DNA of 64,000 nucleotides from Anaerolineae bacterium (GTDB lineage: Bacteria; Chloroflexota; Anaerolineae; UBA3071), in the NCBI GenBank assembly GCA_029907105.1, contig JARYMM010000002.1:18992-82991 (forward strand), in the 5' to 3' direction. The position numbers and the translations under genes were made by a program. How positions within the stretch are numbered: position 1 is the first letter of the stretch; each line of letters starts with the position of its first letter. Under the pieces are notes generated by a model. That model made no database searches, was not told where the DNA came from, and was given only the letters and a program-made list of their open reading frames with translations. Positions 1-64,000 of the stretch are shown here, one piece after another.

Positions 1-808
1 GCATTTTCTCGTCTCCGAGGCCCATCTGCGGGGCATCGTGGCCGCGGCGGAGCTTGCGCCGGACGATATGGTGCTGGAGATTGGGCCGGGACTGGGCACG
101 CTGACCGCGCGGCTGGCCGCGCAGGCTGGCCACGTCGTGGCCGTGGAGCTGGACGAGCAACTCATCCCTATCCTGCAGCGCACGCTGGCTGGCCACGCCA
201 ACGTCACCATCGTCCACGGCGACATCTTGCAGCTTCAGCCTTCTGACCTGGTTTCACGTTGCACGCTTCAGGTTTCAGGTCCACTCGAAACCCGAAACGC
301 GAACCCCGAAACCTACAAAGTCGTTGCTAACCTGCCTTACTACATCACCTCCGCCGTATTGCGCCATCTGCTGGAGGCGGAGCCGCCGCCGCATTTGCTG
401 GTGCTGACCGTGCAGCAGGAGGTGGCGGAGCGCATCTGCGCCGCGCCGCCGGAGATGAGCCTGCTGGCGGTGAGCGTGCAGTTCTACGCTGAGCCGGAGC
501 TGGTGCAGCGCATTCCGGCAGGGGCCTTCTATCCCCGGCCCAAGGTGGACTCAGGCGTAGTGCGGCTCAGGCTTCGGCCACAGCCGGCAGCGGCGGTGGG
601 GGACGTGGAGCGCTTCTTCGAGATCGTGCGGGCCGGCTTCGGGCAGCGGCGCAAGCAGTTGCGCAACGCCCTGGCCCACGGCCTGGGGCAGCCGGCGGCG
701 GAGGTGGCCGCGGCGCTGGAACGGGCAGGCATCGAGCCCCGCCGCCGGGCGGAAACGCTGACCCTGACGGAATGGGGACAGGTGTATCGCCAACTGAATG
801 GCGGATGA
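1..808 (+). CDS. rsmA: 16S rRNA (adenine1518/1519-N6)-dimethyltransferase RsmA/KsgA; 5' end lies outside the window
   Basis: The ORF 38..808 stays open in the same frame back to nt 2 (HFLVSEAHLRGIV...). It has the SAM motif VLEIGPGLGTLT and the conserved NLPYYITS motif. Confidence 0.85.
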   Translation, partial: HFLVSEAHLRGIVAAAELAPDDMVLEIGPGLGTLTARLAAQAGHVVAVELDEQLIPILQRTLAGHANVTIVHGDILQLQPSDLVSRCTLQVSGPLETRNANPETYKVVANLPYYITSAVLRHLLEAEPPPHLLVLTVQQEVAERICAAPPEMSLLAVSVQFYAEPELVQRIPAGAFYPRPKVDSGVVRLRLRPQPAAAVGDVERFFEIVRAGFGQRRKQLRNALAHGLGQPAAEVAAALERAGIEPRRRAETLTLTEWGQVYRQLNGG

Positions 809-939
809 ACGGGGCGCCGTCCGATTTGACAGCTTCATGGATATGATGAAGACCTCCTGGCGCTTGGGAACTTTGAGGGTATTGAGATTATAGACGCGTG
901 CCTTCTTGGAGCGATTGGGAGCGTGAGAGGAGTAGGCTG

Positions 940-2709
940 ATGAAACTCGGCTTCTCGGTCAAGGTACTGGGCCGGCCCGGCCTCAAGTCGCATGACACCC
1001 GCCGCTGGCAGAACCATCCCCACCTCAGCGTCAGCCTGGTCTACCTGCGTGACATCTTCGCCTACCTGCGGCAGCAGGGAATCCGCATGTACCGCATGGC
1101 CTCCGAACTGGCCCCTTACCTCACCCACCCCGTCATGGGGCAGTTTCACCATCAGATTGACGAATGCCAGACGGAGCTGGCTGCCGTGGGGGAGATCGCC
1201 CGCGCCGACGGGCTGCGGCTTTCCTTTCATCCCGGTTCGCATGTCGTGCTCAACGCCCCTGACGAGGCCGTAGCTGCCAGGAGCCGGGCGGACCTGGTCG
1301 CCCTGGCACGGCTTCTGGAAGGCATGGGCCTGGGCCCGGAGGCGATGATCGTCGTGCATGTAGGCGGCGTGTATGATGACCGCCAGGCGGCGATGGCGCG
1401 CTTCGTCGAGGCCATCGGCCAACTGCCGGAAGCCACGCGGCGGCGGCTGGCGCTGGAGCATGATGATGCCCACTTCTCGCTGAGCGACTGCTATCGGCTG
1501 CACCAACACACGGGCCTGCCCCTGGTCTACGATCACCAACACCACCTGGTGCACAACCCGGAGCGGTTGCCAGCAGGCGAGGCGCTGCGATTGGCACTGA
1601 GCACCTGGCCGGCGGGCGTGCGCCCCAAGGTGCACTTCAGTTCGCCGCGCACGGAGATGCGCCTGGTGGAACGGGCCAACCCGGACGGCGGTCAGCGGTC
1701 ATTGCTCCAGCCGCCCCTCTGGACGCAACACGCCGACTACATCAACCCCTTCGAGTTCATCGCCTTCCTGCGCCTGGCGGAGGGGCTTCCGGACTTCGAC
1801 GTGTTGCTGGAGTGCAAGGCCAAGGACCTGGCCCTGCTGCGCTTGCGGGCCGACCTGGCCCGCTACGCGCCGGAACTGGCGGTCAGGCTGGAAGGCGTCG
1901 AATCCCTCCGTTTGGCCGAGGCGCGGGAACTGTACGAGGCGGAGATGGAGAGCCTGGAGGGGGTACAGCCGGACGAAGTGCGGGTGCTGGTAGTGGTGGT
2001 GAACAATCGCCGCGATTTCGAGCTGGCCCGCCGAGAGGGCTGGTACCGCATTCCCGTCAAACGGGCGCCGCCCCAGGTGGGCGCCGACATCCTGGCCTTC
2101 TACCAGACGGCGGCCTTTGGGCCGGAGGAGCGCTGGGCGGTGAACACCTATGCCCTCGTAAAGCGCTACCGCATCGTCACTCGCGCCGAGCTACTGCCCG
2201 AGGAAGCCGATCACCCGCGGGCCGGCGACCGCTACTTCAAGGTGGAGATCGGCCCGCTGCAAAAGCTGCCCCGACCGGTGCCCAGCCGGCGGCTGCGGCG
2301 CATCACCTTCATCCCCACCACGCTGGAACGGCTGCTGCATGCCGAAGAGATCAACGACCTCTGGCTGGGCAACCCCCTGCAGGAGCGGCTGTGGGCAGCG
2401 TTGAAAGCGGAGGAGATTGCTGCTGAGCGGGAGGTGGAGGTGCCGGAGGTGCTGGCCACGGAGGCCGCCGATTTCGTCATCCCCTGCGCTGAGGGAGAGG
2501 TGATAGTCCTTTGCGGCGGAAGGGTGTTGGGGGAAGGAATGCACACGCTGCGAGAGGAAGGTATCAGCTATGGCACCGCAGCGCGGCAGGTGATCTTGCG
2601 CTTCAACACCCGGCAAATAGCCGAAGCCCTGTCGGACTGCGTGACCGCCGTCGCCGAGGCCATCGCTCGCCTGGGCGGTCTGGCGGGCCAAAACCGCTCT
2701 CTTCCCTGA
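940..2709 (+). CDS. uvdE: UV-damage endonuclease UvdE (N-terminal ~300 aa) fused to a ~290-aa C-terminal extension of unknown function
   Basis: MKLGFSVKVLG...HPGSHVVLN...HDDAHF matches the UvdE TIM-barrel. ATG 940 is preceded by GAGAGGAG. A single 589-aa ORF runs through to TGA 2707..2709. Confidence 0.75.
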   Translation: MKLGFSVKVLGRPGLKSHDTRRWQNHPHLSVSLVYLRDIFAYLRQQGIRMYRMASELAPYLTHPVMGQFHHQIDECQTELAAVGEIARADGLRLSFHPGSHVVLNAPDEAVAARSRADLVALARLLEGMGLGPEAMIVVHVGGVYDDRQAAMARFVEAIGQLPEATRRRLALEHDDAHFSLSDCYRLHQHTGLPLVYDHQHHLVHNPERLPAGEALRLALSTWPAGVRPKVHFSSPRTEMRLVERANPDGGQRSLLQPPLWTQHADYINPFEFIAFLRLAEGLPDFDVLLECKAKDLALLRLRADLARYAPELAVRLEGVESLRLAEARELYEAEMESLEGVQPDEVRVLVVVVNNRRDFELARREGWYRIPVKRAPPQVGADILAFYQTAAFGPEERWAVNTYALVKRYRIVTRAELLPEEADHPRAGDRYFKVEIGPLQKLPRPVPSRRLRRITFIPTTLERLLHAEEINDLWLGNPLQERLWAALKAEEIAAEREVEVPEVLATEAADFVIPCAEGEVIVLCGGRVLGEGMHTLREEGISYGTAARQVILRFNTRQIAEALSDCVTAVAEAIARLGGLAGQNRSLP

Positions 2710-2745
2710 TCACGCTTCACGCATCACGTTTCACGCATCACGTAC
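2710..2745. repeat. REP-like element (family F4) built from CACGCATCACG units
   Basis: TCACGCTTCACGCATCACGTTTCACGCATCACGTACGG lies between the uvdE stop and the next gene. Confidence 0.7.
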
Positions 2746-2757
2746 GGAGTGTGACCC

Positions 2758-3549
2758 ATGCCTCAACCATCTCACCTGAGCACTGACCCTTTCTTCTTCG
2801 ACGGTGGCCCTGTGGGTATGCTGCTCATCCACGGCTTCACCGGCGCGCCGACGGAGATGCGGCCCATGGGCGAATACCTGGCTGCCCGTGGGCTGACCGT
2901 GGCCGGCGTGCGGCTGCCAGGGCACGGCACGACGCCGGAAGAACTGGCCCGCACCACCCGCCAGGAGTGGATCGCCGCCTGCGAGGCGGAGCTGGCCAGG
3001 CTGCGCGCCCGCTGTCCGACGCTCTTTGTCGGCGGCCTGTCGCTGGGGGCCCTGCTGACCCTCTGGCTGGGTGCCCATCACGACGACCTGGCGGGACTGA
3101 TCCTGCTGGCTCCGGCGGTCAAAGTGCGGGATTGGCGGATGCGCTTCACCCCCATCGCCAGGTATTTCATCAAGTACTCGCCGGTGGATTCCGCAGCGGA
3201 GAGTGACCTCGAGGATCCCGGGGCACTCGACCGCGTCTGGTGCTACGACACCCGACCCATCGCCGCCGCTGCCGAGGTGTATGCCCTGCAGCGCTGGGTG
3301 CAACGGGCGCTGCCCCGCATCAGGCAACCCGCGCTGATCATCCAGGGGAGGCGTGACCGTGCGCTCACGCCCGACGCGGCGCAGTTCACCTACGAGCGCA
3401 TCGGCTCGGCAGACAGGACGCTGATCTGGCTGGAGCATTCGGGGCATAATATTCTGGTGGACGGCGAGCGGGAGGAGGTCTGGGAAAAGAGCTATAGCTG
3501 GATCAGAGAGAGGATGGGGGAAGCACAGGAAACAATTCGTGTTGCGTGA
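2758..3549 (+). CDS. alpha/beta-hydrolase, carboxylesterase/monoacylglycerol-lipase-like
   Basis: Has HGFTG (oxyanion hole) and GLSLGA (nucleophile elbow) motifs. 263 aa. Confidence 0.7.
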   Translation: MPQPSHLSTDPFFFDGGPVGMLLIHGFTGAPTEMRPMGEYLAARGLTVAGVRLPGHGTTPEELARTTRQEWIAACEAELARLRARCPTLFVGGLSLGALLTLWLGAHHDDLAGLILLAPAVKVRDWRMRFTPIARYFIKYSPVDSAAESDLEDPGALDRVWCYDTRPIAAAAEVYALQRWVQRALPRIRQPALIIQGRRDRALTPDAAQFTYERIGSADRTLIWLEHSGHNILVDGEREEVWEKSYSWIRERMGEAQETIRVA

Positions 3550-3589
3550 TCCGTGTTGTATGAGGTCACGTTTCACGCATCACGCGTCA
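3544..3589. repeat. family F4 REP-like element between convergent genes
   Basis: GCGTGATCCGTG (inverted unit) ... TCACGTTTCACGCATCACGCGTCA. Confidence 0.7.
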
Positions 3590-3593
3590 TGTC

Positions 3594-4682
3594 TCAGTAA
3601 TCCCGCGAGAGCAGGTGGCGGTTGCCGATGTGCACACGGGTCAGCCCGGCAGCGCGGGCGGCGGCCTCTGCCTCCTCGGCGTGGCGCACGGAGGTGCAGG
3701 GCAGGTCGGGCATGTAGAAGTGGGGGCCGAAGCCGAGGAGCGAGTAGGGGATGGTGGGGTCCAACCCGGCGATGAAGCGGGCAATGCGCCCCACCTCTTC
3801 GGCATCCACGTAGCCGGGCACCAGCAGCGTGCTGGCAACGACCAGTGGCGGCTCCGGCCGTTCGGCAGCCCGGCGGGCCACACGGGCGAAGTTGGCCAGC
3901 GTTCCCCGGTTGGAGATGCCCGTCAGCGCCCGGTGCAGGTTCTCGTCGTAGGCCTTGAGGTCAAATTTGACGCAGCCTCCCGTACGCCGCGAGAGTTCGA
4001 CGGCGCGATCCAACAGTTTGGGGTTCTCGCTGCCGTTGGTCTCCCAGCAGATAGCCACGCCCCGTTCGGCCAGCCGTGTGGAGGCCGCCAGGGCGTGCGG
4101 CATCTGGCTGGCGGGGTCGCCGCCGAAATAGCAGACGCAGTAGGTGTGCGCGTTGGCGGTTGCTGCCAGTTCTGCGGCGCTCAGGCCCTGGCTGCGTGCC
4201 AGGTCCACCTGGCGATAGTGCCAGTTCTGACAGAAGAGACAGTCGGCGGTGCAACTGCAATAGAAGACGGCCAGGTTGTGGTAGCCCCGCTGACGGTGGC
4301 CGGCGCAGACCCAGTCGGCGACGCAGTTGGTGGGCAGCGGATCGCGGTACCAGTGCAGGATGCCCCGCTCTGGCGTGCCCGCCAGGTGGCGCAGCCGTCC
4401 CCCCTGGTTCACCCGCAACCCGCAGAAACCCCGCTCCCCCTCGCCCATCTGACAGCCGTTGGCGCAGAGCGGGCAGCGCACGCCGCCTGCCGTGCGCGGC
4501 GGGGCCTCGGGCAGGCCGAATTCGCGGCGCGCCTCGGCGTGGGCCTGTGCCGCCCGCGGCAACGCCTCATCCGGCCGTTGGCGGATGCAATCCGCGCACA
4601 CCCCCAGATGGGCGGCGATGAGGGGCGAACTCCGCCCGCACACAGCGCAGGTGGTCGAGGTCAGGATGCCGTAGTCGAACAT
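3594..4682 (-). CDS. radical SAM enzyme, AmmeMemoRadiSam-system (AmrS)/PFL-activase-like
   Basis: Has an N-terminal Cys cluster and the motif CSCTADCLFCQNW (CxxxCxxC followed by FCQN) typical of the AmrS family. 362 aa. Confidence 0.55.
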   Translation of the reverse strand: MFDYGILTSTTCAVCGRSSPLIAAHLGVCADCIRQRPDEALPRAAQAHAEARREFGLPEAPPRTAGGVRCPLCANGCQMGEGERGFCGLRVNQGGRLRHLAGTPERGILHWYRDPLPTNCVADWVCAGHRQRGYHNLAVFYCSCTADCLFCQNWHYRQVDLARSQGLSAAELAATANAHTYCVCYFGGDPASQMPHALAASTRLAERGVAICWETNGSENPKLLDRAVELSRRTGGCVKFDLKAYDENLHRALTGISNRGTLANFARVARRAAERPEPPLVVASTLLVPGYVDAEEVGRIARFIAGLDPTIPYSLLGFGPHFYMPDLPCTSVRHAEEAEAAARAAGLTRVHIGNRHLLSRDY

Positions 4683-4702
4683 GGTGAATTCGTCTTGAGA
4701 AT

Positions 4703-4785
4703 GCGCGATACGTGATCCGTGATGCGTGTTGCGCGATTTACGATGCGGGGTTACGTTTCACGCATCACGCATTACGCATCACGCC
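4703..4785. repeat. family F4 REP-like element, largest copy, with inverted (ACGTGATCCGTGATGCGTG) and direct (ACGTTTCACGCATCACGCATTACGCATCACGCC) units able to form a long hairpin
   Basis: Lies between the radical-SAM gene start and the EF-G gene end. Confidence 0.75.
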
Positions 4786-4786
4786 C

Positions 4787-6892
4787 TCACCGTTTCGGGA
4801 CCTTGCCCTCCTCTTTCCTCCGCTCGATCACCTGCTCGGCCAGGCTGTCGGGCAGCAGGTCGTAGCGGGCAAATTCCAGGGTGAAGGTGCCACGGCCGGA
4901 GGTCAGGCTGCGCAGGGTCGTGGCGTAGCCAAAGGTTTCGGCCAACGGCACTTCGCCTTCCACGTGACGCATATCCCCGCGCGGGCGCAGGTCCCTCACC
5001 AGGCCGCGCCGCTGGCTCAGGTCGCCCACGACGGCGCCCACGTGTTCCTCGCCGACGGTCATGTCCAGGGACATGATCGGTTCGAGCAGCGCAGGGCGGG
5101 CCTGGCGCACCGCCTGGCGCACGGCCATAGAGCCGGCGATCTCGAAGTCCATAGCCGCCGAGTCCACCTCGTGAAAGCGGCCGCCCAGCAGCGTCACCCG
5201 CACGTCGGTGACCGGATAGCCGGCAAGGATGCCTCTTTCCAGCGCCTGGCGTACCCCCATCTCCGTAGGGCGCACGAAATCGCGGGGGAACTCGGCGGGC
5301 GGCGCTGCGTTCTCGAAGATGACCCCCGCGCCCCGCTCCAGCGGCTCAACGCGCACCTGCACCTCGGCAAAGTGGCCGCGGCCGCCGGTCTGCTTCTTGT
5401 AGCGCCCCACGGCCTCGGCGGTGCCGCGCACCGTCTCGCGGTAGGAAACCTGCGGCGGGCTGACCCGCGGCCTGACGCCGAACTCCCGCCGCAGCCGCTC
5501 CACGGCAATCTCCAGGTGCAGTTCGCCCATGCCGGCCAGCGTCTGCTCGTCCGTCTCCGCGTCGAAGCGACCGATCAGAGTGGGGTCTTCGGTGCATAGC
5601 CGCGCCACGGCCTGGCTGAGTTTCTCCCGTTCCTCTGCGGAGGCGGGCGTCAGGGCCACGGCGATGACCGGCTCCGGAAAGCGCAAGGTCTCCAGGACGA
5701 TGGGGTGCGCGGGATCGCAGAGTGTGTCGCCGGTGATGGCCGACTTGACGCCCACCAGGGCCACCACATCGCTGGCCGCCATGTGGTCCACCTGCTCGCG
5801 CTGGTTGCCGTGTATGCGGTAGATGCGGCCCACCCGCTCCTGGACATCGGCGCGAGGGTTGTAGACCATCTCCCCTACCCGCAGCGCGCCGGAAAAGACA
5901 CGTACCCAGGTGAGATGTCCCACGTGGGGGTCGGTGACGATTTTGAAGGCCGCCGCGCACAGCGGAGCGGAGGGGTCATCGGGCCGCTCGATGACCTCCT
6001 CTTCGTCGCCGGGGAGGGTGCCCAGCACAGGGGGCATGTCCACCGGCGCCGGCAGGTAGGCGACGATGGCGTCGAGCAGCGGTTGCACGCCGATGCGCTG
6101 GCGTGAGGCACCGCAGAGCACGGGCACCAGCTTGCCGGCGATGGTGGCGCGGCGCAGCGCCGCCTGGATCACGGCCACGTCAGGTTCAGGCCCCTCCAGG
6201 CATTGTTCCAGCAGTGTCTCATCCGTCTCGCAGATGGTGTCCACAAGCTTCTGCCGGGCCTCGGCGACCTGGGCGCGCAGGGTGGCGGGAACGGGTTCCA
6301 CCGTGGGATCGTCGGCGCCGGCGCGCCATAGAAGCGCCTGCTGGCTGAGCAGGTCCACGACGCCGGTGAAGGCAGCCTCGCGGCCGATGGGCAGTTGCAG
6401 GGGCACGGCGCGGGGGGTGAGCCGCTCGCGCACCTCGGCCAGCACACGGTCGAAGTCGGCGCCCAGCCGGTCGAGCTTGTTGATGAAAATGATGCGGGCC
6501 AGGTTCTCGCGGTTGGCGTGCCTCCAGACGGCCTCGGTTTGCGGCTCCACGCCGCCGACGCCGCACAACAGGACGACGGCTCCGTCAATGACGCGGATGG
6601 AGCGCACCACTTCGGCGGTGAAGTCAATGTGGCCGGGCGTGTCAATCAGGTTGATGCGGTGGCCGCGCCAGTGACAGGCGGTGGCAGCGGAGGTGATGGT
6701 GATGCCCCGCTCTCGTTCCTGCTCCATCCAGTCCAGTTGAGTGTCGCCGGCGTCCACACTGCCCAGGCGGTGCGTGCGGCCCGTGTAGTAGAGAATCGCC
6801 TCCGACGTGGTTGTCTTACCGGCGTCTACGTGGGCGAAGATGCCGATGATGCGTACTTTCTCGATGGGGGCTTCTTGCCTTTTTGCGCTCAT
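4787..6892 (-). CDS. fusA: translation elongation factor G (EF-G family GTPase); stand-alone copy outside the str operon, so probably an EF-G2-type paralog
   Basis: Has AHVDAGKTT (G1 motif) and DTPGHIDF, with full EF-G domain length. 701 aa. Confidence 0.9.
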   Translation of the reverse strand: MSAKRQEAPIEKVRIIGIFAHVDAGKTTTSEAILYYTGRTHRLGSVDAGDTQLDWMEQERERGITITSAATACHWRGHRINLIDTPGHIDFTAEVVRSIRVIDGAVVLLCGVGGVEPQTEAVWRHANRENLARIIFINKLDRLGADFDRVLAEVRERLTPRAVPLQLPIGREAAFTGVVDLLSQQALLWRAGADDPTVEPVPATLRAQVAEARQKLVDTICETDETLLEQCLEGPEPDVAVIQAALRRATIAGKLVPVLCGASRQRIGVQPLLDAIVAYLPAPVDMPPVLGTLPGDEEEVIERPDDPSAPLCAAAFKIVTDPHVGHLTWVRVFSGALRVGEMVYNPRADVQERVGRIYRIHGNQREQVDHMAASDVVALVGVKSAITGDTLCDPAHPIVLETLRFPEPVIAVALTPASAEEREKLSQAVARLCTEDPTLIGRFDAETDEQTLAGMGELHLEIAVERLRREFGVRPRVSPPQVSYRETVRGTAEAVGRYKKQTGGRGHFAEVQVRVEPLERGAGVIFENAAPPAEFPRDFVRPTEMGVRQALERGILAGYPVTDVRVTLLGGRFHEVDSAAMDFEIAGSMAVRQAVRQARPALLEPIMSLDMTVGEEHVGAVVGDLSQRRGLVRDLRPRGDMRHVEGEVPLAETFGYATTLRSLTSGRGTFTLEFARYDLLPDSLAEQVIERRKEEGKVPKR

Positions 6893-7020
6893 ATTCTTTT
6901 GCCCTCGGTTGTATCTGTTACCTCTTGTCCGTTTCCGTTTTCCGGTTTATGGTGAATCTCATTATACCCCATCAGGGTGGAACGTCAAAGAACTGCACTG
7001 AGGGCTCGGCAGTGGTCAGT

Positions 7021-7049
7021 TTGCTCACCGGCGATACCCGTGCTATACT
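7021..7049 (+). promoter_or_regulatory. sigma70-type promoter, TTGCTC-17-TATACT with TGc extended -10, upstream of the 7078 gene
   Basis: The -35 is at 7021..7026, the -10 at 7044..7049 and the spacer is 17 nt. An AAGGAGG ribosome-binding site lies 6 nt before ATG 7078. Confidence 0.55.
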
Positions 7050-7077
7050 TTAAATAGCAATCTCCAAGGAGGATGCC

Positions 7078-8283
7078 ATGATCCGTAATCTCAGAGTGTA
7101 CGAAGTTGACATCGCCAACCGCCGGGATCGCAAGCGGTTCATCAAGGTCCCCTGGAAGGTCTACAAGGGCGATCGCTACTGGGTGCCGCCGCTGATCAGC
7201 GAGCGTATGGAGTTCCTTGACCCCGAGAAGAACCCCTCTTTCGAGCATATAGAGGCAGCCTTCTTCCTGGCCGAGGGTTTCGTGACCGGGAGACCAATTG
7301 CCTCAACAGGACCTGGATTGCCTCTGGCTGTGGGTGAGGAGCAGGAATTGGGCAGCATTTGCGCCTTCGTCAACCATCGCCACAATGAGTTTCACAATGA
7401 ACAGGTGGGCTTCTTTGGCTTCTTCGAGACGGTCAATGCCCCCGAGGTGGCCGAAGCGCTGCTGCAGACGGCCTGCGACTGGGTGCGAGAGCGGGGCATG
7501 ACCGCCATCCGCGGCCCGGCCAACTTCACCGGCAACGACGACGCCTACGGCATGCTGGTGGACGGCTTCAACGCCCGCCCCGTGGTGCTGATGAGCTACA
7601 ATCCCCCCTACTACCCGGAGATGGTGGAGGCTTTCGGCTTTCAGAAGGCCATGGACCTGTGGGCCTGGTACGTGGATACGGCCCGTTACGGCAGGAATCT
7701 GGAAAACCTGCCTCCCAAGCTGGTGCGCATCGTGGAAAAGGTGCGCGAGCGAACGAACGTCCACGTTCGCAAGATCAACCTGGACGATTGGGACGCCGAA
7801 GTGGAGCGGGTCAAGAAGGTTTACAACTCGGCCTGGGAGCTGAACTGGGGCTTCGTGCCGCTGACCGACGCCGAGATGGATCACATCGCCGCCGGGCTGC
7901 GGCAGTTCATTGCCCCCGACGTTATCTTCATGGCCGAGATTGACGGGGAGCCGGTGGGCTTCAGCCTGCCGCTGCCGGACATGTGCATCCCCTTGCAGCA
8001 CATGAACGGGCGGCTCTTTCCCATCGGCTGGCTGAAGTACCTGTGGTACAGGCGCAGGATTGATTGGCTGCGCGTTTTCGCTCTGGGGGTGGTCAAAGAG
8101 CACCGCGGGCGGGGCATTGACGCGCTGCTCTACTACGAGACGGCCAGGGCGGCTGTCCCCAAAGGCTACCGCCACGTGGAGATGTCCTGGATCCTGGAGA
8201 ACAACGACATGATGAACCGCGCCATCCAGATGTTCGGCGCCGAGGTGTACAAGACCTATCGCATCTATGAAATGCTGCTATGA
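7078..8283 (+). CDS. hypothetical protein with a C-terminal GNAT-type acyl-CoA N-acyltransferase fold
   Basis: The C-terminal HRGRGIDALLYYE resembles GNAT motif A. No closer assignment is possible by eye. 401 aa. Confidence 0.5.
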   Translation: MIRNLRVYEVDIANRRDRKRFIKVPWKVYKGDRYWVPPLISERMEFLDPEKNPSFEHIEAAFFLAEGFVTGRPIASTGPGLPLAVGEEQELGSICAFVNHRHNEFHNEQVGFFGFFETVNAPEVAEALLQTACDWVRERGMTAIRGPANFTGNDDAYGMLVDGFNARPVVLMSYNPPYYPEMVEAFGFQKAMDLWAWYVDTARYGRNLENLPPKLVRIVEKVRERTNVHVRKINLDDWDAEVERVKKVYNSAWELNWGFVPLTDAEMDHIAAGLRQFIAPDVIFMAEIDGEPVGFSLPLPDMCIPLQHMNGRLFPIGWLKYLWYRRRIDWLRVFALGVVKEHRGRGIDALLYYETARAAVPKGYRHVEMSWILENNDMMNRAIQMFGAEVYKTYRIYEMLL

Positions 8284-8347
8284 GTATGGCACTTTAGAGG
8301 CCCATATCCCGAATTCACCTTTGGCCATGAGCAAACCATGGGCATCC

Positions 8348-8758
8348 CTATTCGTGCTCCCTTAATTTGCCTTTGAGTTCTCTCGCCGTTCCTAAGACAT
8401 GTTCTGCTCCTTCTCTCGCCTCTTTGGCCTGCTCTGGACCATAGAGCCGATCCATGTAGAAAGCGGGAGCACGCTCTCTGGCCAACATGGAGGACGTTCG
8501 CTTTATCCGATCCAACGTTTCTATCTCAACTTTGATCCCCTTCTCTCGGCAAGCGCGCTCGAAAATATCGCCCACATCGTGCTCCTTCGGATATTCGACC
8601 CCCATCATCTTGAGAAGCCCCTTCAAAGAGAGTTCGACCACTTCCTGAGCTCTTCTCACCACTGTGTTCCAGGACTTTCTCTCGTAAGCCCGGAGCATCT
8701 CTTCATGATACTCCTCGGCTTCGTTGAGGAGCTTATTCCCTAACTCGAAGTTGTTCAT
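8348..8758 (-). CDS. hepT: HEPN-domain toxin (HepT-like) of a type VII HEPN/MNT toxin-antitoxin pair
   Basis: It is a small helical protein. Its ATG 8758 overlaps the upstream mntA stop codon by 4 nt (ATGA). The locus is low-GC. Confidence 0.7.
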   Translation of the reverse strand: MNNFELGNKLLNEAEEYHEEMLRAYERKSWNTVVRRAQEVVELSLKGLLKMMGVEYPKEHDVGDIFERACREKGIKVEIETLDRIKRTSSMLARERAPAFYMDRLYGPEQAKEAREGAEHVLGTARELKGKLREHE

Positions 8759-9258
8759 AGCTCGATCACCTCGCCCGGCTTCCAAGCAGGCTTCAAGTCC
8801 CAGTACCACTTTCCACTTTCCAAAATCACCTTTTTGGAGCCAAGTTCCGCAAGCCTTCTCCTTAACGCCTCGAGCCTCTCCCTCAAAAGCCCGCTATCGT
8901 AGAGTATTATCCCTTCGTCCAGGAGATCCAGGAGGATATGAGGGCTTTCCCAAAGTTCCTTCGCCGTCATGAATACCGGGTAAGGATCTGGATTCAAGCC
9001 TCTTTCCTTTAACACCCTGTACTCCTCGCTGCGCTTTAATTCAAAAAGGATGTCTACAAATCTGCTCGTCGGGTTGAACCTCACTCCCTTGTGGACAATG
9101 AGGATGTCAATATCGCTATCCGGCTTCGCCTCACCTCTAGCCACAGAACCGAAAACAGCGAAGGAGAGAATGGTGTCCTCACCGAATCTCGCTTTCAGCT
9201 CTTTCAGCAAGAGTCTCAAAAAGGCTTCGTAAGTCTCGAAACCCACATAGCCAGTCAT
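8755..9258 (-). CDS. mntA: minimal nucleotidyltransferase (MNT) antitoxin, MntA-like
   Basis: Has the GSVARGEAKPDSDIDILIV motif (GS...D.D polymerase-beta-type nucleotidyltransferase signature). Confidence 0.8.
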   Translation of the reverse strand: MTGYVGFETYEAFLRLLLKELKARFGEDTILSFAVFGSVARGEAKPDSDIDILIVHKGVRFNPTSRFVDILFELKRSEEYRVLKERGLNPDPYPVFMTAKELWESPHILLDLLDEGIILYDSGLLRERLEALRRRLAELGSKKVILESGKWYWDLKPAWKPGEVIEL

Positions 9259-9503
9259 CTCTTTTCCTCACCCCTTGCTCTTTTCCCTACAGCTAACGCG
9301 ATTTCAACAATCATCTGGACTCCGGCGAGATTAATTTCGCCGGGCTCGGTGGATTTTGTTCTGAGGGGATCGTCAGATCCCCGGTTTTGGCCTGCTACCC
9401 CATGATAATGAACCGCGGCGCACGCCTTATGAGTTTTCGGCCCGCTCACCTGGTTCGCTCCTGGAGTTTGGTGGATTGGGGATGGTGGGGGCCAGTCTCC
9501 GCT

Positions 9504-10619
9504 CTAGAAGTACGCTTCGTAGCCCTGGATTCTCAGTTCGTCGCGCATGAACTGTAGCTCCTGGCGCAGGTTGGGGTTCACGGGGATGCCCAGCCGCCGC
9601 CGTTCCTGCTCCATCTCGTATTCCTTCTCGCCGGCGACGTAGATGCGATCGTGCCCCGGCCATTTGCGGGAAGCCTGCAGGTTGCGCATGATCTGGCCGG
9701 TGATGCGGCGGGAAAGCTCCAGCGGGATGAAGTGCTCGATGTCAATGGCCAGGAAGAAGTGCCCCAGCATGTAAGGCCTCCGGCTGCCATCGGGGGCCAG
9801 GCCCAGCAGGTCCTTCAGGAACATGCCGCCCGATAGCGAGGCGGAGAGGATCTCCACCATCGTCGCCAGCCCGTAACCCTTGTGTCCTCCCATCTCCTCG
9901 CCGGCGCCGCCCAGCGGCAGCAACGCCGCCGTTGCCTGACCAAACCTCTCCAGGATCTCGGTGGGATCGGTGAGGGGCCGGCCCTCCGTGTCAATGACCC
10001 ATCCCTCCGGCACGGGCTTTTCGGCCCGCTCCAGCACCTCGATCTTGCCCCGCTGGGTGATGGGCGTGGCAGCGTCGTAGCAGAAGGGGTAGGGCAGGTC
10101 CGAAGGCGCGGCGAAGGCGATGGGATTGGTGCCCAGCATGGGCTCCGTGCCAAACGTCGGCGCCATGGCCGGACGGGCATTGGTCACCGTGAAGCCCATC
10201 ATCCCCTCCCTGGCGGCCATCAGCGGATAGTAGCCGGCGATGCCGAAGTGCGTGCCGTTGCGTACGGCGACCGCACCCACCCCATACCGTCTAGCCTTGT
10301 CCATGGCCAGGCGCATGGCGCGATAGGCGATGACGTGACCCATGCCGTGCCCTCCGTCAAGCAGGGCTGTGGTTTCCGTCTCTTTGACCACGGCGATATG
10401 CGTCTGGGTGCGCTGGACGCCGGCGACGATGCGGTCGTAGTAGTACTTCAGCCGGGCCACGCCGTGCGACTCGATGCCCCGCAAATCTGACGTGATGAGC
10501 ACGTCGGCGCAGATGCGGGCGTCCTCTTCCGGCGTGCCCAGTGCCACGAAAACATCCACCATGAGCTGTTCGACCACTTCTACGGGGATTCTGATGATTT
10601 CGGTCATGGTTCTCCTCAC
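9504..10619 (-). CDS. Ldh_2 family (malate/L-lactate/ureidoglycolate-type) NAD(P)-dependent dehydrogenase
   Basis: Has VRNGTHFGIAGYY and LGTNPIAFAAP motifs, both typical of PF02615. Confidence 0.8.
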   Translation of the reverse strand: MRRTMTEIIRIPVEVVEQLMVDVFVALGTPEEDARICADVLITSDLRGIESHGVARLKYYYDRIVAGVQRTQTHIAVVKETETTALLDGGHGMGHVIAYRAMRLAMDKARRYGVGAVAVRNGTHFGIAGYYPLMAAREGMMGFTVTNARPAMAPTFGTEPMLGTNPIAFAAPSDLPYPFCYDAATPITQRGKIEVLERAEKPVPEGWVIDTEGRPLTDPTEILERFGQATAALLPLGGAGEEMGGHKGYGLATMVEILSASLSGGMFLKDLLGLAPDGSRRPYMLGHFFLAIDIEHFIPLELSRRITGQIMRNLQASRKWPGHDRIYVAGEKEYEMEQERRRLGIPVNPNLRQELQFMRDELRIQGYEAYF

Positions 10620-10696
10620 AGGCAGTCAGGGAAACAAGTAGACAAGGAAACGACGACGTCCAACGCCGAACACCCTGAACGCGCAATGCCGAACTC

Positions 10697-12115
10697 TCAG
10701 ACGACGTGCACCTTCATCAAGTCGGTCGTGCCCGGGACGCTGCCGGCGGACCCCGCCGTCACCACCACTACATCCCCCTCTTTCACAAAGCCATGCTCCT
10801 TGGCGGTCTGCACGGCGTCGGCGATGACCTCATCGGTGCTGTCGCTGCGGTGAGAGAGCAGGGGGTACACGCCCCAGTAGAGCATCAACTGGCGCTGGGT
10901 CACGGGGCTGGGGGTGACGGCCACGATGGGGCAGCAGGGCCGGAAACGGGAGAGGGTGCGCGCCGTGTAGCCGGAGACGGTGGGGGCGATGATGGCGGCG
11001 GCGTTGAGGTCCCGGGCCGTCTCGCAGGTGGCATGGCTTACCGCTTCGGCGATGCCGGCCGCCCGCGGTGGAACGACGCCCCGTGCCGCGCAACTGCCCA
11101 GGGCCTGCTCCGCCTGCTGAGCGATGCGGGCCATCGTCTGCACCGCCCGCAGGGGATATTGGCCCACGGCCGTCTCGCCGGAGAGCATGATGGCGTCGGT
11201 GCCGTCGAGGATGGCGTTGGCCACATCGCTGGCCTCGGCGCGGGTGGGCCGTGGGTTGCGGATCATGCTGTCCAGCATCTGCGTGGCCGTGATCACCGGT
11301 TTGCCGGCGGCGTTGCAGCGGGTGATGATCATCTTCTGCACCATGGGCACCGCTTCGGGCGAGGTCTCGATGCCCAGGTCGCCGCGGGCGACCATGATGC
11401 CGTCGGCGGCGGCGATGATGGCCTCGATGTTCTCCACCGCCTCCGGCTTTTCGATCTTGGCGATCACCGGCGGGCAGTGGCCAGAGCAGGAGAGCTCGCC
11501 GATCAGCGCTTTCAGGTCCAGCACTTCCTCTGCCGTGCGCACGAAGGAGAGGGCCACCCAGTCCACCTGCTGTTCCAGCGCGAAGCGCAGGTCGTCCCGG
11601 TCCTTGTCGGTGATGGCGGGAATACTCAGCGAGGCCCGGGGCAGATTGATGCCCTTGTTTGTCTGGAGCAGGCCGCCGGTGACCACCCGGCAGACCACTT
11701 CCCTGTCCACCGTGCGCAGCGCCTCCAGCTCGATCAGCCCATCGTCAATGAGGATGGGATCGCCCCTGGCTACCGCCTGCGGCAGCCTGGCGTACTGCAC
11801 CGGCACGCGTCCCGGCTGCCCGACGATGGACTCGGTGGTCAGGATGATCTCCTCACCAGCCCTGAGCGGCAGGCCCTCTTCTGGCATCTTCCCCACCCGC
11901 AGCCGGGGGCCTTGCAGGTCGGTGAGGATGGCCACGGGTTTGCCTGTTTCCACCGCCGCGGCGCGGATGCGGCGGATGTTTTCGCCGTGAACCTCCTGTC
12001 CGCCGTGGGAGAAGTTGAGGCGGGCCACATCCATGCCCGCCGCCATGAGTTGGGCCAGCATGGCCGGCTCCCGGCTGGCCGGGCCAATCGTGCAGACGAT
12101 TTTGGTGCGCAGCAT
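10697..12115 (-). CDS. pyk: pyruvate kinase
   Basis: Has MLRTKIVCTIGPAS...ARLNFSHG. ATG 12115 is preceded by AGGAGG. The longer upstream extension in the track is not supported. Confidence 0.9.
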   Translation of the reverse strand: MLRTKIVCTIGPASREPAMLAQLMAAGMDVARLNFSHGGQEVHGENIRRIRAAAVETGKPVAILTDLQGPRLRVGKMPEEGLPLRAGEEIILTTESIVGQPGRVPVQYARLPQAVARGDPILIDDGLIELEALRTVDREVVCRVVTGGLLQTNKGINLPRASLSIPAITDKDRDDLRFALEQQVDWVALSFVRTAEEVLDLKALIGELSCSGHCPPVIAKIEKPEAVENIEAIIAAADGIMVARGDLGIETSPEAVPMVQKMIITRCNAAGKPVITATQMLDSMIRNPRPTRAEASDVANAILDGTDAIMLSGETAVGQYPLRAVQTMARIAQQAEQALGSCAARGVVPPRAAGIAEAVSHATCETARDLNAAAIIAPTVSGYTARTLSRFRPCCPIVAVTPSPVTQRQLMLYWGVYPLLSHRSDSTDEVIADAVQTAKEHGFVKEGDVVVVTAGSAGSVPGTTDLMKVHVV

Positions 12116-12203
12116 AGGGTCCTCCTGGATCAGGCTGAGAATATGATAGCATAGTTTGCCGTGATTGTCCAATAGGACAGGGTTTCAGGGAGATTAAACG
12201 CTG

Positions 12204-12232
12204 TTGCCAGCTCAGCGAAAACGTGGTATACT
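12204..12232 (+). promoter_or_regulatory. sigma70-type promoter TTGCCA-17-TATACT for the LysM/L,D-transpeptidase gene, followed by a ~130-nt structured 5'UTR
   Basis: The -35 is at 12204..12209 and the -10 at 12227..12232. An inverted repeat in the 5'UTR, TCTTTCTAGCC...GGCTAGAAAGGA, can sequester the ribosome-binding site. Confidence 0.5.
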
Positions 12233-12368
12233 GGAGGCGGCAGAGCATCGCGTCTGGCCAGGTGGCCTTGTAGGGCTGTCTTTCTAGCCCGCCTGGCTGC
12301 CCAGCGCAGGCCAGAGGGCCTGCCCATTCTCGCTCTGATGATCTGCAGAGGCTAGAAAGGAGATGGTG

Positions 12369-13364
12369 ATGAACGTTAAAATATCGCGCTGGCTCCCTAT
12401 GATTGTGTTGGCCTTGAGCCTGGTCATCTCGAGCGCGCCCGCCGCCGCGCAGGGCTCTACGGTGCACGTGGTACAAAGAGGCGAGACGCTGTCGCAGATC
12501 GCCCTGCGCTACGGCACCACGGTCAGCGCGCTGATGCAGGCCAACGGGCTGAGCAACGCCAACTTCATCTGGTGGGGGCAGCGGCTGCACATCCCCGGCG
12601 GCGCCGGCGCGCCGTCGGCCTCCACGCCGTCCACTGTCCAGGGCTACCACGTGGTGCAGCGAGGCGAGACGCTCTCACAGATCGCCCTGCGCTACGGCAC
12701 CACGGTCAGCGCGCTGATGCAGGCCAACGGGCTGAGCAACGCCAACTTCATCTGGTGGGGGCAGCGGCTGCACATCCCCGGCGGCGCCGGCGCGCCGTCG
12801 GCCTCCACGCCGTCCACTGTCCAGGGCTACCACGTGGTGCAGCGAGGTGAGACGCTCTCACAGATCGCCCGGCGCTACGGCACGACGATCAATGCCCTGA
12901 TGCAGGCCAACGGGCTGGGCAATGCCGATTTCATCTACGTTGGACAGCGGCTGCGCATCCCTGCCGGCGGCAGCGCGCCGGCATCCAATCCGTCCGTCTC
13001 CGCTCCGACCGGCGGCAAATGGATTGACATTGACCTGAGCAGCCAATGGTTGACAGCCTATGTGGGGGATACGGCGGTGTTCAGCACCGCGGTGAGCACG
13101 GGGCTGCCGGGCACGCCGACGCCGGTAGGACGTTACAGCATCCGCTATAAGGTGGCTTCGACGACCATGTCTGGCCCCGGCTACTACCTGCCCGGCGTGC
13201 CATGGGTGATGTCTTTCTCCAGCGGCTACACCATTCACGGCACCTACTGGCACAATAACTTTGGCCATCCCATGAGCCACGGCTGCGTGAACATGCGCGT
13301 CTCCGAGGCGCAATGGCTCTATAACTGGGCGCCCGTGGGCACGCCGGTCGTCATACACTGGTAA
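12369..13364 (+). CDS. secreted LysM-repeat (x3) L,D-transpeptidase (YkuD domain)
   Basis: Has a signal peptide, three LysM modules (VHVVQRGETLSQIA...) and a C-terminal HGCVNM catalytic motif. Confidence 0.85.
   Translation: MNVKISRWLPMIVLALSLVISSAPAAAQGSTVHVVQRGETLSQIALRYGTTVSALMQANGLSNANFIWWGQRLHIPGGAGAPSASTPSTVQGYHVVQRGETLSQIALRYGTTVSALMQANGLSNANFIWWGQRLHIPGGAGAPSASTPSTVQGYHVVQRGETLSQIARRYGTTINALMQANGLGNADFIYVGQRLRIPAGGSAPASNPSVSAPTGGKWIDIDLSSQWLTAYVGDTAVFSTAVSTGLPGTPTPVGRYSIRYKVASTTMSGPGYYLPGVPWVMSFSSGYTIHGTYWHNNFGHPMSHGCVNMRVSEAQWLYNWAPVGTPVVIHW
12465..12830 (+). repeat. near-perfect 183-bp tandem duplication (2 units plus a diverged third) inside the LysM L,D-transpeptidase gene, each unit encoding one LysM module
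   Basis: Units 12465..12647 and 12648..12830 differ at only a handful of positions. A third unit starting at 12831 is diverged. Confidence 0.9.
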
Positions 13365-13438
13365 CGTGGACAACCCTGTGGAATGCACCGGCTCTGCTGG
13401 TGCAGGGGGTCAACTCCTTACAGCCATCAGACGGTGAG

Positions 13439-14362
13439 TCAGCGAAACTGCGGGTCGCTTTTCAGCAATAGCCGCAGGCCCGTTTCCAGGTCCACCTGGG
13501 GCTGGTAACCGAGCAGCGCCCTGGCGCGGTGCAGGTCGGCCACCATGCGTCTGATGCCGCCGCTCTGCTGCTCGTTGGTGATCACGTTCGCCTTGCGCCC
13601 GGTGATCTGCAGGACCAGATGGGCCAGGTCGTTGATGCTGACCTCCTGGCCGGACCCGACGTTGATGATCTGACGGTCCACGGCCGGTGCAGTGGCCGCG
13701 GCGACGAGGGCATCCACAACGTCATCAATGTAGACGAAATCGCGTCGCTGCTGCCCGTCGCCGAAGATGACCAGCGAGCCTCCGCTCAGAGCCTGCTTCA
13801 GGAATTGGGGAACCACGGGGGGATGAGAAGGGGGAATGGCCTGCCAGCGTCCGTAGGCGTTGAAGATGCGCAAGGCGACCGTCTCGATGCCGTACAGCGC
13901 CCCCAGAGTGAACAGATAGTGCTCGGCGGCGATTTTGGTCACGGCATAAGGCACCAGCGGATGGGGGCGCATCTCCTCGTGCAGGGGTTGCCGGCTCTGC
14001 TCGCCGTAGACCGTGGCCGAGGAGGCCAGGATCACTCGCTGCACACCCACGTCACGCATGGCCTCCATCAGGCTTACCGTGCCGCCCACGTTGACGTCGT
14101 TGTACTCCCGTGGGAAGAGCACCGATTCGGGCACCGACACCCGGGCCGCCAGGTGAAAGACGCACTCCACGTCTTGCAACAGCGTCCAAAGCTTGGGGCG
14201 GTCTCTCACGTCGCCGCGAGTGAAGAGCACCTGCGGCCTGAGCCGCTGACGGTCGCCAGCGCTGAGGTCGTCGAGCACGCGCACGTGATGGCCCTCGGCC
14301 ACCAGGCGGTTGGCCAGGTTGGCGCCGATGAAGCCGGCACCGCCGGTGATGAGCACACGCAT
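13439..14362 (-). CDS. NAD-dependent epimerase/dehydratase (UDP-glucose 4-epimerase-like SDR)
   Basis: MRVLITGGAGFIG Rossmann motif at the N-terminus. Confidence 0.8.
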   Translation of the reverse strand: MRVLITGGAGFIGANLANRLVAEGHHVRVLDDLSAGDRQRLRPQVLFTRGDVRDRPKLWTLLQDVECVFHLAARVSVPESVLFPREYNDVNVGGTVSLMEAMRDVGVQRVILASSATVYGEQSRQPLHEEMRPHPLVPYAVTKIAAEHYLFTLGALYGIETVALRIFNAYGRWQAIPPSHPPVVPQFLKQALSGGSLVIFGDGQQRRDFVYIDDVVDALVAAATAPAVDRQIINVGSGQEVSINDLAHLVLQITGRKANVITNEQQSGGIRRMVADLHRARALLGYQPQVDLETGLRLLLKSDPQFR

Positions 14363-14517
14363 GTAATCGCCAACTCCTTGCCGATGAGACTCGGTAGATA
14401 GAATGGCTCCGCCAGGATCGCCAGTCCTGGCGAAAAGCGGAGGTCTGGCGATCCCCTCGGAGCAGGTTTCCATCCACTGAGGCTTGGGCGGCCGCTCAGG
14501 GTAAGCCGCCTGCCGAC

Positions 14518-14546
14518 ATTATAGCATAGAGGTCATCCTGCCGGAA
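14518..14546 (-). promoter_or_regulatory. extended -10 promoter (TGCTATAAT on the minus strand) upstream of the epimerase gene
   Basis: Plus-strand ATTATAGCA at 14518..14526. The -35 is weak. Confidence 0.4.
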
Positions 14547-14647
14547 ATCCTCAACCTCAAACTCGAAACCTCAAATCCCGGTCTCGTCCTCTGGCGAGTC
14601 TGGCGGGCGTAGCGGTTTTGAAGTTTGGATTTTGAGGTTTGAAGTTC
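14545..14647. repeat. heptamer-periodic palindromic element (family F1), full hairpin copy
   Basis: Left arm AAATCCT CAACCTC AAACTCG AAACCTC AAATCCC at 14545..14579. A 35-nt centre follows. The inverted right arm GTTTTGA AGTTTGG ATTTTGA GGTTTGA AGTTC at 14615..14647 ends directly at ATG 14648. Confidence 0.8.
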
Positions 14648-17113
14648 ATGTGGGATGTGTTCATTGCCGACGCTGAGCAGCCCCCGGACCCGCTCTGGGT
14701 GGCCGAGCGTCCATCCTGGCGGGAGGAGTTATTGCGCGCCTATGTGGAGGAGTTCAGTACGCCCGGCGCGCTGCTGCTGGACCCCTTTGCCCGCCATCCG
14801 GCCTTGCTGCGGGTAGCCCGGGCGACAGGGCGACGCGTCCTGGCCTCCAACTTCGACCCCCTGCCCCTGCTCCAGATCCGCCTGAGCCTCTCGCCGCCAC
14901 CGCCGCGAGCCCTGGACAGCATCGTCTCCCGCCTGGCCGACGCGCCCAAGGCGGGCAAACCCCTCTTCCGCCATCTTGACGACCTCTATCGCATCTACTG
15001 CCCGCGCTGTCAGCGTGTCCTGGCGGCCGATTACTTCGTCTGGGAAGGAGGCGTACCGGTAGAAAAGGGCTTTCATTGTGCCCGGTGTGGGGAGGAAGGC
15101 GCCGCGCCGATGACCGCCCAGGACCTGGACATCCAGGTCGCCGTGGAGGAGAAAGGCGTGACCTATTGGTGGCTGCGGCAGCGGCTGGCCGATGCGGAGA
15201 ATGAAGAGTTCGGCAAGCGGGTGGCGGAGCTTCTCGATCTGTACACGCCGCGCAACCGCTATGCTCTCGCCGAGCTGATGCTGCAGGCCGAGACTCTCTT
15301 CCTCCCCAAAGAGAAAGCGGCCCTGGAGATCATCCAGGGCCTCTGCCTGGCCTGCCTGCAACGGTGCCACTCCCTGCACAGCGAGGCCGGGCAACCCACC
15401 TTCCCCCATTCGCTGCACCGGCCGGAGCGCTTTGTGGAGCGCAACGTCTGGCGGACGTTCGAGGCCGCCTATCGCACGCTGCGAAGCTGGCCCGAGGCGC
15501 CTCCGGCCACCTGGGCGGCCAGCCTGCCGGCGTTGTTTCAACCTGTTCCTGGCCCGGACTTTGGCCCGATGCTGACCCTGCATCGTACCAGCCGCCTGCT
15601 GGTCGAGGCGTTAAGGCCATATCCCCGCCTCAGCCTCATCTGCACCGACCCGCCGCGTCCCTCCCTGGTTGCCCACACCCTGGCCTTTCTCTGGAGTGGC
15701 TGGCTTTTGGGGAGGGAAGCGACGCAGCCCTTGCGCCCGTTGCTGCGGCGGCGCACTGCGGACTGGGAGTGGTACAGCGAGGCCATGGCCGGCGTCTTCG
15801 GGGCGCTGAGCCGCCTGCTGGCCGATGGCGGGCGGTTGCTCCTGGCTTTCACCGCTGAGGAGGAGAGGCTGCTGCCGGCGCTGCTCTTGGCCGCAGCGCG
15901 GGCCGATCTGGCCCTGGAGCACAGTGTCTACCAGTTTCAGGGCGAGGGGGTTCGCGGTGAGCGCGTAACCTGCCGGCTGCTTTTCCGCCGTCATCCCCGG
16001 CCGCTTCGCCGGTCATCCGAGTCGGAAGAGGCGGTCAAACGCTGGGCGGAGGACAGCGCGCCCACATTTCAGGAAGAAGGGGCAAAGGCGGCCCGGGCGG
16101 CGCTGCGAGCTCGAGGGGAGCCGGCCTTCCCCTCCTGGCTGCAGGCGGCCATCGTCACCCACTGGGGCAGCAGTGGGCTGCTGCGAACCGTGCCGCTCCG
16201 CACCTGGTCCTTCAGGCCGCTGTCCTGGCTGATGCGCCAGGTGAAAGCGGTGATGCCGGCCGAAGGGCTGGCGCCGGGTGGGTTGCAGTGGCTGGCGCCG
16301 GGGGCGGAATCGGAAGGCAGGCCCGCTCTGGCCGCCTGTTGCTGGCTGGCCGATCCCTCGTCGGCCGCCGAGCCACTGAGCCAGCGGGTGGAACTGGCCA
16401 TGGCCGACCTGCTGCAGAGGGTCGAACCCTGGCCATGGATGGAATTGCACGATGCGCTGTGCCGCCGGTTCCGCGGCCTGTTGACGCCGGATCGCCCCTT
16501 GCTGGAGGCGTGCATCGCCTCCTACGGCCAGGAGCTGAGCACCGGCTCTTGGCAGTTGCGGCCGGAAGACCGGCCCCCGGCGCGGGCCGAAGCGCGCCGC
16601 CAGATGGTCCAGTTACTGGTGCAGACCGGGCAACGCCTGGGTTTCGACGTCTGGCTGGCGGAGGGGGAGCGACCAGGAGACAGGGAGACAAGGGGACAAG
16701 GAGACAGGGGAGAAGTCACCTTGTCACCCCCTCCCCTTGGCGCCTCCTCCCCTCTGGAAGTGGTCTGGCATGAGGGCGGCGTGCCGGCCTATGGCTTCGC
16801 TCTGAGCGACACGGCGGCGCTTGCGCCGTGGCTGGAGCCGCTGCCGCCTGCGCTGGCCGATGTTCCCCGCTACATCGTCGTGCCCGGCGGGCGCAGCGGG
16901 CTGCTGGCCTTCAAGCTGCGCTGCTGTCCCGCCTGGCGCCGCCAACTGGAGGCGCACGGTTGGATGTTCGTCAAGCAGCGTCACCTGCGCCGCCTGGCCG
17001 AGGCGGAGGACCTGGACCGCGCCGGCTGGCAGGCGCGTATCGGGCTGGACCCCATTGTGGAGCGAAGCGAGGAACAACTGGCATTATTTGAAACCACCGA
17101 TCTCCACGGATGA
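14648..17113 (+). CDS. large hypothetical protein with a degenerate N-terminal methyltransferase-like motif and a C4 zinc ribbon; very Arg/Ala/Leu-rich
   Basis: LLLDPFARHPALL resembles MTase motif I (DPFxGSGT) but lacks the glycines. Zinc ribbon CPRCQ...CARCG. 821 aa. An alternative TTG start at 14639 lies inside the repeat arm. Confidence 0.6.
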   Translation: MWDVFIADAEQPPDPLWVAERPSWREELLRAYVEEFSTPGALLLDPFARHPALLRVARATGRRVLASNFDPLPLLQIRLSLSPPPPRALDSIVSRLADAPKAGKPLFRHLDDLYRIYCPRCQRVLAADYFVWEGGVPVEKGFHCARCGEEGAAPMTAQDLDIQVAVEEKGVTYWWLRQRLADAENEEFGKRVAELLDLYTPRNRYALAELMLQAETLFLPKEKAALEIIQGLCLACLQRCHSLHSEAGQPTFPHSLHRPERFVERNVWRTFEAAYRTLRSWPEAPPATWAASLPALFQPVPGPDFGPMLTLHRTSRLLVEALRPYPRLSLICTDPPRPSLVAHTLAFLWSGWLLGREATQPLRPLLRRRTADWEWYSEAMAGVFGALSRLLADGGRLLLAFTAEEERLLPALLLAAARADLALEHSVYQFQGEGVRGERVTCRLLFRRHPRPLRRSSESEEAVKRWAEDSAPTFQEEGAKAARAALRARGEPAFPSWLQAAIVTHWGSSGLLRTVPLRTWSFRPLSWLMRQVKAVMPAEGLAPGGLQWLAPGAESEGRPALAACCWLADPSSAAEPLSQRVELAMADLLQRVEPWPWMELHDALCRRFRGLLTPDRPLLEACIASYGQELSTGSWQLRPEDRPPARAEARRQMVQLLVQTGQRLGFDVWLAEGERPGDRETRGQGDRGEVTLSPPPLGASSPLEVVWHEGGVPAYGFALSDTAALAPWLEPLPPALADVPRYIVVPGGRSGLLAFKLRCCPAWRRQLEAHGWMFVKQRHLRRLAEAEDLDRAGWQARIGLDPIVERSEEQLALFETTDLHG
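16671..16720 (+). repeat. GGAGACAAGGGGACAAGGAGACA-type repeat (family F3), in-frame inside the 824-aa gene (encodes ...ERPGDRETRGQGDRGE...)
   Basis: Shares a 20-nt identity with the reverse complement of 55831..55872. Confidence 0.7.
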
Positions 17114-17198
17114 CACGGAGGCGGGCGGTTGGTAACGTCCGTGATGCCTGGCCTTTGGGTCGTAAGTGCCGCCGGGTGCATTTCAGTTTTTTGGAAAT

Positions 17199-17328
17199 GT
17201 CATTGCGAGCCGAAGGCGAAGCAATCTCCTGCCAGCTAGTGGGAGATTGCCCTTCGGCAAAGCTCAGGGCAGGCTTCGGCACAAACCATGCCCTGAGCGC
17301 AGCGAATGGGGGCGTGCCTCGCAATGAC
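17199..17328. repeat. MITE-like element (family F2) with 12-bp terminal inverted repeats GTCATTGCGAGC...CTCGCAATGAC and an internal hairpin GCAATCTCC/GGAGATTGC
   Basis: The same termini and a GAAGCAATC internal motif recur at 20721..20825. Confidence 0.75.
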
Positions 17329-17493
17329 ACAGGCCAGGTTGGCTCTCGCTCTCGCCACTAAAGTGAAATACACCCGTGCCGCCTTGATGTTTGTGCCCGG
17401 CGGGCAGATGTGCTAAAATAGATGTGCAATACCCGATAGCGGATACCAGACTGGAGGTGGAGACTGAATTCGACAGCATTAGCCCATAGGATT

Positions 17494-17808
17494 GTGGAAC
17501 TGGTGGAGGAGAAGCAGGCCGAGGACATCGTCCTGCTCGACCTGCGCCAGGTGTCCATCCTTGCCGACTATTTCGTGATCTGCTCGGCCACGACGGAACG
17601 GCAGACGAGGGCCATCATTGACGCCCTGAGCGAGGACATCCGAAAGGAAGGGGTGCGGCCACTCCACGTGGAAGGGGAGATGGGCAGCGGCTGGCTGCTG
17701 GTGGACTATGGCAGCGTCATCGTACATGTTTTCGCCCCTGTGCAGCGGGCCTACTACCAACTGGAGGGGCTATGGCAGCATGCGGCCATGGTGGTGAAGA
17801 TCCAGTGA
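17494..17808 (+). CDS. rsfS: ribosomal silencing factor RsfS (Iojap family)
   Basis: Has DIVLLDLRQVSILADYFVICS. GTG start. Confidence 0.75.
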   Translation: MELVEEKQAEDIVLLDLRQVSILADYFVICSATTERQTRAIIDALSEDIRKEGVRPLHVEGEMGSGWLLVDYGSVIVHVFAPVQRAYYQLEGLWQHAAMVVKIQ

Positions 17809-17911
17809 ACGAGGGATGAGGGGCGAGGCCCCAGCACGCAGAGGAGGATGTGCAAAGAACCCCGCGTCAGGCAATGACGCGGGGTTCTTTCGTACACCGA
17901 CAGCGGACAGC

Positions 17912-18361
17912 CTACTCGAAGATCCAACGGTCCGTGTCCCGTGACCAGGAGATCAGCTCAGCCTGGTCGAAGAAGAGGGCCACTTCGAAGGCGGCCGTCT
18001 CCGGGCCATCGGAGCCGTGCACCAGATTGCGCCCCACCTCCAGGGCGAAGTCGGCGCGGATGGTGCCCGGCGCAGCCTCGGCCGGCCTGGTTGCGCCCAG
18101 CGTTCGCCGCACGATCTCGATGGCTTCTCGTCCTTCCAGGACCATCACCACTACGGGGGCAGAGGTGATGTAGCGGATCAGGCCGGGGAAGAAGGGCTTG
18201 CCCTCGTGGACGGCATAGTGCCGTCGGGCCAGCGCTTCGTCTATCTGCATGAGCTTCAGGCCCACAATCTTCAGGCCGCGTCGCTCCAGACGGCTGATGA
18301 TCTCGCCGATCAGGCCACGTTGCACGGCGTCGGGTTTGATGATGACCAGCGTACGTTCCAC
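17912..18361 (-). CDS. ndk: nucleoside diphosphate kinase
   Basis: Has [12 protein letters not shown] and NLVHGSD motifs. GTG start. Confidence 0.9.
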
Positions 18362-18397
18362 GTTGTCGTTCCTCCTGAGTTGTTGTTAGCTGCGTGC

Positions 18398-19441
18398 CTA
18401 CACCAGCCGATGCAGCCCCTTGAGCTGAAGCAACAGGGTGTCCACCGGCGTTTCGTCATAGGGGGAGGGCCCCAGAGGGTCCAGCACCTCTCCTTCTTCT
18501 GGCGTCAGCTCGCCCAGCAGCACGCGCAGGGTGTTGAGGATGGCGTAGGCCAGTGCTTGCAGATGGTAGCCGCCCTCCAGGGTGAAGGCCAGGCGGCCGC
18601 CACACAGCTCGTCGGCCATCGTCTTGAGGGCGTGAGCGAGATAGACATAACCACTGAGCGAGAGCTGCATTCCGGCCAATGGGTCCTGCCAGTGGGCATC
18701 GTAGCCGGCGGAGACCAGGATCAGTTGGGGCTGAAAACGCTCCGCCAGGGGCCACAGCAGTTCGTCGAAGATGCGGGCGTAGCCCTGATCGCCGACGCCG
18801 GGGCGCAGGGGCACGTTGCAGATGGTGCCCTGGCCTTCGCCGCCGCCGATTTCCCGCCAGTCGCCGCTGCCGGGATAGTAGGGGTATTGATGGGTGGAGA
18901 AGAAGAAGACCGCCGGATCGCGCCAGAAGGTGTCCTGCGTGCCGTTGCCGTGGTGCACGTCGAAGTCCACGATGAGCACCCGTTCCACGCCGCCCTCGGC
19001 CTGGGCGTAGCGGGCAGCGATGGCCACGTTGTTGAAGATGCAGAAACCCATGCCGCGGCCGGTGATGGCGTGATGGCCCGGCGGCCGCATCAGGTTGAAG
19101 CCATACGTCGCCTGGCCCTGCAGCACGGCCGCCACCAGGTTCACCAGGCCACCGGCCGACAGCAACGCCGCGTCGTAAGTGCGGGGGGCGACGTAGGTGT
19201 CCGGGTCGAGGTAGCCGCCGCCGCGTTCGGCCATGCGTTGCACCGTCTCCACGTAGGAGGGCGAGTGCACGCGTTGCAGGCGTTCCATGCTCACCGGGGT
19301 GGCCTCCACCAGGGCCATGCGGGCCAGCAGCCCCTGCTGGCGCAGCAGGTCCATCGTGCCTCGGAGCCGTTCGCGGTTTTCCGGATGGCCTGGGAGGGTG
19401 TGTTCCTGTTCCAGGGGATGATAGCAGTAGGCTACAGACAT
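18398..19441 (-). CDS. histone deacetylase-family protein (AcuC/acetylpolyamine amidohydrolase-like)
   Basis: Has HHGNGTQ and DFDVHHG motifs of the arginase/deacetylase fold. Confidence 0.8.
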   Translation of the reverse strand: MSVAYCYHPLEQEHTLPGHPENRERLRGTMDLLRQQGLLARMALVEATPVSMERLQRVHSPSYVETVQRMAERGGGYLDPDTYVAPRTYDAALLSAGGLVNLVAAVLQGQATYGFNLMRPPGHHAITGRGMGFCIFNNVAIAARYAQAEGGVERVLIVDFDVHHGNGTQDTFWRDPAVFFFSTHQYPYYPGSGDWREIGGGEGQGTICNVPLRPGVGDQGYARIFDELLWPLAERFQPQLILVSAGYDAHWQDPLAGMQLSLSGYVYLAHALKTMADELCGGRLAFTLEGGYHLQALAYAILNTLRVLLGELTPEEGEVLDPLGPSPYDETPVDTLLLQLKGLHRLV

Positions 19442-19489
19442 GGCGCACCTCGTTACGTAGGCAATGGTTTGACGTCAACATTATAGCAG

Positions 19490-19518
19490 ATGCAGTCGCT
19501 AATGTCAATGTAAAACAA
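19490..19518 (-). promoter_or_regulatory. extended -10 promoter (TGCTATAAT, -35 TTGTTT) for the deacetylase gene, divergent from the next promoter
   Basis: Plus-strand ATTATAGCA at 19490..19498. Confidence 0.4.
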
Positions 19519-19519
19519 C

Positions 19520-19548
19520 TTGACAGGAATCGCAGAAGGTGTTATACT
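19520..19548 (+). promoter_or_regulatory. sigma70 promoter TTGACA-17-TATACT for the LysM/PQPC gene; ~135-nt 5'UTR
   Basis: The -35 is at 19520..19525 and the -10 at 19543..19548. Confidence 0.55.
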
Positions 19549-19688
19549 CGTCATCGAGTTCCGGCCCCAGACGAGACCTTGGGCAGGCTTGTGCAGCAGG
19601 AACCTGGGCGCTCCCTTCGGCTCTCTCCCCGTTTCGTCATGTTGCTGCGCAAGGGCCCAGGCACAGAAGACAGGCAAAGGAGGATGCC

Positions 19689-20603
19689 ATGAGACGATTG
19701 CTTTTCCTCACCCTCATCGTGGTCTTGTTGCTGGCAATGCTGCCGGTCACAGCCGCGGCCGCCCCAATGGGATCTGGATGCACCCCCCTCTACCACCGGG
19801 TGCAGCGAGGGGAGACCCTTTCCAAGATCGCTGCTCGCTATGGTGTCAGCGTATGGGCCATCGCCAGTGCCAACGGCATCAAAAACATCAATGTCGTCTA
19901 TGTTGGCCAACTGCTGGTCATCCCCTGCGCTGCGACGCCTCCGCCTTCCTGCATCCACATCGTGCAGCGCGGGGAGTGGTTGAGCCAGATCGCCCGCCGC
20001 TACGGGGTCAGCGTGTGGGCCATCGCCAGCGCCAACGGCATCTGGAATCTCAACTACATCTATCCGGGGCAGCGGCTGGTCATCCCCGGCTGCAAGCCGA
20101 CTCCGCCGCCACCGCCGCCGAAACCGCCTGCCCCGCCTTCACCGCCGCCCTGCCCACAGCCGTGTCCACAGCCTTGCCCACAGCCATGTCCACAACCCTG
20201 CCCGCAGCCCTGTCCGCCGCAGTGCAGCATCACGCCGGTGGAGGGCTTCGGCCGCGTGTGGACCCAGAACGCCACCGTGCGCCAGAAGCTGGGCTGCCCC
20301 AAAGCAGCGGAGTACTCCGTGGACGGCGCTGAGCAACAATTCCAGCAGGGTATTGTCATCTGGCGGGGGGACATGGAGAAAGTCATTGTTCTCTACCATA
20401 GTGGGCGCTGGGGCACGGAAGACGATCCGTGGAAGGCTTGCCACTGCTACCATCCCCTGATCCCCAAGCTGGGCTGGCCGACCACGGGCCGTTGGGAGGG
20501 CAGGATTTCGGTGCAGGATTTCGAGGGCGGCACCATGCTCTGGACCCCCTGCGGTGGCATCTACGTGCTCTACAACGACGGTACGTGGAAGCATTACGAC
20601 TAA
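19689..20603 (+). CDS. secreted protein: signal peptide, two LysM domains, Pro-rich linker with a (PQPC)6 repeat, and a C-terminal domain of unknown function
   Basis: Starts MRRLLFLTLIVVLLLA.... Has two (VQRGETLSKIA) LysM modules and the linker PPPPPKPPAPPSPPP-CPQPCPQPCPQPCPQPCPQPCPPQC. AAAGGAGG lies before the ATG. Confidence 0.75.
   Translation: MRRLLFLTLIVVLLLAMLPVTAAAAPMGSGCTPLYHRVQRGETLSKIAARYGVSVWAIASANGIKNINVVYVGQLLVIPCAATPPPSCIHIVQRGEWLSQIARRYGVSVWAIASANGIWNLNYIYPGQRLVIPGCKPTPPPPPPKPPAPPSPPPCPQPCPQPCPQPCPQPCPQPCPPQCSITPVEGFGRVWTQNATVRQKLGCPKAAEYSVDGAEQQFQQGIVIWRGDMEKVIVLYHSGRWGTEDDPWKACHCYHPLIPKLGWPTTGRWEGRISVQDFEGGTMLWTPCGGIYVLYNDGTWKHYD
20148..20225 (+). repeat. 12-nt tandem repeat (CCNTGYCCRCAR)x6 encoding (PQPC/CPQP)6
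   Basis: Read directly from the sequence. Confidence 0.85.
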
Positions 20604-20702
20604 ACCGGTGATTGCCGTCCACTGCTAACGGAGGGGAGAGGACAGGCTCCGCGGGTGTGGCGCGTCCTTTACCGCGACTGCCTGCAAGAGAGGGCACCTT
20701 AC

Positions 20703-20848
20703 CTCGACAATGTTAGATTAGTCATTGCGAGCGGAGCACCGCACGGGTTTCGCGGTGCGGAGCGAAGCAATCCCCTTCGCAAAGCAAGAGATTGCTTCGT
20801 CGCAAACCCCGCTCCTCGCAATGACTGGCGAAATGTAACATTGTCGAG
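20703..20848. repeat. family F2 MITE-like element (inner TIR GTCATTGCGAGC 20721..20825) nested within an outer 13-bp inverted repeat CTCGACAATGTTA / TAACATTGTCGAG
   Basis: Same TIR as 17199..17328. Internal hairpins CCGCAC/GTGCGG and GAAGCAATC/GATTGCTTC. Confidence 0.75.
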
Positions 20849-20980
20849 TTACATCGCAGCCGTGGAGTTCCCGGCCGTCACCATGGTCGAGACAAGGCCG
20901 ACATACGAGATTGGCGAAGAAGCGGGTGAGGCTTCTCCAGATCAGGGGTCTCGAGGCTAAGTCTGTCGGGTTAAGAGGGC

Positions 20981-21029
20981 AAAGCCCCTTCGGGCTGCGA
21001 TGGTCAGCCCTGAAGGGGCTTTGTTCTTT
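20981..21029. terminator. bidirectional Rho-independent-type terminator between convergent genes
   Basis: Perfect 10-bp inverted repeat AAAGCCCCTT...AAGGGGCTTT followed by TTGTTCTTT. The 21049 gene stop lies 20 nt away on the minus strand. Confidence 0.55.
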
Positions 21030-21048
21030 CAGCGCGGGGCCTCCAGCT

Positions 21049-22527
21049 TTACATCGTCCGCAGCCGCATCCTGCCATCCGAACCAGGGACATACTCCATC
21101 GGCCCCTGCGGGATAAGATTATCCACCTCCAGGTAGCCGGCATCCATGTATTCCCATATGACCTGGAAAGGGGCTTTGCCGGACACCCACTTTTCCACGA
21201 TGGCGACACCATGCCCGGGCAGAACCGTGAAGACCACCGGGCGCGGGTCCTCGGGATGCTGCAACGCCTCCGAGCGGGCAAAGGCCTCTTTGATGCCCCG
21301 GGCCTGAGCATCTGTGCCGCAGGAAACCGGATAGTGATAGTAGGGCGGGTCCAGGGGCACGTACTCCACCCGGCGGGGATCGTAGGCAGCAAGGCCGCGG
21401 TGTCCGTGTAGCTTCGAGCGGGCCACCGGTACCCGAACCGGGGTATCCCATGCTGATCCCAGCTCAACGGTGGGCAGCGCGCTGTCCATATCCATCATCT
21501 CCACCGCCTCGACGGAAGGGGGGTCGTTGCGTTTCCCTTCCACATGGCGCACCAGCGCCCCCCGACCGTCGGGCCGCACCCCTACGATCACGGCCAGGTC
21601 ATCTTCGGTGATGTTCCCTTTATCCACAGGGCGGGCGCTTCCCGTCACCGTGGCGATGAGCGCGTTCAGCGTCGCATCCCAGGTGGCGAAGCAGCCCTCG
21701 CTGTATTGGCTGGCCACGGCATCCGAGACGACGGGTACTGATACCAAATCGGCAATGCGCACCATCTCGGTGAAGAAACGCCGCCGATCCAGTTGCTGGC
21801 CAGCGGCACACATGGCCGCAGGCGTGCTGATCTGTTGCCAAAGCGGGCGAGGGATGGGGTCTTCCACAACCTGGTGTTGATTGACCTCAATGGCGCTGAG
21901 CGTGGTGACCATGCGCAGCACGATGTCTTCGTAGAACGATTCCCGGTCCTCCGCCTCGCTGCGGGGATGGGCACCCACCAGGTCGAAATGATACACCGCC
22001 TGCGGATGGTCCTCCCCGACCAGAAGCAGGACACGGATGCTCTTGGTTTGAGCCTGTACCAGCCGTTCCAGAGCCAGAATGGGGCCGCCACGGTGGCCTT
22101 GCTCGAAGAGGACGCGGTAGGCCCGGGGAGCAAGGCCGGGGAAATCGTAGTCGGCCGGGTCAGGAGGTTCCTTCATCAACAGAGCCCGAAGGCGATCCAG
22201 CAATTGTTGAAACCTCAGGGGAGCCACTGGTACCAGCGTGTAGAGGGTGGGAGTGCGCTTGAGCTTGAAACGCCGACGAGCGGTGAAGAAGAGAGCCTCA
22301 TGCCAATCCAAAGGCTCACCAAAGAGGGCGGTGGTCAGAATGGCATCCGTGCGCTCATCGGGTGTTGACTGGACCTGATGGCCCAGACGGCGGAGGTGAC
22401 GCTTCAGACCATCCACTACTTCCTCAAGCAGGGGTGTCATGGGGCCGGGTATGAAGGCCACCTGCACCCTGCGCAGCCATGGATGGATAGGTTTGACGGC
22501 TGTGGATTTCCTGAGCGCAATACTCAT
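21049..22527 (-). CDS. hypothetical protein, 492 aa, apparently co-transcribed with the upstream Zn-dependent dehydrogenase
   Basis: Long ORF with a clean codon pattern. No recognisable motif. Confidence 0.55.
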   Translation of the reverse strand: MSIALRKSTAVKPIHPWLRRVQVAFIPGPMTPLLEEVVDGLKRHLRRLGHQVQSTPDERTDAILTTALFGEPLDWHEALFFTARRRFKLKRTPTLYTLVPVAPLRFQQLLDRLRALLMKEPPDPADYDFPGLAPRAYRVLFEQGHRGGPILALERLVQAQTKSIRVLLLVGEDHPQAVYHFDLVGAHPRSEAEDRESFYEDIVLRMVTTLSAIEVNQHQVVEDPIPRPLWQQISTPAAMCAAGQQLDRRRFFTEMVRIADLVSVPVVSDAVASQYSEGCFATWDATLNALIATVTGSARPVDKGNITEDDLAVIVGVRPDGRGALVRHVEGKRNDPPSVEAVEMMDMDSALPTVELGSAWDTPVRVPVARSKLHGHRGLAAYDPRRVEYVPLDPPYYHYPVSCGTDAQARGIKEAFARSEALQHPEDPRPVVFTVLPGHGVAIVEKWVSGKAPFQVIWEYMDAGYLEVDNLIPQGPMEYVPGSDGRMRLRTM

Positions 22528-22576
22528 GATGTGCTGCTCCCTCTATGGAGTAAACCTTCGTGTGGGCCTGCCTGCG

Positions 22577-23704
22577 TCAATCAAACACGAAGATGGACTT
22601 GATCGCCCGATGTCGGCCTTTGTTGGCTGTGACGGCCAGAGCTCTCTTGTAATCCTCCAACTGGAAACGATGGGTCACCATCGGGGAAAGATCAAGCTTG
22701 CCTTCGGCCATCCACTCCAGGGCCAGTTGTATAGTGCGCACCGCCCGGCCCTGGAACGTTTCCACCCCGCCCCAAACACTGCCCTTGACCGTCAGCTCAT
22801 TCAGCCAGATGGGGGTCCAGTCCACCTGCTGGAGGAGGCCGGCCATGCCCAGCAGCACCACGGTGCCGCCGCTGCGGGCCAGGCGCAGGCTATCGTCCAC
22901 GCTGTGCTTGGTGCCCACGCATTCGTAGACGATGTCGGCGCCGCCCACCAGGATCCTCTTGCCCAGCACCGGCTTATACAGCTTGCCGCCCGTGGCCTCG
23001 GCTACGGCCTGGAAATAATCCCCATCCCGTAGATAAATGATCTCGTCGGCGCCGAAGCGGCGGGCCATCTCGCCCTGGAAGGGATACTTGGCTACAACCA
23101 GCACTCGCGCCTTGCAGCCCAGGGCCCGCAGGGCGGCCACAACGCACAGGCCGGCGGTGCCGGCCCCTGACACCAAGACGGTGTCCTCATCTTTCGGCAG
23201 GTTGCGCATCACCGGATGCAGGGCCACGGAAAAGGGTTCGGCCATCAGCGCATTCTCATCGCTGACGTTTTGGGGCACTCGAACAAGCTGAGAGCGATGC
23301 GCCACAAAGTAGGGGCCCCAGCTTCCGCCCGTATCCCGACAGAAGCCGATGCTGAGGCCGGACACCACGCCTTTTTCGGCCAGGTTCTGACATAAAGAGA
23401 TCTCACCCCGCCGGCAGAAATCGCACGGCTCCTCGATGCCGCGCGCGACGCAGGGGAGCAGGGGGTCCGCCACCACCCGATCGCCGGGGGCGAAGCCTTC
23501 TGCCTCCTGCCCTGCCTCAACGATGGTCCCCACGTTCTCGTGGCCCAGGATGGTGGGCAGTGGAACGAGAACGGAGAGGGCCGGGTTCACCTTCAGCAGG
23601 ACGGCATTCATGTCGCTGCCGCAGATGCCACCATAACGGGTCTTGATCTTCACCCACTGGGGGCCGGGAAGGGCGGGCTCAGGCACTTCACTGTGGCGGA
23701 TCAT
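22577..23704 (-). CDS. zinc-dependent medium-chain alcohol/polyol dehydrogenase (sorbitol/threonine-dehydrogenase-like)
   Basis: Has the GICGSDMNAV structural-zinc motif and a GxGxxG Rossmann motif. Start taken at MIRHSE (ATG 23704). Confidence 0.8.
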   Translation of the reverse strand: MIRHSEVPEPALPGPQWVKIKTRYGGICGSDMNAVLLKVNPALSVLVPLPTILGHENVGTIVEAGQEAEGFAPGDRVVADPLLPCVARGIEEPCDFCRRGEISLCQNLAEKGVVSGLSIGFCRDTGGSWGPYFVAHRSQLVRVPQNVSDENALMAEPFSVALHPVMRNLPKDEDTVLVSGAGTAGLCVVAALRALGCKARVLVVAKYPFQGEMARRFGADEIIYLRDGDYFQAVAEATGGKLYKPVLGKRILVGGADIVYECVGTKHSVDDSLRLARSGGTVVLLGMAGLLQQVDWTPIWLNELTVKGSVWGGVETFQGRAVRTIQLALEWMAEGKLDLSPMVTHRFQLEDYKRALAVTANKGRHRAIKSIFVFD

Positions 23705-24123
23705 GGCCAGGGGACCCCAAAGAACCGGCGGATAGAGCGCTCCCACGGCTCTGGCCAGGAGGTAGCGGGGAATGTGTTGGGTCAACTCGATCAACTGGAT
23801 GGCTTTCACGGCAGCCTCGTATAATTGGAGCTCCTGCTGGACGGCCACGTCCAGCCCTTGCTTCTGAGAGTGTAATGAATTATACGCCTTCCCCTGGTTT
23901 CCTACAAGCTTCTACACCCCAGGCTTGTGCAGCGATCAGGCGCAAGCCTCAGCAAATGCCCACCCCGATTTGGCGCAGTGCTCCCATTCAAGCCCTTACT
24001 GCCCTTTCAGACCTCCCTGCTTCTTCAACCACACTTGAACATAGTGGTCCCTGCGTGCTCTGCGGTGAGATAAACCTGTCGGTTTGAGGCGAAGCTTCAC
24101 TGGGCAGTTACAGGCAAAGAAGA

Positions 24124-26769
24124 TCAGGGAGCAAGCTCGATGGCTTTCAAGATCACATATTCACCGCGCAGAAGCCCGAAGGGGCCGCGGCGGGCGGGGA
24201 TGCGCTGGCCGTCGCTGGCCCGTTCCAGGGCGACGACGAGCCGGTAGCGGCCAGGCGGCGCGTCAGCGGGGACAGTCAGCTCGTGGCGGTCGCCCACAGG
24301 GTAATCCGTCGCCCAGAGCGAGGTGGGATAACGGCCATCCACCGGCCGGCCCGCGGCGCGGGCCACGATGCGGTCGCCTGCGTCCAGCAGTTGCAGCACC
24401 ACCAGATAGTCGTCCACGTACGGCGAGGGACGGGGACGCCAACACAGCTTGACGGGGATGACATCGCCGGGCCGCAGCCGCGTGGCCGGGCTGTAAGCTT
24501 CGAGCAGTTCGATATAGTCGAAGCGGGCCAGCGGGCGCTCGCCAGGCCTCATGGACGGCTCCTCGGGCAGGGTGATCTCCACGCCGCCCAGTTGCAGGCG
24601 ATGGCCATCGGCCACGGAGAGGCCATCTTCGGAGACCGCAGGCAGCGGTTCAGCCATGGCCGGGTCATACAGCACCAGCTCGACGCTGTACCGGCCGGGA
24701 GGCGTATCCCCAGGCACAGGCAGGCGCACAGGCTGGCGTTCAACGCCCCCCGCTGGCCAGCGGGAGGTGGTATAGAGGCTGCCCAACGGGCGCTCGTCCG
24801 GCGGCTGGCTCCAGACGCGGCCCTGGGCATCCACCAGGCGCAGCGAGGTGGCGTAGTCGGCGGCCGGAGGCTGGCGTACCTGCCAAAAGAGGGCCGTGTA
24901 CAGCGTCTGCCCGGCGGCAAGGGTGCCGCAACAGGGCGGGACGTAGAGCGTGAACAGGTCGCCGAAGGCAGCGCGGCGGGCATCGGCCGGCGGCTCAACA
25001 GCACGCTGGCGGGGCAGCACCCCCTGCACCCGCATGTTGGCCTCGCCAGTGAAGACCCGATCCTCGAACAGCTCCCCATAGGCGTCCAACAGGCCCCGGA
25101 TCACCCCCTGCGGGTCGTTGACCGTGTCGTAGATGCGGTAGTGCCACAGGCGAGGATGGGTGGCCAGGAGCAGGGCGAGCTTCTCCTTCGCCAGGTCGCC
25201 GGGCAAGGCGTAAAAGTCGGACGCCGGATCGCCCCAGCCCAGGCGGGGGTCGCCGTCAATGTGCCCTGTCTGCACGATGACCGCGCCGTCGGCGGAAGCC
25301 GCTGCTGGGGTGTAGTCGCTCAGCCGCCCGCGCCAGGCGATGGGCAACTGCAAGTAGGTCAGCAGCGCCGTGTAGCTATAGCCGGCGTTGACCAGGATGA
25401 CGTCACCGGGCCGCCACTGTTCGCTCAGCAAGCGTGCGGCGGCGCGGTGGTCGTCGCTGGCGTAGCGCGGGTCGCCCCACAGGTTGTGCAGGGAGAAGCC
25501 GGAAGCGGCGAGGATGACGGCCAGCGCGCCGACGGCCAGCGGCCGCCTCCAGCGCCGCCAGCGGAGGAGAGCCACAATGCCTGCCGCCAGGACCAGGCTG
25601 AAGGGCGGTGCGTAGGCGAAGACGTAGCGGACGTGATATAGCGGCGTGAACAAAGAAGCCAGGAAGACAAGCAGCACCGGGACGAGAGTATGGATGGCCA
25701 GGGGAAAGGAAGGAAAGGAGGGAAAGGAAGGGACGATCTCTTGCATTCCCTCCATTTCCTTCTCTTCCTTCGTTTCCCTTCTTAGAAGCCCAAGTATGTA
25801 AAGGGCAGCCGTCATGACTAAGAGCGGCCACACGCGTTGCGGTTCCACGGATTGTCCGAAGCTGAGCGCACTCCAGGTTTCCGTCAGCATGTCCCACAGC
25901 CCGGTAAAGGTGCGCCAGGGCGGCACGGGCGGGTCGGTGGCCTGCCGCCAGGCGATGGGCAGCCAGGGTGCGTACAGGAGCAGAACGGCGGCCTGGGCGA
26001 GGAACCAGGCCCGAAGCCGGAACCTGGAACCTGAAACCTGGAACCCTCCGGGCCGAGCGCCTCGGCCGACGCCTCGGCGGAGGCCCTCAGGGCGAAGCCT
26101 GGAACACGCCACTACGATGACCCATAGATTAAGGGCGACGAGGAGGAAGGCGAAGTAGTAGAGAACGTAGAGGCCAGCGGCAGCAGCGAGGACGTAAAGG
26201 ATGAGTGCGCAGCGGTCAGGGGTCAAGGGATAGGGGTTAGGGGAGGTTCCCTTTGGCTCAGAACCTGAAACCATCTGGGGGCTCACGAAGTGGATGATGC
26301 ACCGAAGACAGATCAGCCCCAGCACCGCGCCGAGGGTGTACATGCGCACCTCTTGCGCGTACCAGACGTGGAAGGGGGAGATGGCCGTGAGCGCTGCCGC
26401 CAAAAGCGCCGTCGGCTCATCGTACAGGCGGCGGCCCAGGGTGTAGATGAGCGGGATCAGCATCATGCCGAAGACGAGGGAGAGGAGCGCAGCAGCGAAC
26501 TCCAGGCCGTGGCCGTCGGCGTCGGCATGGCCGGTGGGATAGCCGAAGAGAAGCAGCCAGCCGCGCAGCAGCAGATAGTAGCCGGGCGGATGGATGTCGC
26601 CGGCGGTGTGGGCGATGAGGGCGGGCACGGGCTTGCCCGCCAGGTGCACGCTGACCGTCTCGTCGTACCAGAGGCTCTGCGCGCCGAGCCGGTGCAGGCG
26701 CAGGCCAAAGGCGGCCAGCAGGATGAGCAGCAGGATCAGGCGAGAGCGAGCAGCGGCATGGCGAACCAT
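24124..26769 (-). CDS. GT39/GT83-family (ArnT/PMT-like) membrane glycosyltransferase with a large C-terminal extracytoplasmic domain
   Basis: N-terminus LILLLILLAAFGLRLHRLGAQSLWYDE...DIHPPGYYLLLRGW. Multiple transmembrane helices. 881 aa. Contains an in-frame F1 repeat insertion. Confidence 0.65.
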   Translation of the reverse strand: MVRHAAARSRLILLLILLAAFGLRLHRLGAQSLWYDETVSVHLAGKPVPALIAHTAGDIHPPGYYLLLRGWLLLFGYPTGHADADGHGLEFAAALLSLVFGMMLIPLIYTLGRRLYDEPTALLAAALTAISPFHVWYAQEVRMYTLGAVLGLICLRCIIHFVSPQMVSGSEPKGTSPNPYPLTPDRCALILYVLAAAAGLYVLYYFAFLLVALNLWVIVVACSRLRPEGLRRGVGRGARPGGFQVSGSRFRLRAWFLAQAAVLLLYAPWLPIAWRQATDPPVPPWRTFTGLWDMLTETWSALSFGQSVEPQRVWPLLVMTAALYILGLLRRETKEEKEMEGMQEIVPSFPSFPSFPLAIHTLVPVLLVFLASLFTPLYHVRYVFAYAPPFSLVLAAGIVALLRWRRWRRPLAVGALAVILAASGFSLHNLWGDPRYASDDHRAAARLLSEQWRPGDVILVNAGYSYTALLTYLQLPIAWRGRLSDYTPAAASADGAVIVQTGHIDGDPRLGWGDPASDFYALPGDLAKEKLALLLATHPRLWHYRIYDTVNDPQGVIRGLLDAYGELFEDRVFTGEANMRVQGVLPRQRAVEPPADARRAAFGDLFTLYVPPCCGTLAAGQTLYTALFWQVRQPPAADYATSLRLVDAQGRVWSQPPDERPLGSLYTTSRWPAGGVERQPVRLPVPGDTPPGRYSVELVLYDPAMAEPLPAVSEDGLSVADGHRLQLGGVEITLPEEPSMRPGERPLARFDYIELLEAYSPATRLRPGDVIPVKLCWRPRPSPYVDDYLVVLQLLDAGDRIVARAAGRPVDGRYPTSLWATDYPVGDRHELTVPADAPPGRYRLVVALERASDGQRIPARRGPFGLLRGEYVILKAIELAP
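26001..26107. repeat. family F1 element (half hairpin plus conserved 43-bp core) inserted in-frame in the GT39 gene
   Basis: Heptamers CGGAACC TGGAACC TGAAACC TGGAACC are followed by the core CGGGCCGAGCGCCTCGGCCGACGCCTCGGCGGAGGCCCTCAG. The core is identical at 42/43 positions to 53820..53862. It encodes ...LRPEGLRRGVGRGARPGGFQVSGSRFRLRAW... in the glycosyltransferase. Confidence 0.8.
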
Positions 26770-26855
26770 ACTTTCATCTTACCACAATCGGCCCGTTCTG
26801 GCAATCGAGTGCCCTCGGCCCTTGACGAGAACCGCCTTTGTGCATATCCTGCTTC

Positions 26856-26894
26856 GAAAATGTCACCCTGAGCGCAGCGAAGGGTGACATTTTC
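26856..26894. repeat. perfect 14-bp inverted repeat GAAAATGTCACCCT-(11)-AGGGTGACATTTTC, related to the interior of family F2
   Basis: The loop GAGCGCAGCGA matches CCTGAGCGCAGCGAA in the 17199 element. Confidence 0.6.
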
Positions 26895-26962
26895 AACTTC
26901 AGGGTGGCCCGTTGGGCCATGACGACTGCCTCCAAGTTGGCTGCACAAGTCTATACACAAAT

Positions 26963-26991
26963 TTGACAAAGCTTTGACATTGTGCTATAAT
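26963..26991 (+). promoter_or_regulatory. consensus sigma70 promoter TTGACA-17-TATAAT (TGc extended -10)
   Basis: The -35 is at 26963..26968 and the -10 at 26986..26991. It drives the 27090 gene via a ~90-nt leader. Confidence 0.6.
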
Positions 26992-27089
26992 GATGGCCGA
27001 GTTCAGGCGAGCGCCATGTGTTCTGGCCACAGCCCACAGGACGCCCAGGGCGCTCCAACCGCCGACCGCGCACTGTTCAGGAGGATGAC

Positions 27090-27713
27090 ATGAGAATACT
27101 ACGCCTCGCCGCTTTTCTGCTGCTGGCCACAGCAATGTTGGCCGGAGTCTCTCCCGCCTATGCCCATGTGCCCTACATCGAGCGGGAAGACTACACGGAG
27201 GAGGCTCCCGCCGTTGTGCGTAACGTCGAGCAGTCCAAGGCGTTCTATGCCTGGCTGCAATCGGCCGATGACGTGGACTATTATCGCCTGCAAGTACAGG
27301 GGCCGACCCGGATCTTCGCCCAGGTCATTGTCCCCGTCTGCCCCGGCTACGAGGAGTTCCGGCCCAGTTTCGCCGTGATCGGCCCGGGTCTGCCCGATCC
27401 CACCGAGGAGCTGCCGGTGCTGTTGCCCGAAGGCTATGGCGCTATCATCGTGCCCAACGGAACCCCCGGCCAGCCGCGGGAGAGCTTCTACGAGCCCTTT
27501 GGCGGCAAATCCTATTACGACGGCCCCCTGTTCGACCAGACGGTCGAGATGCCCGGCGATTGGCAACTGATCGCCTGGGACCCCTACGGCATGGGCGGTG
27601 ACTACGTCACTGTGGTGGGGGCCGGAGAGCAGTTCGCACCCGCTGACATCCTGCGCTCCATCCACAACACGCTGATCATCCGGCGGAACGGTGAATTACA
27701 CACCGACTGCTGA
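27090..27713 (+). CDS. secreted hypothetical protein (signal peptide)
   Basis: Starts MRILRLAAFLLLATAMLAGVSPAYA. GGAGGA ribosome-binding site. Confidence 0.55.
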   Translation: MRILRLAAFLLLATAMLAGVSPAYAHVPYIEREDYTEEAPAVVRNVEQSKAFYAWLQSADDVDYYRLQVQGPTRIFAQVIVPVCPGYEEFRPSFAVIGPGLPDPTEELPVLLPEGYGAIIVPNGTPGQPRESFYEPFGGKSYYDGPLFDQTVEMPGDWQLIAWDPYGMGGDYVTVVGAGEQFAPADILRSIHNTLIIRRNGELHTDC

Positions 27714-27786
27714 GATCCCGGACCGTGGACAAAGCAGGAACCGCATCTGTCCCGTTAGAGGTAGAAGACGGGTTTCTGGGGCTATC

Positions 27787-29109
27787 ATGACCTACACGAC
27801 GCCGATGTTCAATCTGAAAGCTGTCGTCGAAGAGACCGGCATCACCGCCCACACGCTGCGCGCCTGGGAACGGCGCTATGGCCTGCCGCGGCCGGCGCGC
27901 AGCGAAGCTGGACACCGCCTCTATTCGCAGCGGGACATTGATGTGCTCAAATGGCTGATAGCCCGCCAACAGGAAGGCCTGAGCATCGGGAGAGCAGCGG
28001 AATTGTGGCAGGCGCTGGAAGCCGAAGGCCGGGAACCTCTGCAGGCGATGCCATTGCTTCCTCCAGCCGCCATGCCGGCTGGAGGAAAGCTCGCCGAATT
28101 GCGCCAGGCTTGGGTCTCGGCCTGCCTGGCCTTCGACGAAGCCCGCGCCGAACAGGTGGTCACGGGGGCTTTCGCCCTCTACGGGCCGGAGATGGCCTGC
28201 CTGGAGGTGCTGCAGAGGGGGCTTGCGCAGATCGGCGAGGCCTGGTACGCTGGCCAGGCCAGCGTGCAGCAGGAACACTTCGCCACCGCGCTGGCCATGC
28301 GCCGCCTGGACGGATCGGTCCTGGCCACGCCGCCACCGACACGGGCTGGCCGCATCCTGGTTGCCTGCCCGCCGGAGGAGGAACACGCCTTCAGCCTGCT
28401 GCTGGCCGCCTTCCTGTTGCGGCGACGGGGTTGGGATGTGCTCTACCTGGGTGCCAATGTGCCCATCGCCCGCCTGGAGACGGCCATCGCTGCTCGCCGG
28501 CCGCAACTGGTGCTCTCAGCGGCCCAACAGTTGCCCACAGCGGCCACCCTGCTGGAGATGGCGCGCTTCCTGTACGGGGAGCAGATTCCGCTGGCCTTTG
28601 GCGGGTGGATCTTCAACCGCCTGCCGGCATTGCCTGCCCGCATCCCCGGTCACTTCCTGGGCCAGACTATCCCGCAGGGAGTGCAGGCAGCGGAGCAATT
28701 GATGCTGGCGCCCCGCCCGCTGCCTCAGGCCGGGGGTCAGGAGGTCGCCTTCGAACACGAGAGCAGCCAGGAGCGGCGTCGGGCGCTGGCCCACTACCGT
28801 GAGCGCCAACCGCGCATCGAGGCGGAGCTGTGGCAGAACCTGGCCACGATGGGCATGGCCGAAAAGGACCTGACCATGGCCAACGACGCGCTGGCGCGCC
28901 ATATCAGTGCTGCCCTGATCCTGTGCGAGATGAGTTTTCTCGACACCTGCCTGGATTGGGCGCAGGGTCTGTTGCACAACCATGGCCTGCCCTTGGACGT
29001 CCTGTCAAACTATCTGCGCGCTTACCATCGAGCCGCCCAGGCACATCTGGATGAACGCGCCACGCCTATCGTCAATTGGCTGGCCACACAATTATCACAG
29101 GAGAAATAG
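27787..29109 (+). CDS. carH: MerR-family regulator with a cobalamin (B12)-binding domain, CarH/LitR-type light sensor, with ~130 extra C-terminal residues
   Basis: N-terminal MerR helix-turn-helix (ITAHTLRAWERRYGLPRPARSEAGHRLYS). B12-binding Rossmann motif ILVACPPEEEHAFSLLLAAFLLRRRGWDVLYLGANVP. Confidence 0.75.
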   Translation: MTYTTPMFNLKAVVEETGITAHTLRAWERRYGLPRPARSEAGHRLYSQRDIDVLKWLIARQQEGLSIGRAAELWQALEAEGREPLQAMPLLPPAAMPAGGKLAELRQAWVSACLAFDEARAEQVVTGAFALYGPEMACLEVLQRGLAQIGEAWYAGQASVQQEHFATALAMRRLDGSVLATPPPTRAGRILVACPPEEEHAFSLLLAAFLLRRRGWDVLYLGANVPIARLETAIAARRPQLVLSAAQQLPTAATLLEMARFLYGEQIPLAFGGWIFNRLPALPARIPGHFLGQTIPQGVQAAEQLMLAPRPLPQAGGQEVAFEHESSQERRRALAHYRERQPRIEAELWQNLATMGMAEKDLTMANDALARHISAALILCEMSFLDTCLDWAQGLLHNHGLPLDVLSNYLRAYHRAAQAHLDERATPIVNWLATQLSQEK

Positions 29110-29111
29110 AA

Positions 29112-29897
29112 ATGCGAAAAGACATCGTCAGACAATGGGTCAATGTGCTGGCATTGGTCGTGACCTTCGTTATCAACTCGTTGGCCGCGGCCCTGCCCCT
29201 GGGCGGGCTGACCACGGGAGAGATATCCGATCTCTTCCCTGTCTACTTCACGCCCGCCAACTATGTGTTCAGGATCTGGTTCCTGATCTACGCGGCACTG
29301 TTTGGTTTCATCGTCTACCAGGCTCTCCCTTCGCAACGGGAGAACCCACGTCTGCGCCGCGTCGGCTACCTGTTTGTCCTCAGTGCTCTGGCCAATACCG
29401 TCTGGCTGCTGCTGTGGCACTTCTGGCGCTTCCCGCTCAGCCTGGTGGCCATGATCGTGCTGCTGCTGACGCTGATCGTCATCTACCTGCGCCTGGGCAT
29501 CGGCCGCACCAGGGTCAGCACGGCCGAGACCTGGCTGGTGCGCGTGCCCTTCAGCATTTACCTGGGCTGGATCACCGTGGCCACCATCGCCAACGCCACC
29601 ACAGTCCTGCAGTATTTCAACTGGAGCGGCTGGGGCCTTAGCCCGCAGGTCTGGACGGTGATCATGCTGGCCGCGGCCACGGTCATCGGCGCGCTGGTGA
29701 GCCTGAGGCGGGGCGATGCGGCTTACATGCTCGTCCTCGTCTGGGCCTTCGCCGGCATCGCCGTGAAGCATGCGGCCACGCCCGTGGTGGCCATCGCCGC
29801 CTGGGTGGCCGCGGCGCTGGCCGCCGTCATGCTCGTTGTGGGCGTGCTGCTGAAAAGGGCGAGAGGCGGGGGACGAGAGGCGAGAAGCGAGGCGTGA
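29112..29897 (+). CDS. TspO/MBR-like tryptophan-rich membrane protein with a C-terminal extension
   Basis: Five or more transmembrane helices and high Trp content. FTPANYVFRIWFLIYAALFG and YLGWITVATIAN resemble TspO TM1 and TM5. AGGAGA ribosome-binding site; the start follows the carH stop by 2 nt. Confidence 0.5.
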   Translation: MRKDIVRQWVNVLALVVTFVINSLAAALPLGGLTTGEISDLFPVYFTPANYVFRIWFLIYAALFGFIVYQALPSQRENPRLRRVGYLFVLSALANTVWLLLWHFWRFPLSLVAMIVLLLTLIVIYLRLGIGRTRVSTAETWLVRVPFSIYLGWITVATIANATTVLQYFNWSGWGLSPQVWTVIMLAAATVIGALVSLRRGDAAYMLVLVWAFAGIAVKHAATPVVAIAAWVAAALAAVMLVVGVLLKRARGGGREARSEA

Positions 29898-30035
29898 GAG
29901 GCGAGGGGCAAAGATGAGCATCGTCCTGCTGGAAGGCCAGCGGGGTGTGCCGCGCTGCCTGCGGGAACTGGGCTCACCTTTCGTTTCCCGGAAGCGGAGA
30001 GGGCCCTGTGCGACGTGCTTGGAGCAGCGTGACAG

Positions 30036-31457
30036 ATGAGCACGGCGATCTGGTGGGCGCGGCGCGATCTGCGTCTGGCCGACAACCAGGCCCTGCAAGC
30101 GGCGCTGGCCCACGCCGGGCAGGTGGTCCCCGTCTTCGTGCTTGACCCGGTGCTGCTGACGGCGCCCGAAGCCGGGGCGAAGCGCGCGGCCTTCCTCTTC
30201 GGCGGGCTGCGAGCGCTGGATGCGCAACTGCGCGCCCGCGGCAGCCGGCTGATCATCCGCCAGGGCGACCCGCGGGACGAGCTGGCCGCGCTGCTCGCCG
30301 AAAGCGGTGCCACGGCCATCTTCGCCGAGGAGGACCCCTGGCCCTACGGCCGGCAGCGGGACCTGCGCGTGGCGGCGACGTTGCCCCTGCACCTGGTCGG
30401 CGGCCTCACCGTACAGCCGCCGGGGGCTGTGCTGAAGGCCGACGGCAATCCCTACACCGTCTTCACCCCCTTCAGCCGGCAATGGCAGGCCCTGCTGTCG
30501 TCCCAAGAGCCCACACCCCTTCCGGCGCCCGAGCGGCTGGCCGCGCCGCCTGCTGTGGCCAGTCTGCCCATACCGGAGAAACCGGCCTTGCCTGCGGCAG
30601 TGCCCTTTCCGCCTGGCGAGGGTGAAGCCTGGAAGCGGCTGCGCGGTTTCGCCGTGGGCGAAAATGCACCCATCTATGACTATGCGACGCGGCGCGACCG
30701 GCTGGACCTGGAGGGCACGTCGCGCCTTTCGCCGTACCTGCGCTTCGGCATGCTCTCTGCCGGCCAGGCTGTGGCTGCGGCGCGCCAGGCGATGGACGCT
30801 GCCCCGAACGCGGCCGCCCGCCGGGGTGCGGAGACCTGGCTCAACGAGCTCATCTGGCGCGAGTTCTACATACATATCCTGCACCATTTCCCATACGTGC
30901 TGGAGCAAAGCTTCCGCGCCGACCTGCGGGCCATTCCCTGGGCCAACGACGAGGGGGACTTCGCCGCCTGGTGCGCCGGGCGCACCGGCATCCCCGTGGT
31001 GGATGCCGCGTTGCGCCAGTTGGCCGAGACCGGCTGGATGCATAACCGGGCGCGCATGATCGTGGCTTCGTTCCTGACCAGGGATTTGCTGATTGACTGG
31101 CGCTGGGGGGAACGCGTTTTCATGCAGCACCTGGTGGATGGCGACCCGGCGGCCAACAACGGCGGCTGGCAGTGGACGGCGGGCACCGGCAGCGACGCCG
31201 CGCCCTACTTCCGCCTCTTCAACCCCACCCTGCAGGGTCAAAGACACGACCCGCAGGGGGCCTACGTGCGGCACTGGCTGCCGGAACTGGCCCGCGTGCC
31301 CGAACGCTTTATCCACGAACCTTGGAAAATGCCGCTGGAGATGCAGCGCGCAGCCGGCTGCATCATCGGCGTGGACTACCCCGCCCCCATCGTGGATCAC
31401 CGCTGGGCCCGCGAGAGGGCACTGGACGCCTATGGTGCCGCTCGTCGCAGGATGTGA
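30036..31457 (+). CDS. phr: deoxyribodipyrimidine (CPD) photolyase, class I
   Basis: Starts [21 protein letters not shown]-terminal FAD-binding domain motifs WREFY and [13 protein letters not shown]. Confidence 0.9.
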
Positions 31458-31566
31458 AGCTCGAGCAGAAGGATCGGAACGGACAGGCTCAATCACTTAT
31501 CCCGCGATTGCGCTGATAGATCAGGAGGCGGCCAGGAGATCGCCTCTGAAGGACGGAGACAGAAAA

Positions 31567-32571
31567 ATGATTCCCAATCAGTGGTATGTCGTCCTGGATT
31601 CCAGCCAGGTCAAAGAAAGGCCCGTGGGCGTGACGCGCCTGGGCGAGAAGCTGGTGTTCTGGCGAGACCGAAGCGGGCAGGTGAACTGCTTCGGCGACCG
31701 CTGCGTACACCGCGGTGTCCAACTGAGCAAGGGCAAGGTCCTGGATAACGGCTGTCTGCAGTGCCCATTCCATGGCTTCCAGTACGATGCCTCTGGCCGC
31801 GTCATCATGATCCCGGCCAACGGCAAGAACATGCCGGTGCCTGAGCGCTACCGGGTGCATCGCTATCCCACTCACGAGGCACACGACTTCATCTGGATCT
31901 GGTGGGGCGAGGAGCCGCCCACAGAGTTGAAGCCGCCGCGCTTCTTTGACGACATAGACGATAGCTTCTGCTATGGCAAAGCCTATGATCCCTGGAACGC
32001 CCATTACTCTCGCGTCATTGAAAACCAACTCGACGTGGTGCACTTGCCCTTCGTCCACTACAACACCATTGGACGGGGCGGTCGCACATTGGTGGACGGC
32101 CCTGGTCTGCAGTGGGTAGACGACGACATGTTCTTCGTCTACGTCTTCAACCGTGTGGACGACGGCAGGCCTCCGCGCAGGCCCGATGAGGTGCCTACCC
32201 CCGACCCCACACGGGAGTACAAACTGGAGTTCATCTTCCCTAACCTGTGGCAGAACTACATCCATAGAGATATGCGCGTGGTGGGTGCCTTCGTGCCCGT
32301 GGACGATGAGCATACCCTGTTGTACCTGCGCTACTACCAGAGGTTCCTGACCATGCCCATCCTGGGAAACCTGGTCAGCCGCCTGGCCATGCCTTTCAAC
32401 CTCTACGTCGCCCATCAGGACCGGCGGGTGGTCATCACCCAGCAGCCCAAGGCCTCCGCCCTGGTCATGGGCGAAAAGCTGATCCAGGGCGACCATCCCA
32501 TCGTGGCCTACCGCAGACGACGGCAGGAACTGATGGAAGCAGCGGCGCGAGGCAAGGGAGACAAAGTGTAG
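31567..32571 (+). CDS. Rieske [2Fe-2S] non-heme-iron oxygenase (small PAO/KshA-like type)
   Basis: Has CVHRG...CPFHG (Rieske motif) and DVVHLPFVH (mononuclear iron site). Confidence 0.8.
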   Translation: MIPNQWYVVLDSSQVKERPVGVTRLGEKLVFWRDRSGQVNCFGDRCVHRGVQLSKGKVLDNGCLQCPFHGFQYDASGRVIMIPANGKNMPVPERYRVHRYPTHEAHDFIWIWWGEEPPTELKPPRFFDDIDDSFCYGKAYDPWNAHYSRVIENQLDVVHLPFVHYNTIGRGGRTLVDGPGLQWVDDDMFFVYVFNRVDDGRPPRRPDEVPTPDPTREYKLEFIFPNLWQNYIHRDMRVVGAFVPVDDEHTLLYLRYYQRFLTMPILGNLVSRLAMPFNLYVAHQDRRVVITQQPKASALVMGEKLIQGDHPIVAYRRRRQELMEAAARGKGDKV

Positions 32572-32590
32572 GGGTGTGTGGAGAGATCGC

Positions 32591-33796
32591 ATGAGGAATA
32601 TGAGAAGAGAACTGGTACTGATCCTGCTCTTCGTCTTCATTGACGTCTTGGGCTTCAGCCTGATCCTGCCGCTGCTGCCCTTCTACGCCGAGACCTTCGC
32701 CGCCACCCCCACCACGGTGGGCCTGCTGCTGGGGGCCAACGCCTTGACCCAACTCATCGGGGCACCGATCATCGGACGGCTCTCCGACCGCTACGGTCGG
32801 CGGCCGTTGCTCATCCTGAGCATCGCCGGCACCCTGGTCGGATTCATCATGCTGGGCCTGGCCAATTCCCTGGCCATGCTCTTCGCCAGCCGCATCCTCG
32901 ATGGCTTCCTGGGCGGCAATGTCTCCCTGGCCCAGGCCTACATCAGCGACGTGACAGACAGCAAAGAGCGAGCCAGGGGGCTGGGGCTGATCGGCGCTGC
33001 CTTTGGCCTGGGCTTCATCATTGGCCCGGCTCTGGGCGGGACGCTGGCCAGAAACGGGAACTACGCCCTGCCTGCCCTGGTTGCCTCGGCATTCTCGTTC
33101 CTCAACCTGCTCGGAGTACTCCTGTGGTTGCCCGAGTCGTTGCCGCCAGAAGAGCAGGCACGGCGGGCCGCAGAGCCTCGTGCCGCCTTCACGGCGCGGG
33201 CGCTGTGGGAGGCCCTGCAATTGCCTTGTGTGGGCCCTCTTTTGCAGAGCCAACTCGTTTTCGCCCTGGCCTTTACCACCTTCGAGACGATCTTTTCCCT
33301 CTTCGCCCAGCAACGCCTGGCCTTGAACGCCCAGCGCACCGGTTATGTGCTCACCTATGTGGGCGTTCTGGTGGTGCTGGTACAGGGAGTGGGCATCCGT
33401 TTCCTGGTGAGACGGTTCAACGACAAGCAACTGGTCTTCGGCGGAGCGATTCTGGGCCTCTTCTCCCTGCTCGCCTGGGCGCTCACGCCCTCGCTGGCCG
33501 TGCTCCTGGTGGTGCTGGCCCCGCTGGCTCTGGCTTCCGGCGTGCTGCGCGTCTCCATCAGCAGCGCGCTGACCAAGTCCGTCTGGCCGGAGGAGGTGGG
33601 TGGGGTGTTGGGACTCTCCGCCTCCCTGGGAAGCCTGGCGCGCGTCGTCTCGCCCACCGTGGGTGGGTTCCTGCTCAGCCAGGTGGGGACCGCCGCGCCG
33701 GGGATTCTGGGGGCCTTGTTAATGGGCTGGCTGATCTACTACACGCGGAAGCGAGTGCTCTTCGTGCCCGACCTGCAATGCCCGGCGCCGCGCTGA
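32591..33796 (+). CDS. MFS transporter
   Basis: 12 predicted transmembrane helices. GRLSDRYGRRP loop motif. Confidence 0.8.
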   Translation: MRNMRRELVLILLFVFIDVLGFSLILPLLPFYAETFAATPTTVGLLLGANALTQLIGAPIIGRLSDRYGRRPLLILSIAGTLVGFIMLGLANSLAMLFASRILDGFLGGNVSLAQAYISDVTDSKERARGLGLIGAAFGLGFIIGPALGGTLARNGNYALPALVASAFSFLNLLGVLLWLPESLPPEEQARRAAEPRAAFTARALWEALQLPCVGPLLQSQLVFALAFTTFETIFSLFAQQRLALNAQRTGYVLTYVGVLVVLVQGVGIRFLVRRFNDKQLVFGGAILGLFSLLAWALTPSLAVLLVVLAPLALASGVLRVSISSALTKSVWPEEVGGVLGLSASLGSLARVVSPTVGGFLLSQVGTAAPGILGALLMGWLIYYTRKRVLFVPDLQCPAPR

Positions 33797-33916
33797 GGTA
33801 ACGGCCACTTTTTCCAGAAGGGAGAGAAACGATGAAATGGATAGACGTATTGGAGGAAACCCAATTCATCTTCCCGGTCAAGATCGAGGCCGGGCGCGTG
33901 TGGGGGGTGTGAGCTC

Positions 33917-34528
33917 TTGCCTGGGGCCGTGTTCCTCTGGTCGCTGTTGGGTTTTCTTTGCGGCGCGCTTCCCTTCTCGCTGTGGATAGGCCATCTGATC
34001 GCCCGCACTGACATCCGTCGCTACGGTGATGGCAACCCCGGTGCTACCAACGCCTGGCGGGCCGGCGGGTGGCGGGCGGGAGTCCCGGCGAGCCTGCTGG
34101 ATTATCTGAAGGGGGTGGCGCCGGTGTCGCTGGCCTGCTACGGCGCCGGCCTCAGCGGTTGGGCCCTGCTGCCGGTGGCCCTGGCCCCGGTCCTGGGCCA
34201 TGCCTTCTCCCCGTTCCTGGGCTTCCGGGGCGGCAAAGCCCTTGCCGTCACCTTTGGCATCTGGACAGGGCTGACCTTGTGGGCGGGGCCGACCATGCTG
34301 GGCCTGGGCCTGGCCCTTGGCGCTCTCATCAACTCCGCCGATGCCTGGTCAGCGCTCTTCGGCCTGCTGGCCCTTCTGAGCTACCTGGTGCTCTCACATG
34401 CCCCGGCAACGTTCCTGGCCATCTGGGCGGGGAACCTGGCCATCTTTCTCTACAAGCACCGGCAGGACCTGAGAGCACCGCTCTGTATCCGCCCCTGGCT
34501 GCGCAAGCTGCTGAAGAGGTCCCCGTGA
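33917..34528 (+). CDS. plsY: glycerol-3-phosphate acyltransferase PlsY
   Basis: Has RYGDGNPGATNAWRAGG (GSGNxGATN-type motif). TTG/GTG start. The TGA stop overlaps the GTG of the next gene. Confidence 0.8.
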   Translation: MPGAVFLWSLLGFLCGALPFSLWIGHLIARTDIRRYGDGNPGATNAWRAGGWRAGVPASLLDYLKGVAPVSLACYGAGLSGWALLPVALAPVLGHAFSPFLGFRGGKALAVTFGIWTGLTLWAGPTMLGLGLALGALINSADAWSALFGLLALLSYLVLSHAPATFLAIWAGNLAIFLYKHRQDLRAPLCIRPWLRKLLKRSP

Positions 34529-35688
34529 GTTCCTCCTTCTGGCTACAGCATCAGGTGAGCATCGCCGTCTTCCTGGCCGTTCTGCTTCTCATCGTCCTGA
34601 GCAACCTGCGGGCGCTGCGTCCGCTGGGCACCTATCCTGCTCCTCCCCGCATGCCGCGGGTCTCGATGCTCCTCCCCGTGCGCGACGAGGCGGAGACAGT
34701 CGTCTCCTGCCTGCGCTCGCTGCTGGCCCAGGACTATCCCGATTTCGAGGTGCTGGTGCTGGATGATGGCTCCACTGATGGGACAGGAGATCGCCTGGCC
34801 GAACTGCAGGCGCAAAACCGGCGGTTGCAGGTATTGCCAGGACAGCCGCTGCCAGAAGGGTGGCTGGGCAAGCATTGGGCCTGTCAGCAACTGGCGCAGA
34901 AGGCCTCGGGTGACCTGCTCCTCTTCACCGACGCCGATACCCGCCACGGGCCGGGCATGCTGCGGGCAGCCGTGGCCGCCTTGCTGGCCGAGGAGGCGGA
35001 CCTGATGACGGCGTTTGTGCAGCAAGAGGTCATCTCCTGGGGGGAGCGGCTGACGGTGCCCGTCGTCTTCTGGTGTTTCTTCTCCGTGCTGCCCATAGGC
35101 CTGGCCCATCGGCTGCGCCTCCCCGGTCTGTCCCTGACCAACGGACAGTTCATGCTCTTTCGACGGGCAGCCTATGAGGCCATCGGCGGGCACGAGGCGG
35201 TGCGGGCCAACCCCGTAGACGACATCGCCCTGGGCCGACGGGTGAAAGAAGCAGGGCTGCGCTGGCGGCTGGTGGATGCCTTGGAGTTCGTGCGCTGTCG
35301 GATGTATCGCTCCTTTGGCCAGGCGCTGGAAGGGTTCGGCAAGAACCTCTTCGCCGCCTTTGACTTTCGGCTGCTGGAGTACCTGTTCGTCTGGCTCTGG
35401 ATGATGTGGATCGTCTGGGAGCCGCTGGTCGTGCTGATGCTGAAGGCGACGGCGATGTCGCCGCCGAAGCCTATGCTCTGGCCGGCAACCCTGGCCGTTG
35501 CCGAGACCCTGGCCCTGTGGCTCATCGTCCTCAGCCGCCTCCGCTTCCCGCGCGTTCTGGCCTTCCTCTATCCGCTCAGTGTGTCCCTGCTCCTGGGCGT
35601 TGCCCTCCGCTCCCTGGCCTGGACGGTGGCCGGCAGGGCCGCCTGGAAGGGCCGGCCGCTGCCCCGTCAGCGGGTGAGACTGGTGTAA
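34525..35688 (+). CDS. family 2 glycosyltransferase with an N-terminal transmembrane helix
   Basis: Has LVLDDGSTDGT and DAD motifs. GTG start overlapping the plsY stop (GTGA). Confidence 0.75.
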   Translation: MSSSFWLQHQVSIAVFLAVLLLIVLSNLRALRPLGTYPAPPRMPRVSMLLPVRDEAETVVSCLRSLLAQDYPDFEVLVLDDGSTDGTGDRLAELQAQNRRLQVLPGQPLPEGWLGKHWACQQLAQKASGDLLLFTDADTRHGPGMLRAAVAALLAEEADLMTAFVQQEVISWGERLTVPVVFWCFFSVLPIGLAHRLRLPGLSLTNGQFMLFRRAAYEAIGGHEAVRANPVDDIALGRRVKEAGLRWRLVDALEFVRCRMYRSFGQALEGFGKNLFAAFDFRLLEYLFVWLWMMWIVWEPLVVLMLKATAMSPPKPMLWPATLAVAETLALWLIVLSRLRFPRVLAFLYPLSVSLLLGVALRSLAWTVAGRAAWKGRPLPRQRVRLV

Positions 35689-35692
35689 GCCG

Positions 35693-36613
35693 TCAGAGGT
35701 TTCCAAGCAGATCCCCCAGCTCCTCCTCCCAGAGATCCCTGAAGGGCATGAACTGCCTTTCAGTGAACTCGGCGTTCACCTTTTGCAGGTAACCGGCCAC
35801 ATCGAGCTGCGGCATGGCCCGGGCCAGGTGGTCCATCTTGGCCTCCCATTCGGCGATGAGCCTGTCGGCGCGCCGGGCCAGGTCTGCAAGATCCAGACCC
35901 AGACGGAACATGTGGTCGAGCCTGCGCATCAGGTCGTACCAGGCCTTGAAGTCTTCCTCCATGGCCACCTGTTGCACGAGCACCGCAGGCTGGGAGAAGT
36001 CATAGGCCGGAACGAAGGCATAGAAGCTGAAGAACTCGATCCCCCTCGCCTCTGCCTTATCTGCCAGGTACGTGCTGATGGTGGCGCCACCCTCGTAGTC
36101 GGAAAAGCGGACAGCGTACTCGGCCAATTCGGCCTTCAGCGCCGGCAGGCTGTAGATGCAGGAAATGTCCCTCTCCTTGTTGTAGGGAACCGGCGCATGG
36201 ACGCCTCCCAGGGCCGCCACCCGTTGGATGCCCAGGGCCTCCACAGCGTCGAAAAACGCCTCCGCATAACGCTCCTCGTTCAGGTGAGGCTCCTCTCCCA
36301 GGAAGATGACGAACCCCTTTCGATCATCACCGGCATAGAAGAACTCGTTGCTTCTGCGCTCTAACGATTCCCGGTACCCCTCGCTGAGTTTGACCACCGG
36401 CCGGAGAAAGTGGTGCGCGCCGGGGAGCTGGAACAGATAGAACCCCTCCGGGGCCATTTCCCCGATGCGTCTGGCCGAGGTCTGTTCGATCAAGTACCTG
36501 GGCAAACCGGAGGACACATTGCCGGCATCTGCCCATTGCTGCCAGCCGGCGATCATGTACTGCGCAGCCTGGGGAAACTCCCAGAGTTGGATCACATCGC
36601 TCATTGCCATCAC
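35693..36613 (-). CDS. PAC2-family (proteasome-assembly-chaperone-like) protein
   Basis: The N-terminal YMIAGWQQWADAGN resembles the PAC2 GW.DAG motif. Weak call. Confidence 0.45.
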   Translation of the reverse strand: MMAMSDVIQLWEFPQAAQYMIAGWQQWADAGNVSSGLPRYLIEQTSARRIGEMAPEGFYLFQLPGAHHFLRPVVKLSEGYRESLERRSNEFFYAGDDRKGFVIFLGEEPHLNEERYAEAFFDAVEALGIQRVAALGGVHAPVPYNKERDISCIYSLPALKAELAEYAVRFSDYEGGATISTYLADKAEARGIEFFSFYAFVPAYDFSQPAVLVQQVAMEEDFKAWYDLMRRLDHMFRLGLDLADLARRADRLIAEWEAKMDHLARAMPQLDVAGYLQKVNAEFTERQFMPFRDLWEEELGDLLGNL

Positions 36614-36628
36614 CTCCTCAGGTGGCTG

Positions 36629-37747
36629 TCACCTGGCTGCCGCAACATCGCGGATGACCAGGGGGAAATAGGTGACGGGCCAGGCGTCGTTGATCGCCGC
36701 AAACCAGTCTTCCGCGCGGCGATAGTCGGAATGTTGCTCCATATGGATAAAATGCCCGGAATAGCCGGAAGCCTCTGTGCCGCAGACCTGATCACCCGGC
36801 ACGCCGTTGAGCAGCCGTCCTTCCACGTTCGTCGTGCCATTCAGGTGGCATTCGGGGTTCTCTCCCGGCCCATTCGCTATCCATGTCGGATTGTGTTGTA
36901 CCAGGTTGGCCCTCAGTTCCAACACCTTATCGCCTGCAACCGGCGGTGAGGCCGAACCGTGCGTCAGATAGACATCCACTCCAGGGCAGCTTGAACTGCC
37001 CATGCCGTGAAACTGCAGGTGGTAGAACGGGACGCCGCGACCGTCGTAGTACTCCAGCAGCTCGGCCACGGTGGCGTAGAACATGTGCTGCGTGTTGTGC
37101 GCGGCGTCGGAGCGCTTGCCGTCGGCCTGGCAATCGCTGCCCACATCGCTGGCGTAGCGGTGGGCACCGTTCATCAGCAGCGTGCGGCTGCGCGTGCGCT
37201 TGAAGATGCCGGCAGCCTGGCGGTCGGTCCAGGCCTCGTATTTGATGTGCGGGGCGGCGATGCTCAGCTCCCGCAGGGCGAGCGGGTTGTAGACAAACGT
37301 GCCCCAGCCGTGGGTCAGGCGGGGCCCCGCCGGGTCAGGGTAGGTCTCGTAGCGGGTCTCCATGAGGATGCAGTAGGTGCTGCTGGCCTCAACATCGGTG
37401 AAAGTGGTTACCGTGAAATCGCCGCCCCAGTCGTAGCCGTTCAGGTCAATGCTCTCGCATTGGCCATTCATCATCTGTGCCACCACCTCACGCCACTGCG
37501 CCACCTCCTCCGCCGTAGGCACGTCGAAACCATCGCGGCCATCCTTGCTGTAGCGGTCAGGCACGTAGTCGTAGAAGCAATAGACCAGCTCTTCCAACGT
37601 GTCGCTGCTGCCCAGGCAGGGCACAGTCCCCCCTTGGGCTGCCGGGCTGCCCTCGGCAACAGACCAGACGAAAAGCAGACACAGCAAAAGGGTCACCGTT
37701 GCCCGCGTTGAAGAGAAGCGATGAACTTTCCCCTCCCTGGCCTTCAT
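36629..37747 (-). CDS. secreted hypothetical protein
   Basis: Starts MKAREGKVHRFSSTRATVTLLLCLLFVWSVAEGSPAAQG (signal peptide). 372 aa. GGAGG lies before ATG 37747. Confidence 0.5.
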   Translation of the reverse strand: MKAREGKVHRFSSTRATVTLLLCLLFVWSVAEGSPAAQGGTVPCLGSSDTLEELVYCFYDYVPDRYSKDGRDGFDVPTAEEVAQWREVVAQMMNGQCESIDLNGYDWGGDFTVTTFTDVEASSTYCILMETRYETYPDPAGPRLTHGWGTFVYNPLALRELSIAAPHIKYEAWTDRQAAGIFKRTRSRTLLMNGAHRYASDVGSDCQADGKRSDAAHNTQHMFYATVAELLEYYDGRGVPFYHLQFHGMGSSSCPGVDVYLTHGSASPPVAGDKVLELRANLVQHNPTWIANGPGENPECHLNGTTNVEGRLLNGVPGDQVCGTEASGYSGHFIHMEQHSDYRRAEDWFAAINDAWPVTYFPLVIRDVAAAR

Positions 37748-38255
37748 GTCTTTCACCTCCAAATCGTTTATAGCTGGAGCAGCGAGCAACAGGCAGCGCC
37801 TGTGGCAGGGGGGCGCACAAGGAAGCGCAGGCGGCCCTTACTGGCAAGTATAGCACAATCAGACCGGGACTGCAACAGTGGGGAAAGCGCCCAGGGTGCG
37901 GAATCCCTTCTTGATGAGGAAGCGCAGGTTGCCGGCTTTAGTGCCCACAGCGGGCGGCAACCTGGCCTCCCTCAGATCAAACAGATAACGCTGGCGCATG
38001 GGTCATCCTCGATGGGCAAAAGGCGCGGTGCTTGTTGGCACAAAGATGAGAGATGTGGTATGATATAGTGAATCTACTACATGATACACCAATATGCATC
38101 CCTGTCCAAAACGACATAGCGGTACCAGCCCGGGCTGACCGCGGGCGGCCAGGCTGTATGGTCGGATTGCGGCGATTATTCAGCCGCCAGGAGCAGCAGC
38201 GTCAGATCGTCGCTGCCACGCTGGAACTTCTGCAAGACCTGGAGGGAAGAAGACG

Positions 38256-39224
38256 ATGAAGCGATCCCTGCGTATCGTGTTGACCCTGTTAGCCGTCCTG
38301 CTGGCCATCCTGGCCATAGGCCCTTTTCTGGTGCCCGTGCCCGCGCTGCAGGATACCGTCCCGCCGCAACAACTGGCCGACCCCGACAGCCGCTTCATCG
38401 AGGTGAACGGCCTGACCGTCCATTACAAGATGGCCGGTCAGGGCGAGCCGGCGCTGGTGCTTTTGCACGGCTTCGCTGCCAGCACCTTCTCCTGGCGAGA
38501 GGTCATGGCCCCGCTGGCCGAGCTCGGCACCGTCGTGGCCTTCGATCGGCCTTCCTCCGGCCTGACCGAACGGCCCCTGCCCGGCGATTGGGTCGGCGAG
38601 AGTCCCTATAGCCGGGAGGCTCAAGCTGACCTCACCATCGGCCTGCTGGACGCCCTGGGCATCGGACAGGCGGTGCTGGTGGGCAACTCTGCCGGCGGCA
38701 CCATCGCTGCCCTCACCGCCCTGCGCTATCCGCAGCGCATCAGGGCATTGGTGCTGGTAGATGCGGCCATCTACGAGGGAGGCGGCTCCCCCGCCTGGTT
38801 GCGTCCGCTCTTCCACACGCCGCAGATGCGCCATCTTGGCCCGCTCATCGCCCGCACCATCCGCAGGCAGGGCGAGGAGCTGCTGCGCCTGGCCTGGCAC
38901 GATCCCTCCCGCATCACCGCCGAGGTGATGGATGGCTACCGCGAGGCTTTGCAAGCGGAGAACTGGGATCGCGCTCTGTGGGAGCTGACTCTGGCCAGCC
39001 GTGCTTCCGACCTGCCGGAGCGGCTGGACGAACTCACGTTGCCGGTGCTGGTCATCACCGGTGACGACGACCGCATCGTGCCCCCCGAACTGAGCGTGCG
39101 CCTGGCCGGGGAGCTGCCCAATGCTGAACTGGCGGTGCTTGCCAATTGCGGCCATGTGCCGCACGAGGAATGCCCGCAGCCCTTCCTGCAGGCGGTGACG
39201 GCGTTTCTGGATAGACTCCCGTAG
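38256..39224 (+). CDS. alpha/beta-hydrolase
   Basis: Has HGFAAS and GNSAGG nucleophile-elbow motifs. N-terminal transmembrane/signal segment. Confidence 0.75.
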   Translation: MKRSLRIVLTLLAVLLAILAIGPFLVPVPALQDTVPPQQLADPDSRFIEVNGLTVHYKMAGQGEPALVLLHGFAASTFSWREVMAPLAELGTVVAFDRPSSGLTERPLPGDWVGESPYSREAQADLTIGLLDALGIGQAVLVGNSAGGTIAALTALRYPQRIRALVLVDAAIYEGGGSPAWLRPLFHTPQMRHLGPLIARTIRRQGEELLRLAWHDPSRITAEVMDGYREALQAENWDRALWELTLASRASDLPERLDELTLPVLVITGDDDRIVPPELSVRLAGELPNAELAVLANCGHVPHEECPQPFLQAVTAFLDRLP

Positions 39225-39239
39225 AACTGAGGGGAGAAC

Positions 39240-39725
39240 ATGGCCAAAAGAGTACAAATCAACACACCAGCTCCAGACTTCACCCTGGAGGATTTCCGCG
39301 GGCAGGCTGTCAGCCTGGCCGATTTCCGCGGCCAGAAACACGTCTTCCTGGTCTTCAACCGCGGCTTCGCCTGACCCTTCTGCCGCCGGCACATGGCGCA
39401 GTTGCGCCAGGACTATGCGGAGTTCACGGCCCGAGATGCCGAGATCGTGGTCGTCGGCCCAGAGGATGCGACGGCCTTCGAACGTTACTGGACGCAGGAG
39501 AAGCTGCCTTTCCTTGGCCTGCCCGACCCCCAATCCAGCGTGCTCAAGCTGTACGGCCAGGAGGTGAACCTCTTCAAACTTGGCCGCATGCCGGCGCAAG
39601 TCCTGGTGGACAAGGACGGCACGGCCCGTTACGTGCACTACGGCCACTCCATGAGCGACATCCCCTCCAACGAGGAGTTGCTCGCCCTGCTGGATGAGCT
39701 GAAGTCCGCCATCGGCGCGCAATAG
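39240..39725 (+). CDS. PRXL2/AhpC-TSA_2-type thiol-disulfide oxidoreductase with in-frame TGA (codon 45) at the first Cys of its CxxC motif; candidate selenoprotein (UPFC)
   Basis: ATG 39240 is preceded by GAGGGGAG. The sequence ...HVFLVFNRGFA-TGA-PFCRRHMAQL... continues in the same frame into ORF 39393..39725. A hairpin lies 20 nt downstream of the TGA. Confidence 0.6.
39372..39374 (+). other. in-frame UGA, putative selenocysteine codon
   Basis: Occupies the Cys position of the RGF-C-P-x-C redoxin motif. Confidence 0.55.
39395..39408 (+). promoter_or_regulatory. hairpin GGCGC-AGTT-GCGCC, putative bacterial SECIS apical stem-loop
   Basis: Lies 20 nt 3' of the UGA. Shares the loop context GCAGTTGC with the hairpin after the second UGA. 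Confidence 0.4.
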
Positions 39726-39984
39726 CCTGTGGGTAGCCGTCAACCGCCTGCGCCGTCTGTTGGAGCCGGAGGCGAGCGGCGATTTCTACGTGGGCTTCTT
39801 CCATCTGGAGAACTACCGCCCCACTCTGGGGATTGACACCACCTTCGCCGACGGCCGCAGCTTCGAGGTGGACGGGGCATACTGGGAGCAACAGGCCAGC
39901 GACTACATGATCCGGGCGGTGGTTGTACACCGCTAAAGCTGTTTCAGAGCGGTCACCTGATTATTTTCGAGGGAGGTAAGCAAA

Positions 39985-40233
39985 ATGAGCAGCAAGAGAA
40001 TCCTGACGATCATTGTCATCGCCAGCACTGTGATGCTGGCAGTAGGGGCCGGCCCCCAGGTTAGCGGCAACGTCTATGCGCTGCCTGCTGCCCAGGCCGG
40101 CGTGACCATCCCCTACTCGGGGCGTCTGTCCCTTGCTTCGCCTGGGGATGCTGCGCAGAGCGCCGAGGCCGGGCAGCCTGCGGCCGACGGAGCCTACGAT
40201 TTCAGCTTCGCCCTGTACTTTAGTTTCCGCTAA
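39985..40233 (+). CDS. small secreted hypothetical protein (82 aa)
   Basis: Signal peptide MSSKRILTIIVIASTVMLAVGAG. Confidence 0.4.
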   Translation: MSSKRILTIIVIASTVMLAVGAGPQVSGNVYALPAAQAGVTIPYSGRLSLASPGDAAQSAEAGQPAADGAYDFSFALYFSFR

Positions 40234-40244
40234 CTTGTTTTGCC

Positions 40245-40289
40245 ACTACATGTAGTAGCTTTGTTGATTCAGGCTACCGCATGTAGTAG
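40245..40289. promoter_or_regulatory. two copies of CATGTAGTAG (the first within the 12-bp palindrome ACTACATGTAGT) spaced ~34 bp apart, 30-70 nt upstream of the repeat-protein gene; candidate operator
   Basis: 40245..40258 and 40280..40289. Confidence 0.35.
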
Positions 40290-40315
40290 GTCATCGGAGC
40301 GCAAAATGGCCCAAA

Positions 40316-42037
40316 ATGGCTCAAAACCCCAACTTAGCGGAAAGTAGAGTGTACGATGTCCCGGCTGGCGGGGAGCCGCTGTGGACGGAGACGCAGGAAG
40401 GCGTGATGGTGCAGGGGGGCGCCTTCACGGCCTTGCTGGGGAGCGTGAACGGCATTCCCCCGGAGGTATTGGCGGGGAAAGAGCTCTGGCTGGCGGTGGC
40501 TGTGCGCGGGCCAGGGGAGGGGGAGTTCACGCTGCTGGCGCCGCGGCAGGGGGTGAGCGCCGCCTCGTCGCCGACCGGCGCGGCCGGCGGCATGACCTGC
40601 CCTCACGACCACTTTGGGGAAACCTGGACCGGCAGCGGCTCTTCTGGGCTGAACATCACGAACACCGGCGCCGGCAACGGCATCACGCTCCACAATAACA
40701 GCCAGTTTGCCACACTCCTGGCATACAACGCCTCCAGCGGCACCGGCGTGTACGGTTCCAGCAGCACCAGCGGCAAGGGCGTGTGGGGCTTCAGCACCAC
40801 CGGCTTCGGGGTGTATGGAGAAAGCCCCCGCGGCACGGGCGTGTATGGGACGACCGCGATCACGACGGGCACGACGAGCGGCGTAGTAGGCGTGGTCTCC
40901 TCGCCCGACGGCTACGGCGTGTACGGCATGAACACCACTAACGGCACGGGCGTGTATGGCTATAGCAACGGCGGTGCTGGCGTGAATGCCCGGGGTGCGA
41001 ACGCCGTAGTGGGTATCTCCAGCTCGCCCGGCTATGCCGCGATCTACGGTCGCAATGACGCCACCACGGGCACCGGCAGCGGCATCTGGGGCGAGGCCAA
41101 GTCTCCCGACGGCTATGGCGGCTACTTCAAGAACACGGCCGGCGATGGCGTGCGTGTGGAGTCGGTTGGCGGCAATGGTGTGTACGTGCACTCGGCGACC
41201 GATAATGGCGTGGAAGTGCGGTCGGCGGGCGATCATGGTGTGAAGGTGGAGTCGGCGTACTACGACGGTGTGTTTGTGAACTCCGCGGGCATCCACGGCC
41301 TGTACGTGAATTCGGCGGGCGGCAACGGCGTACTCGTGGGGTCAGCCGTGGATAGCGGCGTGTACGTGCAGTCGGCGCACAAAGGCTTGTATGTGGAGTC
41401 GTCAGAGTTGTACGGCGTGCACGCATTTGGAAAGTGGATGGGAGTATGGGGCGAAGTAGAAGGAACCCGCCATGATTGGGGCCTCCACACAACCGACTAC
41501 ATATACGCGCTTAGCTACTTTCTGCTTGGTTCGGTGATGCACGTCATGCAGAACGGGGGCAGCGAGCCTCTGGAACCGGGGGATGTGGTCGTCTTCAGCG
41601 GCCTGGGCGCGCCCCTGGAGGAGGGTGTGCCGACGGTCCAGGTGGCCAAAGCTGCCTCAGCTAACAGCACCGGCGTGGCCGGCGTGGTGTTCAGCCGCTA
41701 TAATCCCCTCATTGTGCCGGAGAACGCGAAGCCGGGAGAGGACAGCATGCCCTCTGGCTGGGAGTTCATGCCGGCGGGGCCCGTGCCGCCGGGCGAATAC
41801 CTGACGGTGGTGATTCAGGGCCCGGCTCAGGTGAAAGCCAGCGCCGTCGCCGGCCCCATCCGGTCCGGCGACCTGCTCTCCAGCGCCCCTGAGGCCGGCT
41901 ATGCCGCCAAAGCGGCCGAGGTCTCGCTGGGAGGGGTCAAGATGGCCCTGCCGGGGACGGTCTTCGGCAAGGCGCTGGAAGCGCTGGACGCCGGCCAAGA
42001 CACCGGCCTGGTATGGGTATGCGTGACGCTGCAGTGA
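40316..42037 (+). CDS. repetitive beta-solenoid-like protein (Gly/Tyr/Val-rich 10-11-residue repeats), function unknown
   Basis: Repeats GTGVYG, NGVYVHSATD, NGVEVRSAGD, HGVKVESAYY, DGVFVNSAGI, HGLYVNSAGG, NGVLVGSAVD, SGVYVQSA. No signal peptide. Confidence 0.6.
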   Translation: MAQNPNLAESRVYDVPAGGEPLWTETQEGVMVQGGAFTALLGSVNGIPPEVLAGKELWLAVAVRGPGEGEFTLLAPRQGVSAASSPTGAAGGMTCPHDHFGETWTGSGSSGLNITNTGAGNGITLHNNSQFATLLAYNASSGTGVYGSSSTSGKGVWGFSTTGFGVYGESPRGTGVYGTTAITTGTTSGVVGVVSSPDGYGVYGMNTTNGTGVYGYSNGGAGVNARGANAVVGISSSPGYAAIYGRNDATTGTGSGIWGEAKSPDGYGGYFKNTAGDGVRVESVGGNGVYVHSATDNGVEVRSAGDHGVKVESAYYDGVFVNSAGIHGLYVNSAGGNGVLVGSAVDSGVYVQSAHKGLYVESSELYGVHAFGKWMGVWGEVEGTRHDWGLHTTDYIYALSYFLLGSVMHVMQNGGSEPLEPGDVVVFSGLGAPLEEGVPTVQVAKAASANSTGVAGVVFSRYNPLIVPENAKPGEDSMPSGWEFMPAGPVPPGEYLTVVIQGPAQVKASAVAGPIRSGDLLSSAPEAGYAAKAAEVSLGGVKMALPGTVFGKALEALDAGQDTGLVWVCVTLQ

Positions 42038-42048
42038 GGAGGCCGGCG

Positions 42049-42321
42049 ATGAAGGGGATAATGCTTCTGCTAACCTTGCTGGTTCTCCTCCTGCTGGTCG
42101 GCGCCGTGCTGGCCCAACCGGGCGGGCCCGGCCCGGCCGTCTGGTACACGGTCGAGGAGGGGATGGCCTCCGGCGGGGGTTATCGCCTGACCGGGCTGGC
42201 CTGGCAGTTTAGCGGCATTGCCAGCGGCGGAAAGTATCGTCTGCTGGGGCCGGCGGCGCCGGCCCTGCGGGGCAACGGCTGCTGCTGCACCTATCTGCCC
42301 TGTATCGTGCGGAGGTGGTGA
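42049..42321 (+). CDS. small secreted Cys-containing protein (90 aa) with duplicated GGxYRLxG motif and C-terminal GNGCCCTYLPCIVRRW
   Basis: GAGGAGG ribosome-binding site 7 nt before ATG 42049. Signal peptide MKGIMLLLTLLVLLLLVGAVLA. Confidence 0.45.
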   Translation: MKGIMLLLTLLVLLLLVGAVLAQPGGPGPAVWYTVEEGMASGGGYRLTGLAWQFSGIASGGKYRLLGPAAPALRGNGCCCTYLPCIVRRW

Positions 42322-42448
42322 GAGATATCCGAGCCTCAGGCAACACACAAGTCGCTCGTGGCCGTCCAGCAGGAGCACGTGTTATACGAGCGGTATCGGG
42401 CAGCACGCCCCAACGCCGATCGTGGATGCCACATAACCGTTCATTGCT

Positions 42449-42877
42449 CTACAAATCCAGCACACACTGCACCACGTGCTGCCCGTTCTCGTCCAGGAAG
42501 TACTTCAATCCCCCGTAGGTGGCGGCTTTGACTTCCACCTTCGGCTGGTGCCGCTCGATGTCCATCGGCTCGCCGCGGGCGATGCCCTCCAGCACATAGC
42601 CGTCATCGGTCCGCTCCAGGCGGGTGACCTGGAAATCGCTGAAGAACAGCCCCTCGATGTCGCGCTGCGCCAGTAACTCGTTGAGCAGCTCCACGAACAA
42701 AGCCGCCGGGTCACCCGCCGCGCAGCGGATAGGGACTTCCTGCCGCGCCACAACCCGCTCCAGATCCACCATCAAATGAAACAGGCCGAGGGCACCATCT
42801 GTCAGCGCCTCGGCCAGCGTCCGCCCGCAACTCCGCAGCCCCACGTCGGCTGTGTGGTCAAGATATTCGTAAGGCAT
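42449..42877 (-). CDS. archease (RtcB ligase activator/chaperone)
   Basis: Starts MPYEYLDHTADVGLR (archease N-terminal signature). 142 aa. Confidence 0.85.
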   Translation of the reverse strand: MPYEYLDHTADVGLRSCGRTLAEALTDGALGLFHLMVDLERVVARQEVPIRCAAGDPAALFVELLNELLAQRDIEGLFFSDFQVTRLERTDDGYVLEGIARGEPMDIERHQPKVEVKAATYGGLKYFLDENGQHVVQCVLDL

Positions 42878-42916
42878 AGATTTTCTCCAAAGCCGAAGGC
42901 AAAAACCTGAACCCGC

Positions 42917-43570
42917 CTACCTCCGCCAGAAGCGCCAATCCCAGCCGCCTTCCTCCTTCTCTGGCCAGCCATGCTCGCCGATCAGCGGCACGAAGGCCAC
43001 GGGGGCCATGTTGCGGGTGGTCGTGCTCTGGCCCTTCTTGCGCACGCAGATCAGATTCTGGAACCCTGCCGGGCCCACGGGAGCCACCAGCCGCCCGCCG
43101 TCGGCCAGTTGATCCAGCAAAGGCTGGGGCACCTCCGGCGCGGCGGCAGTGACGATGATGGCCTCGAAGGGCGCATGCTCTGGCCAGCCGGCCGTGCCAT
43201 TGCCCACCCGCACGTGCACGTTGTGATAGCCCAACTCGGCCAGCAATCTCTGCGCCCGTTCGGCCAGCACGGCGTGGCGCTCGATGGTGTAGACGTCCCG
43301 GGCCAGCTTGCTGAGGATGGCGGCCTGGTAGCCCGACCCTGTGCCGATCTCCAGCACTCGCTCGTGGCTTTGTAATTCCAGCGCCTCCGTCATCAGGGCC
43401 ACGATGTAGGGCTGTGAGATCGTCTGCCCCTCGCCGATGGGCAGCGCACAGTCGGCGTAGGCCGAGGAGAGAAGATGCTCGGGAACGAAGCGATGGCGGG
43501 GCACCTCGCGCATGGCCTGCAGCACCCGCTCATCGGCAATGCCCCGGCTGGCGATCTGGGTCTCCACCAT
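42917..43570 (-). CDS. pcm: protein-L-isoaspartate O-methyltransferase
   Basis: Has TISQPYIVALMTE and LEIGTGSGYQAA motifs. ATG 43570 is preceded by GGGAG. The track's upstream TTG extension overlaps rpoD. Confidence 0.85.
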   Translation of the reverse strand: MVETQIASRGIADERVLQAMREVPRHRFVPEHLLSSAYADCALPIGEGQTISQPYIVALMTEALELQSHERVLEIGTGSGYQAAILSKLARDVYTIERHAVLAERAQRLLAELGYHNVHVRVGNGTAGWPEHAPFEAIIVTAAAPEVPQPLLDQLADGGRLVAPVGPAGFQNLICVRKKGQSTTTRNMAPVAFVPLIGEHGWPEKEEGGWDWRFWRR

Positions 43571-43638
43571 CCGCTCCCGCAGCCGTTGATATTCGGCCGA
43601 AGAGGCTTTCACCTCGCCACTTCCTCCAGGCCGCCAGC

Positions 43639-44838
43639 TCAATCAATGAAGTCGCGCAGACGGCGGCTGCGGCTGGGGTGGCGCAGCCGGTTGAGGGCGT
43701 GGGCTTCGATCTGGCGGATACGCTCCCGGGTCAGGCCGAACTTCTGGCCCACTTCCTCCAGTGTGTAGCTGCGCCCGTCTTGCAGGCCGAAGCGCAGGCG
43801 CAGGATGCGCGCCTCCCGCGGTTGCAATGTCTCCAGGATCTCTTCCAATTCCTCGCGCAGGAGAGCGTTGTCGGCCATCGCCGGCGGTGGCGGCGCTTCC
43901 TCGTCGGCGATAAAGCTGCCCAGCATCGTCTCCTCCTCCTCGCCGACAGGCTGTTCCAGCGACAGCGGACGGCGGGAGAGACGCAACAGTCGCCGCACCC
44001 GGTCAGGGGCCGATTCCATCCGGTCGGCGATCTCCTCGGGGGTGGCGGGGCGTCCCTGATCCTGCTCCAATTCCCGCGAGGCGCGATGCAACAGGCGCAG
44101 CTTGTCGCCGATGTGCACGGGCAGGCGGATGGTGCGCCCCTGATCGGATACGGCACGGCTGACCGCCTGGCGGATCCACCAGGTGGCGTAGGTGCTGAAC
44201 TTGTAGCCCCGTGTGTGATCGAACTTGTCCACCGCCTTCATCAGCCCCAGGTTCCCCTCCTGCACCAGATCGAGGAAGGGCACGCCCTGGCCGATGTAGC
44301 GCTTGGCCACGCTGATCACCAGGCGGGTGTTGGCCTTGATCAGTCGCCGGCGGGCCGCTTCACCTTCCTGTACCGCTTTCTTCAGGGCTTCGATCTTCCT
44401 GGCGCTGAGTCGCCCATCGTCCCTGGCCAGCCGCTCGGCGGCCTCTGCCCCTTTGGCCACGGCTTTGGCCAGTTCCACCTCTTCTTCGGCGGTGAGCAGG
44501 GGCTCCCGCCCCATCTCCCGAAAATAGAGATCGGTGGGGTCGCCCACAGGCACGTCGCTCAGATCGGGCACCTCCTCCTCTCGCTTCGGGGGCTGCCCTC
44601 GGCGTGGCGGCCTGTCCTCCCAGACGTCAATGCCGCGCTCGTGCAACTGAGCAAACAGGTCCTCCAGCAGGTCCAGGCGCTCCTCTGCGTTGGGCAGGGA
44701 GTACAGGATATCGTCATAGGTGATATACCCCTGCTCTTCGGCCTGGCTCAGCAGCTCTTCCATGATGGCCTCAGCCGGCTCAATTTCCATTTCTGTTTCT
44801 GTGGTCTGACCCAGTTCTTCGTAAATCTCGTCCTTCAT
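43639..44838 (-). CDS. rpoD: RNA polymerase primary-type sigma-70 factor
   Basis: Region 2.4 YATWWIRQA and region 4 helix-turn-helix are present. 399 aa. Confidence 0.9.
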   Translation of the reverse strand: MKDEIYEELGQTTETEMEIEPAEAIMEELLSQAEEQGYITYDDILYSLPNAEERLDLLEDLFAQLHERGIDVWEDRPPRRGQPPKREEEVPDLSDVPVGDPTDLYFREMGREPLLTAEEEVELAKAVAKGAEAAERLARDDGRLSARKIEALKKAVQEGEAARRRLIKANTRLVISVAKRYIGQGVPFLDLVQEGNLGLMKAVDKFDHTRGYKFSTYATWWIRQAVSRAVSDQGRTIRLPVHIGDKLRLLHRASRELEQDQGRPATPEEIADRMESAPDRVRRLLRLSRRPLSLEQPVGEEEETMLGSFIADEEAPPPPAMADNALLREELEEILETLQPREARILRLRFGLQDGRSYTLEEVGQKFGLTRERIRQIEAHALNRLRHPSRSRRLRDFID

Positions 44839-44995
44839 TCTCTCAACCTCGCCTCTGCATGAAACACAGATAGCTGTGAACGAACACAGAGAAACGTCAT
44901 GGTGCTTCTCCGCGTTTGTCCGCGTCTGATTGATCTTAACTCAATCTGCACCGTGTGCATATGATGTAAAGCATACCGCCGCGCCGCCCGCCGGA

Positions 44996-47900
44996 TCAAG
45001 GCCTGGACGGGCGCTGACGCGCCGCCTTCAGCTCCCGCACGCGCCCACGGCGATCAATCTGGAAACGCCGCACGTAGCGGGGCGGCAACTCGAAAGCAAA
45101 ACGTGAAGGGCCGCGCAGGAAACCATCGCCCCGATCGCGGGTGGAACAGAGATAGAGCCGTTCCCTGGCCCGCGTCATGCCCACGTAAAACACCCGCCGT
45201 TCCTCGGCCAGCGCGGCTTCCTGCCCCTCCTGCAGCGTCGTCCACAGCGGCAGGTTCTCTTCCTCCACGCCGATGATGATGACCACCGGAAACTCGGTGC
45301 CCTTGGCGTTATGCAGGGTCATCAACGTCACCCGGTCTGGCCGGGTCTCGTGGGCGAAGGTGTCCACGTTGACCACCAGCGCCTGATAGTCAAGAAAGGC
45401 GGAAAGGGAACGGTCTGCGCTGAAACGCAGGAAGGCGGCCACCTGCTGCTGGAACGCCTCCCGCAGGCGATCCCAGGCTTCGTCCACCAGCGGTGGCGGT
45501 TCCTCCGCCTCCAGCCGTGCGGCAAGCAAGGTCAGCCTCTCCTCCGCCTGTGGCCGCAGCTCCCGCACCCGTGCCAGACCCACGATCTCCCCCGAACGCT
45601 GCACGACCCGTCGCGCCGCATTGAGCAGGGCCGCCATCGGGATCATTCCGCCATCCGCATTCCGCTTTTCGCAATGCAGCTCCAGCAGTCCCAGGACGGC
45701 CAACGGCAACAACTCGGGCAGAGCACGCAACGCCGTCTGCCAGCGGTTCTCGGCCAGCAAACGCTCGAAGAGCGCCGCTACCTGGCGCACATCCCCGGCC
45801 GCGCGGTGCTCCACCCGCTCTCCCAGGCCGAAATAGCGCAGCAGGCTCTCCAGACTGTAGCTCGCCGGCGCATCCGGCCCATCGCGCAGCAGGCGGCGGG
45901 CCAGCGTCAACGTGTCCAGGTACGGGTTGCGAAAGCCCCGTCCCAGCAACCGCCCGGCCTCGCGGTCGAGAAAGCGATTGTCGAAGCCTTCGACATTGTG
46001 CCCGACCACGGTGTCGGTGCCGACGTAGGCCAGGAAGCGGGGCAGCACCCTCTCGATGCCCTCGGCGTCCCTGACGTCTTCCCAGCGCAATCCGTGAACC
46101 TGGGTGGCCGCTTTGGGAATGAAACCCTGTTCCGGCCGCACCCTGGCGTAGAAGGGTTCCCCGGCCGGCCTGCCTCCCCGCATGGCCATCCCACCGATCT
46201 CGATGATCTCATCACGTCGGGCATTGGTGCCCGTGGTCTCCAGATCGTAGACGACGAAAGAACCTTCGCCCAGCCGCTCGTGGGCGGCCAGCAGGTCCTG
46301 GGCGAAACGGTAGGCAACCACGCTGCACGGAGTTTCGGGTTCCAGGTTCCGGGTTTCAGGCTCCAGGCTCCAGGCTTCGGGTTCTGAGGCCGGGCTTCTG
46401 GCCTCGAGTCTTAAACCCCCGGCTTCGGGGATGAGTTCAATGTCCAACGGGCGGCCCAGGTAGTGCTGCAGGGTGTGCTCCAGGATGGCCGCCGCGCAGG
46501 CGCCGTCGAGGGTAGCCGGCGCAGTCAGCCGGAGGCGGGCACCCGCCTGGAGTTGGTCGCGCAGCCGTCCAGCCTCCTCGGAAAACGCGCATCCGCTGGC
46601 CCAGGTGCGCCATTTCTGCCATTCTCCCCGCTCAAAGGGACTGCGCCGCTGCTCCAGCAGGGTGAACAGCTTTTCCATGATGACGTCTACGGCCTCCGCG
46701 CTGGCCGGTTTCAACTCCTCCTCGAACAGGCGCAGAAAGCCTTGCAGATTGGCGCGGGTGAGCGGGCTGAGCTCGGGGAAGGCCTGGGCACGGCGGGCCA
46801 GATCGGCCAACCCCACGGCGTGGAAGTCCGCCAGCCTTTGCAACTGCATCACCGTCAGCTCGTCGGCCAGCGTCTGCGGGAAGTTGAGCGCTTCGAGGAT
46901 GGCCTGGTCGTCGGCCAGCGAGCGAATGAGGTGCAGGTAGCGCACCACTTCCCGCGCCCCCGGTTGCTCGAAGAAGTTTTTCTTGCGCACCCGCTGCAGC
47001 GGGATCTGCTCTTGTCCCAGGTATCCCTCCAGGTCGTCGGCCAGTTGATGGGTGCGATAAAAGATGGCGATGTCCCCGCAGGCATAGCCATGCCCGTCGG
47101 CCAGGCGGCGGATGAGACGGGTGATCAGGCGATGCTCCTGTGCGACATCGGCCAGCAGATAGTGATGGATGGGAGCCCCGCGGCCCCGGCTGGTGTGCAG
47201 AAACCGCCGGCGCTGCGGCGACCGCTGGCGGGCGATCATGTTCTGGGCAGCATAGAGAATGGTCTCCGTGCTGCGATAACACTCGGTGAGTTCGATCACC
47301 CGCGGGTGATAGCGGGCGATGAACTCGTCCACCAACTGCGGCTGCGCCCCTCGCCATTCGTAGATGGACTGGTCGTCGTCGGCCACGGCCATGACGTCGG
47401 CCCCTGGCGGGCACAGCAGGGTGAGCAGTTCGTATTGGGCGCGGTTGATGTCCTGATACTCATCCACCAGCACGTGCGGCAGCAGGCGTTGCAACTCCTG
47501 GCGCACCTCCGCCCGCTCCCGCAGCAGGCGCACGGTTTCGCCGATGAGATCGTCGAAGTCGAGGGCCCGGCGGGCACGCAAACCTTCGGCATAATCGGCA
47601 GCCAATTCGGCCCACAGTGGATCCCCGACGCTTTCGCCCGAGGCAGCTCGCGCCAGATCGCGCAACGCCGCTTTCTCGTAGCTGACGAAATCCCGCAGGC
47701 GATAGACCGGGTACAGCTCCTGGCTCAGGTTGCGCCGCGTGATGACGCTCCGCCAGATGGCGTCCTGCAGTACTTCGTCGGCGACGATGAAATCGGGCAG
47801 CAGGCCGATGGCCGCGCCATGCCGGCGCAGGATGCGCAGGCAGGCGGCGTGAAAGGTGTGGATCCAGATGTCTGCTGCCGCCGGCCCCAGCAGGTGTTCC

Positions 47901-48130
47901 AGGCGCGAGCGCATCTCCTCAGCGGCTTTGTTGGTAAAGGTCACGCAGAGCAACCGCGTGGGGGGCACCTTTCGCTCGACGACGAGATAGGCCACACGGG
48001 AGGTCAGGGTACGGGTCTTGCCGCTCCCCGGGCCGGCCAGCACCAACACCGGACCGGGCTCGAGTGTCACTGCCTGCCGTTGGCTGTCGTTCAGGCTTGC
48101 CAGAATCTCTTCCGTCGTGTGCAGGGTCAT
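44996..48130 (-). CDS. UvrD/PcrA-family SF1 helicase with an inserted DnaQ-type (DEDDh) 3'-5' exonuclease domain
   Basis: N-terminal VLVLAGPGSGKTRTL (Walker A). Middle segment VVYDLETTG...HNVEGFD...HRAAGD has exonuclease motifs I-III. C-terminal MTLHNAKGTEFP...VGMTRAR (UvrD C-domain). Start at MTLHTTEE (ATG 48130). Contains an in-frame F1 heptamer insertion. Confidence 0.8.
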   Translation of the reverse strand: MTLHTTEEILASLNDSQRQAVTLEPGPVLVLAGPGSGKTRTLTSRVAYLVVERKVPPTRLLCVTFTNKAAEEMRSRLEHLLGPAAADIWIHTFHAACLRILRRHGAAIGLLPDFIVADEVLQDAIWRSVITRRNLSQELYPVYRLRDFVSYEKAALRDLARAASGESVGDPLWAELAADYAEGLRARRALDFDDLIGETVRLLRERAEVRQELQRLLPHVLVDEYQDINRAQYELLTLLCPPGADVMAVADDDQSIYEWRGAQPQLVDEFIARYHPRVIELTECYRSTETILYAAQNMIARQRSPQRRRFLHTSRGRGAPIHHYLLADVAQEHRLITRLIRRLADGHGYACGDIAIFYRTHQLADDLEGYLGQEQIPLQRVRKKNFFEQPGAREVVRYLHLIRSLADDQAILEALNFPQTLADELTVMQLQRLADFHAVGLADLARRAQAFPELSPLTRANLQGFLRLFEEELKPASAEAVDVIMEKLFTLLEQRRSPFERGEWQKWRTWASGCAFSEEAGRLRDQLQAGARLRLTAPATLDGACAAAILEHTLQHYLGRPLDIELIPEAGGLRLEARSPASEPEAWSLEPETRNLEPETPCSVVAYRFAQDLLAAHERLGEGSFVVYDLETTGTNARRDEIIEIGGMAMRGGRPAGEPFYARVRPEQGFIPKAATQVHGLRWEDVRDAEGIERVLPRFLAYVGTDTVVGHNVEGFDNRFLDREAGRLLGRGFRNPYLDTLTLARRLLRDGPDAPASYSLESLLRYFGLGERVEHRAAGDVRQVAALFERLLAENRWQTALRALPELLPLAVLGLLELHCEKRNADGGMIPMAALLNAARRVVQRSGEIVGLARVRELRPQAEERLTLLAARLEAEEPPPLVDEAWDRLREAFQQQVAAFLRFSADRSLSAFLDYQALVVNVDTFAHETRPDRVTLMTLHNAKGTEFPVVIIIGVEEENLPLWTTLQEGQEAALAEERRVFYVGMTRARERLYLCSTRDRGDGFLRGPSRFAFELPPRYVRRFQIDRRGRVRELKAARQRPSRP
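46331..46432. repeat. family F1 heptamer array (about 14 consecutive 7-nt units: GGTTCCA GGTTCCG GGTTTCA GGCTCCA GGCTCCA GGCTTCG ...) in-frame inside the helicase gene
   Basis: Encodes ...ARSPASEPEAWSLEPETRNLEPETP... between the helicase and exonuclease domains. Confidence 0.8.
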
Positions 48131-48179
48131 GATCAGGTGTCCACCGCCTCGTGCGGTTGCCCGGCTTGCTCTATGTTCT

Positions 48180-48207
48180 ATTATAGCATACTCCTGGCGT
48201 AAGTCAA
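48180..48207 (-). promoter_or_regulatory. promoter TTGACT-16-TATAAT (TGc extended -10) for the helicase-exonuclease gene
   Basis: Plus-strand ATTATA at 48180..48185 and AGTCAA at 48202..48207. Confidence 0.5.
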
Positions 48208-48276
48208 GGGGTTTTTTGAAACGAGTTTCGATCGTTGAGGCTTGTGCGCCATCCTTGCACAGGTCTGGCCTCCAAC

Positions 48277-48305
48277 TTGACAAATATCAAGGGACATGCT
48301 ACAAT
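48277..48305 (+). promoter_or_regulatory. consensus sigma70 promoter TTGACA-17-TACAAT for the perR-led oxidative-stress operon
   Basis: The -35 is at 48277..48282 and the -10 at 48300..48305. The imperfect dyad TTAGAATGGTTATCGTTTAA (48314..48333) over the transcript start is a possible autoregulatory box. Confidence 0.6.
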
Positions 48306-48357
48306 CTCCTCAGTTTAGAATGGTTATCGTTTAATGAGGCTTGTCGTGAGGCAGACG

Positions 48358-48828
48358 ATGCTGACAACTGAGGAGATGTGTCGGAAGTTTCGGGCCCTGG
48401 GGCTGAAGGTGACGCCCCAGAGGCGCTTCATCTTCCAGGTGCTGGAGGGAAACCCCCATCACCCCTCGGCCGAGGCGGTTTACGCAGAAGTGCGTGCTTT
48501 TATCCCTGAGATCTCTCTGGCTACCGTGTACAACACGCTGCGCGAGCTGGTGGACCTGGGTGAACTGCGCGAGTTGAACCTGGGGGATGGCAAGAGCCAT
48601 TACGATCCCGACCTGAGCAACCACCAACATCTGGTGTGCGTGCGCTGCCACGCCGTCGCAGACGTGACCTGTGATATCGGTGGCCTTACCCTGACTCCGG
48701 AGCAAAGCCGGGGCTACCGACTTCTGGGCACTGATGTGACGTTCTACGGCCTGTGCCCCGCCTGCCAGCAGCAGGCGGATTGGCCGGGGCAGGCTTTGCA
48801 CCTGTGGGGGGTATCACCCGCAGCCTGA
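48358..48828 (+). CDS. perR: Fur-family metalloregulator, PerR-like
   Basis: Has a KVTPQRRFIFQVL DNA-binding helix and the HHxHxxCxxC metal site (NHQHLVCVRCH). Position heads a peroxide-stress operon. Confidence 0.7.
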   Translation: MLTTEEMCRKFRALGLKVTPQRRFIFQVLEGNPHHPSAEAVYAEVRAFIPEISLATVYNTLRELVDLGELRELNLGDGKSHYDPDLSNHQHLVCVRCHAVADVTCDIGGLTLTPEQSRGYRLLGTDVTFYGLCPACQQQADWPGQALHLWGVSPAA

Positions 48829-48861
48829 ATGCACATTACGATCGAAAGAAAGGATGACCCA

Positions 48862-49356
48862 ATGGCAAGAACAGATTTCGATTACATGAGCGGGGAGCAA
48901 TACCTGGAGGAGATCCTTCGCCAGGCGATCCGCTTCGAAGAGGAATCGTACGCCCTTTACACCAACGCCATCCGGATCAGCACGATGGCCGATGCCCGGG
49001 CCATGCTGGAGGACCTGGCTGCGCAGGAGTTGGGGCACAAACAGAAATTGCAGCGCCTTCAGGCACAGGGAGTCGCCAACCTTGTCCCTGTGGTGAGGAC
49101 GGCGGAGGCTCGGGACCTCAAACTGGCCGAGGTCTTGCAGGCGCCCTCGGAACTGGATGAAGAAGCCGACCTGCAGGACGTATTACTGGTGGCCATGCAG
49201 CGAGAGAAATCCACTCGCGAGTTCTATCTGAAGCTGGGACAGGTCACCGAAGAAGGGCCGGTCAGGAGCCTGTTCGATTTTCTGGCCGAAGAGGAGTTGA
49301 AGCATAAGCAGCGGGTCGAGTCGCTCTACGAGCAACTGGTCTACCGGGAGTTCTGA
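48862..49356 (+). CDS. rubrerythrin-like ferritin-fold diiron protein (no rubredoxin domain)
   Basis: Has two E...ExxH pairs ([30 protein letters not shown]). Confidence 0.6.
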
Positions 49357-49411
49357 TCGGAAAACGGCCAATGCGATTGGCCTTCTACCCTTTACACGAG
49401 GAGAACATAGC

Positions 49412-49573
49412 ATGAAGAAGTACGAATGTCTCGCTTGCGGCTACATTTACGATCCTGAGCTGGGCGATCCCGATGGGGGCATCGCTCCCGGCACCGCTTT
49501 CGAGGACTTGCCCGACGATTGGGTCTGCCCTCAGTGCGGTGTGGGCAAGGACATGTTCGAGCCCCTGGATTGA
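49412..49573 (+). CDS. rub: rubredoxin (53 aa); not present in the supplied ORF track
   Basis: Sequence [53 protein letters not shown] has two CxxCG knuckles. GAGGAG ribosome-binding site. Confidence 0.85.
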
Positions 49574-49590
49574 GTGAGGCCGGCGAAAGC

Positions 49591-50793
49591 ATGTCAGCCA
49601 TTGCCATCAAACCCGACGTCTATTGGATCGGTGTCAACGATCGGACGACCGACCTTTTTGAGGGCTTGTGGCCGATCTCGCAAGAGGGCGTTTCCTACAA
49701 CGCCTACCTCATCAACGACGAGAAGAAAGCGCTCATAGACCTGGCCAAAGCCTTCAAGGCGGACGAATTCTTCGACCACATCGGCGAAGTGGTGGATCCC
49801 TCGCGGCTTGACTACGTCATCATCAACCACATGGAGCCCGACCACACCGGCGTCTTGAACACGCTGCGCCGCATTGCCCCGCAGGTGACCCTTCTGGGTT
49901 CGGCCAAGACGAAGGAGATGCTGGCCTCTTTCTACGGTGTCACGGAAAACGTCGAGGTGGTCGGCGATGGCGATACCCTCTCTCTGGGCCACAGCACATT
50001 GCAGTTTTTCTCCACGCCCTTTGTGCACTGGCCGGAGACGATGATGACCTACGAGACCGGGCGGCGCATCCTTTTCTCCTGCGACGCTTTCGGTGGCTAC
50101 GGCGCGCTGCGCGGGGCCATCTTCGACGACGAGTACCCCGACCTGGGCTTCTATCAGCGGGAGGCCCTTCGCTACTATGCGAACATCATCGCCGGTTTCA
50201 GCAAACGGGTGCTGATGGCCATCGAGAAGCTGGCCGATGTGCCCGTGGAGATCATCGCCCCTTCGCACGGGCTGATCTGGCGGCAGCATCCCCAGCTCAT
50301 CGTCAACCTTTACCGCCAATGGGCCGAGTATGCCGAGAGCGGTGGCGAGGTCGGCGTGACCCTCGTCTACGGGTCCATGTACGGCTACACGGAGAAGATG
50401 ATGAATGCGGTGGCGCAAGGCATCTCCCGCGCTGGCGTGCCGGTGGAGATTTTCGACGCCGCCAGGACGCACGTCAGCTACATCCTGCCCTCCCTGTGGG
50501 CCCGGATCGGCGTGATGGTCGGCGCTCCGACCTACGAGGTCTCCCTGTTTCCTCCCGTGGCCCAGGTGCTGGACATGGCCGTGCACAAGCGCGTACGGCA
50601 TAAGAAGGCAGCCCGGTTCGGCAGCTACGGCTGGAGCGGCGGCGCGCAGAAACACTTCGAGCGCCTCGTTGAATCGGCAGGCTGGGAATTGCTGGACGTT
50701 TTCGAGTTCGTGGGCAGCCCTTCGCCGGAGGAGCTGGAGCAGGGCGAGGAATTCGGTGCCCGCTTCGCTGCACGGATCAGGGAGGGGCGATGA
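49591..50793 (+). CDS. fprA: flavodiiron protein (FprA; rubredoxin:oxygen/NO oxidoreductase)
   Basis: N-terminal metallo-beta-lactamase fold with HxExDH (HMEPDH) and a C-terminal flavodoxin domain. 400 aa. Confidence 0.85.
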   Translation: MSAIAIKPDVYWIGVNDRTTDLFEGLWPISQEGVSYNAYLINDEKKALIDLAKAFKADEFFDHIGEVVDPSRLDYVIINHMEPDHTGVLNTLRRIAPQVTLLGSAKTKEMLASFYGVTENVEVVGDGDTLSLGHSTLQFFSTPFVHWPETMMTYETGRRILFSCDAFGGYGALRGAIFDDEYPDLGFYQREALRYYANIIAGFSKRVLMAIEKLADVPVEIIAPSHGLIWRQHPQLIVNLYRQWAEYAESGGEVGVTLVYGSMYGYTEKMMNAVAQGISRAGVPVEIFDAARTHVSYILPSLWARIGVMVGAPTYEVSLFPPVAQVLDMAVHKRVRHKKAARFGSYGWSGGAQKHFERLVESAGWELLDVFEFVGSPSPEELEQGEEFGARFAARIREGR

Positions 50794-50811
50794 CGGTTGT
50801 CACATAATGTC

Positions 50812-52029
50812 ATGAATTTCACGATTATCGGCAACGGTGTGGCCGGCAACACCGCCGCCCTGGCCCTGAGCAGGCTCGTCCCAGGGGCGCGGGTTGACGT
50901 CTATGCTGCCGAAGCGCATCCCTACTACCCCCGCCCGCTGCTGCCCGAATTCCTGGCCGGCGAGCTGGACCTGGAACACCTGTACTTCAAGCCCCTGTCC
51001 TGGTATGCCGGGCGGAGCATCGCCCTGCACCTGGGCGTGCCGGTGGTCGCCATCATCCTGCAGGAACATCGCATCACGCTGGCGGATGGCACGAAGGCTG
51101 GCTACGATCGTTTGCTCCTGGCCGCCGGTGGCCAGGCCTGGGTTCCCCCCATTCGGGGCGCAGACAAGCCGGGGGTGTTTACCCTGCGCACGGTGGACGA
51201 TGCCCTGGCCATCCAGTCCTATGCCCGCCGGGCGCGCCGGGCCATCGTCATCGGCGGTGGCCTGCTGGGCCTGGAGGCGGCGCGGGCGCTGCGTGTCCTG
51301 GGTCTCCAGGTGAAAGTGGTCGAGTTTCTGCCCCGCCTGTTGCCCCGCCAGCTCGATGCCGAAGGCGCTGCCGTGCTGCAGGGGCTGATCGAGGGCCGGG
51401 GCATCGAGGTCATGGTGGATGCGGCTGCGGAGGAAATCCTGGGAGCAGATGGCGTGACGGGGCTGCGGCTCAAAGACGGTCGGGAGATCGAAGGGGAGCT
51501 TGTGCTGGTCTCCACGGGCATCCGCAGCAACGTCGCCCTGGCCCGAGAGGCGGGCCTGGAGGTGAACCATGGCGTGGTCGTAGACGAACATCTGCGCACC
51601 AGCGCCGCCGACGTCTACGCCGCGGGGGACGTGGCGGAGTTCGATGCTCGGGTCTATGGCATTGTGCCCGCGGCCATCGAGCAGGCGCGGGTTGCCGCTG
51701 CCCACATGGCCGGCGACGAGAGCGCCACTTATCAGGGCACCGTGCCCTTTACCACGCTGAAGGTCACCGGCATTGATCTGACCAGCGTGGGCGTGATCAT
51801 GCCGGAGGAGGGCCGGGAAGCGGAATATCAGGAGCTGCGGCGCACGGATGGCGCCCAGGGGCTGTACCGCAAGCTGGTGTTGAAGGACGGCTGCATTGTG
51901 GGGGCCATCCTGCTGGGCGACAAGGCCCGTGTGGGCCCCGTCACGCAGTTGATCAACCGGTCAGTGGATGTCTCGGCTCACGTCGAGCGGCTCCTGGATG
52001 ACGATTTCGACCTTAAATCCCTGCTGTGA
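50812..52029 (+). CDS. NAD(P)H:rubredoxin oxidoreductase (FAD-dependent pyridine nucleotide-disulfide oxidoreductase family)
   Basis: Has FTIIGNGVAGNTAA and IVIGGGLLGLEAA dinucleotide-binding motifs. Confidence 0.75.
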   Translation: MNFTIIGNGVAGNTAALALSRLVPGARVDVYAAEAHPYYPRPLLPEFLAGELDLEHLYFKPLSWYAGRSIALHLGVPVVAIILQEHRITLADGTKAGYDRLLLAAGGQAWVPPIRGADKPGVFTLRTVDDALAIQSYARRARRAIVIGGGLLGLEAARALRVLGLQVKVVEFLPRLLPRQLDAEGAAVLQGLIEGRGIEVMVDAAAEEILGADGVTGLRLKDGREIEGELVLVSTGIRSNVALAREAGLEVNHGVVVDEHLRTSAADVYAAGDVAEFDARVYGIVPAAIEQARVAAAHMAGDESATYQGTVPFTTLKVTGIDLTSVGVIMPEEGREAEYQELRRTDGAQGLYRKLVLKDGCIVGAILLGDKARVGPVTQLINRSVDVSAHVERLLDDDFDLKSLL

Positions 52030-52077
52030 AGCGATGGTTTCCCTCTGGAAGCACTGTTTCCACCTGTGTGGTTGGTA

Positions 52078-52105
52078 GTAGGACAACTGCGAGCAGTTGT
52101 CCTAC
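52078..52105. promoter_or_regulatory. perfect 28-bp palindrome GTAGGACAACTGC-GAG-GCAGTTGTCCTAC between nror and rbr, flanked by direct repeats AGCACTGTTTC (52050 and 52143)
   Basis: Read directly. No U-tract follows, so this is not a classical terminator. Confidence 0.5.
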
Positions 52106-52205
52106 GCTGGTAGCCAGCAGCGCCCATCGCAACCGCACAGGTAGCACTGTTTCAGGATGTGTTGGCATCCTGACCACGACTCTTCACATTCAAGGAGAAG
52201 CAACG

Positions 52206-52709
52206 ATGAAACTGATGACCAAAGACAATCTGCAAGCTGCCTTTGCCGGCGAGAGCCAGGCGCACATGAAGTATCTGATCTTCGCCGATCAGGCGGAGAA
52301 GGAAGGCTTTCCCGATGTCGCCCGTCTCTTCCGCGCCATTGCCTTCGCCGAGCAGGTCCATGCCACCAACCACTTCCGCACCCTGGGCAAAATCGGCCAG
52401 ACGGCGGAGAACCTGCAGGCGGGGATTGATGGGGAGACCTATGAGGTGAACGAGATGTACCCCGCCTTCCGCGCCGTGGCTGAGCTGCAGGAGGAAAAAG
52501 GGGCGAACCGCTCGATGAGCTGGGCCCTGGAGGCGGAGAAGGTGCATGCCGGGATGTACGAACAGGCCCGCCAGGCCGTCCTCTCCGGCAAGGATGCCGA
52601 GGTGGGTGAGGTGTACATCTGCGAAGTCTGCGGCTGGACCGTCGAAGGCGAGCTGCCTGAGCGTTGCCCCATCTGCGGGGCCAGGAAGGAGAAGTTCCGC
52701 CGCTTCTGA
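52206..52709 (+). CDS. rbr: rubrerythrin (ferritin-like diiron domain plus C-terminal rubredoxin-like CxxC...CxxC)
   Basis: Has AFAGESQAHMKY and the C-terminal CEVCGW...CPICGA. AAGGAGA ribosome-binding site. Confidence 0.85.
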   Translation: MKLMTKDNLQAAFAGESQAHMKYLIFADQAEKEGFPDVARLFRAIAFAEQVHATNHFRTLGKIGQTAENLQAGIDGETYEVNEMYPAFRAVAELQEEKGANRSMSWALEAEKVHAGMYEQARQAVLSGKDAEVGEVYICEVCGWTVEGELPERCPICGARKEKFRRF

Positions 52710-52907
52710 GATGGGCGGACAGGAAAGACACGGTGTTGCCACGTTGATCGTCGCAGGTTGCCTGTGGGGTGCTGAACAGGAGGTTTGCTCATGGCAGAGA
52801 AGGAAAAGATCCCCTCTTGCGTGCAACCAGCAGCCGGCCCGTTAGTGCCGGCACCGAAGCTCGCCTCCGCCAAAGGCGAGCCGGCAACCGAGAAGGAGGT
52901 ACCTGAG

Positions 52908-53498
52908 ATGATCGCACGTGTGGGCAAGGAAGCGCCGGATTTTGAGACCAATGCCTTTGTGGACGGAGGCTTTAAGAACATCAAGCTGTCGGACTATCGC
53001 GGCCAGTGGGTGGTGCTCTGCTTCTACCCCGGCGACTTCACCTTCGTTTGACCGACGGAACTGACGGCAGTTGCCGCCAGGTATCCGGAGCTGAAGGCGT
53101 TGGGCGTCGAGGTGCTGGCCATGAGCGTGGACAGCGTCTTCGTTCACAAGGTCTGGCAGGAAGAAGAGCTGTCCAGGATGATCGAGGGGGGAGTTCCCTA
53201 TCCCATGCTCTCCGACCGGGGCGGGCGCATCGGCACCGTCTACGGAGTCTACGACGAGGCCGCTGGTGTGGACATTCGGGGCCGTTTCCTGATTGACCCC
53301 GATGGCGTGATCCAGGCCATGGAGGTCCTGACACCGTCTGTGGGCCGCAACCCGGACGAGCTGGTCCGCCAGGTCAAGGCGTATCAGCATGTGCGGGAAA
53401 CGGGCGAAGTCACCCCCTCCGGCTGGACACCAGGCCAACCCACCCTCAAACCAGGTCCTGGTCTGGTGGGCAAGGTCTGGAAGGTGTGGAAGCCCTGA
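52908..53498 (+). CDS. AhpC/Prx1-type peroxiredoxin with in-frame TGA at the peroxidatic cysteine ([14 protein letters not shown]); candidate selenoperoxiredoxin with no resolving Cys
   Basis: ATG 52908 is preceded by AAGGAGGT. ORFs 52785..53051 and 53100..53498 share a frame across TGA 53049..53051. A hairpin lies 13 nt downstream. Confidence 0.65.
53049..53051 (+). other. in-frame UGA, putative selenocysteine codon
   Basis: Replaces the Cys codon of the universal peroxiredoxin motif DFTFVCPTE. Confidence 0.6.
53065..53076 (+). promoter_or_regulatory. hairpin CGGC-AGTT-GCCG, putative bacterial SECIS apical stem-loop
   Basis: Lies 13 nt 3' of the UGA. Loop context GCAGTTGC is shared with 39395..39408. 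Confidence 0.4.
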
Positions 53499-53559
53499 GC
53501 ATCCTGGAGGCAACCGTCCGACGATCAGCGTGGCTATTCTTCGAGAGGAGGGAGGGGCG

Positions 53560-53736
53560 ATGACAGAGTTGAAATGCGATTTCTGCGGCGATCCTATCGA
53601 GGGGGAAGCGATCAGGCGCGGCGATCGCGTCTACTGCTGCGAGGCCTGTGCCTTTGAGGCCACCCGCAGCAAGGATTGCGGCGGCCGCGGCGATTCCCAT
53701 CTGCCTCACCAGGTCGCGGAACCCGTCGAGCGGTGA
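53560..53736 (+). CDS. small Cys-rich metal-binding protein (TRASH/zinc-ribbon-like), 58 aa
   Basis: Sequence MTELKCDFCGDPIEGEAIRRGDRVYCCEACAF... has C-x2-C...CC-x2-C. GGAGGGG ribosome-binding site. It is the last gene of the operon. Confidence 0.4.
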   Translation: MTELKCDFCGDPIEGEAIRRGDRVYCCEACAFEATRSKDCGGRGDSHLPHQVAEPVER

Positions 53737-53756
53737 GACCTGATCAGTGCATGGAA

Positions 53757-53909
53757 GGGTTTCAGGTTTCAGGTTCCAGGTTCCCGGTTTCCGGACCGAA
53801 CCTGAAACCTGAAACCCTTCGGGCTGAGCGCCTCGGCCGACGCCTCGGCGGAGGCCCTCAGAGCTTGCCCTGAGTGAAGCGAAGGGGCGAAGCCTTTGAA
53901 TCTGGAACC
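53757..53909. repeat. family F1 element, most complete copy: 38-nt heptamer arm (GGGTTTC AGGTTTC AGGTTCC AGGTTCC CGGTTTC CGG), 4-nt loop, inverted arm, then the conserved 43-bp core and tail; it acts as an intergenic hairpin/terminator between convergent operons
   Basis: Arms at 53757..53794 and 53799..53817. The core at 53820..53862 is 42/43 identical to 26050..26092. The tail GAAGCCT..GGAAC is shared with 26096..26105. The metalloprotease stop and last ~15 codons lie inside the element. Confidence 0.85.
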
Positions 53910-56041
53910 GCAGAGGGCGGTCGGATCTCGAAGGTATAAGATGCCTCTTCCGTGGTCACCGGCGCCAGCGCGCTGACCACCAATACGGCCTTTCTCCCCG
54001 TCTGCCCCAGGCCCTTGATGGGCAACTGCCCGCATCCCGTATCGTCTATCGTCATGCGCTGCACGCTGAGGCTGAGGAGGCCCTGCTCGATGACCTGCAC
54101 CAGCCAGCGCTGCGGCAGGCGACCGTCAGTCAGCACCCAGCCTTCGGTTTGCCAGTCTCCCTCCCCGCTCTCGCCGTCATCGAAAAAACCCAGCGCAGGG
54201 ATGGCGATATCGTCCACGAACCAGCCGGGGTAGTTCACCGCATCGTCGGTGACGTACTCGAAACGCACCAGCACCTCCTGCCCGACATACGGGCTCAAGT
54301 CCATCCGCTCCTTCACCCACTCCGCCTCTGCCGATGTTGGCGTTTGGATTTTGGTTTTTGGATTTTGAGCTCCGGACTTCCCTGTATAGCCGACGCCGAA
54401 AGCGTTGCCCACCGGATTGTAGTCGCTGCTGTGCTCTCCTTCCAGAATGTGCCAGGTGGCCCCGCCATCGGTGGAGACCTCCACGTAACCGTAGTCGTAC
54501 CCTTCTTCGAGGTCGTACCAGAGCCAGAACTCCAGCGTGGCCTGGCTGACCTCGCTGAGGTCGAAGGCATGGGTCAGGCGGGTGTCGCTATCGTCGGCGC
54601 GGTGCGCCCACCAGGCGAAACGGCCGCTGTGCGCGGCGGTGGCTGCCAGCCGTGTCTCCGTTGCTCCGCAAAAGTCAATCACCACATCTCCCCGCCCGCT
54701 CAGCTCGAAGTAGTCGGCAGCATACTGGTGGACGGTCGTCCTTTCGCTGACAGGGTAGCTGCGATAACGGGCCTCCAGGGCCACCGGGCGGGGATTGTCC
54801 CGCTCGTAGCCGTAACGGCCATCCTCCAGCCTGGGCCTGTCCAGAAGGTTGGCGATCACCCAGTCGGCGAAGACGTCATCGAAGCGCAGGTCATAGCCTG
54901 CAGCAGCCAGTGCCTCATCGAAGCCGGCCGGCCCGTTGGCCGGCGAGGCCACCACGGCTTGCGTCAGCTCTTCGCCGAAGCGGTCGAGGAAGTAGCTCAT
55001 GAAAAGATAGGCGTTGCCATAGTGGTAGGCATTCAACTCCGGATCGTCGGTCCAGGTGGTGAGCTGCGTGTCCGGCTCCTGGCTGAAGACCACATCTGCC
55101 CCGCCGCGGGAGAAGCCGTTCAGCTCCGTGGCCAGCTCTGAAAGCCCCTCGTTGACCCAGGTCTCCTCGTTGCGGTCGTTGGCCCAATGGATCATGTGCT
55201 GGAACTCGTGGGCCAGCGTGCCATCGTAGAAGGCGGTCCCCGGCGGGTTGTTCTCCAGGTTGATGTAGAAGATCTCCCGCTCGTTGGAGTAGGGGTTGGC
55301 CAGGCGGGAGAACTCATCGGCAGAGGAGAAGTAACCGGCCACGCTGTCGCCCAGGTTGGTGGCGTTCAGGATGGTCAGATGCACATCGTTGTCCACGCCG
55401 GGCGACCATTCGGAGCCGAAGAAGGCGCGGTTGGTGGGGTAAGTCCGCTCCTCGAAGCGCCGCGCCGAGCGCTCCAGGTCGTCCAGGTCCACGTCCACCC
55501 CCTTCTCCACCCACATGTAGACGTGCGGCAGCTTCACCAGCAGCTCCGCTTCGATCTGGAAGTGCTCTTCCGTGTCCACGTTGCCCAGCCAGAAAGTCTC
55601 CACATCGCCCACCTCGTAGTGGGGCGGGGTGGCGTTGACCACCACGGGGATCTCGCCGGCGTGGTGGCGCAGGCGCAAGGCCAGGTCGCGCAGGTCCCGC
55701 GTGGGCAACACGGCCTGCGCCAGGTGTTCCTCGGTGCTGGGCGCGGGTGTGGCCATGGCCTTCGCGGTGGGTGTCGGCGCCGGCGTATCTGTGACGAGAG
55801 GGGGAGACGGGGAGAGGGGGAGACCTTCTTCCTGTCCCCTTGTCTCCTTGTCCCCTTGTCCCCCTGTCTCAGAAGGCGTGGGCGTGCGTGTGGGCGTCGG
55901 TATCGCTGTCGGCGTCGGCGGCTGACAGGAGACGAGCAGCGAGGTCATCAGGCAAACGGCTGCCAGGCAGCAGCAGGCGAGGATGACCAATGTGACAAGG
56001 AGGATGATGAGATTACGGTTGGTGGTGCTCATTGATGCCAT
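53858..56041 (-). CDS. secreted/membrane-anchored zinc metalloprotease (HExxH; InhA/M6-like) with a Pro/Thr-rich linker
   Basis: Has HEFQHMIHWAND...NEGLSE (HExxH plus downstream Glu). N-terminal transmembrane anchor. Linker TPTAIPTPTRTPTPSE. 727 aa. Confidence 0.65.
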   Translation of the reverse strand: MASMSTTNRNLIILLVTLVILACCCLAAVCLMTSLLVSCQPPTPTAIPTPTRTPTPSETGGQGDKETRGQEEGLPLSPSPPLVTDTPAPTPTAKAMATPAPSTEEHLAQAVLPTRDLRDLALRLRHHAGEIPVVVNATPPHYEVGDVETFWLGNVDTEEHFQIEAELLVKLPHVYMWVEKGVDVDLDDLERSARRFEERTYPTNRAFFGSEWSPGVDNDVHLTILNATNLGDSVAGYFSSADEFSRLANPYSNEREIFYINLENNPPGTAFYDGTLAHEFQHMIHWANDRNEETWVNEGLSELATELNGFSRGGADVVFSQEPDTQLTTWTDDPELNAYHYGNAYLFMSYFLDRFGEELTQAVVASPANGPAGFDEALAAAGYDLRFDDVFADWVIANLLDRPRLEDGRYGYERDNPRPVALEARYRSYPVSERTTVHQYAADYFELSGRGDVVIDFCGATETRLAATAAHSGRFAWWAHRADDSDTRLTHAFDLSEVSQATLEFWLWYDLEEGYDYGYVEVSTDGGATWHILEGEHSSDYNPVGNAFGVGYTGKSGAQNPKTKIQTPTSAEAEWVKERMDLSPYVGQEVLVRFEYVTDDAVNYPGWFVDDIAIPALGFFDDGESGEGDWQTEGWVLTDGRLPQRWLVQVIEQGLLSLSVQRMTIDDTGCGQLPIKGLGQTGRKAVLVVSALAPVTTEEASYTFEIRPPSAVPDSKASPLRFTQGKL
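54339..54375. repeat. family F1-like heptamer stretch (GGCGTTT GGATTTT GGTTTTT GGATTTT GAGCTCC) in-frame inside the metalloprotease gene
   Basis: Encodes the AQNPKTKIQTPTS segment. Confidence 0.7.
55801..55872. repeat. family F3 repeat (reverse complement GACAAGGGGACAAGGAGACA...) in-frame inside the metalloprotease gene
   Basis: Encodes SETGGQGDKETRGQEEG. It pairs with 16671..16720, which encodes ETRGQGDRGE. Confidence 0.7.
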
Positions 56042-56068
56042 GCCTTGTTGCCCCGTTGCCTTGTTGCC

Positions 56069-59000
56069 CTATTCCCGCGGCGGCAGGGGTTCGATCGCCG
56101 AAATGCGCCAGTCGGTGACATCCCTTCGGAAATGGACGCGGAAATGAAAGGCGCTGTCGCCCTCGGAGAAGAACTCGATGGGCTCTCCTTCCGCCTCCAG
56201 ATAGCCACCGGTGGCCAGCAGGCGATCGCCTTCGGGCCGCGGCAGCGACCAGCCTAGACCCAGCGCGGCTTCCACCAGCGCCTGATCGCTGACCCGTTCC
56301 GCCGCCGCGTCCAGGTCCCCCTCCCGCAGGGCGGCGATGAACTGGCTGAGCACGCTCATCGGCGTCTGCTGCAACTGCGCCGTCACCCGCACGTAGCTGT
56401 CCCCCTGCCGTTCCCAGACGGCGCCCACCCGCTGTTTGCTGTAATCGCCGATCTCGGCAAAGATTCGCGGCGCGGCGACGAAATCATCCGGCGGAGCGCC
56501 TGTCAGCCGCAGTTGCTCCAGGCCCCTGCCAGTAAACTGCACCTGCCCATCCACGCCACCCCAACTGCCGGGTGGCGCGTCCCACCAGGTCCACACCGGC
56601 TCCCAGTGGCCCGCTATCCTGCCGCTGCTGCTTATCTGCGAGGCGCAAAGCCGCAGCAACTGGTAATGCGCCTGCCGGCGGCTCCCCAGACGGTCGCCGG
56701 CAATGCCCAGTTCCAGGCCCTTCTCTCCATAGGCCGATCGCACGGCCTGCGGCGGCCGGCGCAGCGCTTCCCACATCCCGGTGCCGCTCGCCCACCACTG
56801 CTGCCACAGCTCGCCATTCTCCGGCCACAGCAGGTAGACCCACTCCCCCAGGGCAGCTACGGCGACCGGCCCTGCCCCTTCGCCGATGAAGAGGTACTCC
56901 TGGGTGCCGCGCTGGAAAACCAGCCCGCGGCCGGGCGAAGCGAGGAGGGCGCGCAGCGCGTCGGCGGCTTCTCCGCTGACCAGCCCGGACCCGCTGCTGG
57001 CGGGGGCGACGTCCGGCCGGGTCGCGGCCAGCGCTTCGGCCAGGAGGGTGGCAGTGTCACCCACGTAGACCATTGCGCCGTTCACCGTGGACGTCAGCGG
57101 CGGCCGCGGTGCATTCACGCCGCAGCCGACGATGGGCTCATCTTCCAGCGGGAAATAAGTGCGTGCATCGGCCCCATGCGCCCAGATGGTAGGGTAGGTG
57201 GTCACACCTTCCACCTCTGCCCACAGGTAGAGCTTGTTCCACGGGTTGCGGGCGGCGCGCACATCCACGTTGTTGAAATCCCACACCGGAAAGGTGATCG
57301 CCCCACGCCGCACCAGCCGCTTCTCCGCTTTCGTGGCCAGCGGCTTGCCCGTGCCCTGATTCCAGGCTCCATAGAGGGTGAGGCCGGCCGGCTCCCAGTC
57401 AACGGGCACGCTGCGGCCTGTCTCCGGCTCGAAGAGGGCCACGGTGACATTGGCCCAATCGGCCCGCTCCGCCGGCTGTTCGTGACCCAGGCCATCGTGC
57501 GGCCAGACGATCTGGATGCGCGCCTCTACTGCTTCCGGCGGGGCAGTGGCGATGCCTGTCGGCGTGTCCTGCTGGGGGAAATAGGTGCGGGGGTCGGCAC
57601 CGTGCGCCCAGATGCTGGTGGCCGTCTCCACGCCGGGCACCCGCACCAGGAAATAGAGCGTGCTCTGCCCATCGCGGGCGAGGGAGACATCCACGTCGTT
57701 CAGCTCCCAGAAGGGGAAGGGGCGGCCTTCCACGGAGCGCGGTTCGGCGGGCTTCAGCAAGCGCGCCGGCTCCGTGTTTACCGCCTGCCACACTTCGACG
57801 CGCGGCGTCCAGTGGCAGGGCGGCGGCACCAGGCTGCCAGGCCAGAAGAGCCGCAGGCCCAGGTTGGCCAGGGTTGCTTCCTGCACGGGCGCGCCGCCAT
57901 GCGGCCAGACGATCTCGATGCGGGCGTCCACCGCCTGAGGCGATGGGGGCGGCTGGGCTTCTTCTCCGGGGTTCAGGGCCCAAAGGCCGGCGGTGTCCGT
58001 GGCCGCCAGCAGGCCGGACCGTTCGCCGTGGCTTTCGGCCAGCGCCAGGACCAGGTTCTCGCCCAGGCCAGCAGCCACATTCTGCCAGCGCTGGCCACCG
58101 TCTGTGGAACGGTACACGCCGCCGCCATCGCGGCTGGCCCAGAGGGTCCCATCGGCCGTTTGCAGGAGCGAGAGGATGTCGCTGCCCGCCGGCAGCCCGG
58201 CGTGGCTGGCTTCCCAGCTCTCGCCGCCATCGCCGGAACGATAGAGGCCGGCACCGCTGGGGGCGATGTACACCTTCTCTGGGTTGGCCGCGTCCAGCAA
58301 TACACGGCGAACGGACGTCGTTTCCAGGCCCCTCGCCGCCGTGGTCAGCCGCTCCCAGCTCTGCCCGCCGTCGGACGAACGGTACAGGCCGCCCTGCTTC
58401 TCGCCGGACGATTGGGTCGCGGCGTAGAGGTCACCGCCGGCAGTCACGGCCAGGTCGTGGACGGGGAGAGGTTCCAGGCCGCTGGCCATCCAGGTGCGCC
58501 CGCCGTCTGTCGAGCGGTAGACGCCGCCATAGGTCCCGGCATAGAGCGTGTCGGCATCGTCGGGATCGAAGGCCAGGGCCTGGACAGGATGAGCATCGAG
58601 TGACACTTCCGCCCACGTCGTGCCGCTGTCTGCGCTCCACACCAGACCCCGGGAGGTGGCCACGAAGAGGTGAGAAGCCCACTTGGGGTGCTGCGTGAGG
58701 GCCCGCACGTCTTCCCACGGCCCTGTGGCCAGCGTGCGCCAGCTCTGGCCCCCATCGTCGCTGGAGAGCAGGGAGACCAACGGCTGGCCGAAAGCGGCAT
58801 GGGCCCACTGTAAGGCGACGGTGATGGTGCCGGGCGGAAACGGCGAGGTGAGCAACGCTCGCAGTTTGCTATTGGGCGGCAGGCCGACGCCGGTGGGCTG
58901 CCAGTGCTCCCCCGCGTCGGGGCTGAGGTACAGGCCGTGGCCGGTGGCGGCGAAGACGCTGCCCGGCTGAGCGGGGCGGGCCAGCAATGCCGTGGCTCCG

Positions 59001-60172
59001 GCCACTTCCAGGCCCCCCGGCAGCCGTTCCCAACGTTCGCCGCCGTCCAGGGAGCGATACAGGGCGCGGTCTGTGGCCAGCAAGAGAGCGGCGGGGTCGC
59101 CGGGAAGCCAGGCCAGGGCCTGTGCGCTGCCCGGCAGGGGGTCGCCGGGCAGCTCCCGCCAGGTGGCGCCGCCGTCGTCGCTGCGCAGCAGGCGCGTGGC
59201 GGTGAAGCCCTCGCCCGTCTCCGGGCAGGTCAGATAAAGCCGGGACGGGAGCACTTTGCCTCTGGATACGGCGATCAGCGTCTTCTGTCCCACCGGGCAG
59301 CGGGGCAGTGTGGCTTCCTGCCAGCTCTGTCCGCTGTCGTTGCTGATGAAGAGCCCGCCATAGGTGACCAGGTACAGCCGTCGGGCGTGCTGGGGGTCGA
59401 GCACGAGGTCGGTGAGGATGCCGTCGGGTGGCTGCCCGGACGCCAGAGCCTGGAACTCCTGCCAGGTGGTGCCGTTGTCGTCGCTGCGGTAGACGAGGGT
59501 GCGGGGGGATGCGGCGGCTTCCACGGCCCCCACGTACAGGGCGGCGCCATCGCTGCTGCGGCCGATGGCCAGGACCTTGAGCCGCCGGTAGGCAGGTGCC
59601 AGGTCCACTTTCTGCCAGGTAGTCCCGCCATCGCCGGAGCGGAGGAGGCCCTGGAACGGCGTGAGTTCTTCGCCATCGCCTGCCAGTCCGGCGTAGAGCT
59701 GGGCGGAGAACGAATCATAGGTCAGCGCCGTGATCTTGCCGTAAGGAAGGCTGTTGCCGGCGGGCTGCCAGGTATCGCCGCCATCGGTGGAGCGGTAGAG
59801 GGCCTGGGCCTGGCGGAGGGTGCCCCGCGCCAGCCATTGGGCATGGTCGTCCCCGCGTGTGCATTGCGTGGCGGCCACTGCCCACAGGCGGTCGGGCTGG
59901 CGCGTGTCCCAGGTCAGCAGGGTGACGGTGCCCGGCGGCCCATTCAGCGCCTGCCACAGCGGTTCCGGGGGCGGCGCAGCATGCACAGGCGCCGTCAGGG
60001 CCAGGGCACACAAAATCCAAAGCTCAAAGCTCAAAATCCAAAGCTTATGGCGAATGGGACGAAGGATGGCGAAAGAGACGATCGGTTTTCGCGTCTTTTG
60101 TGGGGTTTCGAGCTGTTCGCAGGCGGTTTTGAGGTTTGAACTTTGAGCTTTGACATCTAAAGAATTGTTCAC
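56069..60172 (-). CDS. very large secreted BNR/Asp-box-repeat beta-propeller protein (sialidase/xyloglucanase/Ycf48-like folds), ~1370 aa
   Basis: At least 13 S-x-D-x-G-x-T/S-W repeats (STDGGDTWQ, SGDGGTTWQ, SDDNGTTWQ, ...). Start proposed at GTG 60172 overlapping the upstream stop (GTGA). The signal peptide region is partly built from an F1 repeat arm. Confidence 0.65.
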   Translation of the reverse strand: MNNSLDVKAQSSNLKTACEQLETPQKTRKPIVSFAILRPIRHKLWILSFELWILCALALTAPVHAAPPPEPLWQALNGPPGTVTLLTWDTRQPDRLWAVAATQCTRGDDHAQWLARGTLRQAQALYRSTDGGDTWQPAGNSLPYGKITALTYDSFSAQLYAGLAGDGEELTPFQGLLRSGDGGTTWQKVDLAPAYRRLKVLAIGRSSDGAALYVGAVEAAASPRTLVYRSDDNGTTWQEFQALASGQPPDGILTDLVLDPQHARRLYLVTYGGLFISNDSGQSWQEATLPRCPVGQKTLIAVSRGKVLPSRLYLTCPETGEGFTATRLLRSDDGGATWRELPGDPLPGSAQALAWLPGDPAALLLATDRALYRSLDGGERWERLPGGLEVAGATALLARPAQPGSVFAATGHGLYLSPDAGEHWQPTGVGLPPNSKLRALLTSPFPPGTITVALQWAHAAFGQPLVSLLSSDDGGQSWRTLATGPWEDVRALTQHPKWASHLFVATSRGLVWSADSGTTWAEVSLDAHPVQALAFDPDDADTLYAGTYGGVYRSTDGGRTWMASGLEPLPVHDLAVTAGGDLYAATQSSGEKQGGLYRSSDGGQSWERLTTAARGLETTSVRRVLLDAANPEKVYIAPSGAGLYRSGDGGESWEASHAGLPAGSDILSLLQTADGTLWASRDGGGVYRSTDGGQRWQNVAAGLGENLVLALAESHGERSGLLAATDTAGLWALNPGEEAQPPPSPQAVDARIEIVWPHGGAPVQEATLANLGLRLFWPGSLVPPPCHWTPRVEVWQAVNTEPARLLKPAEPRSVEGRPFPFWELNDVDVSLARDGQSTLYFLVRVPGVETATSIWAHGADPRTYFPQQDTPTGIATAPPEAVEARIQIVWPHDGLGHEQPAERADWANVTVALFEPETGRSVPVDWEPAGLTLYGAWNQGTGKPLATKAEKRLVRRGAITFPVWDFNNVDVRAARNPWNKLYLWAEVEGVTTYPTIWAHGADARTYFPLEDEPIVGCGVNAPRPPLTSTVNGAMVYVGDTATLLAEALAATRPDVAPASSGSGLVSGEAADALRALLASPGRGLVFQRGTQEYLFIGEGAGPVAVAALGEWVYLLWPENGELWQQWWASGTGMWEALRRPPQAVRSAYGEKGLELGIAGDRLGSRRQAHYQLLRLCASQISSSGRIAGHWEPVWTWWDAPPGSWGGVDGQVQFTGRGLEQLRLTGAPPDDFVAAPRIFAEIGDYSKQRVGAVWERQGDSYVRVTAQLQQTPMSVLSQFIAALREGDLDAAAERVSDQALVEAALGLGWSLPRPEGDRLLATGGYLEAEGEPIEFFSEGDSAFHFRVHFRRDVTDWRISAIEPLPPRE
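60011..60154. repeat. family F1 element with inverted heptamer arms (CAAAATC CAAAGCT CAAAGCT CAAAATC CAAAGCT ... GGTTTTG AGGTTTG AACTTTG AGCTTTG AC) overlapping the 5' coding region of the BNR gene
   Basis: Arms at 60011..60045 and 60125..60154. The minus-strand translation of the arm gives HKLWILSFELWIL within the predicted signal peptide. Confidence 0.8.
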
Positions 60173-60915
60173 TGTCCCACCGTGACCTGTACGCGACAGG
60201 GTGGAGCGATCCAGTTGCCCGTGTAGTCTACCACCTTCAGTTGCAGCGTGTACACCCCAGGGGGAAGGCCGGAGACGTCCCACGTGCCCAGCACGCCATC
60301 GTACACCGGGGTGTCACCGCGCAGGATGAAGGAGAGGTCCTCGTCCCTTGGGTTGGGTCCCACCCCGAATTCCAGCTTGTAATACTCGAACCCCTCCCGG
60401 TAAGCCGAACCGGTCACCTGTACAGCGCCTCGCAGCACGGCATTCACTCCCGGCCAGGTCAGACGCGAGCGGGGGTCAGGGCAGGCCGGTGGCTGCACCG
60501 GTGGTGTTTCGGGAGTGGGCGGTTCCGTGGGCCGCGGGGTCGGCCGGGGCCGTGGCGTGGGCGTCACCGTGGGCGTGGGGGTGGGAGGGAGCGGCGTGGG
60601 TGTCGGCGTGGGCAGCAATAGCGCCGAGGTCGGTGTGAGGGCCTTGACTTCCTCTTCTATGGTCGGCGTGGGCACGGCCTCCACCAGGTAGGTGCTGATG
60701 TAGTAGACCACCCCTATCACGGCGAGGAGAACGAAGGCCACGCCGAAGATACCGCGCAGGCGGGCCAGGGCCGTCTCCCGCTCCAGGGTGTACATGGCCT
60801 GCCGCCGCTCTCGGCGCACGCGAAAGGTTTCGCGCAGATACCAGAGGGCGATCACGCCGCACAGGGCGTAGATCCAGGGGGCGTAATCTGCGATGAGCTG
60901 GATCAGCACACTCAT
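60169..60915 (-). CDS. membrane protein with two transmembrane helices, a Pro/Thr-rich linker and a C-terminal beta-rich domain
   Basis: Linker TPTPTPLPPTPTPTVTPTPRPRPTPRPTEPPTPETPP. Its start overlaps the pnp stop (ATGA). Confidence 0.55.
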   Translation of the reverse strand: MSVLIQLIADYAPWIYALCGVIALWYLRETFRVRRERRQAMYTLERETALARLRGIFGVAFVLLAVIGVVYYISTYLVEAVPTPTIEEEVKALTPTSALLLPTPTPTPLPPTPTPTVTPTPRPRPTPRPTEPPTPETPPVQPPACPDPRSRLTWPGVNAVLRGAVQVTGSAYREGFEYYKLEFGVGPNPRDEDLSFILRGDTPVYDGVLGTWDVSGLPPGVYTLQLKVVDYTGNWIAPPCRVQVTVGQ

Positions 60916-61769
60916 GGCTGTTGCCTCGCCAGCTCGGCCAGGATGCCCCGCAGCAGGGCCGTCAGGCGGGGCACCAGTAAGCGGCCAGCTTCCAGCACTT
61001 CCTCGTGGCTGGCTTCGCCGGCGGCGTCCGCCTCGGCGATGGCCACGTTGCTGATGCCGGAGATGCCCAACACGCGCATGGAGCCATGGCGGGCGACGAT
61101 GGCCTCGGGGACGGTGGACATGCCCACGGCATCGGCGCCGATAAGGCGCAGGAAGCGGATGTCGGCAGGGGTCTCGAAGGTAGGCCCGGCCAGGCCGATG
61201 TAGACGCCTTGTTGCAGGGGGATGTTCAGCTCGCCGGCCACGCGCAGGGCCAGCCGCCGCAGGCCGGGGTCGTACACTTTGGACATGTCGGGGAAGCGAG
61301 GCCCCAGGGCCGGATCGTTCGGCCCGCGCAGCGGGTTCAGGCCGGTCATGCCCATGAGGTTGATGTGGTCGGTGATCAGCATCAGGTCACCGGCCCGGAA
61401 GGCGGGATTGAGCCCGCCGGCGGCGTTGGTCAGGATCAACGTGTGCACGCCCAGGGTGCGCATGACGCGCACAGGGAAGGTGACCTGCTGCATGGAGTAG
61501 CCTTCGTAGTAATGCACACGCCCTTGCATGACCAACACAGGCATCCCCTGCAGCAGCCCCAGAAGCAGACGGCCGACGTGTCCCTCGACGGTGGCCGCAG
61601 GGAAGTAGGGGATCTCTTCGTAGGGGATGACATCCGCCTGGGCGATCTCTTCGGCCAGGGGGTTAAGACCGGAACCCAGCACCACGCCCACAGTGGGGCG
61701 GTGGGCGCTTCTGGCGCGGATATAGGCTGCCGCCTTCTCGAATTCTGCACGACCGAAGGTGTCAGGCAT
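60912..61769 (-). CDS. punA: purine nucleoside phosphorylase (PNP-I/PunA family)
   Basis: Has VVLGSGLNPLAE, HVGRLLLG and THGVY-type family motifs. Start at MPDTFG (ATG 61769). Confidence 0.85.
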   Translation of the reverse strand: MPDTFGRAEFEKAAAYIRARSAHRPTVGVVLGSGLNPLAEEIAQADVIPYEEIPYFPAATVEGHVGRLLLGLLQGMPVLVMQGRVHYYEGYSMQQVTFPVRVMRTLGVHTLILTNAAGGLNPAFRAGDLMLITDHINLMGMTGLNPLRGPNDPALGPRFPDMSKVYDPGLRRLALRVAGELNIPLQQGVYIGLAGPTFETPADIRFLRLIGADAVGMSTVPEAIVARHGSMRVLGISGISNVAIAEADAAGEASHEEVLEAGRLLVPRLTALLRGILAELARQQP

Positions 61770-61780
61770 GGCTTGGCTGT

Positions 61781-62701
61781 CTACTCTCCCTGCTCTTTGG
61801 CGCGCGGGTGGGCCTCGTCGTAAACCTCTCGCAGCCGTTGGTTGGAGACGTGTGTGTAGACCTGGGTTGTGGAAAGGCTGGCGTGCCCCAGCAGGTCCTG
61901 CACGTTGCGCAGGTCGGCCCCGCGGTCGAGCATGTGCGTGGCGAAGGAGTGGCGCAACGTGTGTGGGGTGACGTTCATATCGAGGTTGGCCTCCTGAACG
62001 TACTGCTTGACGATCAGCCACAGGCCCTGACGGGTCAGCCGCTGCCCGCGGGGGTTCAGGAACAGGGCCTGTTCATCCTGCCGATCGTGCAGGAGGCGGG
62101 CACGTCCCTTCTCCAGGTAGCGCTTCAGGGCTTCCACCGACCGGGCGTGGATCGGTAACTCCCGTTCTTTGGCCCCTTTGCCGTAGCAGCGGATGGTGCC
62201 CGTTTCCAGGTCCACATCGGTCAGATTCAGAGAGACAAGTTCCGTCACCCTCATGCCGGTGGCGTAGAGGAGTTCCAGCAGTGCCGTATCGCGCAGGGCT
62301 TTGGGGGATTCGCCTCTGGCCGCTGCCAGCAACCGCTCGATGTCTTCCGTAGCGGCCGCCCGCGGCAAGCGTTTCTTCACACGAGGGGAATCCAGGGTTA
62401 CTGTGGGGTCATCGGCGAGGACACCGCTCTGCAACAGATGGTGGAAGAAGGACTTGACGGCGGCTATCTTGCGGGCGACGGTGGATGAAGCATACTCGCG
62501 CTCCTTGAGATAGAGGATGTAAGCAATGATGGTATCCCTGCTCACCTTTTTCCAGTCCAGAGGGCTTTCCATACCGCGCTCTTGCGCCAGATACCTGGTC
62601 AATTGTGAAAGGTCATTGCGGTAGGCGGCAATGGTGTTGTTGGAGTAGCCCTTTTCCACCAGCAAGAAATCCAGAAAGCGCTGCACTTGCTCGTCAGTCA
62701 T
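61781..62701 (-). CDS. tyrosine site-specific recombinase, XerC/XerD family
   Basis: N-terminal SAM-like domain (NTIAAYRNDL) and C-terminal catalytic RHSFATHML...LGHASLSTTQVYTH with the Tyr. Confidence 0.85.
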   Translation of the reverse strand: MTDEQVQRFLDFLLVEKGYSNNTIAAYRNDLSQLTRYLAQERGMESPLDWKKVSRDTIIAYILYLKEREYASSTVARKIAAVKSFFHHLLQSGVLADDPTVTLDSPRVKKRLPRAAATEDIERLLAAARGESPKALRDTALLELLYATGMRVTELVSLNLTDVDLETGTIRCYGKGAKERELPIHARSVEALKRYLEKGRARLLHDRQDEQALFLNPRGQRLTRQGLWLIVKQYVQEANLDMNVTPHTLRHSFATHMLDRGADLRNVQDLLGHASLSTTQVYTHVSNQRLREVYDEAHPRAKEQGE

Positions 62702-62776
62702 GATACTCCCTCCCTGGTTTCAACCGAAAGATGAGATGTCGTCCTTGCCATCAGATGCTGACAAGCACTCCGGGTA

Positions 62777-62805
62777 AGCCATGTCTATTATAGCATAGCT
62801 TTTCA
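62777..62805 (-). promoter_or_regulatory. extended -10 promoter (TGCTATAAT) upstream of the recombinase gene; weak -35
   Basis: Plus-strand ATTATAGCA at 62777..62785. Confidence 0.35.
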
Positions 62806-62851
62806 TAAAGACAAAACGGGCAAGCTCAGGGCGTGCGTATTGGATTTCATA

Positions 62852-64000
62852 TCACCATTCCCCAGGCTCCAGCAATGGGTCCATGCCTACCACATCACCA
62901 TTTCGCAGGTAGACCCGTGTGACCCGCGGAAGGATGCTCGTCGTCACCTCGTAGTTGATGGTCTCGGCCCAGCCGGCCACTTCTTCGGCGGTGATCTCCG
63001 CCTCCCCCTGCCGTCCGAAGAGCACCACTTCGTCGTCCTGTTGCACGCCGGCGGTGCCACTGACGTCCACCACGAACTGGTCCATGCACACGCGGCCCAC
63101 GATGGGGGCGCGCTGGCCGCCGATGAGCACGGCACCGCGGTTGGACAGGAGGCGGTGGTAGCCGTCGCCATAGCCCACCGGCACCAGGGCCACCTCCGTC
63201 GGCCGCGTGGTGATGTAAGTGCGCCCGTAGCTGATGCTGGAGCCGGCGGGCAGCGTGCGCAGGCGGGCCACGCGGCTCTTGAGGCTCATCGCCGGGCGCA
63301 GGGGGACAGGCGGCTCCACCTCGGCGGAAGGGCGCAGCCCGTAGAGGGCGATGCCGCAGCGCACCGCGTCCAGGGACATCTCCGGCAGGTCCAGCGTGGC
63401 GGCGGAGTTGGCGACGTGGCGCAGGGGGATGGAGATGCCCACGTCCTGCAGCCGCGTCAGCAGTTGGCAGTAAATGGCGAACTGACGACGGGTGTAGGTT
63501 TTGTCGGCCGCATCGGCGGTGGCGAAGTGGGTGTAGAAGCCTTCCAGGTGCAGCCCGGGAAGCTGCACCAACGCCTGGGCGAAGTCGGCCACCTCTTCCG
63601 GCAGCAGCCCGAAGCGGCCCATGCCTGTGTCGGCCTTGATGTGTACGGGGAGCGACACGCCCGCCGCCGTCGCTGCGGCGCTGAGCGCTTGCGCCTGCGC
63701 CCAGGTGTTCACCGTAGGCGTGAGCCGCCAGCGGACGATAGTTTCCGCCTCGGCGGGCAAGGTGTAGCCCATAAGCAGGATGGGGGCCTCGATGCCTGCC
63801 CGGCGCAACTGCACGCCTTCCAGCGTGCGCACCACGGCCAGGCGGCTGGCCGCGGCCTGCAATGCGGCGCGGGCCACGGCCACCGCGCCGTGACCGTAGG
63901 CGTTGGCCTTGACCACAGCGATGAGTTCAGCCTGTTCGCCGGCCCGCCGCTTGAGTTGGCGGGCATTGTGCGCTACAGCGTCCAGATCAATCTCCGCCCA
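62852..64000 (-). CDS. alr: alanine racemase; N-terminus beyond the window end
   Basis: Has the AVVKANAYGHG PLP-lysine motif. The reading frame continues open to nt 64000 (WAEIDLDAV...). Confidence 0.85.
   Translation of the reverse strand, partial: WAEIDLDAVAHNARQLKRRAGEQAELIAVVKANAYGHGAVAVARAALQAAASRLAVVRTLEGVQLRRAGIEAPILLMGYTLPAEAETIVRWRLTPTVNTWAQAQALSAAATAAGVSLPVHIKADTGMGRFGLLPEEVADFAQALVQLPGLHLEGFYTHFATADAADKTYTRRQFAIYCQLLTRLQDVGISIPLRHVANSAATLDLPEMSLDAVRCGIALYGLRPSAEVEPPVPLRPAMSLKSRVARLRTLPAGSSISYGRTYITTRPTEVALVPVGYGDGYHRLLSNRGAVLIGGQRAPIVGRVCMDQFVVDVSGTAGVQQDDEVVLFGRQGEAEITAEEVAGWAETINYEVTTSILPRVTRVYLRNGDVVGMDPLLEPGEW

Follow-up and report, generated by a model that had tools for sequence, protein, structure and literature searches.

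CarH and the class I LitR proteins of Thermus thermophilus, Myxococcus xanthus, and Bacillus megaterium are AdoCbl-dependent repressors that are inactivated by light. They combine a MerR-type winged helix-turn-helix (HTH) bearing RxWERRY, the DNA-recognition helix motif of CarH (PMC9304148), with a four-helix bundle that holds Wx9EH and a Rossmann module that holds the axial His. The Wx9EH motif forms a cap over the adenosyl group and, in combination with the axial His, separates CarH from CarA; CarH operators overlap the promoter and consist of three or four 11-bp direct repeats in tandem, with the consensus nnnnTnnACAn (PMC9304148). LitR classes II–V rely on partner photoreceptors, and family members can lose B12 photochemistry (PMC9758184). 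The photocobilins (SasPcob, 8J2W/8J2X; AbPcob, 8J2Y) are photoreceptors for AdoCbl plus biliverdin; their photoglobin architecture and the function of the bilin have been described, and the bound bilin lets red light drive B12 photochemistry (PMC8717448, PMC10979010). Fusion to a MerR HTH is among the architectures listed in a survey of photoglobins (Schneider et al. 2021), and our literature search found no experimental study of a DNA-binding (MerR-fused) photocobilin.

The window analyzed here is a 64-kb stretch of contig JARYMM010000002.1 from an Anaerolineae bacterium. It contains a block of eight genes (26948–35688), all on the + strand and flanked on either side by opposite-strand genes, that we consider likely to be a light-derepressed photoprotection operon. 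This reading draws on gene families, motifs, fold matches, an operator-like site on the promoter, recurrent synteny, and motif enrichment. The features of the block, with gene families assigned by Pfam/NCBIfam, are as follows:

26948..26980, + strand: candidate CarH-type operator, three tandem 11-bp direct repeats that fit nnnnTnnACAn
26963..26991, + strand: sigma-70 promoter, TTGACA-17 nt-TATAAT with extended -10 TG (12/12 consensus)
27090..27713, + strand: first gene, secreted protein of an uncharacterized family, 207 aa (GGAGGA upstream of the ATG at 27090)
[quoted passage not shown]
27787..28023, + strand: MerR-type winged HTH of the regulator, residues 1–79 (MerR_1 1.3e-15; alignment to TtCarH 5C8D)
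28081..28671, + strand: cobalamin-binding domain of the regulator, residues 99–295 (four-helix bundle and Rossmann module)
28762..29106, + strand: predicted five-helix photoglobin-type domain of the regulator, residues 326–440 (AF2 model, Foldseek)
29112..29897, + strand: long TspO/MBR-related membrane protein, 261 aa (five-helix TSPO core and three C-terminal helices)
30036..31457, + strand: class I-type CPD photolyase, 473 aa (DNA_photolyase and FAD_binding_7)
31567..32571, + strand: Rieske [2Fe-2S]/mononuclear non-haem iron oxygenase alpha subunit, VanA_C type, 334 aa
32591..33796, + strand: 12-TM MFS transporter, DHA1/Tet-like (ORF opens at GTG 32576; MFS_1 6e-56)
33917..34528, + strand: PlsY-like acyltransferase, 203 aa (G3P_acyltransf domain)
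34525..35688, + strand: membrane GT2 glycosyltransferase, HpnB/CruG-like (Glycos_transf_2 domain)

An earlier note on this DNA had named the regulator and the TspO-like, photolyase, Rieske, and MFS genes. Their coordinates, shared strand, and families held up with only minor corrections, and the start of the Rieske gene is now ATG 31567; the set was correct as listed but missed the first gene (27090–27713) and the PlsY-like/GT2 pair, through which the co-directional run continues past the MFS gene to 35688.

The same note had called the regulator CarH/LitR-type, and its DNA-binding and B12 modules agree. The recognition helix reads LRAWERRY (residues 24–31), with T23–R30 invariant in 48 homologues. 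The four-helix bundle holds W153-x9-E163-H164 and the Rossmann module E198-x-H200, and W131, E141, H142, and H177 of TtCarH align with W153, E163, H164, and H200; W153 is found in 46/48 homologues, and G150, E163, H164, E198, and H200 in all 48. Loss of the cobalamin-binding His had been named as grounds for abandoning a light-sensing role, and because this axial residue is retained as H200 (TtCarH H177), that objection does not arise. Judged by every sequence feature tested, the regulator is a predicted CarH/LitR-type AdoCbl photoreceptor.

It also departs from CarH. Of the classic B12 motif, D/ExHx2G/P-x41-SxT/V-x22–27-GG, E198-E-H200 and the GG pair (272–273) are present and invariant, while Ser203 replaces G/P (Ser in 30/48 and Gly in 16/48 homologues), S-A-A stands in for SxT/V, and ExxH for the "GxxH" signature. 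His132 of TtCarH is Tyr154, and the R176–D201 salt bridge of the TtCarH dimer is unconserved (E199/N224), so the oligomeric state may differ. The NCBIfam CarH equivalog NF052513 scores 140.9 bits over residues 10–248 only, against a cutoff of 400, and at 440 aa the regulator has a third module in comparison with the two-module CarH of ~280–330 aa.

That module is the C-terminal extension that the earlier note gave as ~130 aa and left unexplained. The extension is real, but it comprises ~145 aa after the B12 domain without a family match, and its model explains it as a five-helix photoglobin-type domain (AF2 pLDDT 90; helices at 326–439), which is kept in all homologues of 425–484 aa. In Foldseek searches, the model matched the photocobilin crystal structures 8J2W/8J2X/8J2Y with a target-normalized TM-score (TMt) of 0.78–0.80 and a query-normalized TM-score (TMq) of 0.61 over 334–352 aligned columns, compared to a TMq of 0.39–0.41 for entries with only the CarH cobalamin-binding domain (CBD); a CBD-only match to photocobilins could reach a TMt of ~0.6 at most. 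[quoted passage not shown] It is the fold match that identifies the modeled domain as a photoglobin: phmmer and two profile searches of PDB sequences returned no solved relatives of the globin module, whose sequence, unlike its fold, has no detectable similarity to the solved photocobilins, and hhalign with an approximate phycocyanin sequence as query gave no match.

In globin helix 3, the bilin is held by a conserved Asp (photoglobin D49, SasPcob Asp270), and a hydrophobic residue follows ~31 positions further on. The regulator family has the motif AAL-x-L-G-D, with D381 in 43/48, L410 in 45/48, and Y413 in 48/48 homologues; its [T/S/A]-L-G-D fits the C/S/T-x-x-D reported for photocobilins and photoglobins, and the invariant Tyr 32 residues after the Asp resembles the D83/Y115 pair of phycocyanin. 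By spacing and helix position, position 381 would be the bilin-contacting Asp equivalent to Asp270. The regulator of this locus ends the motif in C380-E381, with Glu where 43/48 homologues, like the solved photocobilins at the putative equivalent, have Asp. Since the extension is assigned as a photoglobin domain, we regard the regulator as a candidate two-chromophore protein of the photocobilin type and not as a plain CarH.

The noncanonical Rossmann B12 motif without GxxH, the Glu at the putative bilin contact, and a C-terminal domain without a sequence-level match to solved photocobilins could also describe a MerR repressor that has no light sensing of its own, either B12-binding or B12-independent (CarA-like, class II–V LitR-like, or a sensor of cobalamin availability), with the C-terminal domain as a docking or oligomerization module; the loss of B12 photochemistry in LitR classes II–V offers a precedent (PMC9758184). 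We judge this very unlikely, because Wx9EH is intact and essentially invariant and stands with the axial His, the pair by which CarH is told from CarA (PMC9304148), and because the neighbors of such regulators form a classic light regulon (photolyase, crtB/crtI, DUF1295, and SDR; counts below).

The candidate operator lies on the strongest promoter of the region, which ranks best among 6 promoter-like sites in 10 kb (1.2 expected from shuffles). The repeats read, in order, AGTCTATACAC, AAATTTGACAA, and AGCTTTGACAT; the promoter -35 falls within repeat 2, and a degenerate fourth repeat (26981–26991) covers the -10. Three tandem repeats over the -35 correspond to the CarH operator description, and protein binding to 26948–26980 is predicted. 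The spaced core ACA-N8-ACA-N8-ACA has this single site in the whole 64 kb (0.09 expected), and no second operator-like site was found inside the block. Binding had previously been proposed at 27714–27790, where there is no repeat motif; the candidate site lies instead upstream of the previously unnamed first gene. From its position inside the operon, the regulator gene would be autoregulated, as in CarH systems.

This motif is also over-represented in front of homologous regulators. In the 250 bp that precede the regulator gene, ACA-N8-ACA-N8-ACA (at least 8/9 positions) occurs at 1.08 per kb versus 0.064 per kb elsewhere, a 17-fold enrichment (80 Chloroflexota loci), with the motif present in 35/82 loci. 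The T at repeat position 5, which lies outside the search pattern, occurs in 66% of upstream sites versus 33% of background sites. Two loci, L052 and L063, have a divergent TspO-like gene facing the repeats.

To what extent the operator governs the block depends on three intergenic gaps, of 138 nt before the photolyase gene (29898–30035), 109 nt before the Rieske gene (31458–31566), and 120 nt before the PlsY-like gene (33797–33916). The operator might act on the secreted protein, regulator, and TspO-like genes only, with the photolyase, Rieske, MFS, PlsY-like, and GT2 genes adjoining through conserved gene order under promoters of their own, either constitutive or with different regulation. 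The gaps themselves are consistent with this arrangement, as is the mosaic order of related loci, in which genes may be divergently oriented or lie several kb away from the regulator, and the 138- and 109-nt gaps could contain promoters invisible to a sigma-70 scan. Against it, that scan found no promoter-like site (at least 10/12 consensus) in any of the three gaps, no + strand terminator-like site was found between block genes, the block has no second operator-like site, and it is strictly co-directional, with opposite-strand genes at both edges; the families are also found near the regulator in far more loci than the ~0.3 that chance would give a single-copy gene. We therefore regard separate promoters as unlikely and favor co-transcription of all eight genes.

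This recurrence was scored in 66 other loci with full-length regulators, using ±10 kb for homologues of the window genes and ±8 kb for ORF clusters. Homologues of the photolyase lie near 28 regulators, of the MFS transporter near 16 (48–56% identity), and of the TspO-like protein near 12, in 9 of which it is the immediate neighbor; the secreted protein (sec231) recurs in 5 loci, the Rieske protein in 4, and the PlsY-like/GT2 genes in several. The ORF clusters include crtB (24), crtI (23), P450 (17), DUF1295 (16), SDR (14), and lycopene cyclase (13). Family-wide, then, the photolyase and carotenoid genes of CarH regulons are represented; this window holds no crt or haem oxygenase gene in its 64 kb, and the cargo of the block is instead a long TspO, a Rieske oxygenase, an MFS transporter, and a secreted protein. 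Among the closest relatives, one (L085) keeps sec231-regulator-TspO-(SDR)-photolyase and another (L086) photolyase-Rieske-MFS, and a further locus (L002) carries a regulator-PlsY-GT2-P450 string. Because dozens of Chloroflexota loci have these families next to homologous regulators, the linkage exceeds chance, and because photolyase, TspO-like, Rieske, and MFS homologues are among them, we infer common light control on good grounds. That unrelated housekeeping genes have merely come to lie beside a MerR regulator controlling itself only is extremely improbable, given this linkage in dozens of independent genomes and an operator-like site on the block's only strong promoter.

The first product has a signal peptide that ends in AYA, followed by a His (H26) that is invariant in 30 sequences and would be the mature N terminus. 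It matches nothing in Pfam or NCBIfam and has relatives in 834 representative clusters at E<=1e-3; homologues adjoin regulator homologues in six loci (L011, L014, L050, L051, L061, and L085). The TspO-like gene begins 2 nt downstream of the regulator, as the earlier note had it (29112 versus the regulator end at 29109). TSPO/MBR proteins (RsTSPO, BcTSPO) are tryptophan-rich, porphyrin-binding membrane proteins, and crtK/tspO sits in the Rhodobacter carotenoid cluster. Our protein contains the five-transmembrane-helix TSPO fold within eight long helices, at 261 aa rather than the canonical ~150–160 aa, and its ligand binding is putative. It scores 22.0 bits against PF03073 (gathering threshold 24), a match that most close homologues carry precomputed; identity to solved TSPOs is 13–20%, and no PDB match was found at the sequence level.

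The photolyase was rightly called a class I CPD enzyme: both domains are present (PF00875 1e-43, PF03441 1e-92), and among NCBIfam models the E. coli-type PRK10674 (422 bits) and the 8-HDF-type TIGR03556 (407 bits) score best, both under their equivalog cutoffs and well over the DASH and plant cryptochrome models. The oxygenase call likewise stands: the protein has Rieske and VanA_C domains and keeps the motifs CxH..CxxH and DxxHxxxxH. The suggested PAO/Tic55/KshA clades are rejected: there is no PaO (PF08417) domain, and KshA_C scores 19 bits (cutoff 23.3), compared to 61 bits for VanA_C. Motifs and length (~335 aa) resemble the alpha3-type VanA_C monooxygenases (SxtT/GxtA, DdmC, NdmA/B, and VanA), and SxtT/GxtA, DdmC, and NdmA/B are the closest solved structures, although similarity to the group amounts to just ~88 bits and spans the N-terminal half; homologues across Anaerolineae share 68–78% identity. 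The block contains no reductase or ferredoxin partner gene and no beta subunit gene. The transporter is, as proposed, an MFS protein (MFS_1); it is DHA1/Tet-like, at 198 bits against the tet_MFS model (cutoff 475). The PlsY-like protein scores 102 bits against TIGR00023 (cutoff 137), and the GT2 protein scores 172 bits for HpnB and 119 bits for CruG, each under cutoff; its gene opens with GTG and overlaps the end of the PlsY-like gene by 4 nt.

Together, these features suggest how a light-derepressed operon would work. In the dark, the regulator would bind AdoCbl through His200 beneath the Wx9EH cap and form an oligomer, with its MerR-type heads on the three 11-bp repeats covering the -35; RNA polymerase would thereby be excluded. 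In light, the Co–C bond would break, the oligomer would disassemble, and the block would be transcribed to give, in order, the secreted protein, the regulator (autoregulation), the long TspO-type, putatively porphyrin-binding membrane protein, the CPD photolyase, the Rieske oxygenase, and the MFS exporter, with the PlsY-like acyltransferase and GT2 glycosyltransferase probably as last members. The photoglobin domain would pack on the B12 domain, as in photocobilins, and since bilin lets red light drive photocobilin B12 photochemistry, it may widen the color range of the switch. A bolder version strikes us as quite unlikely: the regulator would be a DNA-binding photocobilin with AdoCbl and a linear tetrapyrrole, and the TspO-type protein, whose gene starts 2 nt downstream, would deliver, withdraw, or report the tetrapyrrole. 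In this version, that tetrapyrrole or pigment photoproducts might also be what the Rieske oxygenase and MFS exporter act on.

What is understood of B12-based light sensing comes from three or four CarH proteins, and enzymes are so far the only targets that photocobilins have been shown to control. This locus offers a concrete, testable candidate for a DNA-binding photocobilin, with a defined promoter, a candidate three-repeat operator, a predicted autoregulated gene, and compact cargo. In Chloroflexota (Anaerolineae, Ardenticatenaceae, Caldilineaceae, and others), the regulator family numbers thousands of proteins, whose hosts are abundant, mostly nonphototrophic, and difficult to cultivate. 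Should the second pigment prove real, the family would be a one-protein gene switch with a green-to-red response, of interest for optogenetics; if the TspO-linked, two-chromophore reading is true, light color and porphyrin or photosensitizer load would be integrated before repair and detoxification genes switch on. Through the regulator family, the long TspO, ~330-aa Rieske, DHA1-type MFS, and N-terminal-His secreted proteins would also gain their first functional context, light, and would be tied to heliorhodopsin-containing gene strings.

The block consists of eight genes arranged head to tail on the + strand, preceded by a candidate operator and promoter and flanked on both sides by minus-strand genes, in a window with a GC content of ~65%.

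Genes of the block (26948-35688, operator and promoter included) and its boundaries
24124-26769, - strand, glycosyltransferase gene, divergent, bounding the block upstream
27090-27713, + strand, secreted protein of 207 aa without a family match
27787-29109, + strand, MerR + B12-binding_2 + B12-binding regulator of 440 aa
29112-29897, + strand, TspO-like membrane protein, starting 2 nt past the regulator stop
30036-31457, + strand, photolyase
31567-32571, + strand, Rieske + VanA_C oxygenase
32591-33796, + strand, MFS transporter
33917-34528, + strand, PlsY-like acyltransferase
34525-35688, + strand, GT2 glycosyltransferase with a GTG start and a 4-nt overlap with the PlsY-like stop
35693-36613, - strand, PAC2 gene, convergent, bounding the block downstream

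An earlier note, made from the sequence alone, had placed a CarH/LitR-type light cluster at 26963-33796. Its gene cluster was borne out, with the named families found head to tail on the + strand. The genes of that interval stand, with the start of the Rieske gene corrected to 31567; the interval also contains an unnamed first gene, and the block runs 1.9 kb longer. A PAC2-family gene likewise follows the Rieske-MFS pair at a related Chloroflexota locus (L086:3785-4690). Because the same PAC2 gene is found at the block end and in L086, we regard it as a conserved neighbour.

In a PDB sequence search, the nearest solved relatives of the regulator were Thermus thermophilus CarH (TtCarH) structures 3WHP and 5C8D (E 2e-28), and TtCarH W131, E141, H142 and the cobalt ligand H177 align with regulator W153, E163, H164 and H200. 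Across 48 aligned homologues (53-82% identity), G150, E163, H164, E198 and H200 were invariant, as was the recognition helix LRAWERRY (an RxWERRY motif), while W153 was present in 46/48. An intact Wx9EH plus B12 motif distinguishes light-sensing CarH from B12-independent CarA (PMC9304148). The earlier note had named loss of the cobalamin-binding His as an argument against its reading; the axial His is H200, invariant in the 48 homologues, and since the regulator keeps both this residue and Wx9EH, the objection does not apply. The same invariance speaks against the alternative of a DNA-binding regulator with no light sensing of its own, which we consider improbable. Compared with the CarH B12 motif, the regulator has Ser instead of Gly/Pro after ExHxx, and its SxT/V element is SAA; the "GxxH" signature (PMC11796333) reads ExxH, and the R176-D201 salt bridge of TtCarH is not conserved. 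Against the NCBIfam CarH equivalog, the regulator scored 141 bits versus a cutoff of 400. Judged by sequence, the protein appears to be a CarH-type B12 photoreceptor that would bind AdoCbl, and we class it as CarH-like in its likely mode of action, not as a CarH orthologue.

The C-terminal extension of the regulator, put at 130 aa and left unexplained in the first reading, is present at a length of ~145 aa. The extension is characteristic of the family, the 120 best homologues all measuring 425-484 aa. It gave no match in Pfam or NCBIfam, none by phmmer against PDB sequences, none with profiles of residues 296-440 and 240-440 against the PDB, and none by hhalign against one phycocyanin alpha sequence. 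After all sequence and profile searches had failed, fold comparison alone identified the extension. With the 48-sequence alignment as input, AlphaFold gave a model (mean pLDDT 90) in which residues 326-439 form five long helices. In Foldseek comparisons with the PDB, full-length CarH matched in the HTH and B12 parts only (E ~1e-14; query-normalised TMq 0.41), and the photocobilins 8J2W, 8J2X and 8J2Y aligned over 334-352 columns with a target-normalised TMt of 0.78-0.80 and a TMq of 0.61. Because the B12-binding part accounts for only ~200 of ~330 photocobilin residues and TMt is ~0.8, the globin module and its placement must superpose too. We conclude that the extension is, in the predicted model, a photoglobin domain.

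Photocobilins bind AdoCbl and biliverdin; the five-helix globin at their C-terminus covers the edge of the corrin and enables red light to trigger the B12 photochemistry (PMC10979010). A 2021 photoglobin survey lists the MerR-HTH + B12-binding_2 + B12-binding + photoglobin architecture in a set that included an Anaerolinea sequence, and states that no study of any of these loci existed (PMC8717448); in the collection of papers we searched, later ones included, no experimentally studied MerR-photocobilin was found. In the survey, helix 3 bears a C/S/T-x-x-D motif, followed ~31 positions on by a hydrophobic residue (PMC8717448). The regulator family carries (T/A/S..)378-L-G-D381, with Asp in 43/48 homologues, L410 in 45/48 and Y413 in 48/48; the window regulator itself has Cys380-Glu381 at the motif. 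On the basis of spacing, D/E381 would be equivalent to SasPcob Asp270. An Asp to His change at the bilin position of AbPcob reduces biliverdin affinity (PMC10979010), and because the window regulator has Glu381, its binding of a bilin is uncertain; we lean only slightly against it.

The candidate operator lies at the head of the block. A TTGACA-17-TATAAT promoter with an extended -10 TG occupies 26963-26991, with no other 12/12 site across the 10 kb scanned, and is overlain by three tandem 11-bp repeats, AGTCTATACAC, AAATTTGACAA and AGCTTTGACAT (26948-26980). All three match the published CarH repeat nnnnTnnACAn (PMC9304148), and the -35 falls within the second repeat, as at the T. thermophilus operator (PMC9304148). 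The pattern ACA-N8-ACA-N8-ACA has this single site in 64 kb, versus 0.09 expected. The site is upstream of the secreted-protein gene and not in the 73-nt gap before the regulator. The earlier note had looked for the operator at 27714-27790; we dropped that interval for 26948-26980 because it holds no tandem TnnACA repeats, only a weak minus-strand hairpin. Relaxed operator scans of the window returned weak 8/9 sites with few T5 matches at 16053, 29086, 49394, 26863(-) and 6228(-), which we took as chance and not as a wider regulon. We additionally observed a perfect 14-bp inverted repeat (GAAAATGTCACCCT / AGGGTGACATTTTC, 11-nt spacer, 26856-26894), unique in the window, ~70 bp ahead of the -35 and between the two divergent genes; it may serve a second regulator or form a REP-like hairpin.

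For a family-wide comparison, we fetched 80 Chloroflexota loci with the regulator alignment and counted triplets with at least 8/9 ACA positions. Over the 250 bp preceding the regulator gene, their density was 1.08 per kb, compared with 0.064 per kb elsewhere, and upstream triplets were found in 35/82 loci. At repeat position 5, T made up 66% of upstream repeats versus 33% of background matches and 26% T overall, an independent check because this position is outside the search pattern; A was enriched at positions 1, 2 and 11. At two loci (L052 and L063), the repeats occupy the other strand, where they point towards a divergent TspO-like gene.

The mechanism best supported by these data, and in our judgment probably the correct one, is light-released CarH-type repression of the block. 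In the dark, the AdoCbl-loaded regulator would sit on the three repeats and block the consensus promoter; in the light, it would be released and the block, regulator gene included, would be transcribed together. That the operator governs only the first two or three genes is a less likely arrangement, which would fit with unseen promoters in the intergenic gaps of 109-138 nt. A MerR-type activator mechanism is unlikely: the promoter spacer has the optimal 17 nt, and instead of a palindrome within an overlong spacer there are direct repeats.

We took 66 other loci with a photoglobin-bearing regulator and sought homologues of the window genes within +-10 kb. Photolyase was present in 28/66, the MFS transporter in 16/66 (48-56% identical, frequently the adjacent gene), the TspO-like protein in 12/66 (immediate neighbour in 9), the secreted protein in 5/66 and the Rieske oxygenase in 4/66; several loci had the PlsY-like/GT2 pair. 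Clustering every ORF found within +-8 kb gave phytoene synthase in 24 loci, phytoene desaturase in 23, P450 in 17, DUF1295 in 16, an SDR of DUF1731 type in 14, lycopene cyclase in 13, DegV in 13, DUF4345 in 10 and heliorhodopsin in 5. By our own estimate, a single-copy gene falls within ~16 genes of a given locus by chance in ~0.4% of cases per genome, or ~0.3 loci in 66; these comparative data speak against a chance juxtaposition of the genes, which we find very hard to credit. We conclude that the predicted regulon is the classic CarH/LitR light regulon (photolyase, carotenoids) with recurrent uncharacterised members.

Individual loci show the same genes in varied order. The closest relative (L085) has sec231 (the secreted-protein family)-regulator-TspO-SDR-photolyase, with 95% identity to the window for the secreted protein, 81% for the regulator, 89% for the TspO-like protein and 90% for photolyase; its regulator is clearly less conserved than the flanking genes, and its TspO-like gene is separated from photolyase by an inserted SDR/DUF1731 gene. 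The remaining orders are DegV-DUF3159-DUF4345-DUF1295-regulator-(Lactamase_B/rhodanese)-Rieske (L083), TruD-TspO-DUF4345-Rieske-PlsY-heliorhodopsin (L084) and photolyase-Rieske-MFS (L086). The complete Anaerolineae chromosome CP070818.1 (L001, L002) encodes two MerR-photocobilin paralogues of 436-440 aa, in the contexts DUF1295-regulator-SDR and amino-oxidase-regulator-PlsY-GT2-P450, and a 327-aa plain CarH (L001:4462-5445) lies 2.5 kb away from the first paralogue and has a separate three-repeat site (L001:5530).

Heliorhodopsin genes share gene strings with MerR-photocobilin regulators in six loci.

Heliorhodopsin genes at related loci
L025:12506-13531, heliorhodopsin
L034:9161-9931, heliorhodopsin, directly upstream
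L056:11368-12147, heliorhodopsin, directly downstream
L065:6571-7353, heliorhodopsin
L066:9141-9923, heliorhodopsin, directly upstream
L084:10667-11437, heliorhodopsin, adjoining TspO-like, DUF4345, Rieske and PlsY-like genes

Known frequent neighbours of heliorhodopsin are MerR regulators, photolyase, SDR and alpha/beta hydrolase (PMC11109279). In the window, an alpha/beta hydrolase (38256-39224) shares 67% identity with a hydrolase that 7 related loci carry no more than 8 kb from the regulator and that L084 has as well; though past two opposite-strand genes, it may be part of the same conserved neighbourhood.

Among the cargo proteins, the Rieske protein has complete [2Fe-2S] and mononuclear iron motifs, and homologues 68-78% identical occur across many Anaerolineae. 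Its VanA_C domain and its nearest solved relatives (SxtT/GxtA, DdmC and NdmA/B) rule out the PAO/Tic55/KshA types among which the earlier note proposed to place it. No reductase gene for the oxygenase was found in the block. The MFS protein is by family a DHA1/Tet-like exporter; we rejected tetracycline-pump identity because its NCBIfam score was far under the cutoff. GT2 is similar to HpnB and to CruG, a carotenoid 2'-O-glycosyltransferase, with both scores below cutoff; acting with the PlsY-like acyltransferase, to which it is translationally coupled, it could produce acylated glycosides, with carotenoids or hopanoid-like lipids as possible substrates. The secreted protein (27090-27713) is a member of a family (834 representative clusters, uncharacterised) with an invariant His that, directly following the AxA signal-peptidase site, is the N-terminal residue of the predicted mature protein. 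This recalls histidine-brace metal sites; no second invariant His was seen in the family. Its DVDYY motif resembles pre-peptidase C-terminal domains. The papers we searched gave no link between TspO and CarH/LitR. Functional coupling of the TspO-type protein to the regulator's putative tetrapyrrole-binding domain strikes us as a long shot.

Across the window, block included, we searched for carotenoid (crt), haem-oxygenase and heliorhodopsin/rhodopsin genes and found none. A second UV-repair gene lies 25 kb from photolyase, with no operator-like site close to it: a 603-aa ORF (898-2709) whose residues 50-255 form a UvdE (UV damage endonuclease) domain, followed by a long C-terminal part that is unassigned. 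At 48334-53498 there is an oxidative-stress string of the sort typical for oxygen-sensitive bacteria, encoding a Fur-family regulator, rubrerythrin, a flavodiiron-type protein (ODP + flavodoxin), an NAD(P)H:rubredoxin-reductase-like protein, a second rubrerythrin bearing a rubredoxin-like domain, and peroxiredoxin.

Light regulons under CarH control are a known kind of system. The computational prediction of the regulator's domain architecture dates from 2021, and enzyme-linked members were shown to have photocobilin chemistry in 2024. New here is a concrete candidate, predicted from the model, for a DNA-binding photocobilin with an identifiable operator and promoter, together with evidence suggesting a CarH-type repeat operator across this Chloroflexota regulator family, and an accessory regulon of long TspO, Rieske oxygenase, MFS transporter, secreted His-protein and PlsY/GT2 with links to heliorhodopsin.

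What the first reader, a model, noticed from the sequence alone, without database searches (positions are those of the whole stretch)
39240..39725. Second in-frame UGA in a PRXL2/AhpC-TSA_2-type redoxin (U-P-F-C motif)
Starting at ATG 39240 (RBS GAGGGGAG), the frame reads ...KHVFLVFNRGFA-TGA-PFCRRHMAQLRQDY... and continues into the tracked ORF 39393..39725. The TGA (39372..39374) occupies the first Cys of the RGF-C-P-x-C motif of peroxiredoxin-like-2 thiol-disulfide oxidoreductases. A 5-bp stem hairpin GGCGC-AGTT-GCGCC begins 20 nt downstream. This is a second, independent redox gene with UGA at a catalytic Cys in the same window. That makes Sec recoding much more likely than two coincidental nonsense mutations.
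Basis: partly seen in the sequence, partly recalled or inferred. Interest (0 to 1): 0.8.

Follow-up and report, generated by a model that had tools for sequence, protein, structure and literature searches.

The report
Selenocysteine Prx-like redoxin gene with SECIS
The apparent stop codon inside this small redox-enzyme gene almost certainly encodes selenocysteine, directed by a conserved RNA hairpin just downstream; it is a solid example of a selenoprotein family predicted since 2004, not a new kind of thing.

Summary
ATG 39240 to TAG 39725 (+) is one 161-codon frame interrupted only by TGA 39372-74. The TGA sits at the first position of a C-x-x-C redox motif (U45-P-F-C48).

All 160 related DNA loci retrieved have TGA at this column: 80 species genomes, mostly Chloroflexota/Anaerolineae, and 80 metagenome contigs. 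Both sides of the TGA vary with coding periodicity.

A 6-bp hairpin with loop AGUU (39394-39409) lies 19 nt after the UGA. It is 99.4% paired in 146 distinct sequences. Three of its six pairs show compensatory changes, and its synonymous sites are frozen.

A second gene in the window, a peroxiredoxin (TGA 53049), has the same GC-AGUU-GC hairpin apex. TGA is otherwise the commonest normal stop in the window, so the recoding is site-specific.

The protein passes Pfam AhpC-TSA and Redoxin but fails AhpC-TSA_2. It meets the published criteria (PF00578 plus UxxC) of the predicted selenoprotein family "Prx-like thiol:disulfide oxidoreductase". It lacks the peroxiredoxin Pro/Thr signature.

Verdict: a real, well-supported new member of a known kind, of modest interest. 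A useful by-product is that public gene calls for this family are systematically wrong (truncated, or Trp at the UGA).

The parts
39229..39236 (+). Shine-Dalgarno-like GAGGGGAG ahead of the true start codon
   Evidence: Read directly from the sequence. It lies 3 nt before ATG 39240 and 5 nt after the stop of the upstream alpha/beta-hydrolase gene.
39240..39725 (+). Full selenoprotein gene: 161 codons, Prx-like thiol:disulfide oxidoreductase with Sec45. No N-terminal hydrophobic segment is seen by eye, so it is inferred to be cytoplasmic.
   Evidence: Translation. Pfam AhpC-TSA 82 bits and Redoxin 72 bits. Full-length homologues. Coding periodicity on both sides of the TGA.
39372..39374 (+). 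In-frame UGA = Sec45, first position of the U-P-F-C redox motif
   Evidence: TGA in 80/80 genome loci and 80/80 metagenome loci. TGT/TGC in Cys homologues. It aligns with the N-terminal Cys of the ResA CxxC and with the Thr of the Prx PxxxTxxC.
39381..39383 (+). Cys48 codon (TGC), the partner of Sec45. It aligns with the peroxidatic-Cys position of BCP-type peroxiredoxins.
   Evidence: Invariant in alignment A4 and at least 90% conserved in A3. Alignment to 3drn and 4nmu.
39394..39409 (+). Bacterial-type SECIS hairpin U-GGCGC-AGUU-GCGCC-A: 6-bp stem, tetraloop AGUU, starting 19 nt after the UGA
   Evidence: RNAalifold predicts it independently. It is 99.4% paired in 146 distinct sequences, 3 of 6 pairs have compensatory changes, and slid controls pair at 17-67%. 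Third-codon-position entropy is 0.14 bits in the hairpin against 1.4 elsewhere.
39393..39395 (+). Internal ATG (Met52) at the 5' base of the hairpin, overlapping its first two paired bases. This is the false start used by gene callers for the truncated 110-aa product.
   Evidence: ORF list. About 30 of the 120 best database hits start MAQLRQ....
52905..53498 (+). Supporting context: second selenoprotein gene, a peroxiredoxin with Sec at the peroxidatic position (FTFV-U-PTE, TGA 53049-53051). It ends an oxidative-stress gene cluster.
   Evidence: AhpC-TSA 135 bits, 1-cysPrx_C. The cluster is Fur-family regulator, rubrerythrin, flavodiiron protein, rubredoxin reductase, rubrerythrin. The start codon was not verified.
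53065..53076 (+). Hairpin CGGC-AGUU-GCCG after the peroxiredoxin UGA, with the same GC-AGUU-GC apex. The loop starts 17 nt after the UGA.

Best explanation
Window 39240-39725 (+) is a single gene for a 161-residue thioredoxin-fold protein, inferred to be cytoplasmic. It belongs to the 'Prx-like thiol:disulfide oxidoreductase' selenoprotein family.

Decoding (inferred from established bacterial Sec biology, supported by the comparative data): the UGA at 39372-74 is decoded as selenocysteine. While the ribosome reads the UGA, the downstream hairpin (39394-39409, loop A-G-U-U with the G/U that SelB is known to contact) recruits SelB-GTP-Sec-tRNASec. This competes with release factor 2.

Chemistry (inferred): Sec45 lies at the N-terminal cap of the first long helix. 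This is the position of the attacking Cys in thioredoxin/ResA-type CxxC proteins. Its selenolate attacks an oxidised substrate, either a disulfide or sulfenate on a client protein or possibly a hydroperoxide. A Sec45-Cys48 selenenylsulfide then forms and is re-reduced by a thioredoxin-type system.

Shown here: the frame, the conserved UGA, the conserved and covarying hairpin, the fold and the motif register.
Inferred: SelB dependence, selenium content, substrate and reductant.
For: (1) One reading frame with UGA at the CxxC column. Cys homologues have TGT/TGC there.
(2) TGA is present in 160/160 related loci. Their proteins are 66-77% (genome loci) and 54-99% (metagenome loci) identical to their respective search queries.
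(3) Positional entropy is 0.76/0.52/1.40 bits upstream and 0.62/0.45/1.29 downstream of the TGA. Both halves are therefore translated in this frame.
(4) Hairpin. RNAalifold finds it unaided. It is 99.4% paired. GC<->AU swaps occur in 53 sequences and CG<->UA swaps in 50 sequences. These swaps force Ala->Met and Arg->His changes (HMAQLRQ vs HMMQLHQ, with His always CAT). Synonymous sites in the hairpin are frozen. Two divergent Cys-form genes have lost both the hairpin and the HMAQLRQ peptide.
(5) A second redox gene in the window has UGA at its catalytic Cys, followed by the same GC-AGUU-GC apex.
(6) TGA ends 21 of 34 Pfam-supported ORFs in the window. One example is pyruvate kinase, whose last domain ends 2 residues before the TGA.
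(7) The geometry matches published SECIS features: a 6-8 bp stem and a loop G about 20 nt after the UGA (PMC4605307).
(8) Fold and register. The AlphaFold model of a 68%-identical Cys homologue has pLDDT 89.7. The best PDB matches are BCP peroxiredoxins (TM 0.85-0.89) and ResA. The U aligns with the first Cys of the ResA CxxC.
(9) The family is listed as a high-confidence predicted selenoprotein with criteria PF00578 + UxxC (PMC9312934, PMC13188914, PMC2398784).
Against: - No selA, selB, selD or tRNA-Sec gene is in the 64-kb window or in the flanks of the 120 related loci scanned for tRNAs. The Sec trait of the source genome is therefore inferred, not shown.
- No Rfam family matches the hairpin.
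- The single-sequence fold energy is not better than shuffles.
- There is no experimental evidence of selenium in this protein. The family is 'predicted', not verified, in the literature.
- Substrate and reductant are unknown, and gene neighbours are variable and uninformative.
Confidence: 0.9

Rival explanations
1. Nonsense mutation, pseudogene or split gene: the TGA is a true stop and the gene is dead.
For: ORF finders and public annotations treat it as a stop. The closest relative in the protein database is a truncated 107-aa call (P0048).
Against: TGA is present at the same column in 160/160 loci from different species. Both halves show purifying, period-3 selection. The hairpin has compensatory changes. 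A dead gene would not keep any of these.
Confidence: 0.01
2. Genome-wide reassignment of UGA (genetic code 4 or 25, UGA = Trp or Gly), so position 45 is Trp or Gly.
For: 70 of the 120 best database proteins carry W at this column, because gene callers chose code 4 on short contigs.
Against: TGA ends 21 of 34 Pfam-supported ORFs in the window, with domains ending at the stop. The code-4 product P0002 runs 45 residues past the family's normal C-terminus through a second TGA. The column is a catalytic Cys in homologues. A dedicated hairpin would not be needed under a reassigned code.
Confidence: 0.01
3. Termination at the UGA plus re-initiation at ATG 39393, giving a 44-aa peptide and a 110-aa C-terminal fragment as the real products.
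For: An ATG lies 18 nt after the UGA, and many databases annotate this product.
Against: There is no Shine-Dalgarno sequence before ATG 39393, and that ATG overlaps the 5' strand of the hairpin stem. The fragment would lack the redox motif and the N-terminal beta-strands of the fold. In some relatives this codon is CTG, not ATG (L143, L146).
Confidence: 0.02
4. SECIS/SelB-dependent insertion of cysteine rather than selenocysteine, for example through a tRNASec-like tRNA-Cys or thiophosphate-derived Cys-tRNASec, either always or when selenium is scarce.
For: One related locus (L044) carries a 93-nt tRNA-Cys-like gene with a long variable arm 2.4 kb from the orthologous gene. Such selC* tRNAs have been shown to function in opal decoding (PMC5389517).
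Against: It was seen in 1 of 120 loci scanned. Its anticodon is GCA, which reads UGY, not UGA. Keeping UGA plus SECIS in 160/160 loci when a one-base change gives Cys argues that Sec itself is selected.
Confidence: 0.05

Closest known systems
Prx-like thiol:disulfide oxidoreductase selenoprotein family (Kryukov & Gladyshev 2004; 'Prx-like 1' of the GOS survey; exemplar WP_010940744.1, which by the author's recollection, not checked here, is from Geobacter sulfurreducens)
   Same: It has the Pfam PF00578 domain and Sec in a UxxC motif at the CxxC position. These are the two published criteria (PMC9312934, PMC2398784, PMC13188914). It is a small single-domain protein of anaerobes.
   Different: The published members discussed are mostly Deltaproteobacteria and marine metagenome reads. 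This clade is centred on Chloroflexota/Anaerolineae. It has its own signature (NRGFxUPFC ... GRMPAQ ... HYGHSMSDIP) and is almost always the Sec form.
BCP/PrxQ-type peroxiredoxins (e.g. Sulfolobus Bcp1, PDB 3drn)
   Same: They are the best structural match (TM 0.85-0.89) and the best PDB sequence match. Cys48 aligns with the peroxidatic-Cys position and Arg116 with the conserved Prx Arg.
   Different: The Prx signature PxxxTxxC is not kept. The Pro position is Arg41 and the Thr position is Sec45. The active site is a CxxC-type pair, not a lone peroxidatic Cys.
TlpA/ResA/CcmG thiol-disulfide oxidoreductases (e.g. ResA, PDB 1su9, 4nmu)
   Same: The CxxC is in the same register and Sec aligns with the attacking N-terminal Cys. 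The Pro of GRMPAQ aligns with the Pro that, from general knowledge of thioredoxin-fold proteins, is their cis-Pro. TM is 0.71-0.85.
   Different: ResA/TlpA proteins are membrane-anchored and extracytoplasmic and work in cytochrome c maturation. This protein has no signal or anchor sequence. The NCBIfam ResA model scores only 53.8 bits against a cut-off of 170.
SelL / SelL-related redox proteins (NCBIfam NF040769) and the PRXL2 / AhpC-TSA_2 group
   Same: NF040769 is the best NCBIfam hit (85.5 bits, covering the motif).
   Different: The score is below the curated cut-off (120). Pfam AhpC-TSA_2 scores only 18.5 bits against 27 and its match lies outside the motif. SelL itself has UxxU and a eukaryotic SECIS.
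Bacterial SECIS elements (E. coli fdhF, Moorella thermoacetica fdhA)
   Same: It is a hairpin inside the coding sequence just 3' of the UGA, with a 6-bp stem and a small loop with G then U. The loop G is the 27th nucleotide after the UGA here and the 19th in the window's Prx gene. Both lie near the published figure of about 20 nt (PMC4605307).
   Different: The loop sequence is AGUU closed by C-G. The fdhF loop is recalled from memory as GGUC. No bulged U is evident. Binding to SelB was not tested.

Membership tests
Prx-like thiol:disulfide oxidoreductase selenoprotein (PF00578, UxxC/UxxU) | AhpC-TSA (PF00578) domain above Pfam's threshold | tested here: met
   82.4 bits against a cut-off of 26, covering residues 7-131.
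Prx-like thiol:disulfide oxidoreductase selenoprotein (PF00578, UxxC/UxxU) | In-frame UGA in a UxxC motif, with Cys in homologues at the same column | tested here: met
   The motif is U45-P-F-C48. TGA is present in 160/160 loci. Cys-form homologues have TGT/TGC.
Prx-like thiol:disulfide oxidoreductase selenoprotein (PF00578, UxxC/UxxU) | Bacterial SECIS hairpin immediately downstream of the UGA | tested here: met
   A 6-bp stem with AGUU loop lies 19 nt after the UGA. It is 99.4% paired and has 3 covarying pairs.
Prx-like thiol:disulfide oxidoreductase selenoprotein (PF00578, UxxC/UxxU) | Host genome has the Sec-decoding trait (selA, selB, selC, selD) | not testable with these tools
   None is in the window. 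Indirect support comes from the second UGA-containing redox gene with the same hairpin apex.
Prx-like thiol:disulfide oxidoreductase selenoprotein (PF00578, UxxC/UxxU) | Selenium actually incorporated in the protein | not testable with these tools
   This needs 75Se labelling or mass spectrometry. The family itself is listed as 'predicted with high confidence', not verified (PMC13188914).
Peroxiredoxin proper (BCP/PrxQ, AhpC/Prx1) | Active-site signature PxxxT/SxxC with a conserved Arg | tested here: not met
   In the alignment to 3drn, FNRGFA-U-PF-C lies opposite FYPKDD-T-PG-(C/S). Pro is replaced by Arg41 and Thr by Sec45. Cys48 and Arg116 are kept.
   18.5 bits against a cut-off of 27. The stretch is residues 54-105 only and excludes the redox motif. 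CDD PRX_like2 (cd02970) could not be tested because no CDD library is available.
SelL-related redox protein (NCBIfam NF040769) | Score at or above the curated cut-off | tested here: not met
   85.5 bits against a cut-off of 120. The match is partial, profile positions 2-99 of 173.
TlpA/ResA thiol-disulfide oxidoreductase | CxxC in register, a Pro aligned with the ResA Pro, and extracytoplasmic location with an anchor or signal | tested here: inconclusive
   The CxxC register and the aligned Pro118 are met. The NCBIfam ResA model scores 53.8 bits against 170. No N-terminal hydrophobic segment is seen in the sequence, which argues against this location.

The most novel reading that the evidence does not exclude
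The Chloroflexota-centred clade may be a functionally distinct enzyme that depends on Sec almost without exception. It is defined by NRGFxUPFC...GRMPAQ...HYGHSMSDIP and was Sec in all 160 loci retrieved. It mixes a TlpA-like U-x-x-C and an aligned Pro with a Prx-like Arg. On this reading it is neither a peroxiredoxin nor a ResA-type reductase. Its SECIS would be so constrained that it dictates five codons of protein sequence, with coupled Ala/Arg <-> Met/His switches. A more speculative add-on is that some of these bacteria also carry tRNASec-like tRNA-Cys genes (L044), which would allow facultative Cys insertion.
Probability: 0.25. Interest if true: 0.45.

Novelty: new member of a known kind. 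Interest (0 to 1): 0.3.

Why it matters
This is a clean, strongly supported case of UGA-to-selenocysteine recoding in a likely Chloroflexota (Anaerolineae-like) genome. That assignment is inferred from the best hits being almost all Chloroflexota MAGs. Only 3 Chloroflexi selenoproteins were listed in the 2006 survey (PMC1794560).

The practical point concerns annotation. Among the 120 closest database entries, about 30 are truncated at an ATG at the 5' base of the SECIS hairpin and 70 carry Trp at the Sec site because a gene caller switched to code 4. Only about 10 are genuine Cys forms. Anyone annotating Anaerolineae MAGs will therefore miss or mistranslate this gene, and also the Sec-peroxiredoxin in the same window.

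The hairpin is also a neat example of RNA structure overriding protein sequence. Two adjacent base pairs flipped together and dragged Ala->Met and Arg->His with them. It does not open a new question in selenoprotein biology.

Tried and rejected
- Rfam scans, at gathering thresholds on the whole window and at E<=10 on 39340-39460. They gave no SECIS family, only a chance lncRNA hit.
- Single-sequence folding z-scores were uninformative.
- Sec machinery. ARAGORN found no tRNA in the window and no tRNA-Sec in the flanks of 120 loci. Pfam scans of 46 of the 48 window ORFs of at least 100 aa kept after overlap filtering, plus three added sequences (the hydrolase, PCMT and Sec-peroxiredoxin genes), found no SelA, SelB or SelD. 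The EF-like gene at 4787-6889 is EF-G.
- An exact look-up of the window's 110-aa fragment in the contig index found nothing, so the source contig was not identified.
The 68%-identical Cys homologue P0003 was modelled instead.
- A scan for further GC[AG]GT[TC]GC hairpins behind a TGA gave three more candidates (15807+, 54054-, 30255-). In each the TGA frame is non-coding junk, so they were rejected.
- Gene neighbourhood as a clue to function. Neighbours vary: an alpha/beta hydrolase upstream in 15-17 of 80 loci, DegV downstream in 15 of 80, and an unknown family upstream in 9 of 80. There is no redox partner and no sel gene.
- The nearest Cys forms (P0003, P0020, P0061, P0064) were meant as a 'no-hairpin' control but still carry the hairpin. 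They look like recent one-base Sec-to-Cys changes or read errors. Only the more divergent P0087 and P0093 served as a real control.

Full report
**1. The observation**

The sequence is exactly as described.
- GAGGGGAG lies at 39229-39236 and the ATG at 39240.
- There are 44 sense codons, then TGA at 39372-39374, then 116 more sense codons to TAG 39723-39725.
- A mechanical ORF list splits this into a 44-aa ORF and a 110-aa ORF. The second starts at ATG 39393.
- The hairpin GGCGC-AGTT-GCGCC is at 39395-39408. A flanking U-A pair makes it 6 bp (39394-39409), beginning 19 nt after the UGA.

**2. What the protein is**

With Cys substituted for the stop, the 161-residue product gives these matches.
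- Pfam AhpC-TSA scores 82 bits and Redoxin 72 bits.
- Pfam AhpC-TSA_2 scores only 18.5 bits, below its cut-off of 27, and that match lies outside the motif.
- The best NCBIfam model is 'SelL-related redox protein' at 85.5 bits, below its cut-off of 120. ResA scores 53.8 bits against 170.

Against solved structures, the best sequence matches are a BCP peroxiredoxin (3drn), AhpE and ResA. In those alignments:
- the UGA column lies opposite the Thr of the peroxiredoxin PxxxTxxC signature;
- the UGA column lies opposite the first Cys of the ResA CxxC;
- Cys48 lies opposite the peroxidatic-Cys position;
- the Prx Pro position is Arg41.

An AlphaFold model of a 68%-identical Cys homologue (P0003, pLDDT 89.7) has the Prx/TlpA thioredoxin fold. 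The motif sits at the N-terminus of the first long helix. The top PDB matches are BCPs (TM 0.85-0.89), Prx1 and ResA.

Family-conserved residues include N40, R41, F43, P46, C48, H51, G115, R116, P118 and a C-terminal HYGHSMSDIP block. The protein is therefore a CxxC-type Prx-like oxidoreductase and not a canonical peroxiredoxin.

**3. Is the UGA conserved?**

- A scan of one genome per species found 483 relatives. The best 80 (L001-L080) are nearly all Chloroflexota/Anaerolineae MAGs, at 66-77% protein identity. All 80 have TGA at this column.
- A metagenome scan used a more distant, low-GC relative (P0069) as the query. It gave 80 further loci. All 80 have TGA, with the motif variants UPFC, UPYC, UMYC, UAFC, UHFC and UVYC.
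- Among the 120 best hits in the protein database, 70 have W at this column, about 30 begin at MAQLRQ, 10 have C, 3 have R and 1 has L.
- The DNA behind examples shows what these are. The W is TGA read with code 4, and that product runs through the true TGA stop for another 45 residues. The closest C forms are TGT/TGC. The L form is TTA. The C and L forms are single-base variants of TGA.
- Across 81 sequences, positional entropy is 0.76/0.52/1.40 bits in the 33 codons upstream and 0.62/0.45/1.29 in the 60 codons downstream. Both halves are translated in one frame.

**4. The hairpin**

- RNAalifold on 81 sequences returns exactly this 6-bp helix and nothing else.
- On 146 distinct sequences, 99.4% of cells are paired, against 17-67% when the 3' partner is slid by 1-3 columns.
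- Three of the six pairs show changes on both sides.
- The main event is a double swap. GGCGC/GCGCC in the high-GC clade becomes GAUGC/GCAUC in the low-GC clade. That is G-C to A-U in 53 sequences and C-G to U-A in 50.
- This swap changes the encoded peptide from HMAQLRQ to HMMQLHQ. The His codon is always CAU, as pairing requires.
- Rarer variants are also compensated: GGCAC/GUGCC, GACGC/GCGUC and GGUGC/GCACC.
- The loop is AGUU in all but one of the 146 sequences (GGUU in L143).
- Third-codon-position entropy is 0.14 bits in the five hairpin codons and 1.4 bits elsewhere. Ala is almost always GCG, Gln always CAG and Leu always UUG.
- Two more divergent Cys-form genes (P0087, P0093) have lost the hairpin (3/6 and 1/6 pairs) and also the HMAQLRQ peptide. 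That peptide is therefore conserved for the RNA and not for the protein.
- Four closer Cys forms keep the hairpin, as expected for recent Sec-to-Cys changes.
- The geometry fits the published description of bacterial SECIS elements: a 6-8 bp stem and a loop G about 20 nt after the UGA (PMC4605307). Here the loop G is the 27th nucleotide after the UGA.

**5. Is UGA recoded only here?**

- TGA is the commonest stop in the window, ending 21 of 34 Pfam-supported ORFs. For example, the last domain of pyruvate kinase ends two residues before its TGA. This rules out a genome-wide reassignment.
- A six-frame scan for in-frame TGAs next to Cys, Ser or Thr found one other credible case. It is a peroxiredoxin with FTFV-U-PTE (TGA 53049-51; AhpC-TSA 135 bits).
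- That gene ends a cluster of Fur-family regulator, rubrerythrin, flavodiiron protein, rubredoxin reductase and rubrerythrin.
- Its UGA is followed by CGGC-AGUU-GCCG, which has the same GC-AGUU-GC apex, with the loop starting 17 nt after the UGA.
- The 8-mer GCAGTTGC occurs 15 times in the window against 3.9 expected. Only these two copies lie behind an in-frame TGA in a real gene.
- Two unrelated redox genes with UGA at the catalytic residue and a shared hairpin apex point to one SelB-type recognition system in this organism.

**6. What could not be shown**

- The window holds no tRNA.
- It holds no selA, selB or selD.
- The flanks of the 120 related loci that were scanned hold no tRNA-Sec.
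- The source contig was not found by exact look-up.
- Gene neighbours are variable and give no functional clue.

**7. Comparison with what is known**

Reviews of prokaryotic selenoproteomes list 'Prx-like thiol:disulfide oxidoreductase', defined by pfam00578 plus a UxxC/UxxU motif. It is classed as a high-confidence predicted family dating from 2004 (PMC9312934, PMC13188914).
- It is 'Prx-like 1' in the ocean survey, with 225 Sec sequences (PMC2398784).
- It was counted in 28 organisms in 2016 (PMC5029168).
- It was found in several Deltaproteobacteria in 2006, when only 3 selenoproteins were known from Chloroflexi (PMC1794560).

The gene here meets both published criteria and has a SECIS, so I file it as a new member of that known kind. 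It fails the peroxiredoxin signature, the AhpC-TSA_2 threshold and the SelL-related threshold.

Three things are particular to this clade:
- its Chloroflexota centre;
- its near-universal use of Sec;
- the tight coupling between hairpin and peptide.

**8. Verdict**

I put Sec recoding at about 0.9. The chemistry (Sec45 attack, a Sec45-Cys48 selenenylsulfide, thioredoxin-type recycling) is inferred from the fold and the motif register. Novelty: new member of a known kind. Interest is about 0.3, mainly as an annotation correction and a tidy covariation example.

Noticed in passing
window 52905-53498 (+), TGA 53049-53051, hairpin 53065-53076: A second selenoprotein gene: a 2-Cys-type peroxiredoxin with Sec at the peroxidatic position (FTFV-U-PTE). 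The usual resolving Cys appears replaced (EVTPSGW). Its hairpin has the same GC-AGUU-GC apex as the Prx-like gene. The start codon (ATG 52788 or 52905) was not settled.
   Followed up: partly
window 48334-53498 (+): An oxidative-stress gene cluster typical of anaerobes: Fur/PerR-family regulator, rubrerythrin, flavodiiron protein (ODP + flavodoxin), NADH:rubredoxin-type oxidoreductase, rubrerythrin with rubredoxin-like domain, then the Sec-peroxiredoxin.
   Followed up: partly
L044 5906-5998 (+) (Chloroflexota MAG, JAAZNS010000036.1): ARAGORN calls a 93-nt 'tRNA-Cys' (anticodon GCA) with a long variable arm, 2.4 kb downstream of the orthologous Sec gene. It resembles the tRNASec-like selC* tRNA-Cys of Mukai et al. 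(PMC5389517), whose listed host phyla do not include Chloroflexi.
   Followed up: no
public protein database hits P0001-P0120: Systematic mis-annotation of this family. 70 of 120 entries carry Trp at the Sec site because short contigs were called with genetic code 4, and at least one then reads through the real TGA stop. About 30 are truncated at the ATG at the 5' base of the SECIS hairpin.
   Followed up: yes
window 38256-39224 (+) and L001, L003, L013, L016, L026, L031, L035, L043, L048, L054, L077, L079 and others: An alpha/beta-hydrolase gene lies directly upstream on the same strand, 15 nt from the Prx-like start in the window. The same pairing recurs in about 15-17 of 80 species loci. 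DegV lies downstream in 15 of 80. No functional link is evident.
   Followed up: partly
L022 about 3079 (15 codons upstream of the Sec codon at L022:3124): This orthologue has a second in-frame TGA (LSGY*GDKHV, where relatives have Arg). It looks like a CGA->TGA change, a sequencing error or a decaying copy.
   Followed up: no
window 8348-9258 (-): Overlapping HEPN-domain and nucleotidyltransferase-domain ORFs with low GC3 (0.59-0.62, against about 0.8 for neighbours). This looks like a HEPN/MNT toxin-antitoxin pair, possibly acquired horizontally.
   Followed up: no
window 27691-29109 (+); also L051, L053, L070, L074 upstream neighbours: A MerR-family regulator fused to B12-binding domains (CarH-like light or B12 sensor) is in the window. 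Homologues of the same architecture lie next to the Prx-like gene, on the opposite strand, in four related loci.
   Followed up: no

Follow-up and report, generated by a model that had tools for sequence, protein, structure and literature searches.

The mechanism by which SelB mediates selenocysteine (Sec) insertion is established, and the SECIS element of E. coli fdhF, with which we compare the present locus, is a minihelix 11 nt after the UGA that carries a bulged U17, which precedes the loop G by 6 nt. Its tetraloop reads G22 G23 U24 C25, which we verified in 5420 genomes. The bacterial SECIS (bSECIS) model of Zhang and Gladyshev, in the form summarised in PMC13188914, places directly 3' of an in-frame UGA a hairpin with 3-9 nt in the loop and 4-16 bp in the stem, a G among the first two loop positions that is usually followed by G or U, 16-37 nt from the UGA to the loop, and a folding energy (MFE) of -7.5 kcal/mol or lower. 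Two described selenoprotein families are close to the genes discussed here. Prx-like thiol:disulfide oxidoreductase selenoproteins, as characterised in PMC13188914 and PMC1794560, combine the domain PF00578 with a UxxC or UxxU motif, and PrxU of Eubacterium acidaminophilum goes back to Sohling et al. 2001, as cited in PMC13188914. Relic hairpins that persist after Sec-to-Cys conversion are among the cases described in PMC1794560.

The window, by which we mean the whole 64,000-nucleotide stretch of Anaerolineae DNA that was analysed, contains two genes, designated gene A and gene B (Table 1), whose reading frames are each interrupted by a single TGA and nothing else, in both cases at the redox-active position of an AhpC/TSA fold, and each TGA is followed by a hairpin with the same loop. 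Going by sequence, we consider it about 90% probable that both hairpins are canonical bacterial SECIS elements in known selenoprotein families and that the loop they share is simply the standard bacterial one.

Table 1. Positions of the two predicted selenoprotein genes, their predicted recoding signals and the intergenic palindrome within the window
Feature	Position	Strand or context	Basis
Gene A, predicted Prx-like selenoprotein, 161 aa, AhpC/TSA fold	39240..39725	+	translation; Pfam; homologs
Predicted Sec45 codon of gene A, in-frame UGA	39372..39374	+	translation; homolog alignment
Predicted gene A SECIS hairpin, U-GGCGC AGUU GCGCC-A	39394..39409	+	folding, RNAalifold, codon conservation
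28-bp palindrome, GTAGGACAACTGC-GA-GCAGTTGTCCTAC	52078..52105	intergenic	sequence
Gene B, predicted PrxU, Sec-containing typical 2-Cys peroxiredoxin	52791..53498	+	translation; Pfam; NCBIfam NF040737
Predicted Sec codon of gene B, in-frame UGA, peroxidatic position	53049..53051	+	translation; 78 metagenome loci
Predicted gene B SECIS hairpin, CUG.a.CGGC AGUU GCCG.c.CAG	53061..53080	+	folding, covariation

Gene A was placed by domain and motif. Its product matches PF00578 (3.3e-23) as well as PF08534 and carries the redox motif U45-P-F-C48, a UxxC, and these are the features it has in common with the Prx-like thiol:disulfide oxidoreductase selenoproteins, a family known here by description, with WP_010940744.1 as its reference member. 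The best NCBIfam match, the SelL-related redox protein model NF040769, scored 85.5 bits, below its cut-off of 120. In alignments the Sec residue falls on the Thr of the peroxiredoxin TxxC motif and is equivalent to the first Cys of CxxC in thioredoxin-fold proteins. Homologs from 80 species, almost all Chloroflexota/Anaerolineae, make up family A together with the window gene, and TGA stands at the same site in 80/80 of these loci (81/81 sequences with the window included); rare Cys forms of the family have TGT or TGC there. By these features gene A is a member of the known Prx-like UxxC selenoprotein family.

The NCBIfam equivalog model for PrxU (peroxi_PrxU) accepts gene B, whose score of 369.7 bits exceeds the cut-off of 270, and Pfam finds AhpC-TSA (1.3e-39) and 1-cysPrx_C. 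The product has the TxxU motif of PrxU, as T-F-V-U, with Sec at the peroxidatic position, and also an N-terminal extension like that of the 233-residue model. Translation from the ATG at 52791 gives 235 aa and from the ATG at 52908 only 196 aa; the upstream in-frame ATG has a ribosome-binding site, and the extension agrees with homologs of about 235 aa. TGA is found in 78/78 metagenome loci that carry the gene B motif, and these, with the window and one distant relative, constitute family B. Apart from its setting in a GC-rich, Chloroflexota-like genome rather than a Clostridium-type organism, we found no differences between gene B and the known selenoprotein family PrxU, to which it belongs by sequence. 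The earlier note had regarded the two genes as unrelated, a description that does not survive the finding that both match PF00578, share the AhpC/TSA fold and align with each other in BLASTP at E=3e-7. Their SECIS elements are nevertheless probably of independent origin, because the Sec sites and the reading frames over the hairpin differ between the two genes.

Both hairpins have the form in which the earlier note drew them. The core of the gene A hairpin, GGCGC-AGTT-GCGCC at 39395..39408, starts 20 nt past the TGA and is lengthened by a U-A pair to a 6-bp stem beneath a tetraloop, with a folding energy of -10.0 kcal/mol; it codes for M-A-Q-L-R. In gene B the core, CGGC-AGTT-GCCG at 53065..53076, lies 13 nt past the TGA, and its 4-bp stem with a 4-nt loop continues beyond a 1x1 mismatch for another 3 bp (CUG/CAG), the extended form having an energy of -8.7 kcal/mol and coding for L-T-A-V-A-A-R. 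With the U of UGA numbered +1, the loop G and U are at +30 and +31 in gene A and at +22 and +23 in gene B, and the UGA-to-loop distances are 25 and 17 nt. Position past the UGA, loop, stem, loop G-U, spacing and energy thus all fall within the bSECIS model for both hairpins, and nothing in either is excluded by it; the upper stem is rich in G+C and 4-6 bp long in both, and the spacing in gene A is 8 nt longer than in gene B. Hairpin-only folding z-scores in windows of 49-69 nt were unremarkable. Another hairpin in gene A nearer the UGA (GCC-GCC-GGC, 39382-39390) was dropped as a SECIS candidate, since its sequence is not conserved.

Comparison with E. coli fdhF brings out the same apex. In all three hairpins a tetraloop exposes a G-U between two complementary bases, A..U in gene A and gene B; the fdhF loop, GGUC, is identical to that of 35/79 PrxU relatives, and fdhF GCAG-GU-CUGC less one pair corresponds to the window apex GCA-GU-UGC. 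The fdhF loop G is at +23, one position from that of gene B, whereas the gene A loop lies 7 nt further from the UGA than that of fdhF. The bulged U of fdhF has no conserved counterpart: gene A has no bulge, and in gene B the A at the corresponding position, 16, is mismatched with C, while family B as a whole has G there in 43 sequences, U in 27 and A in 9, paired in about half. The earlier note had named a G/U apex and a conserved bulged U as the signs of a SECIS, and it is the first of these that is borne out, in 81/81 family A and 79/79 family B sequences and at a spacing that suits the bSECIS model, while the second is lacking.

A hairpin in coding sequence may also be a by-product of the protein. 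If the two hairpins had no RNA function and merely followed from conserved peptides (A-V-A, encoded by GCN GUN GCN, and A-Q-L-R), then the octamer they share would be coincidental. The stems are indeed partly dictated by conserved amino acids in both genes, three of the four inner PrxU stem pairs being set by [TAS]-A-V-A-[AV], and the hairpin peptides are conserved in Cys forms too; moreover, the octamer, as GCAGTTGC, occurs 15 times on both strands of the window against 3.9 expected, and two random 40-nt window segments share some 8-mer with p=0.034. What contradicts such a reading is that synonymous positions are frozen, or covary, precisely at the sites that a helix requires, and that TGA is present in all 158/158 hairpin-bearing loci. 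In family A the AGUU loop is constant in all 81 sequences and three hairpin codons have zero entropy, namely Ala GCG (79/79), Gln CAG (81/81) and Leu UUG (81/81), with Arg as CGC in 72 and CGU in 9. Nearby residues that are equally conserved use 2-4 codons, and the control Leu at codon -8 uses four (CUG 51, UUG 18, CUC 7, CUU 3). Every change in the stem preserves pairing: G25-C36 appears as G-U in seven cases and as A-U in three, and C26-G35 as U-A in one, with compensatory G-C to A-U changes in loci L024, L044 and L168. The gene A hairpin is the sole helix in the RNAalifold consensus of the family, at -10.6 kcal/mol, and at the protein level the Sec forms combine residues at its two sides as (Ala,Arg) in 86, (Met,His) in 12, (Ala,His) in 1 and (Met,Arg) in 0.

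Family B shows covariation. The synonymous-site pair 18/27 is GC in 60 sequences and AU in 15, pair 15/30 is GC in 62 and CG in 3, and the loop positions 21/24 are AU in 40, GC in 34, GU in 2 and other in 2, around the constant G22 and U23. Double-change cells number 61 against 21.9+-7.1 in shuffles, a value that 0/500 shuffles reach, and slid controls give 1-33, with the proviso that these sequences are phylogenetically related and the cell counts exceed the number of independent events. Among background A-V-A tripeptides, 10.8% of 176 have A/U or G/C at the two synonymous sites concerned, compared with 95% at the PrxU hairpin site. Cys-form relatives retain relic hairpins or hairpins with one pair broken (the DNA control for Cys-form PrxU being n=3). 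Taken with the frozen codons of family A, this makes an origin of the hairpins from peptide conservation highly improbable, and the earlier proposal that both are SECIS elements gains support from synonymous-site conservation and compensatory changes in 80 and 78 TGA-containing loci, respectively.

Whether the shared motif is common at random, a possibility that the earlier note had itself raised, has a divided answer. The octamer is overrepresented, as stated above, and so is its CAGTTG core (53 copies in the window against 30.5 expected), but a match of the apex octamer between two random NGUN tetraloop hairpins with a stem of at least 4 bp has p=0.006, and of the 15 copies only those in gene A and gene B follow a UGA that is in the frame of a real gene. 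This low chance probability might be taken to favor the idea, put forward in the same note, of an apex peculiar to the lineage, in which its SelB would have evolved to recognise GC-AGUU-GC and the two genes would be alike for that reason. The invariant AGUU of family A, nearly all of whose members are Chloroflexota, fits this idea, as does the presence of AGUU in both window genes even though a GC content of 65% would not lead one to expect the codons GCA and GUU. The family A loop, however, is set by CAG UUG, the codons for Gln-Leu, and in family B AGUU (40/79) alternates with GGUC, the fdhF loop, even among close PrxU relatives of 76-83% identity, the flanking bases covarying as A..U or G..C and the two loops largely tracking subclades. 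The apex GCAGUUGC is also present in a family A relative of 32% GC (L168) and in a PrxU relative of 31% GC (L171), so that its distribution tracks the gene families rather than a single lineage. We regard a lineage-specific apex as improbable on these grounds, and our preferred reading attributes the shared octamer to a common SelB-binding requirement rather than to a peculiarity of the lineage.

The same CAGTTG core is found in both arms of the 28-bp palindrome, which the earlier note had placed within the operon of gene B and linked to the hairpins. The palindrome sits in a highly structured element (52047-52173) that is intergenic and not within a gene, and that may be either a site of mRNA processing or stabilisation or an operator for a protein. 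Neither it nor its flanking repeats were found elsewhere in the window or in 167 related loci, and scans for promoters and terminators around it were uninformative. If CAGTTG were a protein-binding motif at the DNA level common to the palindrome and the two hairpins, for instance a putative Fur/PerR-like operator, then the position of the palindrome in an oxidative-stress gene cluster whose first gene is of the Fur family would be suggestive. Such a motif would have to be reconciled with the abundance of the hexamer, with a palindrome that is single-copy and not conserved, with hairpins that are part of coding regions, keep a fixed spacing to the UGA and covary as RNA helices, and with the placement of gene A among unrelated genes at a distance of 13 kb. 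A common DNA motif is vanishingly unlikely, and the palindrome is unrelated to the hairpins.

The family A element may nonetheless hold more than SelB-binding information, given that nearly all of the 80 Chloroflexota species have an identical 16-nt hairpin, that its loop is 8 nt further from the UGA than that of PrxU in the same genome, and that further synonymous sites are frozen (UGC in 81/81 at +10..12, and G at +18 in 77/81). These additional sites could form a second mini-helix. A two-part SECIS typical of the lineage, an additional function in regulation, for example translational control that depends on selenium, or a single SelB that tolerates two spacings could each account for this, and we consider such extra information unlikely.

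Searches beyond the two hairpins add little. Rfam returned no SECIS or other relevant family, either for the whole window at the gathering threshold or for the two loci at E<=1. No selA, selB or selD, and no tRNA-Sec by ARAGORN, was found within the 64-kb window, and that the organism decodes Sec is something we infer from the two genes. The window was also scanned for frames that continue past a TGA, with 35 or more open codons required both before and after it, together with a hairpin that has an NGUN tetraloop. Of the 10 candidates, all except gene A and gene B were judged off-frame; a minus-strand candidate at 30255 that repeats the GCGC-AGTT-GCGC hairpin lies antisense to a photolyase gene. 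The same scan applied to the flanks of the 167 loci yielded no further recurrent selenoprotein candidate.

If both hairpins act as canonical SECIS elements, each would lie in the mRNA just 3' of the in-frame UGA, and when a ribosome reaches that codon, the C-terminal winged-helix domains of SelB would bind the hairpin apex. SelB would thereby bring Sec-tRNA(Sec) to the A site, and UGA would be decoded as selenocysteine without termination. The determinant would be the G-U atop a G+C-rich stem together with the two complementary loop bases beside it, which are A..U in the window genes and G..C in E. coli fdhF and many relatives. The octamer common to both genes would then have been reached independently in two reading frames, in the Prx-like UxxC gene as GCG CAG UUG CGC, coding for A-Q-L-R, and in PrxU as GCA GUU GCC, coding for A-V-A.

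The biological consequence is small, amounting to a Chloroflexota-like genome with two selenoproteins of known families and canonical SECIS elements. Public gene calls of both families are often wrong, with TGA read as Trp or open reading frames truncated to a start at MAQLRQ, and the conserved hairpins offer a simple signature with which to fix such calls. The data also show loop bases flanking the G-U that covary like a base pair, in agreement with SelB-SECIS structures, and they illustrate how a SECIS limits the choice of codons and even of amino-acid pairs, as with Ala/Arg versus Met/His.

The hairpins that follow the in-frame TGA codons of gene A (a Prx-like UxxC selenoprotein gene) and gene B (the PrxU gene) share an AGTT loop exactly as an earlier note had described, and function of both as selenocysteine-insertion (SECIS) elements, which that note had proposed, is strongly supported by sequence comparison: synonymous sites are frozen or covary, TGA is kept throughout, and both hairpins conform to the bacterial SECIS model. 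The octamer GCAGTTGC that they share is frequent: the window, at 65% GC, has 15 copies where 3.9 would be expected, and some 8-mer common to two random 40-mers would arise with p=0.034. The same apex octamer in two random NGUN tetraloop hairpins is expected with p=0.006 only. None of the other 13 copies in the window lies downstream of a UGA that is in frame in a real gene. A third hairpin, GCGC-AGTT-GCGC, 28 nt past a TGA with frames open on both sides, was rejected as a selenoprotein gene; it is a chance look-alike, since a photolyase gene occupies the opposite strand there.

Features of the two selenoprotein genes, their surroundings and the spacer palindrome, in window positions
Feature	Position	Strand	Remarks
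Gene A	39240-39725	+	Prx-like UxxC selenoprotein
Gene A in-frame TGA	39372-39374	+
Gene A frozen sites, nt +10 to +20	39381-39391
Gene A hairpin GGCGC-AGTT-GCGCC	39395-39408		20 nt past TGA; U-A pair lengthens it to 39394-39409
Gene B	52791-53498	+	PrxU
PrxU N-terminal extension	52791-52907		39 residues
Gene B in-frame TGA	53049-53051
Gene B hairpin CGGC-AGTT-GCCG	53065-53076		13 nt past TGA; longer stem 53061-53080
Oxidative-stress cluster	48334-53498	+
Spacer	52030-52205		176 nt; reductase-like gene stop 52029, rubrerythrin ATG 52206
Nested structure	52047-52173
13+13 palindrome	52078-52105
Outer 13-nt inverted repeat	52062-52074 / 52130-52142
23-nt direct repeat	52047-52069 / 52140-52162
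7-bp hairpin	52154-52173
Third hairpin	30228-30255	-
Photolyase gene	30036-31457	+

For family A, the homologs of gene A, a scan with one genome per species gave 80 loci at 65-77% protein identity, nearly all from Chloroflexota/Anaerolineae MAGs, and TGA is kept in 80/80. Counted from the U of UGA as +1, the hairpin U23-GGCGC-AGUU-GCGCC-A38 hardly varies at all: the Ala codon is GCG in 79/79, Gln CAG in 81/81, Leu UUG in 81/81, and Arg CGC in 72 and CGU in 9. Conserved residues nearby use 2-4 codons each, an invariant Leu at codon -8 being CUG 51, UUG 18, CUC 7 and CUU 3 times. Rare stem changes preserve pairing (G25-C36 is replaced by G-U in 7 cases and by A-U in 3), and in the relative L168 (32% GC, peptide HMMQLH) two neighbouring pairs are exchanged to give UGAUGC-AGUU-GCAUCA. 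Among Sec-form proteins (Ala,Arg) occurs 86 times, (Met,His) 12 times, (Ala,His) once and (Met,Arg) never, and the hairpin is the sole helix predicted by RNAalifold (-10.6 kcal/mol). Further synonymous sites are frozen between UGA and SECIS in the 80 loci (L001-L080) and L168: the Cys codon after UGA is UGC in 81/81, and nt +18 is G in 77/81 over varying amino acids. Positions +10-12 could form a 3-bp mini-helix with +18-20, a potential also retained in L168, no covariation being available for the pairing.

For family B, the PrxU homologs, a metagenome scan with a seed downstream of the hairpin gave 80 loci, 78 covering the motif, and TGA is present in all 78. Loop positions G22 and U23 are invariant, within loops that read AGUU (40), GGUC (35), AGUC (2) or GGUU (2). 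The flanking positions 21/24 are pair-like (AU 40, GC 34, GU 2, other 2). Pair 18/27, made of two synonymous third positions, is GC in 60, AU in 15 and GU in 2, and pair 15/30 is GC in 62 and CG in 3. Double-change cells number 61, compared with 21.9±7.1 in column shuffles (0/500 as high) and 1-33 in slid controls; A/U or G/C occupies the same two synonymous sites in only 10.8% of 176 other A-V-A peptides, taken from long ORFs in the window and in the loci. The distant PrxU L171 (31% GC, peptide UATEVSAVAEKY) carries UUUCAGC-AGUU-GCUGAAA at the same position, and the stem of gene B itself continues beyond an A.C mismatch with CUG/CAG. SelB reportedly contacts an extruded G and U in the SelB-SECIS structures (Fourmy et al. 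2002; Yoshizawa et al. 2005, PDB 1WSU), with the bases on either side of them paired, an arrangement that the covariation at 21/24 fits.

Relic SECIS elements have been described after Sec-to-Cys conversions (PMC1794560), and the Cys-form hairpins of both families look like such relics. In rare Cys forms of family A the hairpin is intact in two loci (L162, L163) and broken at a single pair in two (L161, L164); the Cys forms of PrxU (L165-L167), a small control of three relatives, have at least one disruption each.

The E. coli fdhF SECIS sequence is present under fdhF in 5420/5426 E. coli genomes, with the apex G19 C20 A21 / G22 G23 U24 C25 / U26 G27 C28; its conserved positions are U17, G23 and U24 (PMC8659212). 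By comparison, PrxU has G22 U23, 1 nt nearer the UGA. The identical GGUC loop is found in half of the PrxU relatives, and AGUU keeps the same layout with an A..U flank replacing G..C. The loop G-U is invariant in both families; the bulged U of fdhF is missing or unconserved, a feature that the general bacterial model does not require. That model has a 3-9 nt loop on a 4-16 bp upper stem, a G within the first two loop nucleotides that G or U usually follows, a distance of 16-37 nt between UGA and loop, and an MFE of at most -7.5 kcal/mol (2026 review, PMC13188914), and both hairpins agree with it in every respect (gene A 25 nt, -10.0 kcal/mol; gene B 17 nt, -8.7 kcal/mol). The conserved G is described as lying ~20 nt past the UGA, and a SelB hinge as able to take up differences in spacing (PMC4605307). 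The 8 nt by which genes A and B differ therefore pose no problem.

The earlier note had called the two genes unrelated, but each encodes a protein of the AhpC/TSA fold (PF00578), and the two proteins align by BLASTP at 25% identity (E=3e-7), so they are not. In the pairwise alignment, Sec of gene A (residue 45, motif U-P-F-C) lies opposite the Thr of PrxU TxxU and its Cys48 opposite the PrxU Sec (residue 48, 196-aa numbering); within the fold, three codons thus separate one Sec position from the other, and the sites are non-homologous. This, together with the different frames in which the octamer is read (GCG CAG UUG CGC, A-Q-L-R, in gene A; GCA GUU GCC, A-V-A, in gene B), argues that the SECIS elements are of independent origin. 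Despite the non-homologous sites, the SECIS loops lie at most 1 nt apart in alignment coordinates.

Gene B scores 369.7 bits (cut-off 270) against the NCBIfam equivalog model for selenoprotein peroxiredoxin PrxU, with Sec at the peroxidatic position of TxxU. Its true start is probably ATG 52791 (235 aa), since an RBS is present and the N-terminal extension is like that of ~235-aa homologs; the extension has a Cys and resembles the G-C-x-R-P extension of these homologs and of the NCBIfam model (233 residues). Gene B is the last gene of an apparent oxidative-stress cluster (Fur/PerR-like, rubrerythrin, flavodiiron protein, NADH:rubredoxin-reductase-like flavoprotein, second rubrerythrin with a rubredoxin-like domain, PrxU). 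The best NCBIfam match of gene A is under cut-off; by its PF00578 fold and UxxC motif, gene A fits an established selenoprotein family, the 'Prx-like thiol:disulfide oxidoreductase' one (PMC13188914; PMC1794560).

A link between the SECIS apex and the spacer palindrome through their CAGTTG core finds no backing: the hexamer is common (53 copies in the window), and the palindrome is single-copy there and absent upstream of PrxU in other loci. It forms the core of a nested structure, in which an outer inverted repeat encloses it with a small hairpin, a direct repeat surrounds it and a further hairpin follows. The spacer region folds at -68 kcal/mol (z=-5.9; 0/200 shuffles as stable) and has no Rfam match.

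An apex specific to this lineage, which had been suggested as possible, finds no support: the apex follows the gene families through organisms of 31% to 66% GC, AGUU and the canonical GGUC interchange among close relatives, and Gln-Leu codons fix the family A loop letters. A lineage-specific apex keeps a residual possibility, since the comparison covered these two gene families, no other selenoprotein gene of the lineage having turned up in the window or the flanks of the loci. No Sec machinery was found within the 64-kb window. Genes A and B add new members to selenoprotein families already known, and their SECIS elements are canonical bacterial ones.

In both families, many of the public protein records (among P0001-P0240) have Trp at the Sec site, apparently from TGA translated as Trp on short contigs, and others are truncated ORFs beginning MAQLRQ; this looks like an artefact that affects the annotation of these selenoproteins systematically. 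The chief practical value of the finding lies in the annotation of both families.
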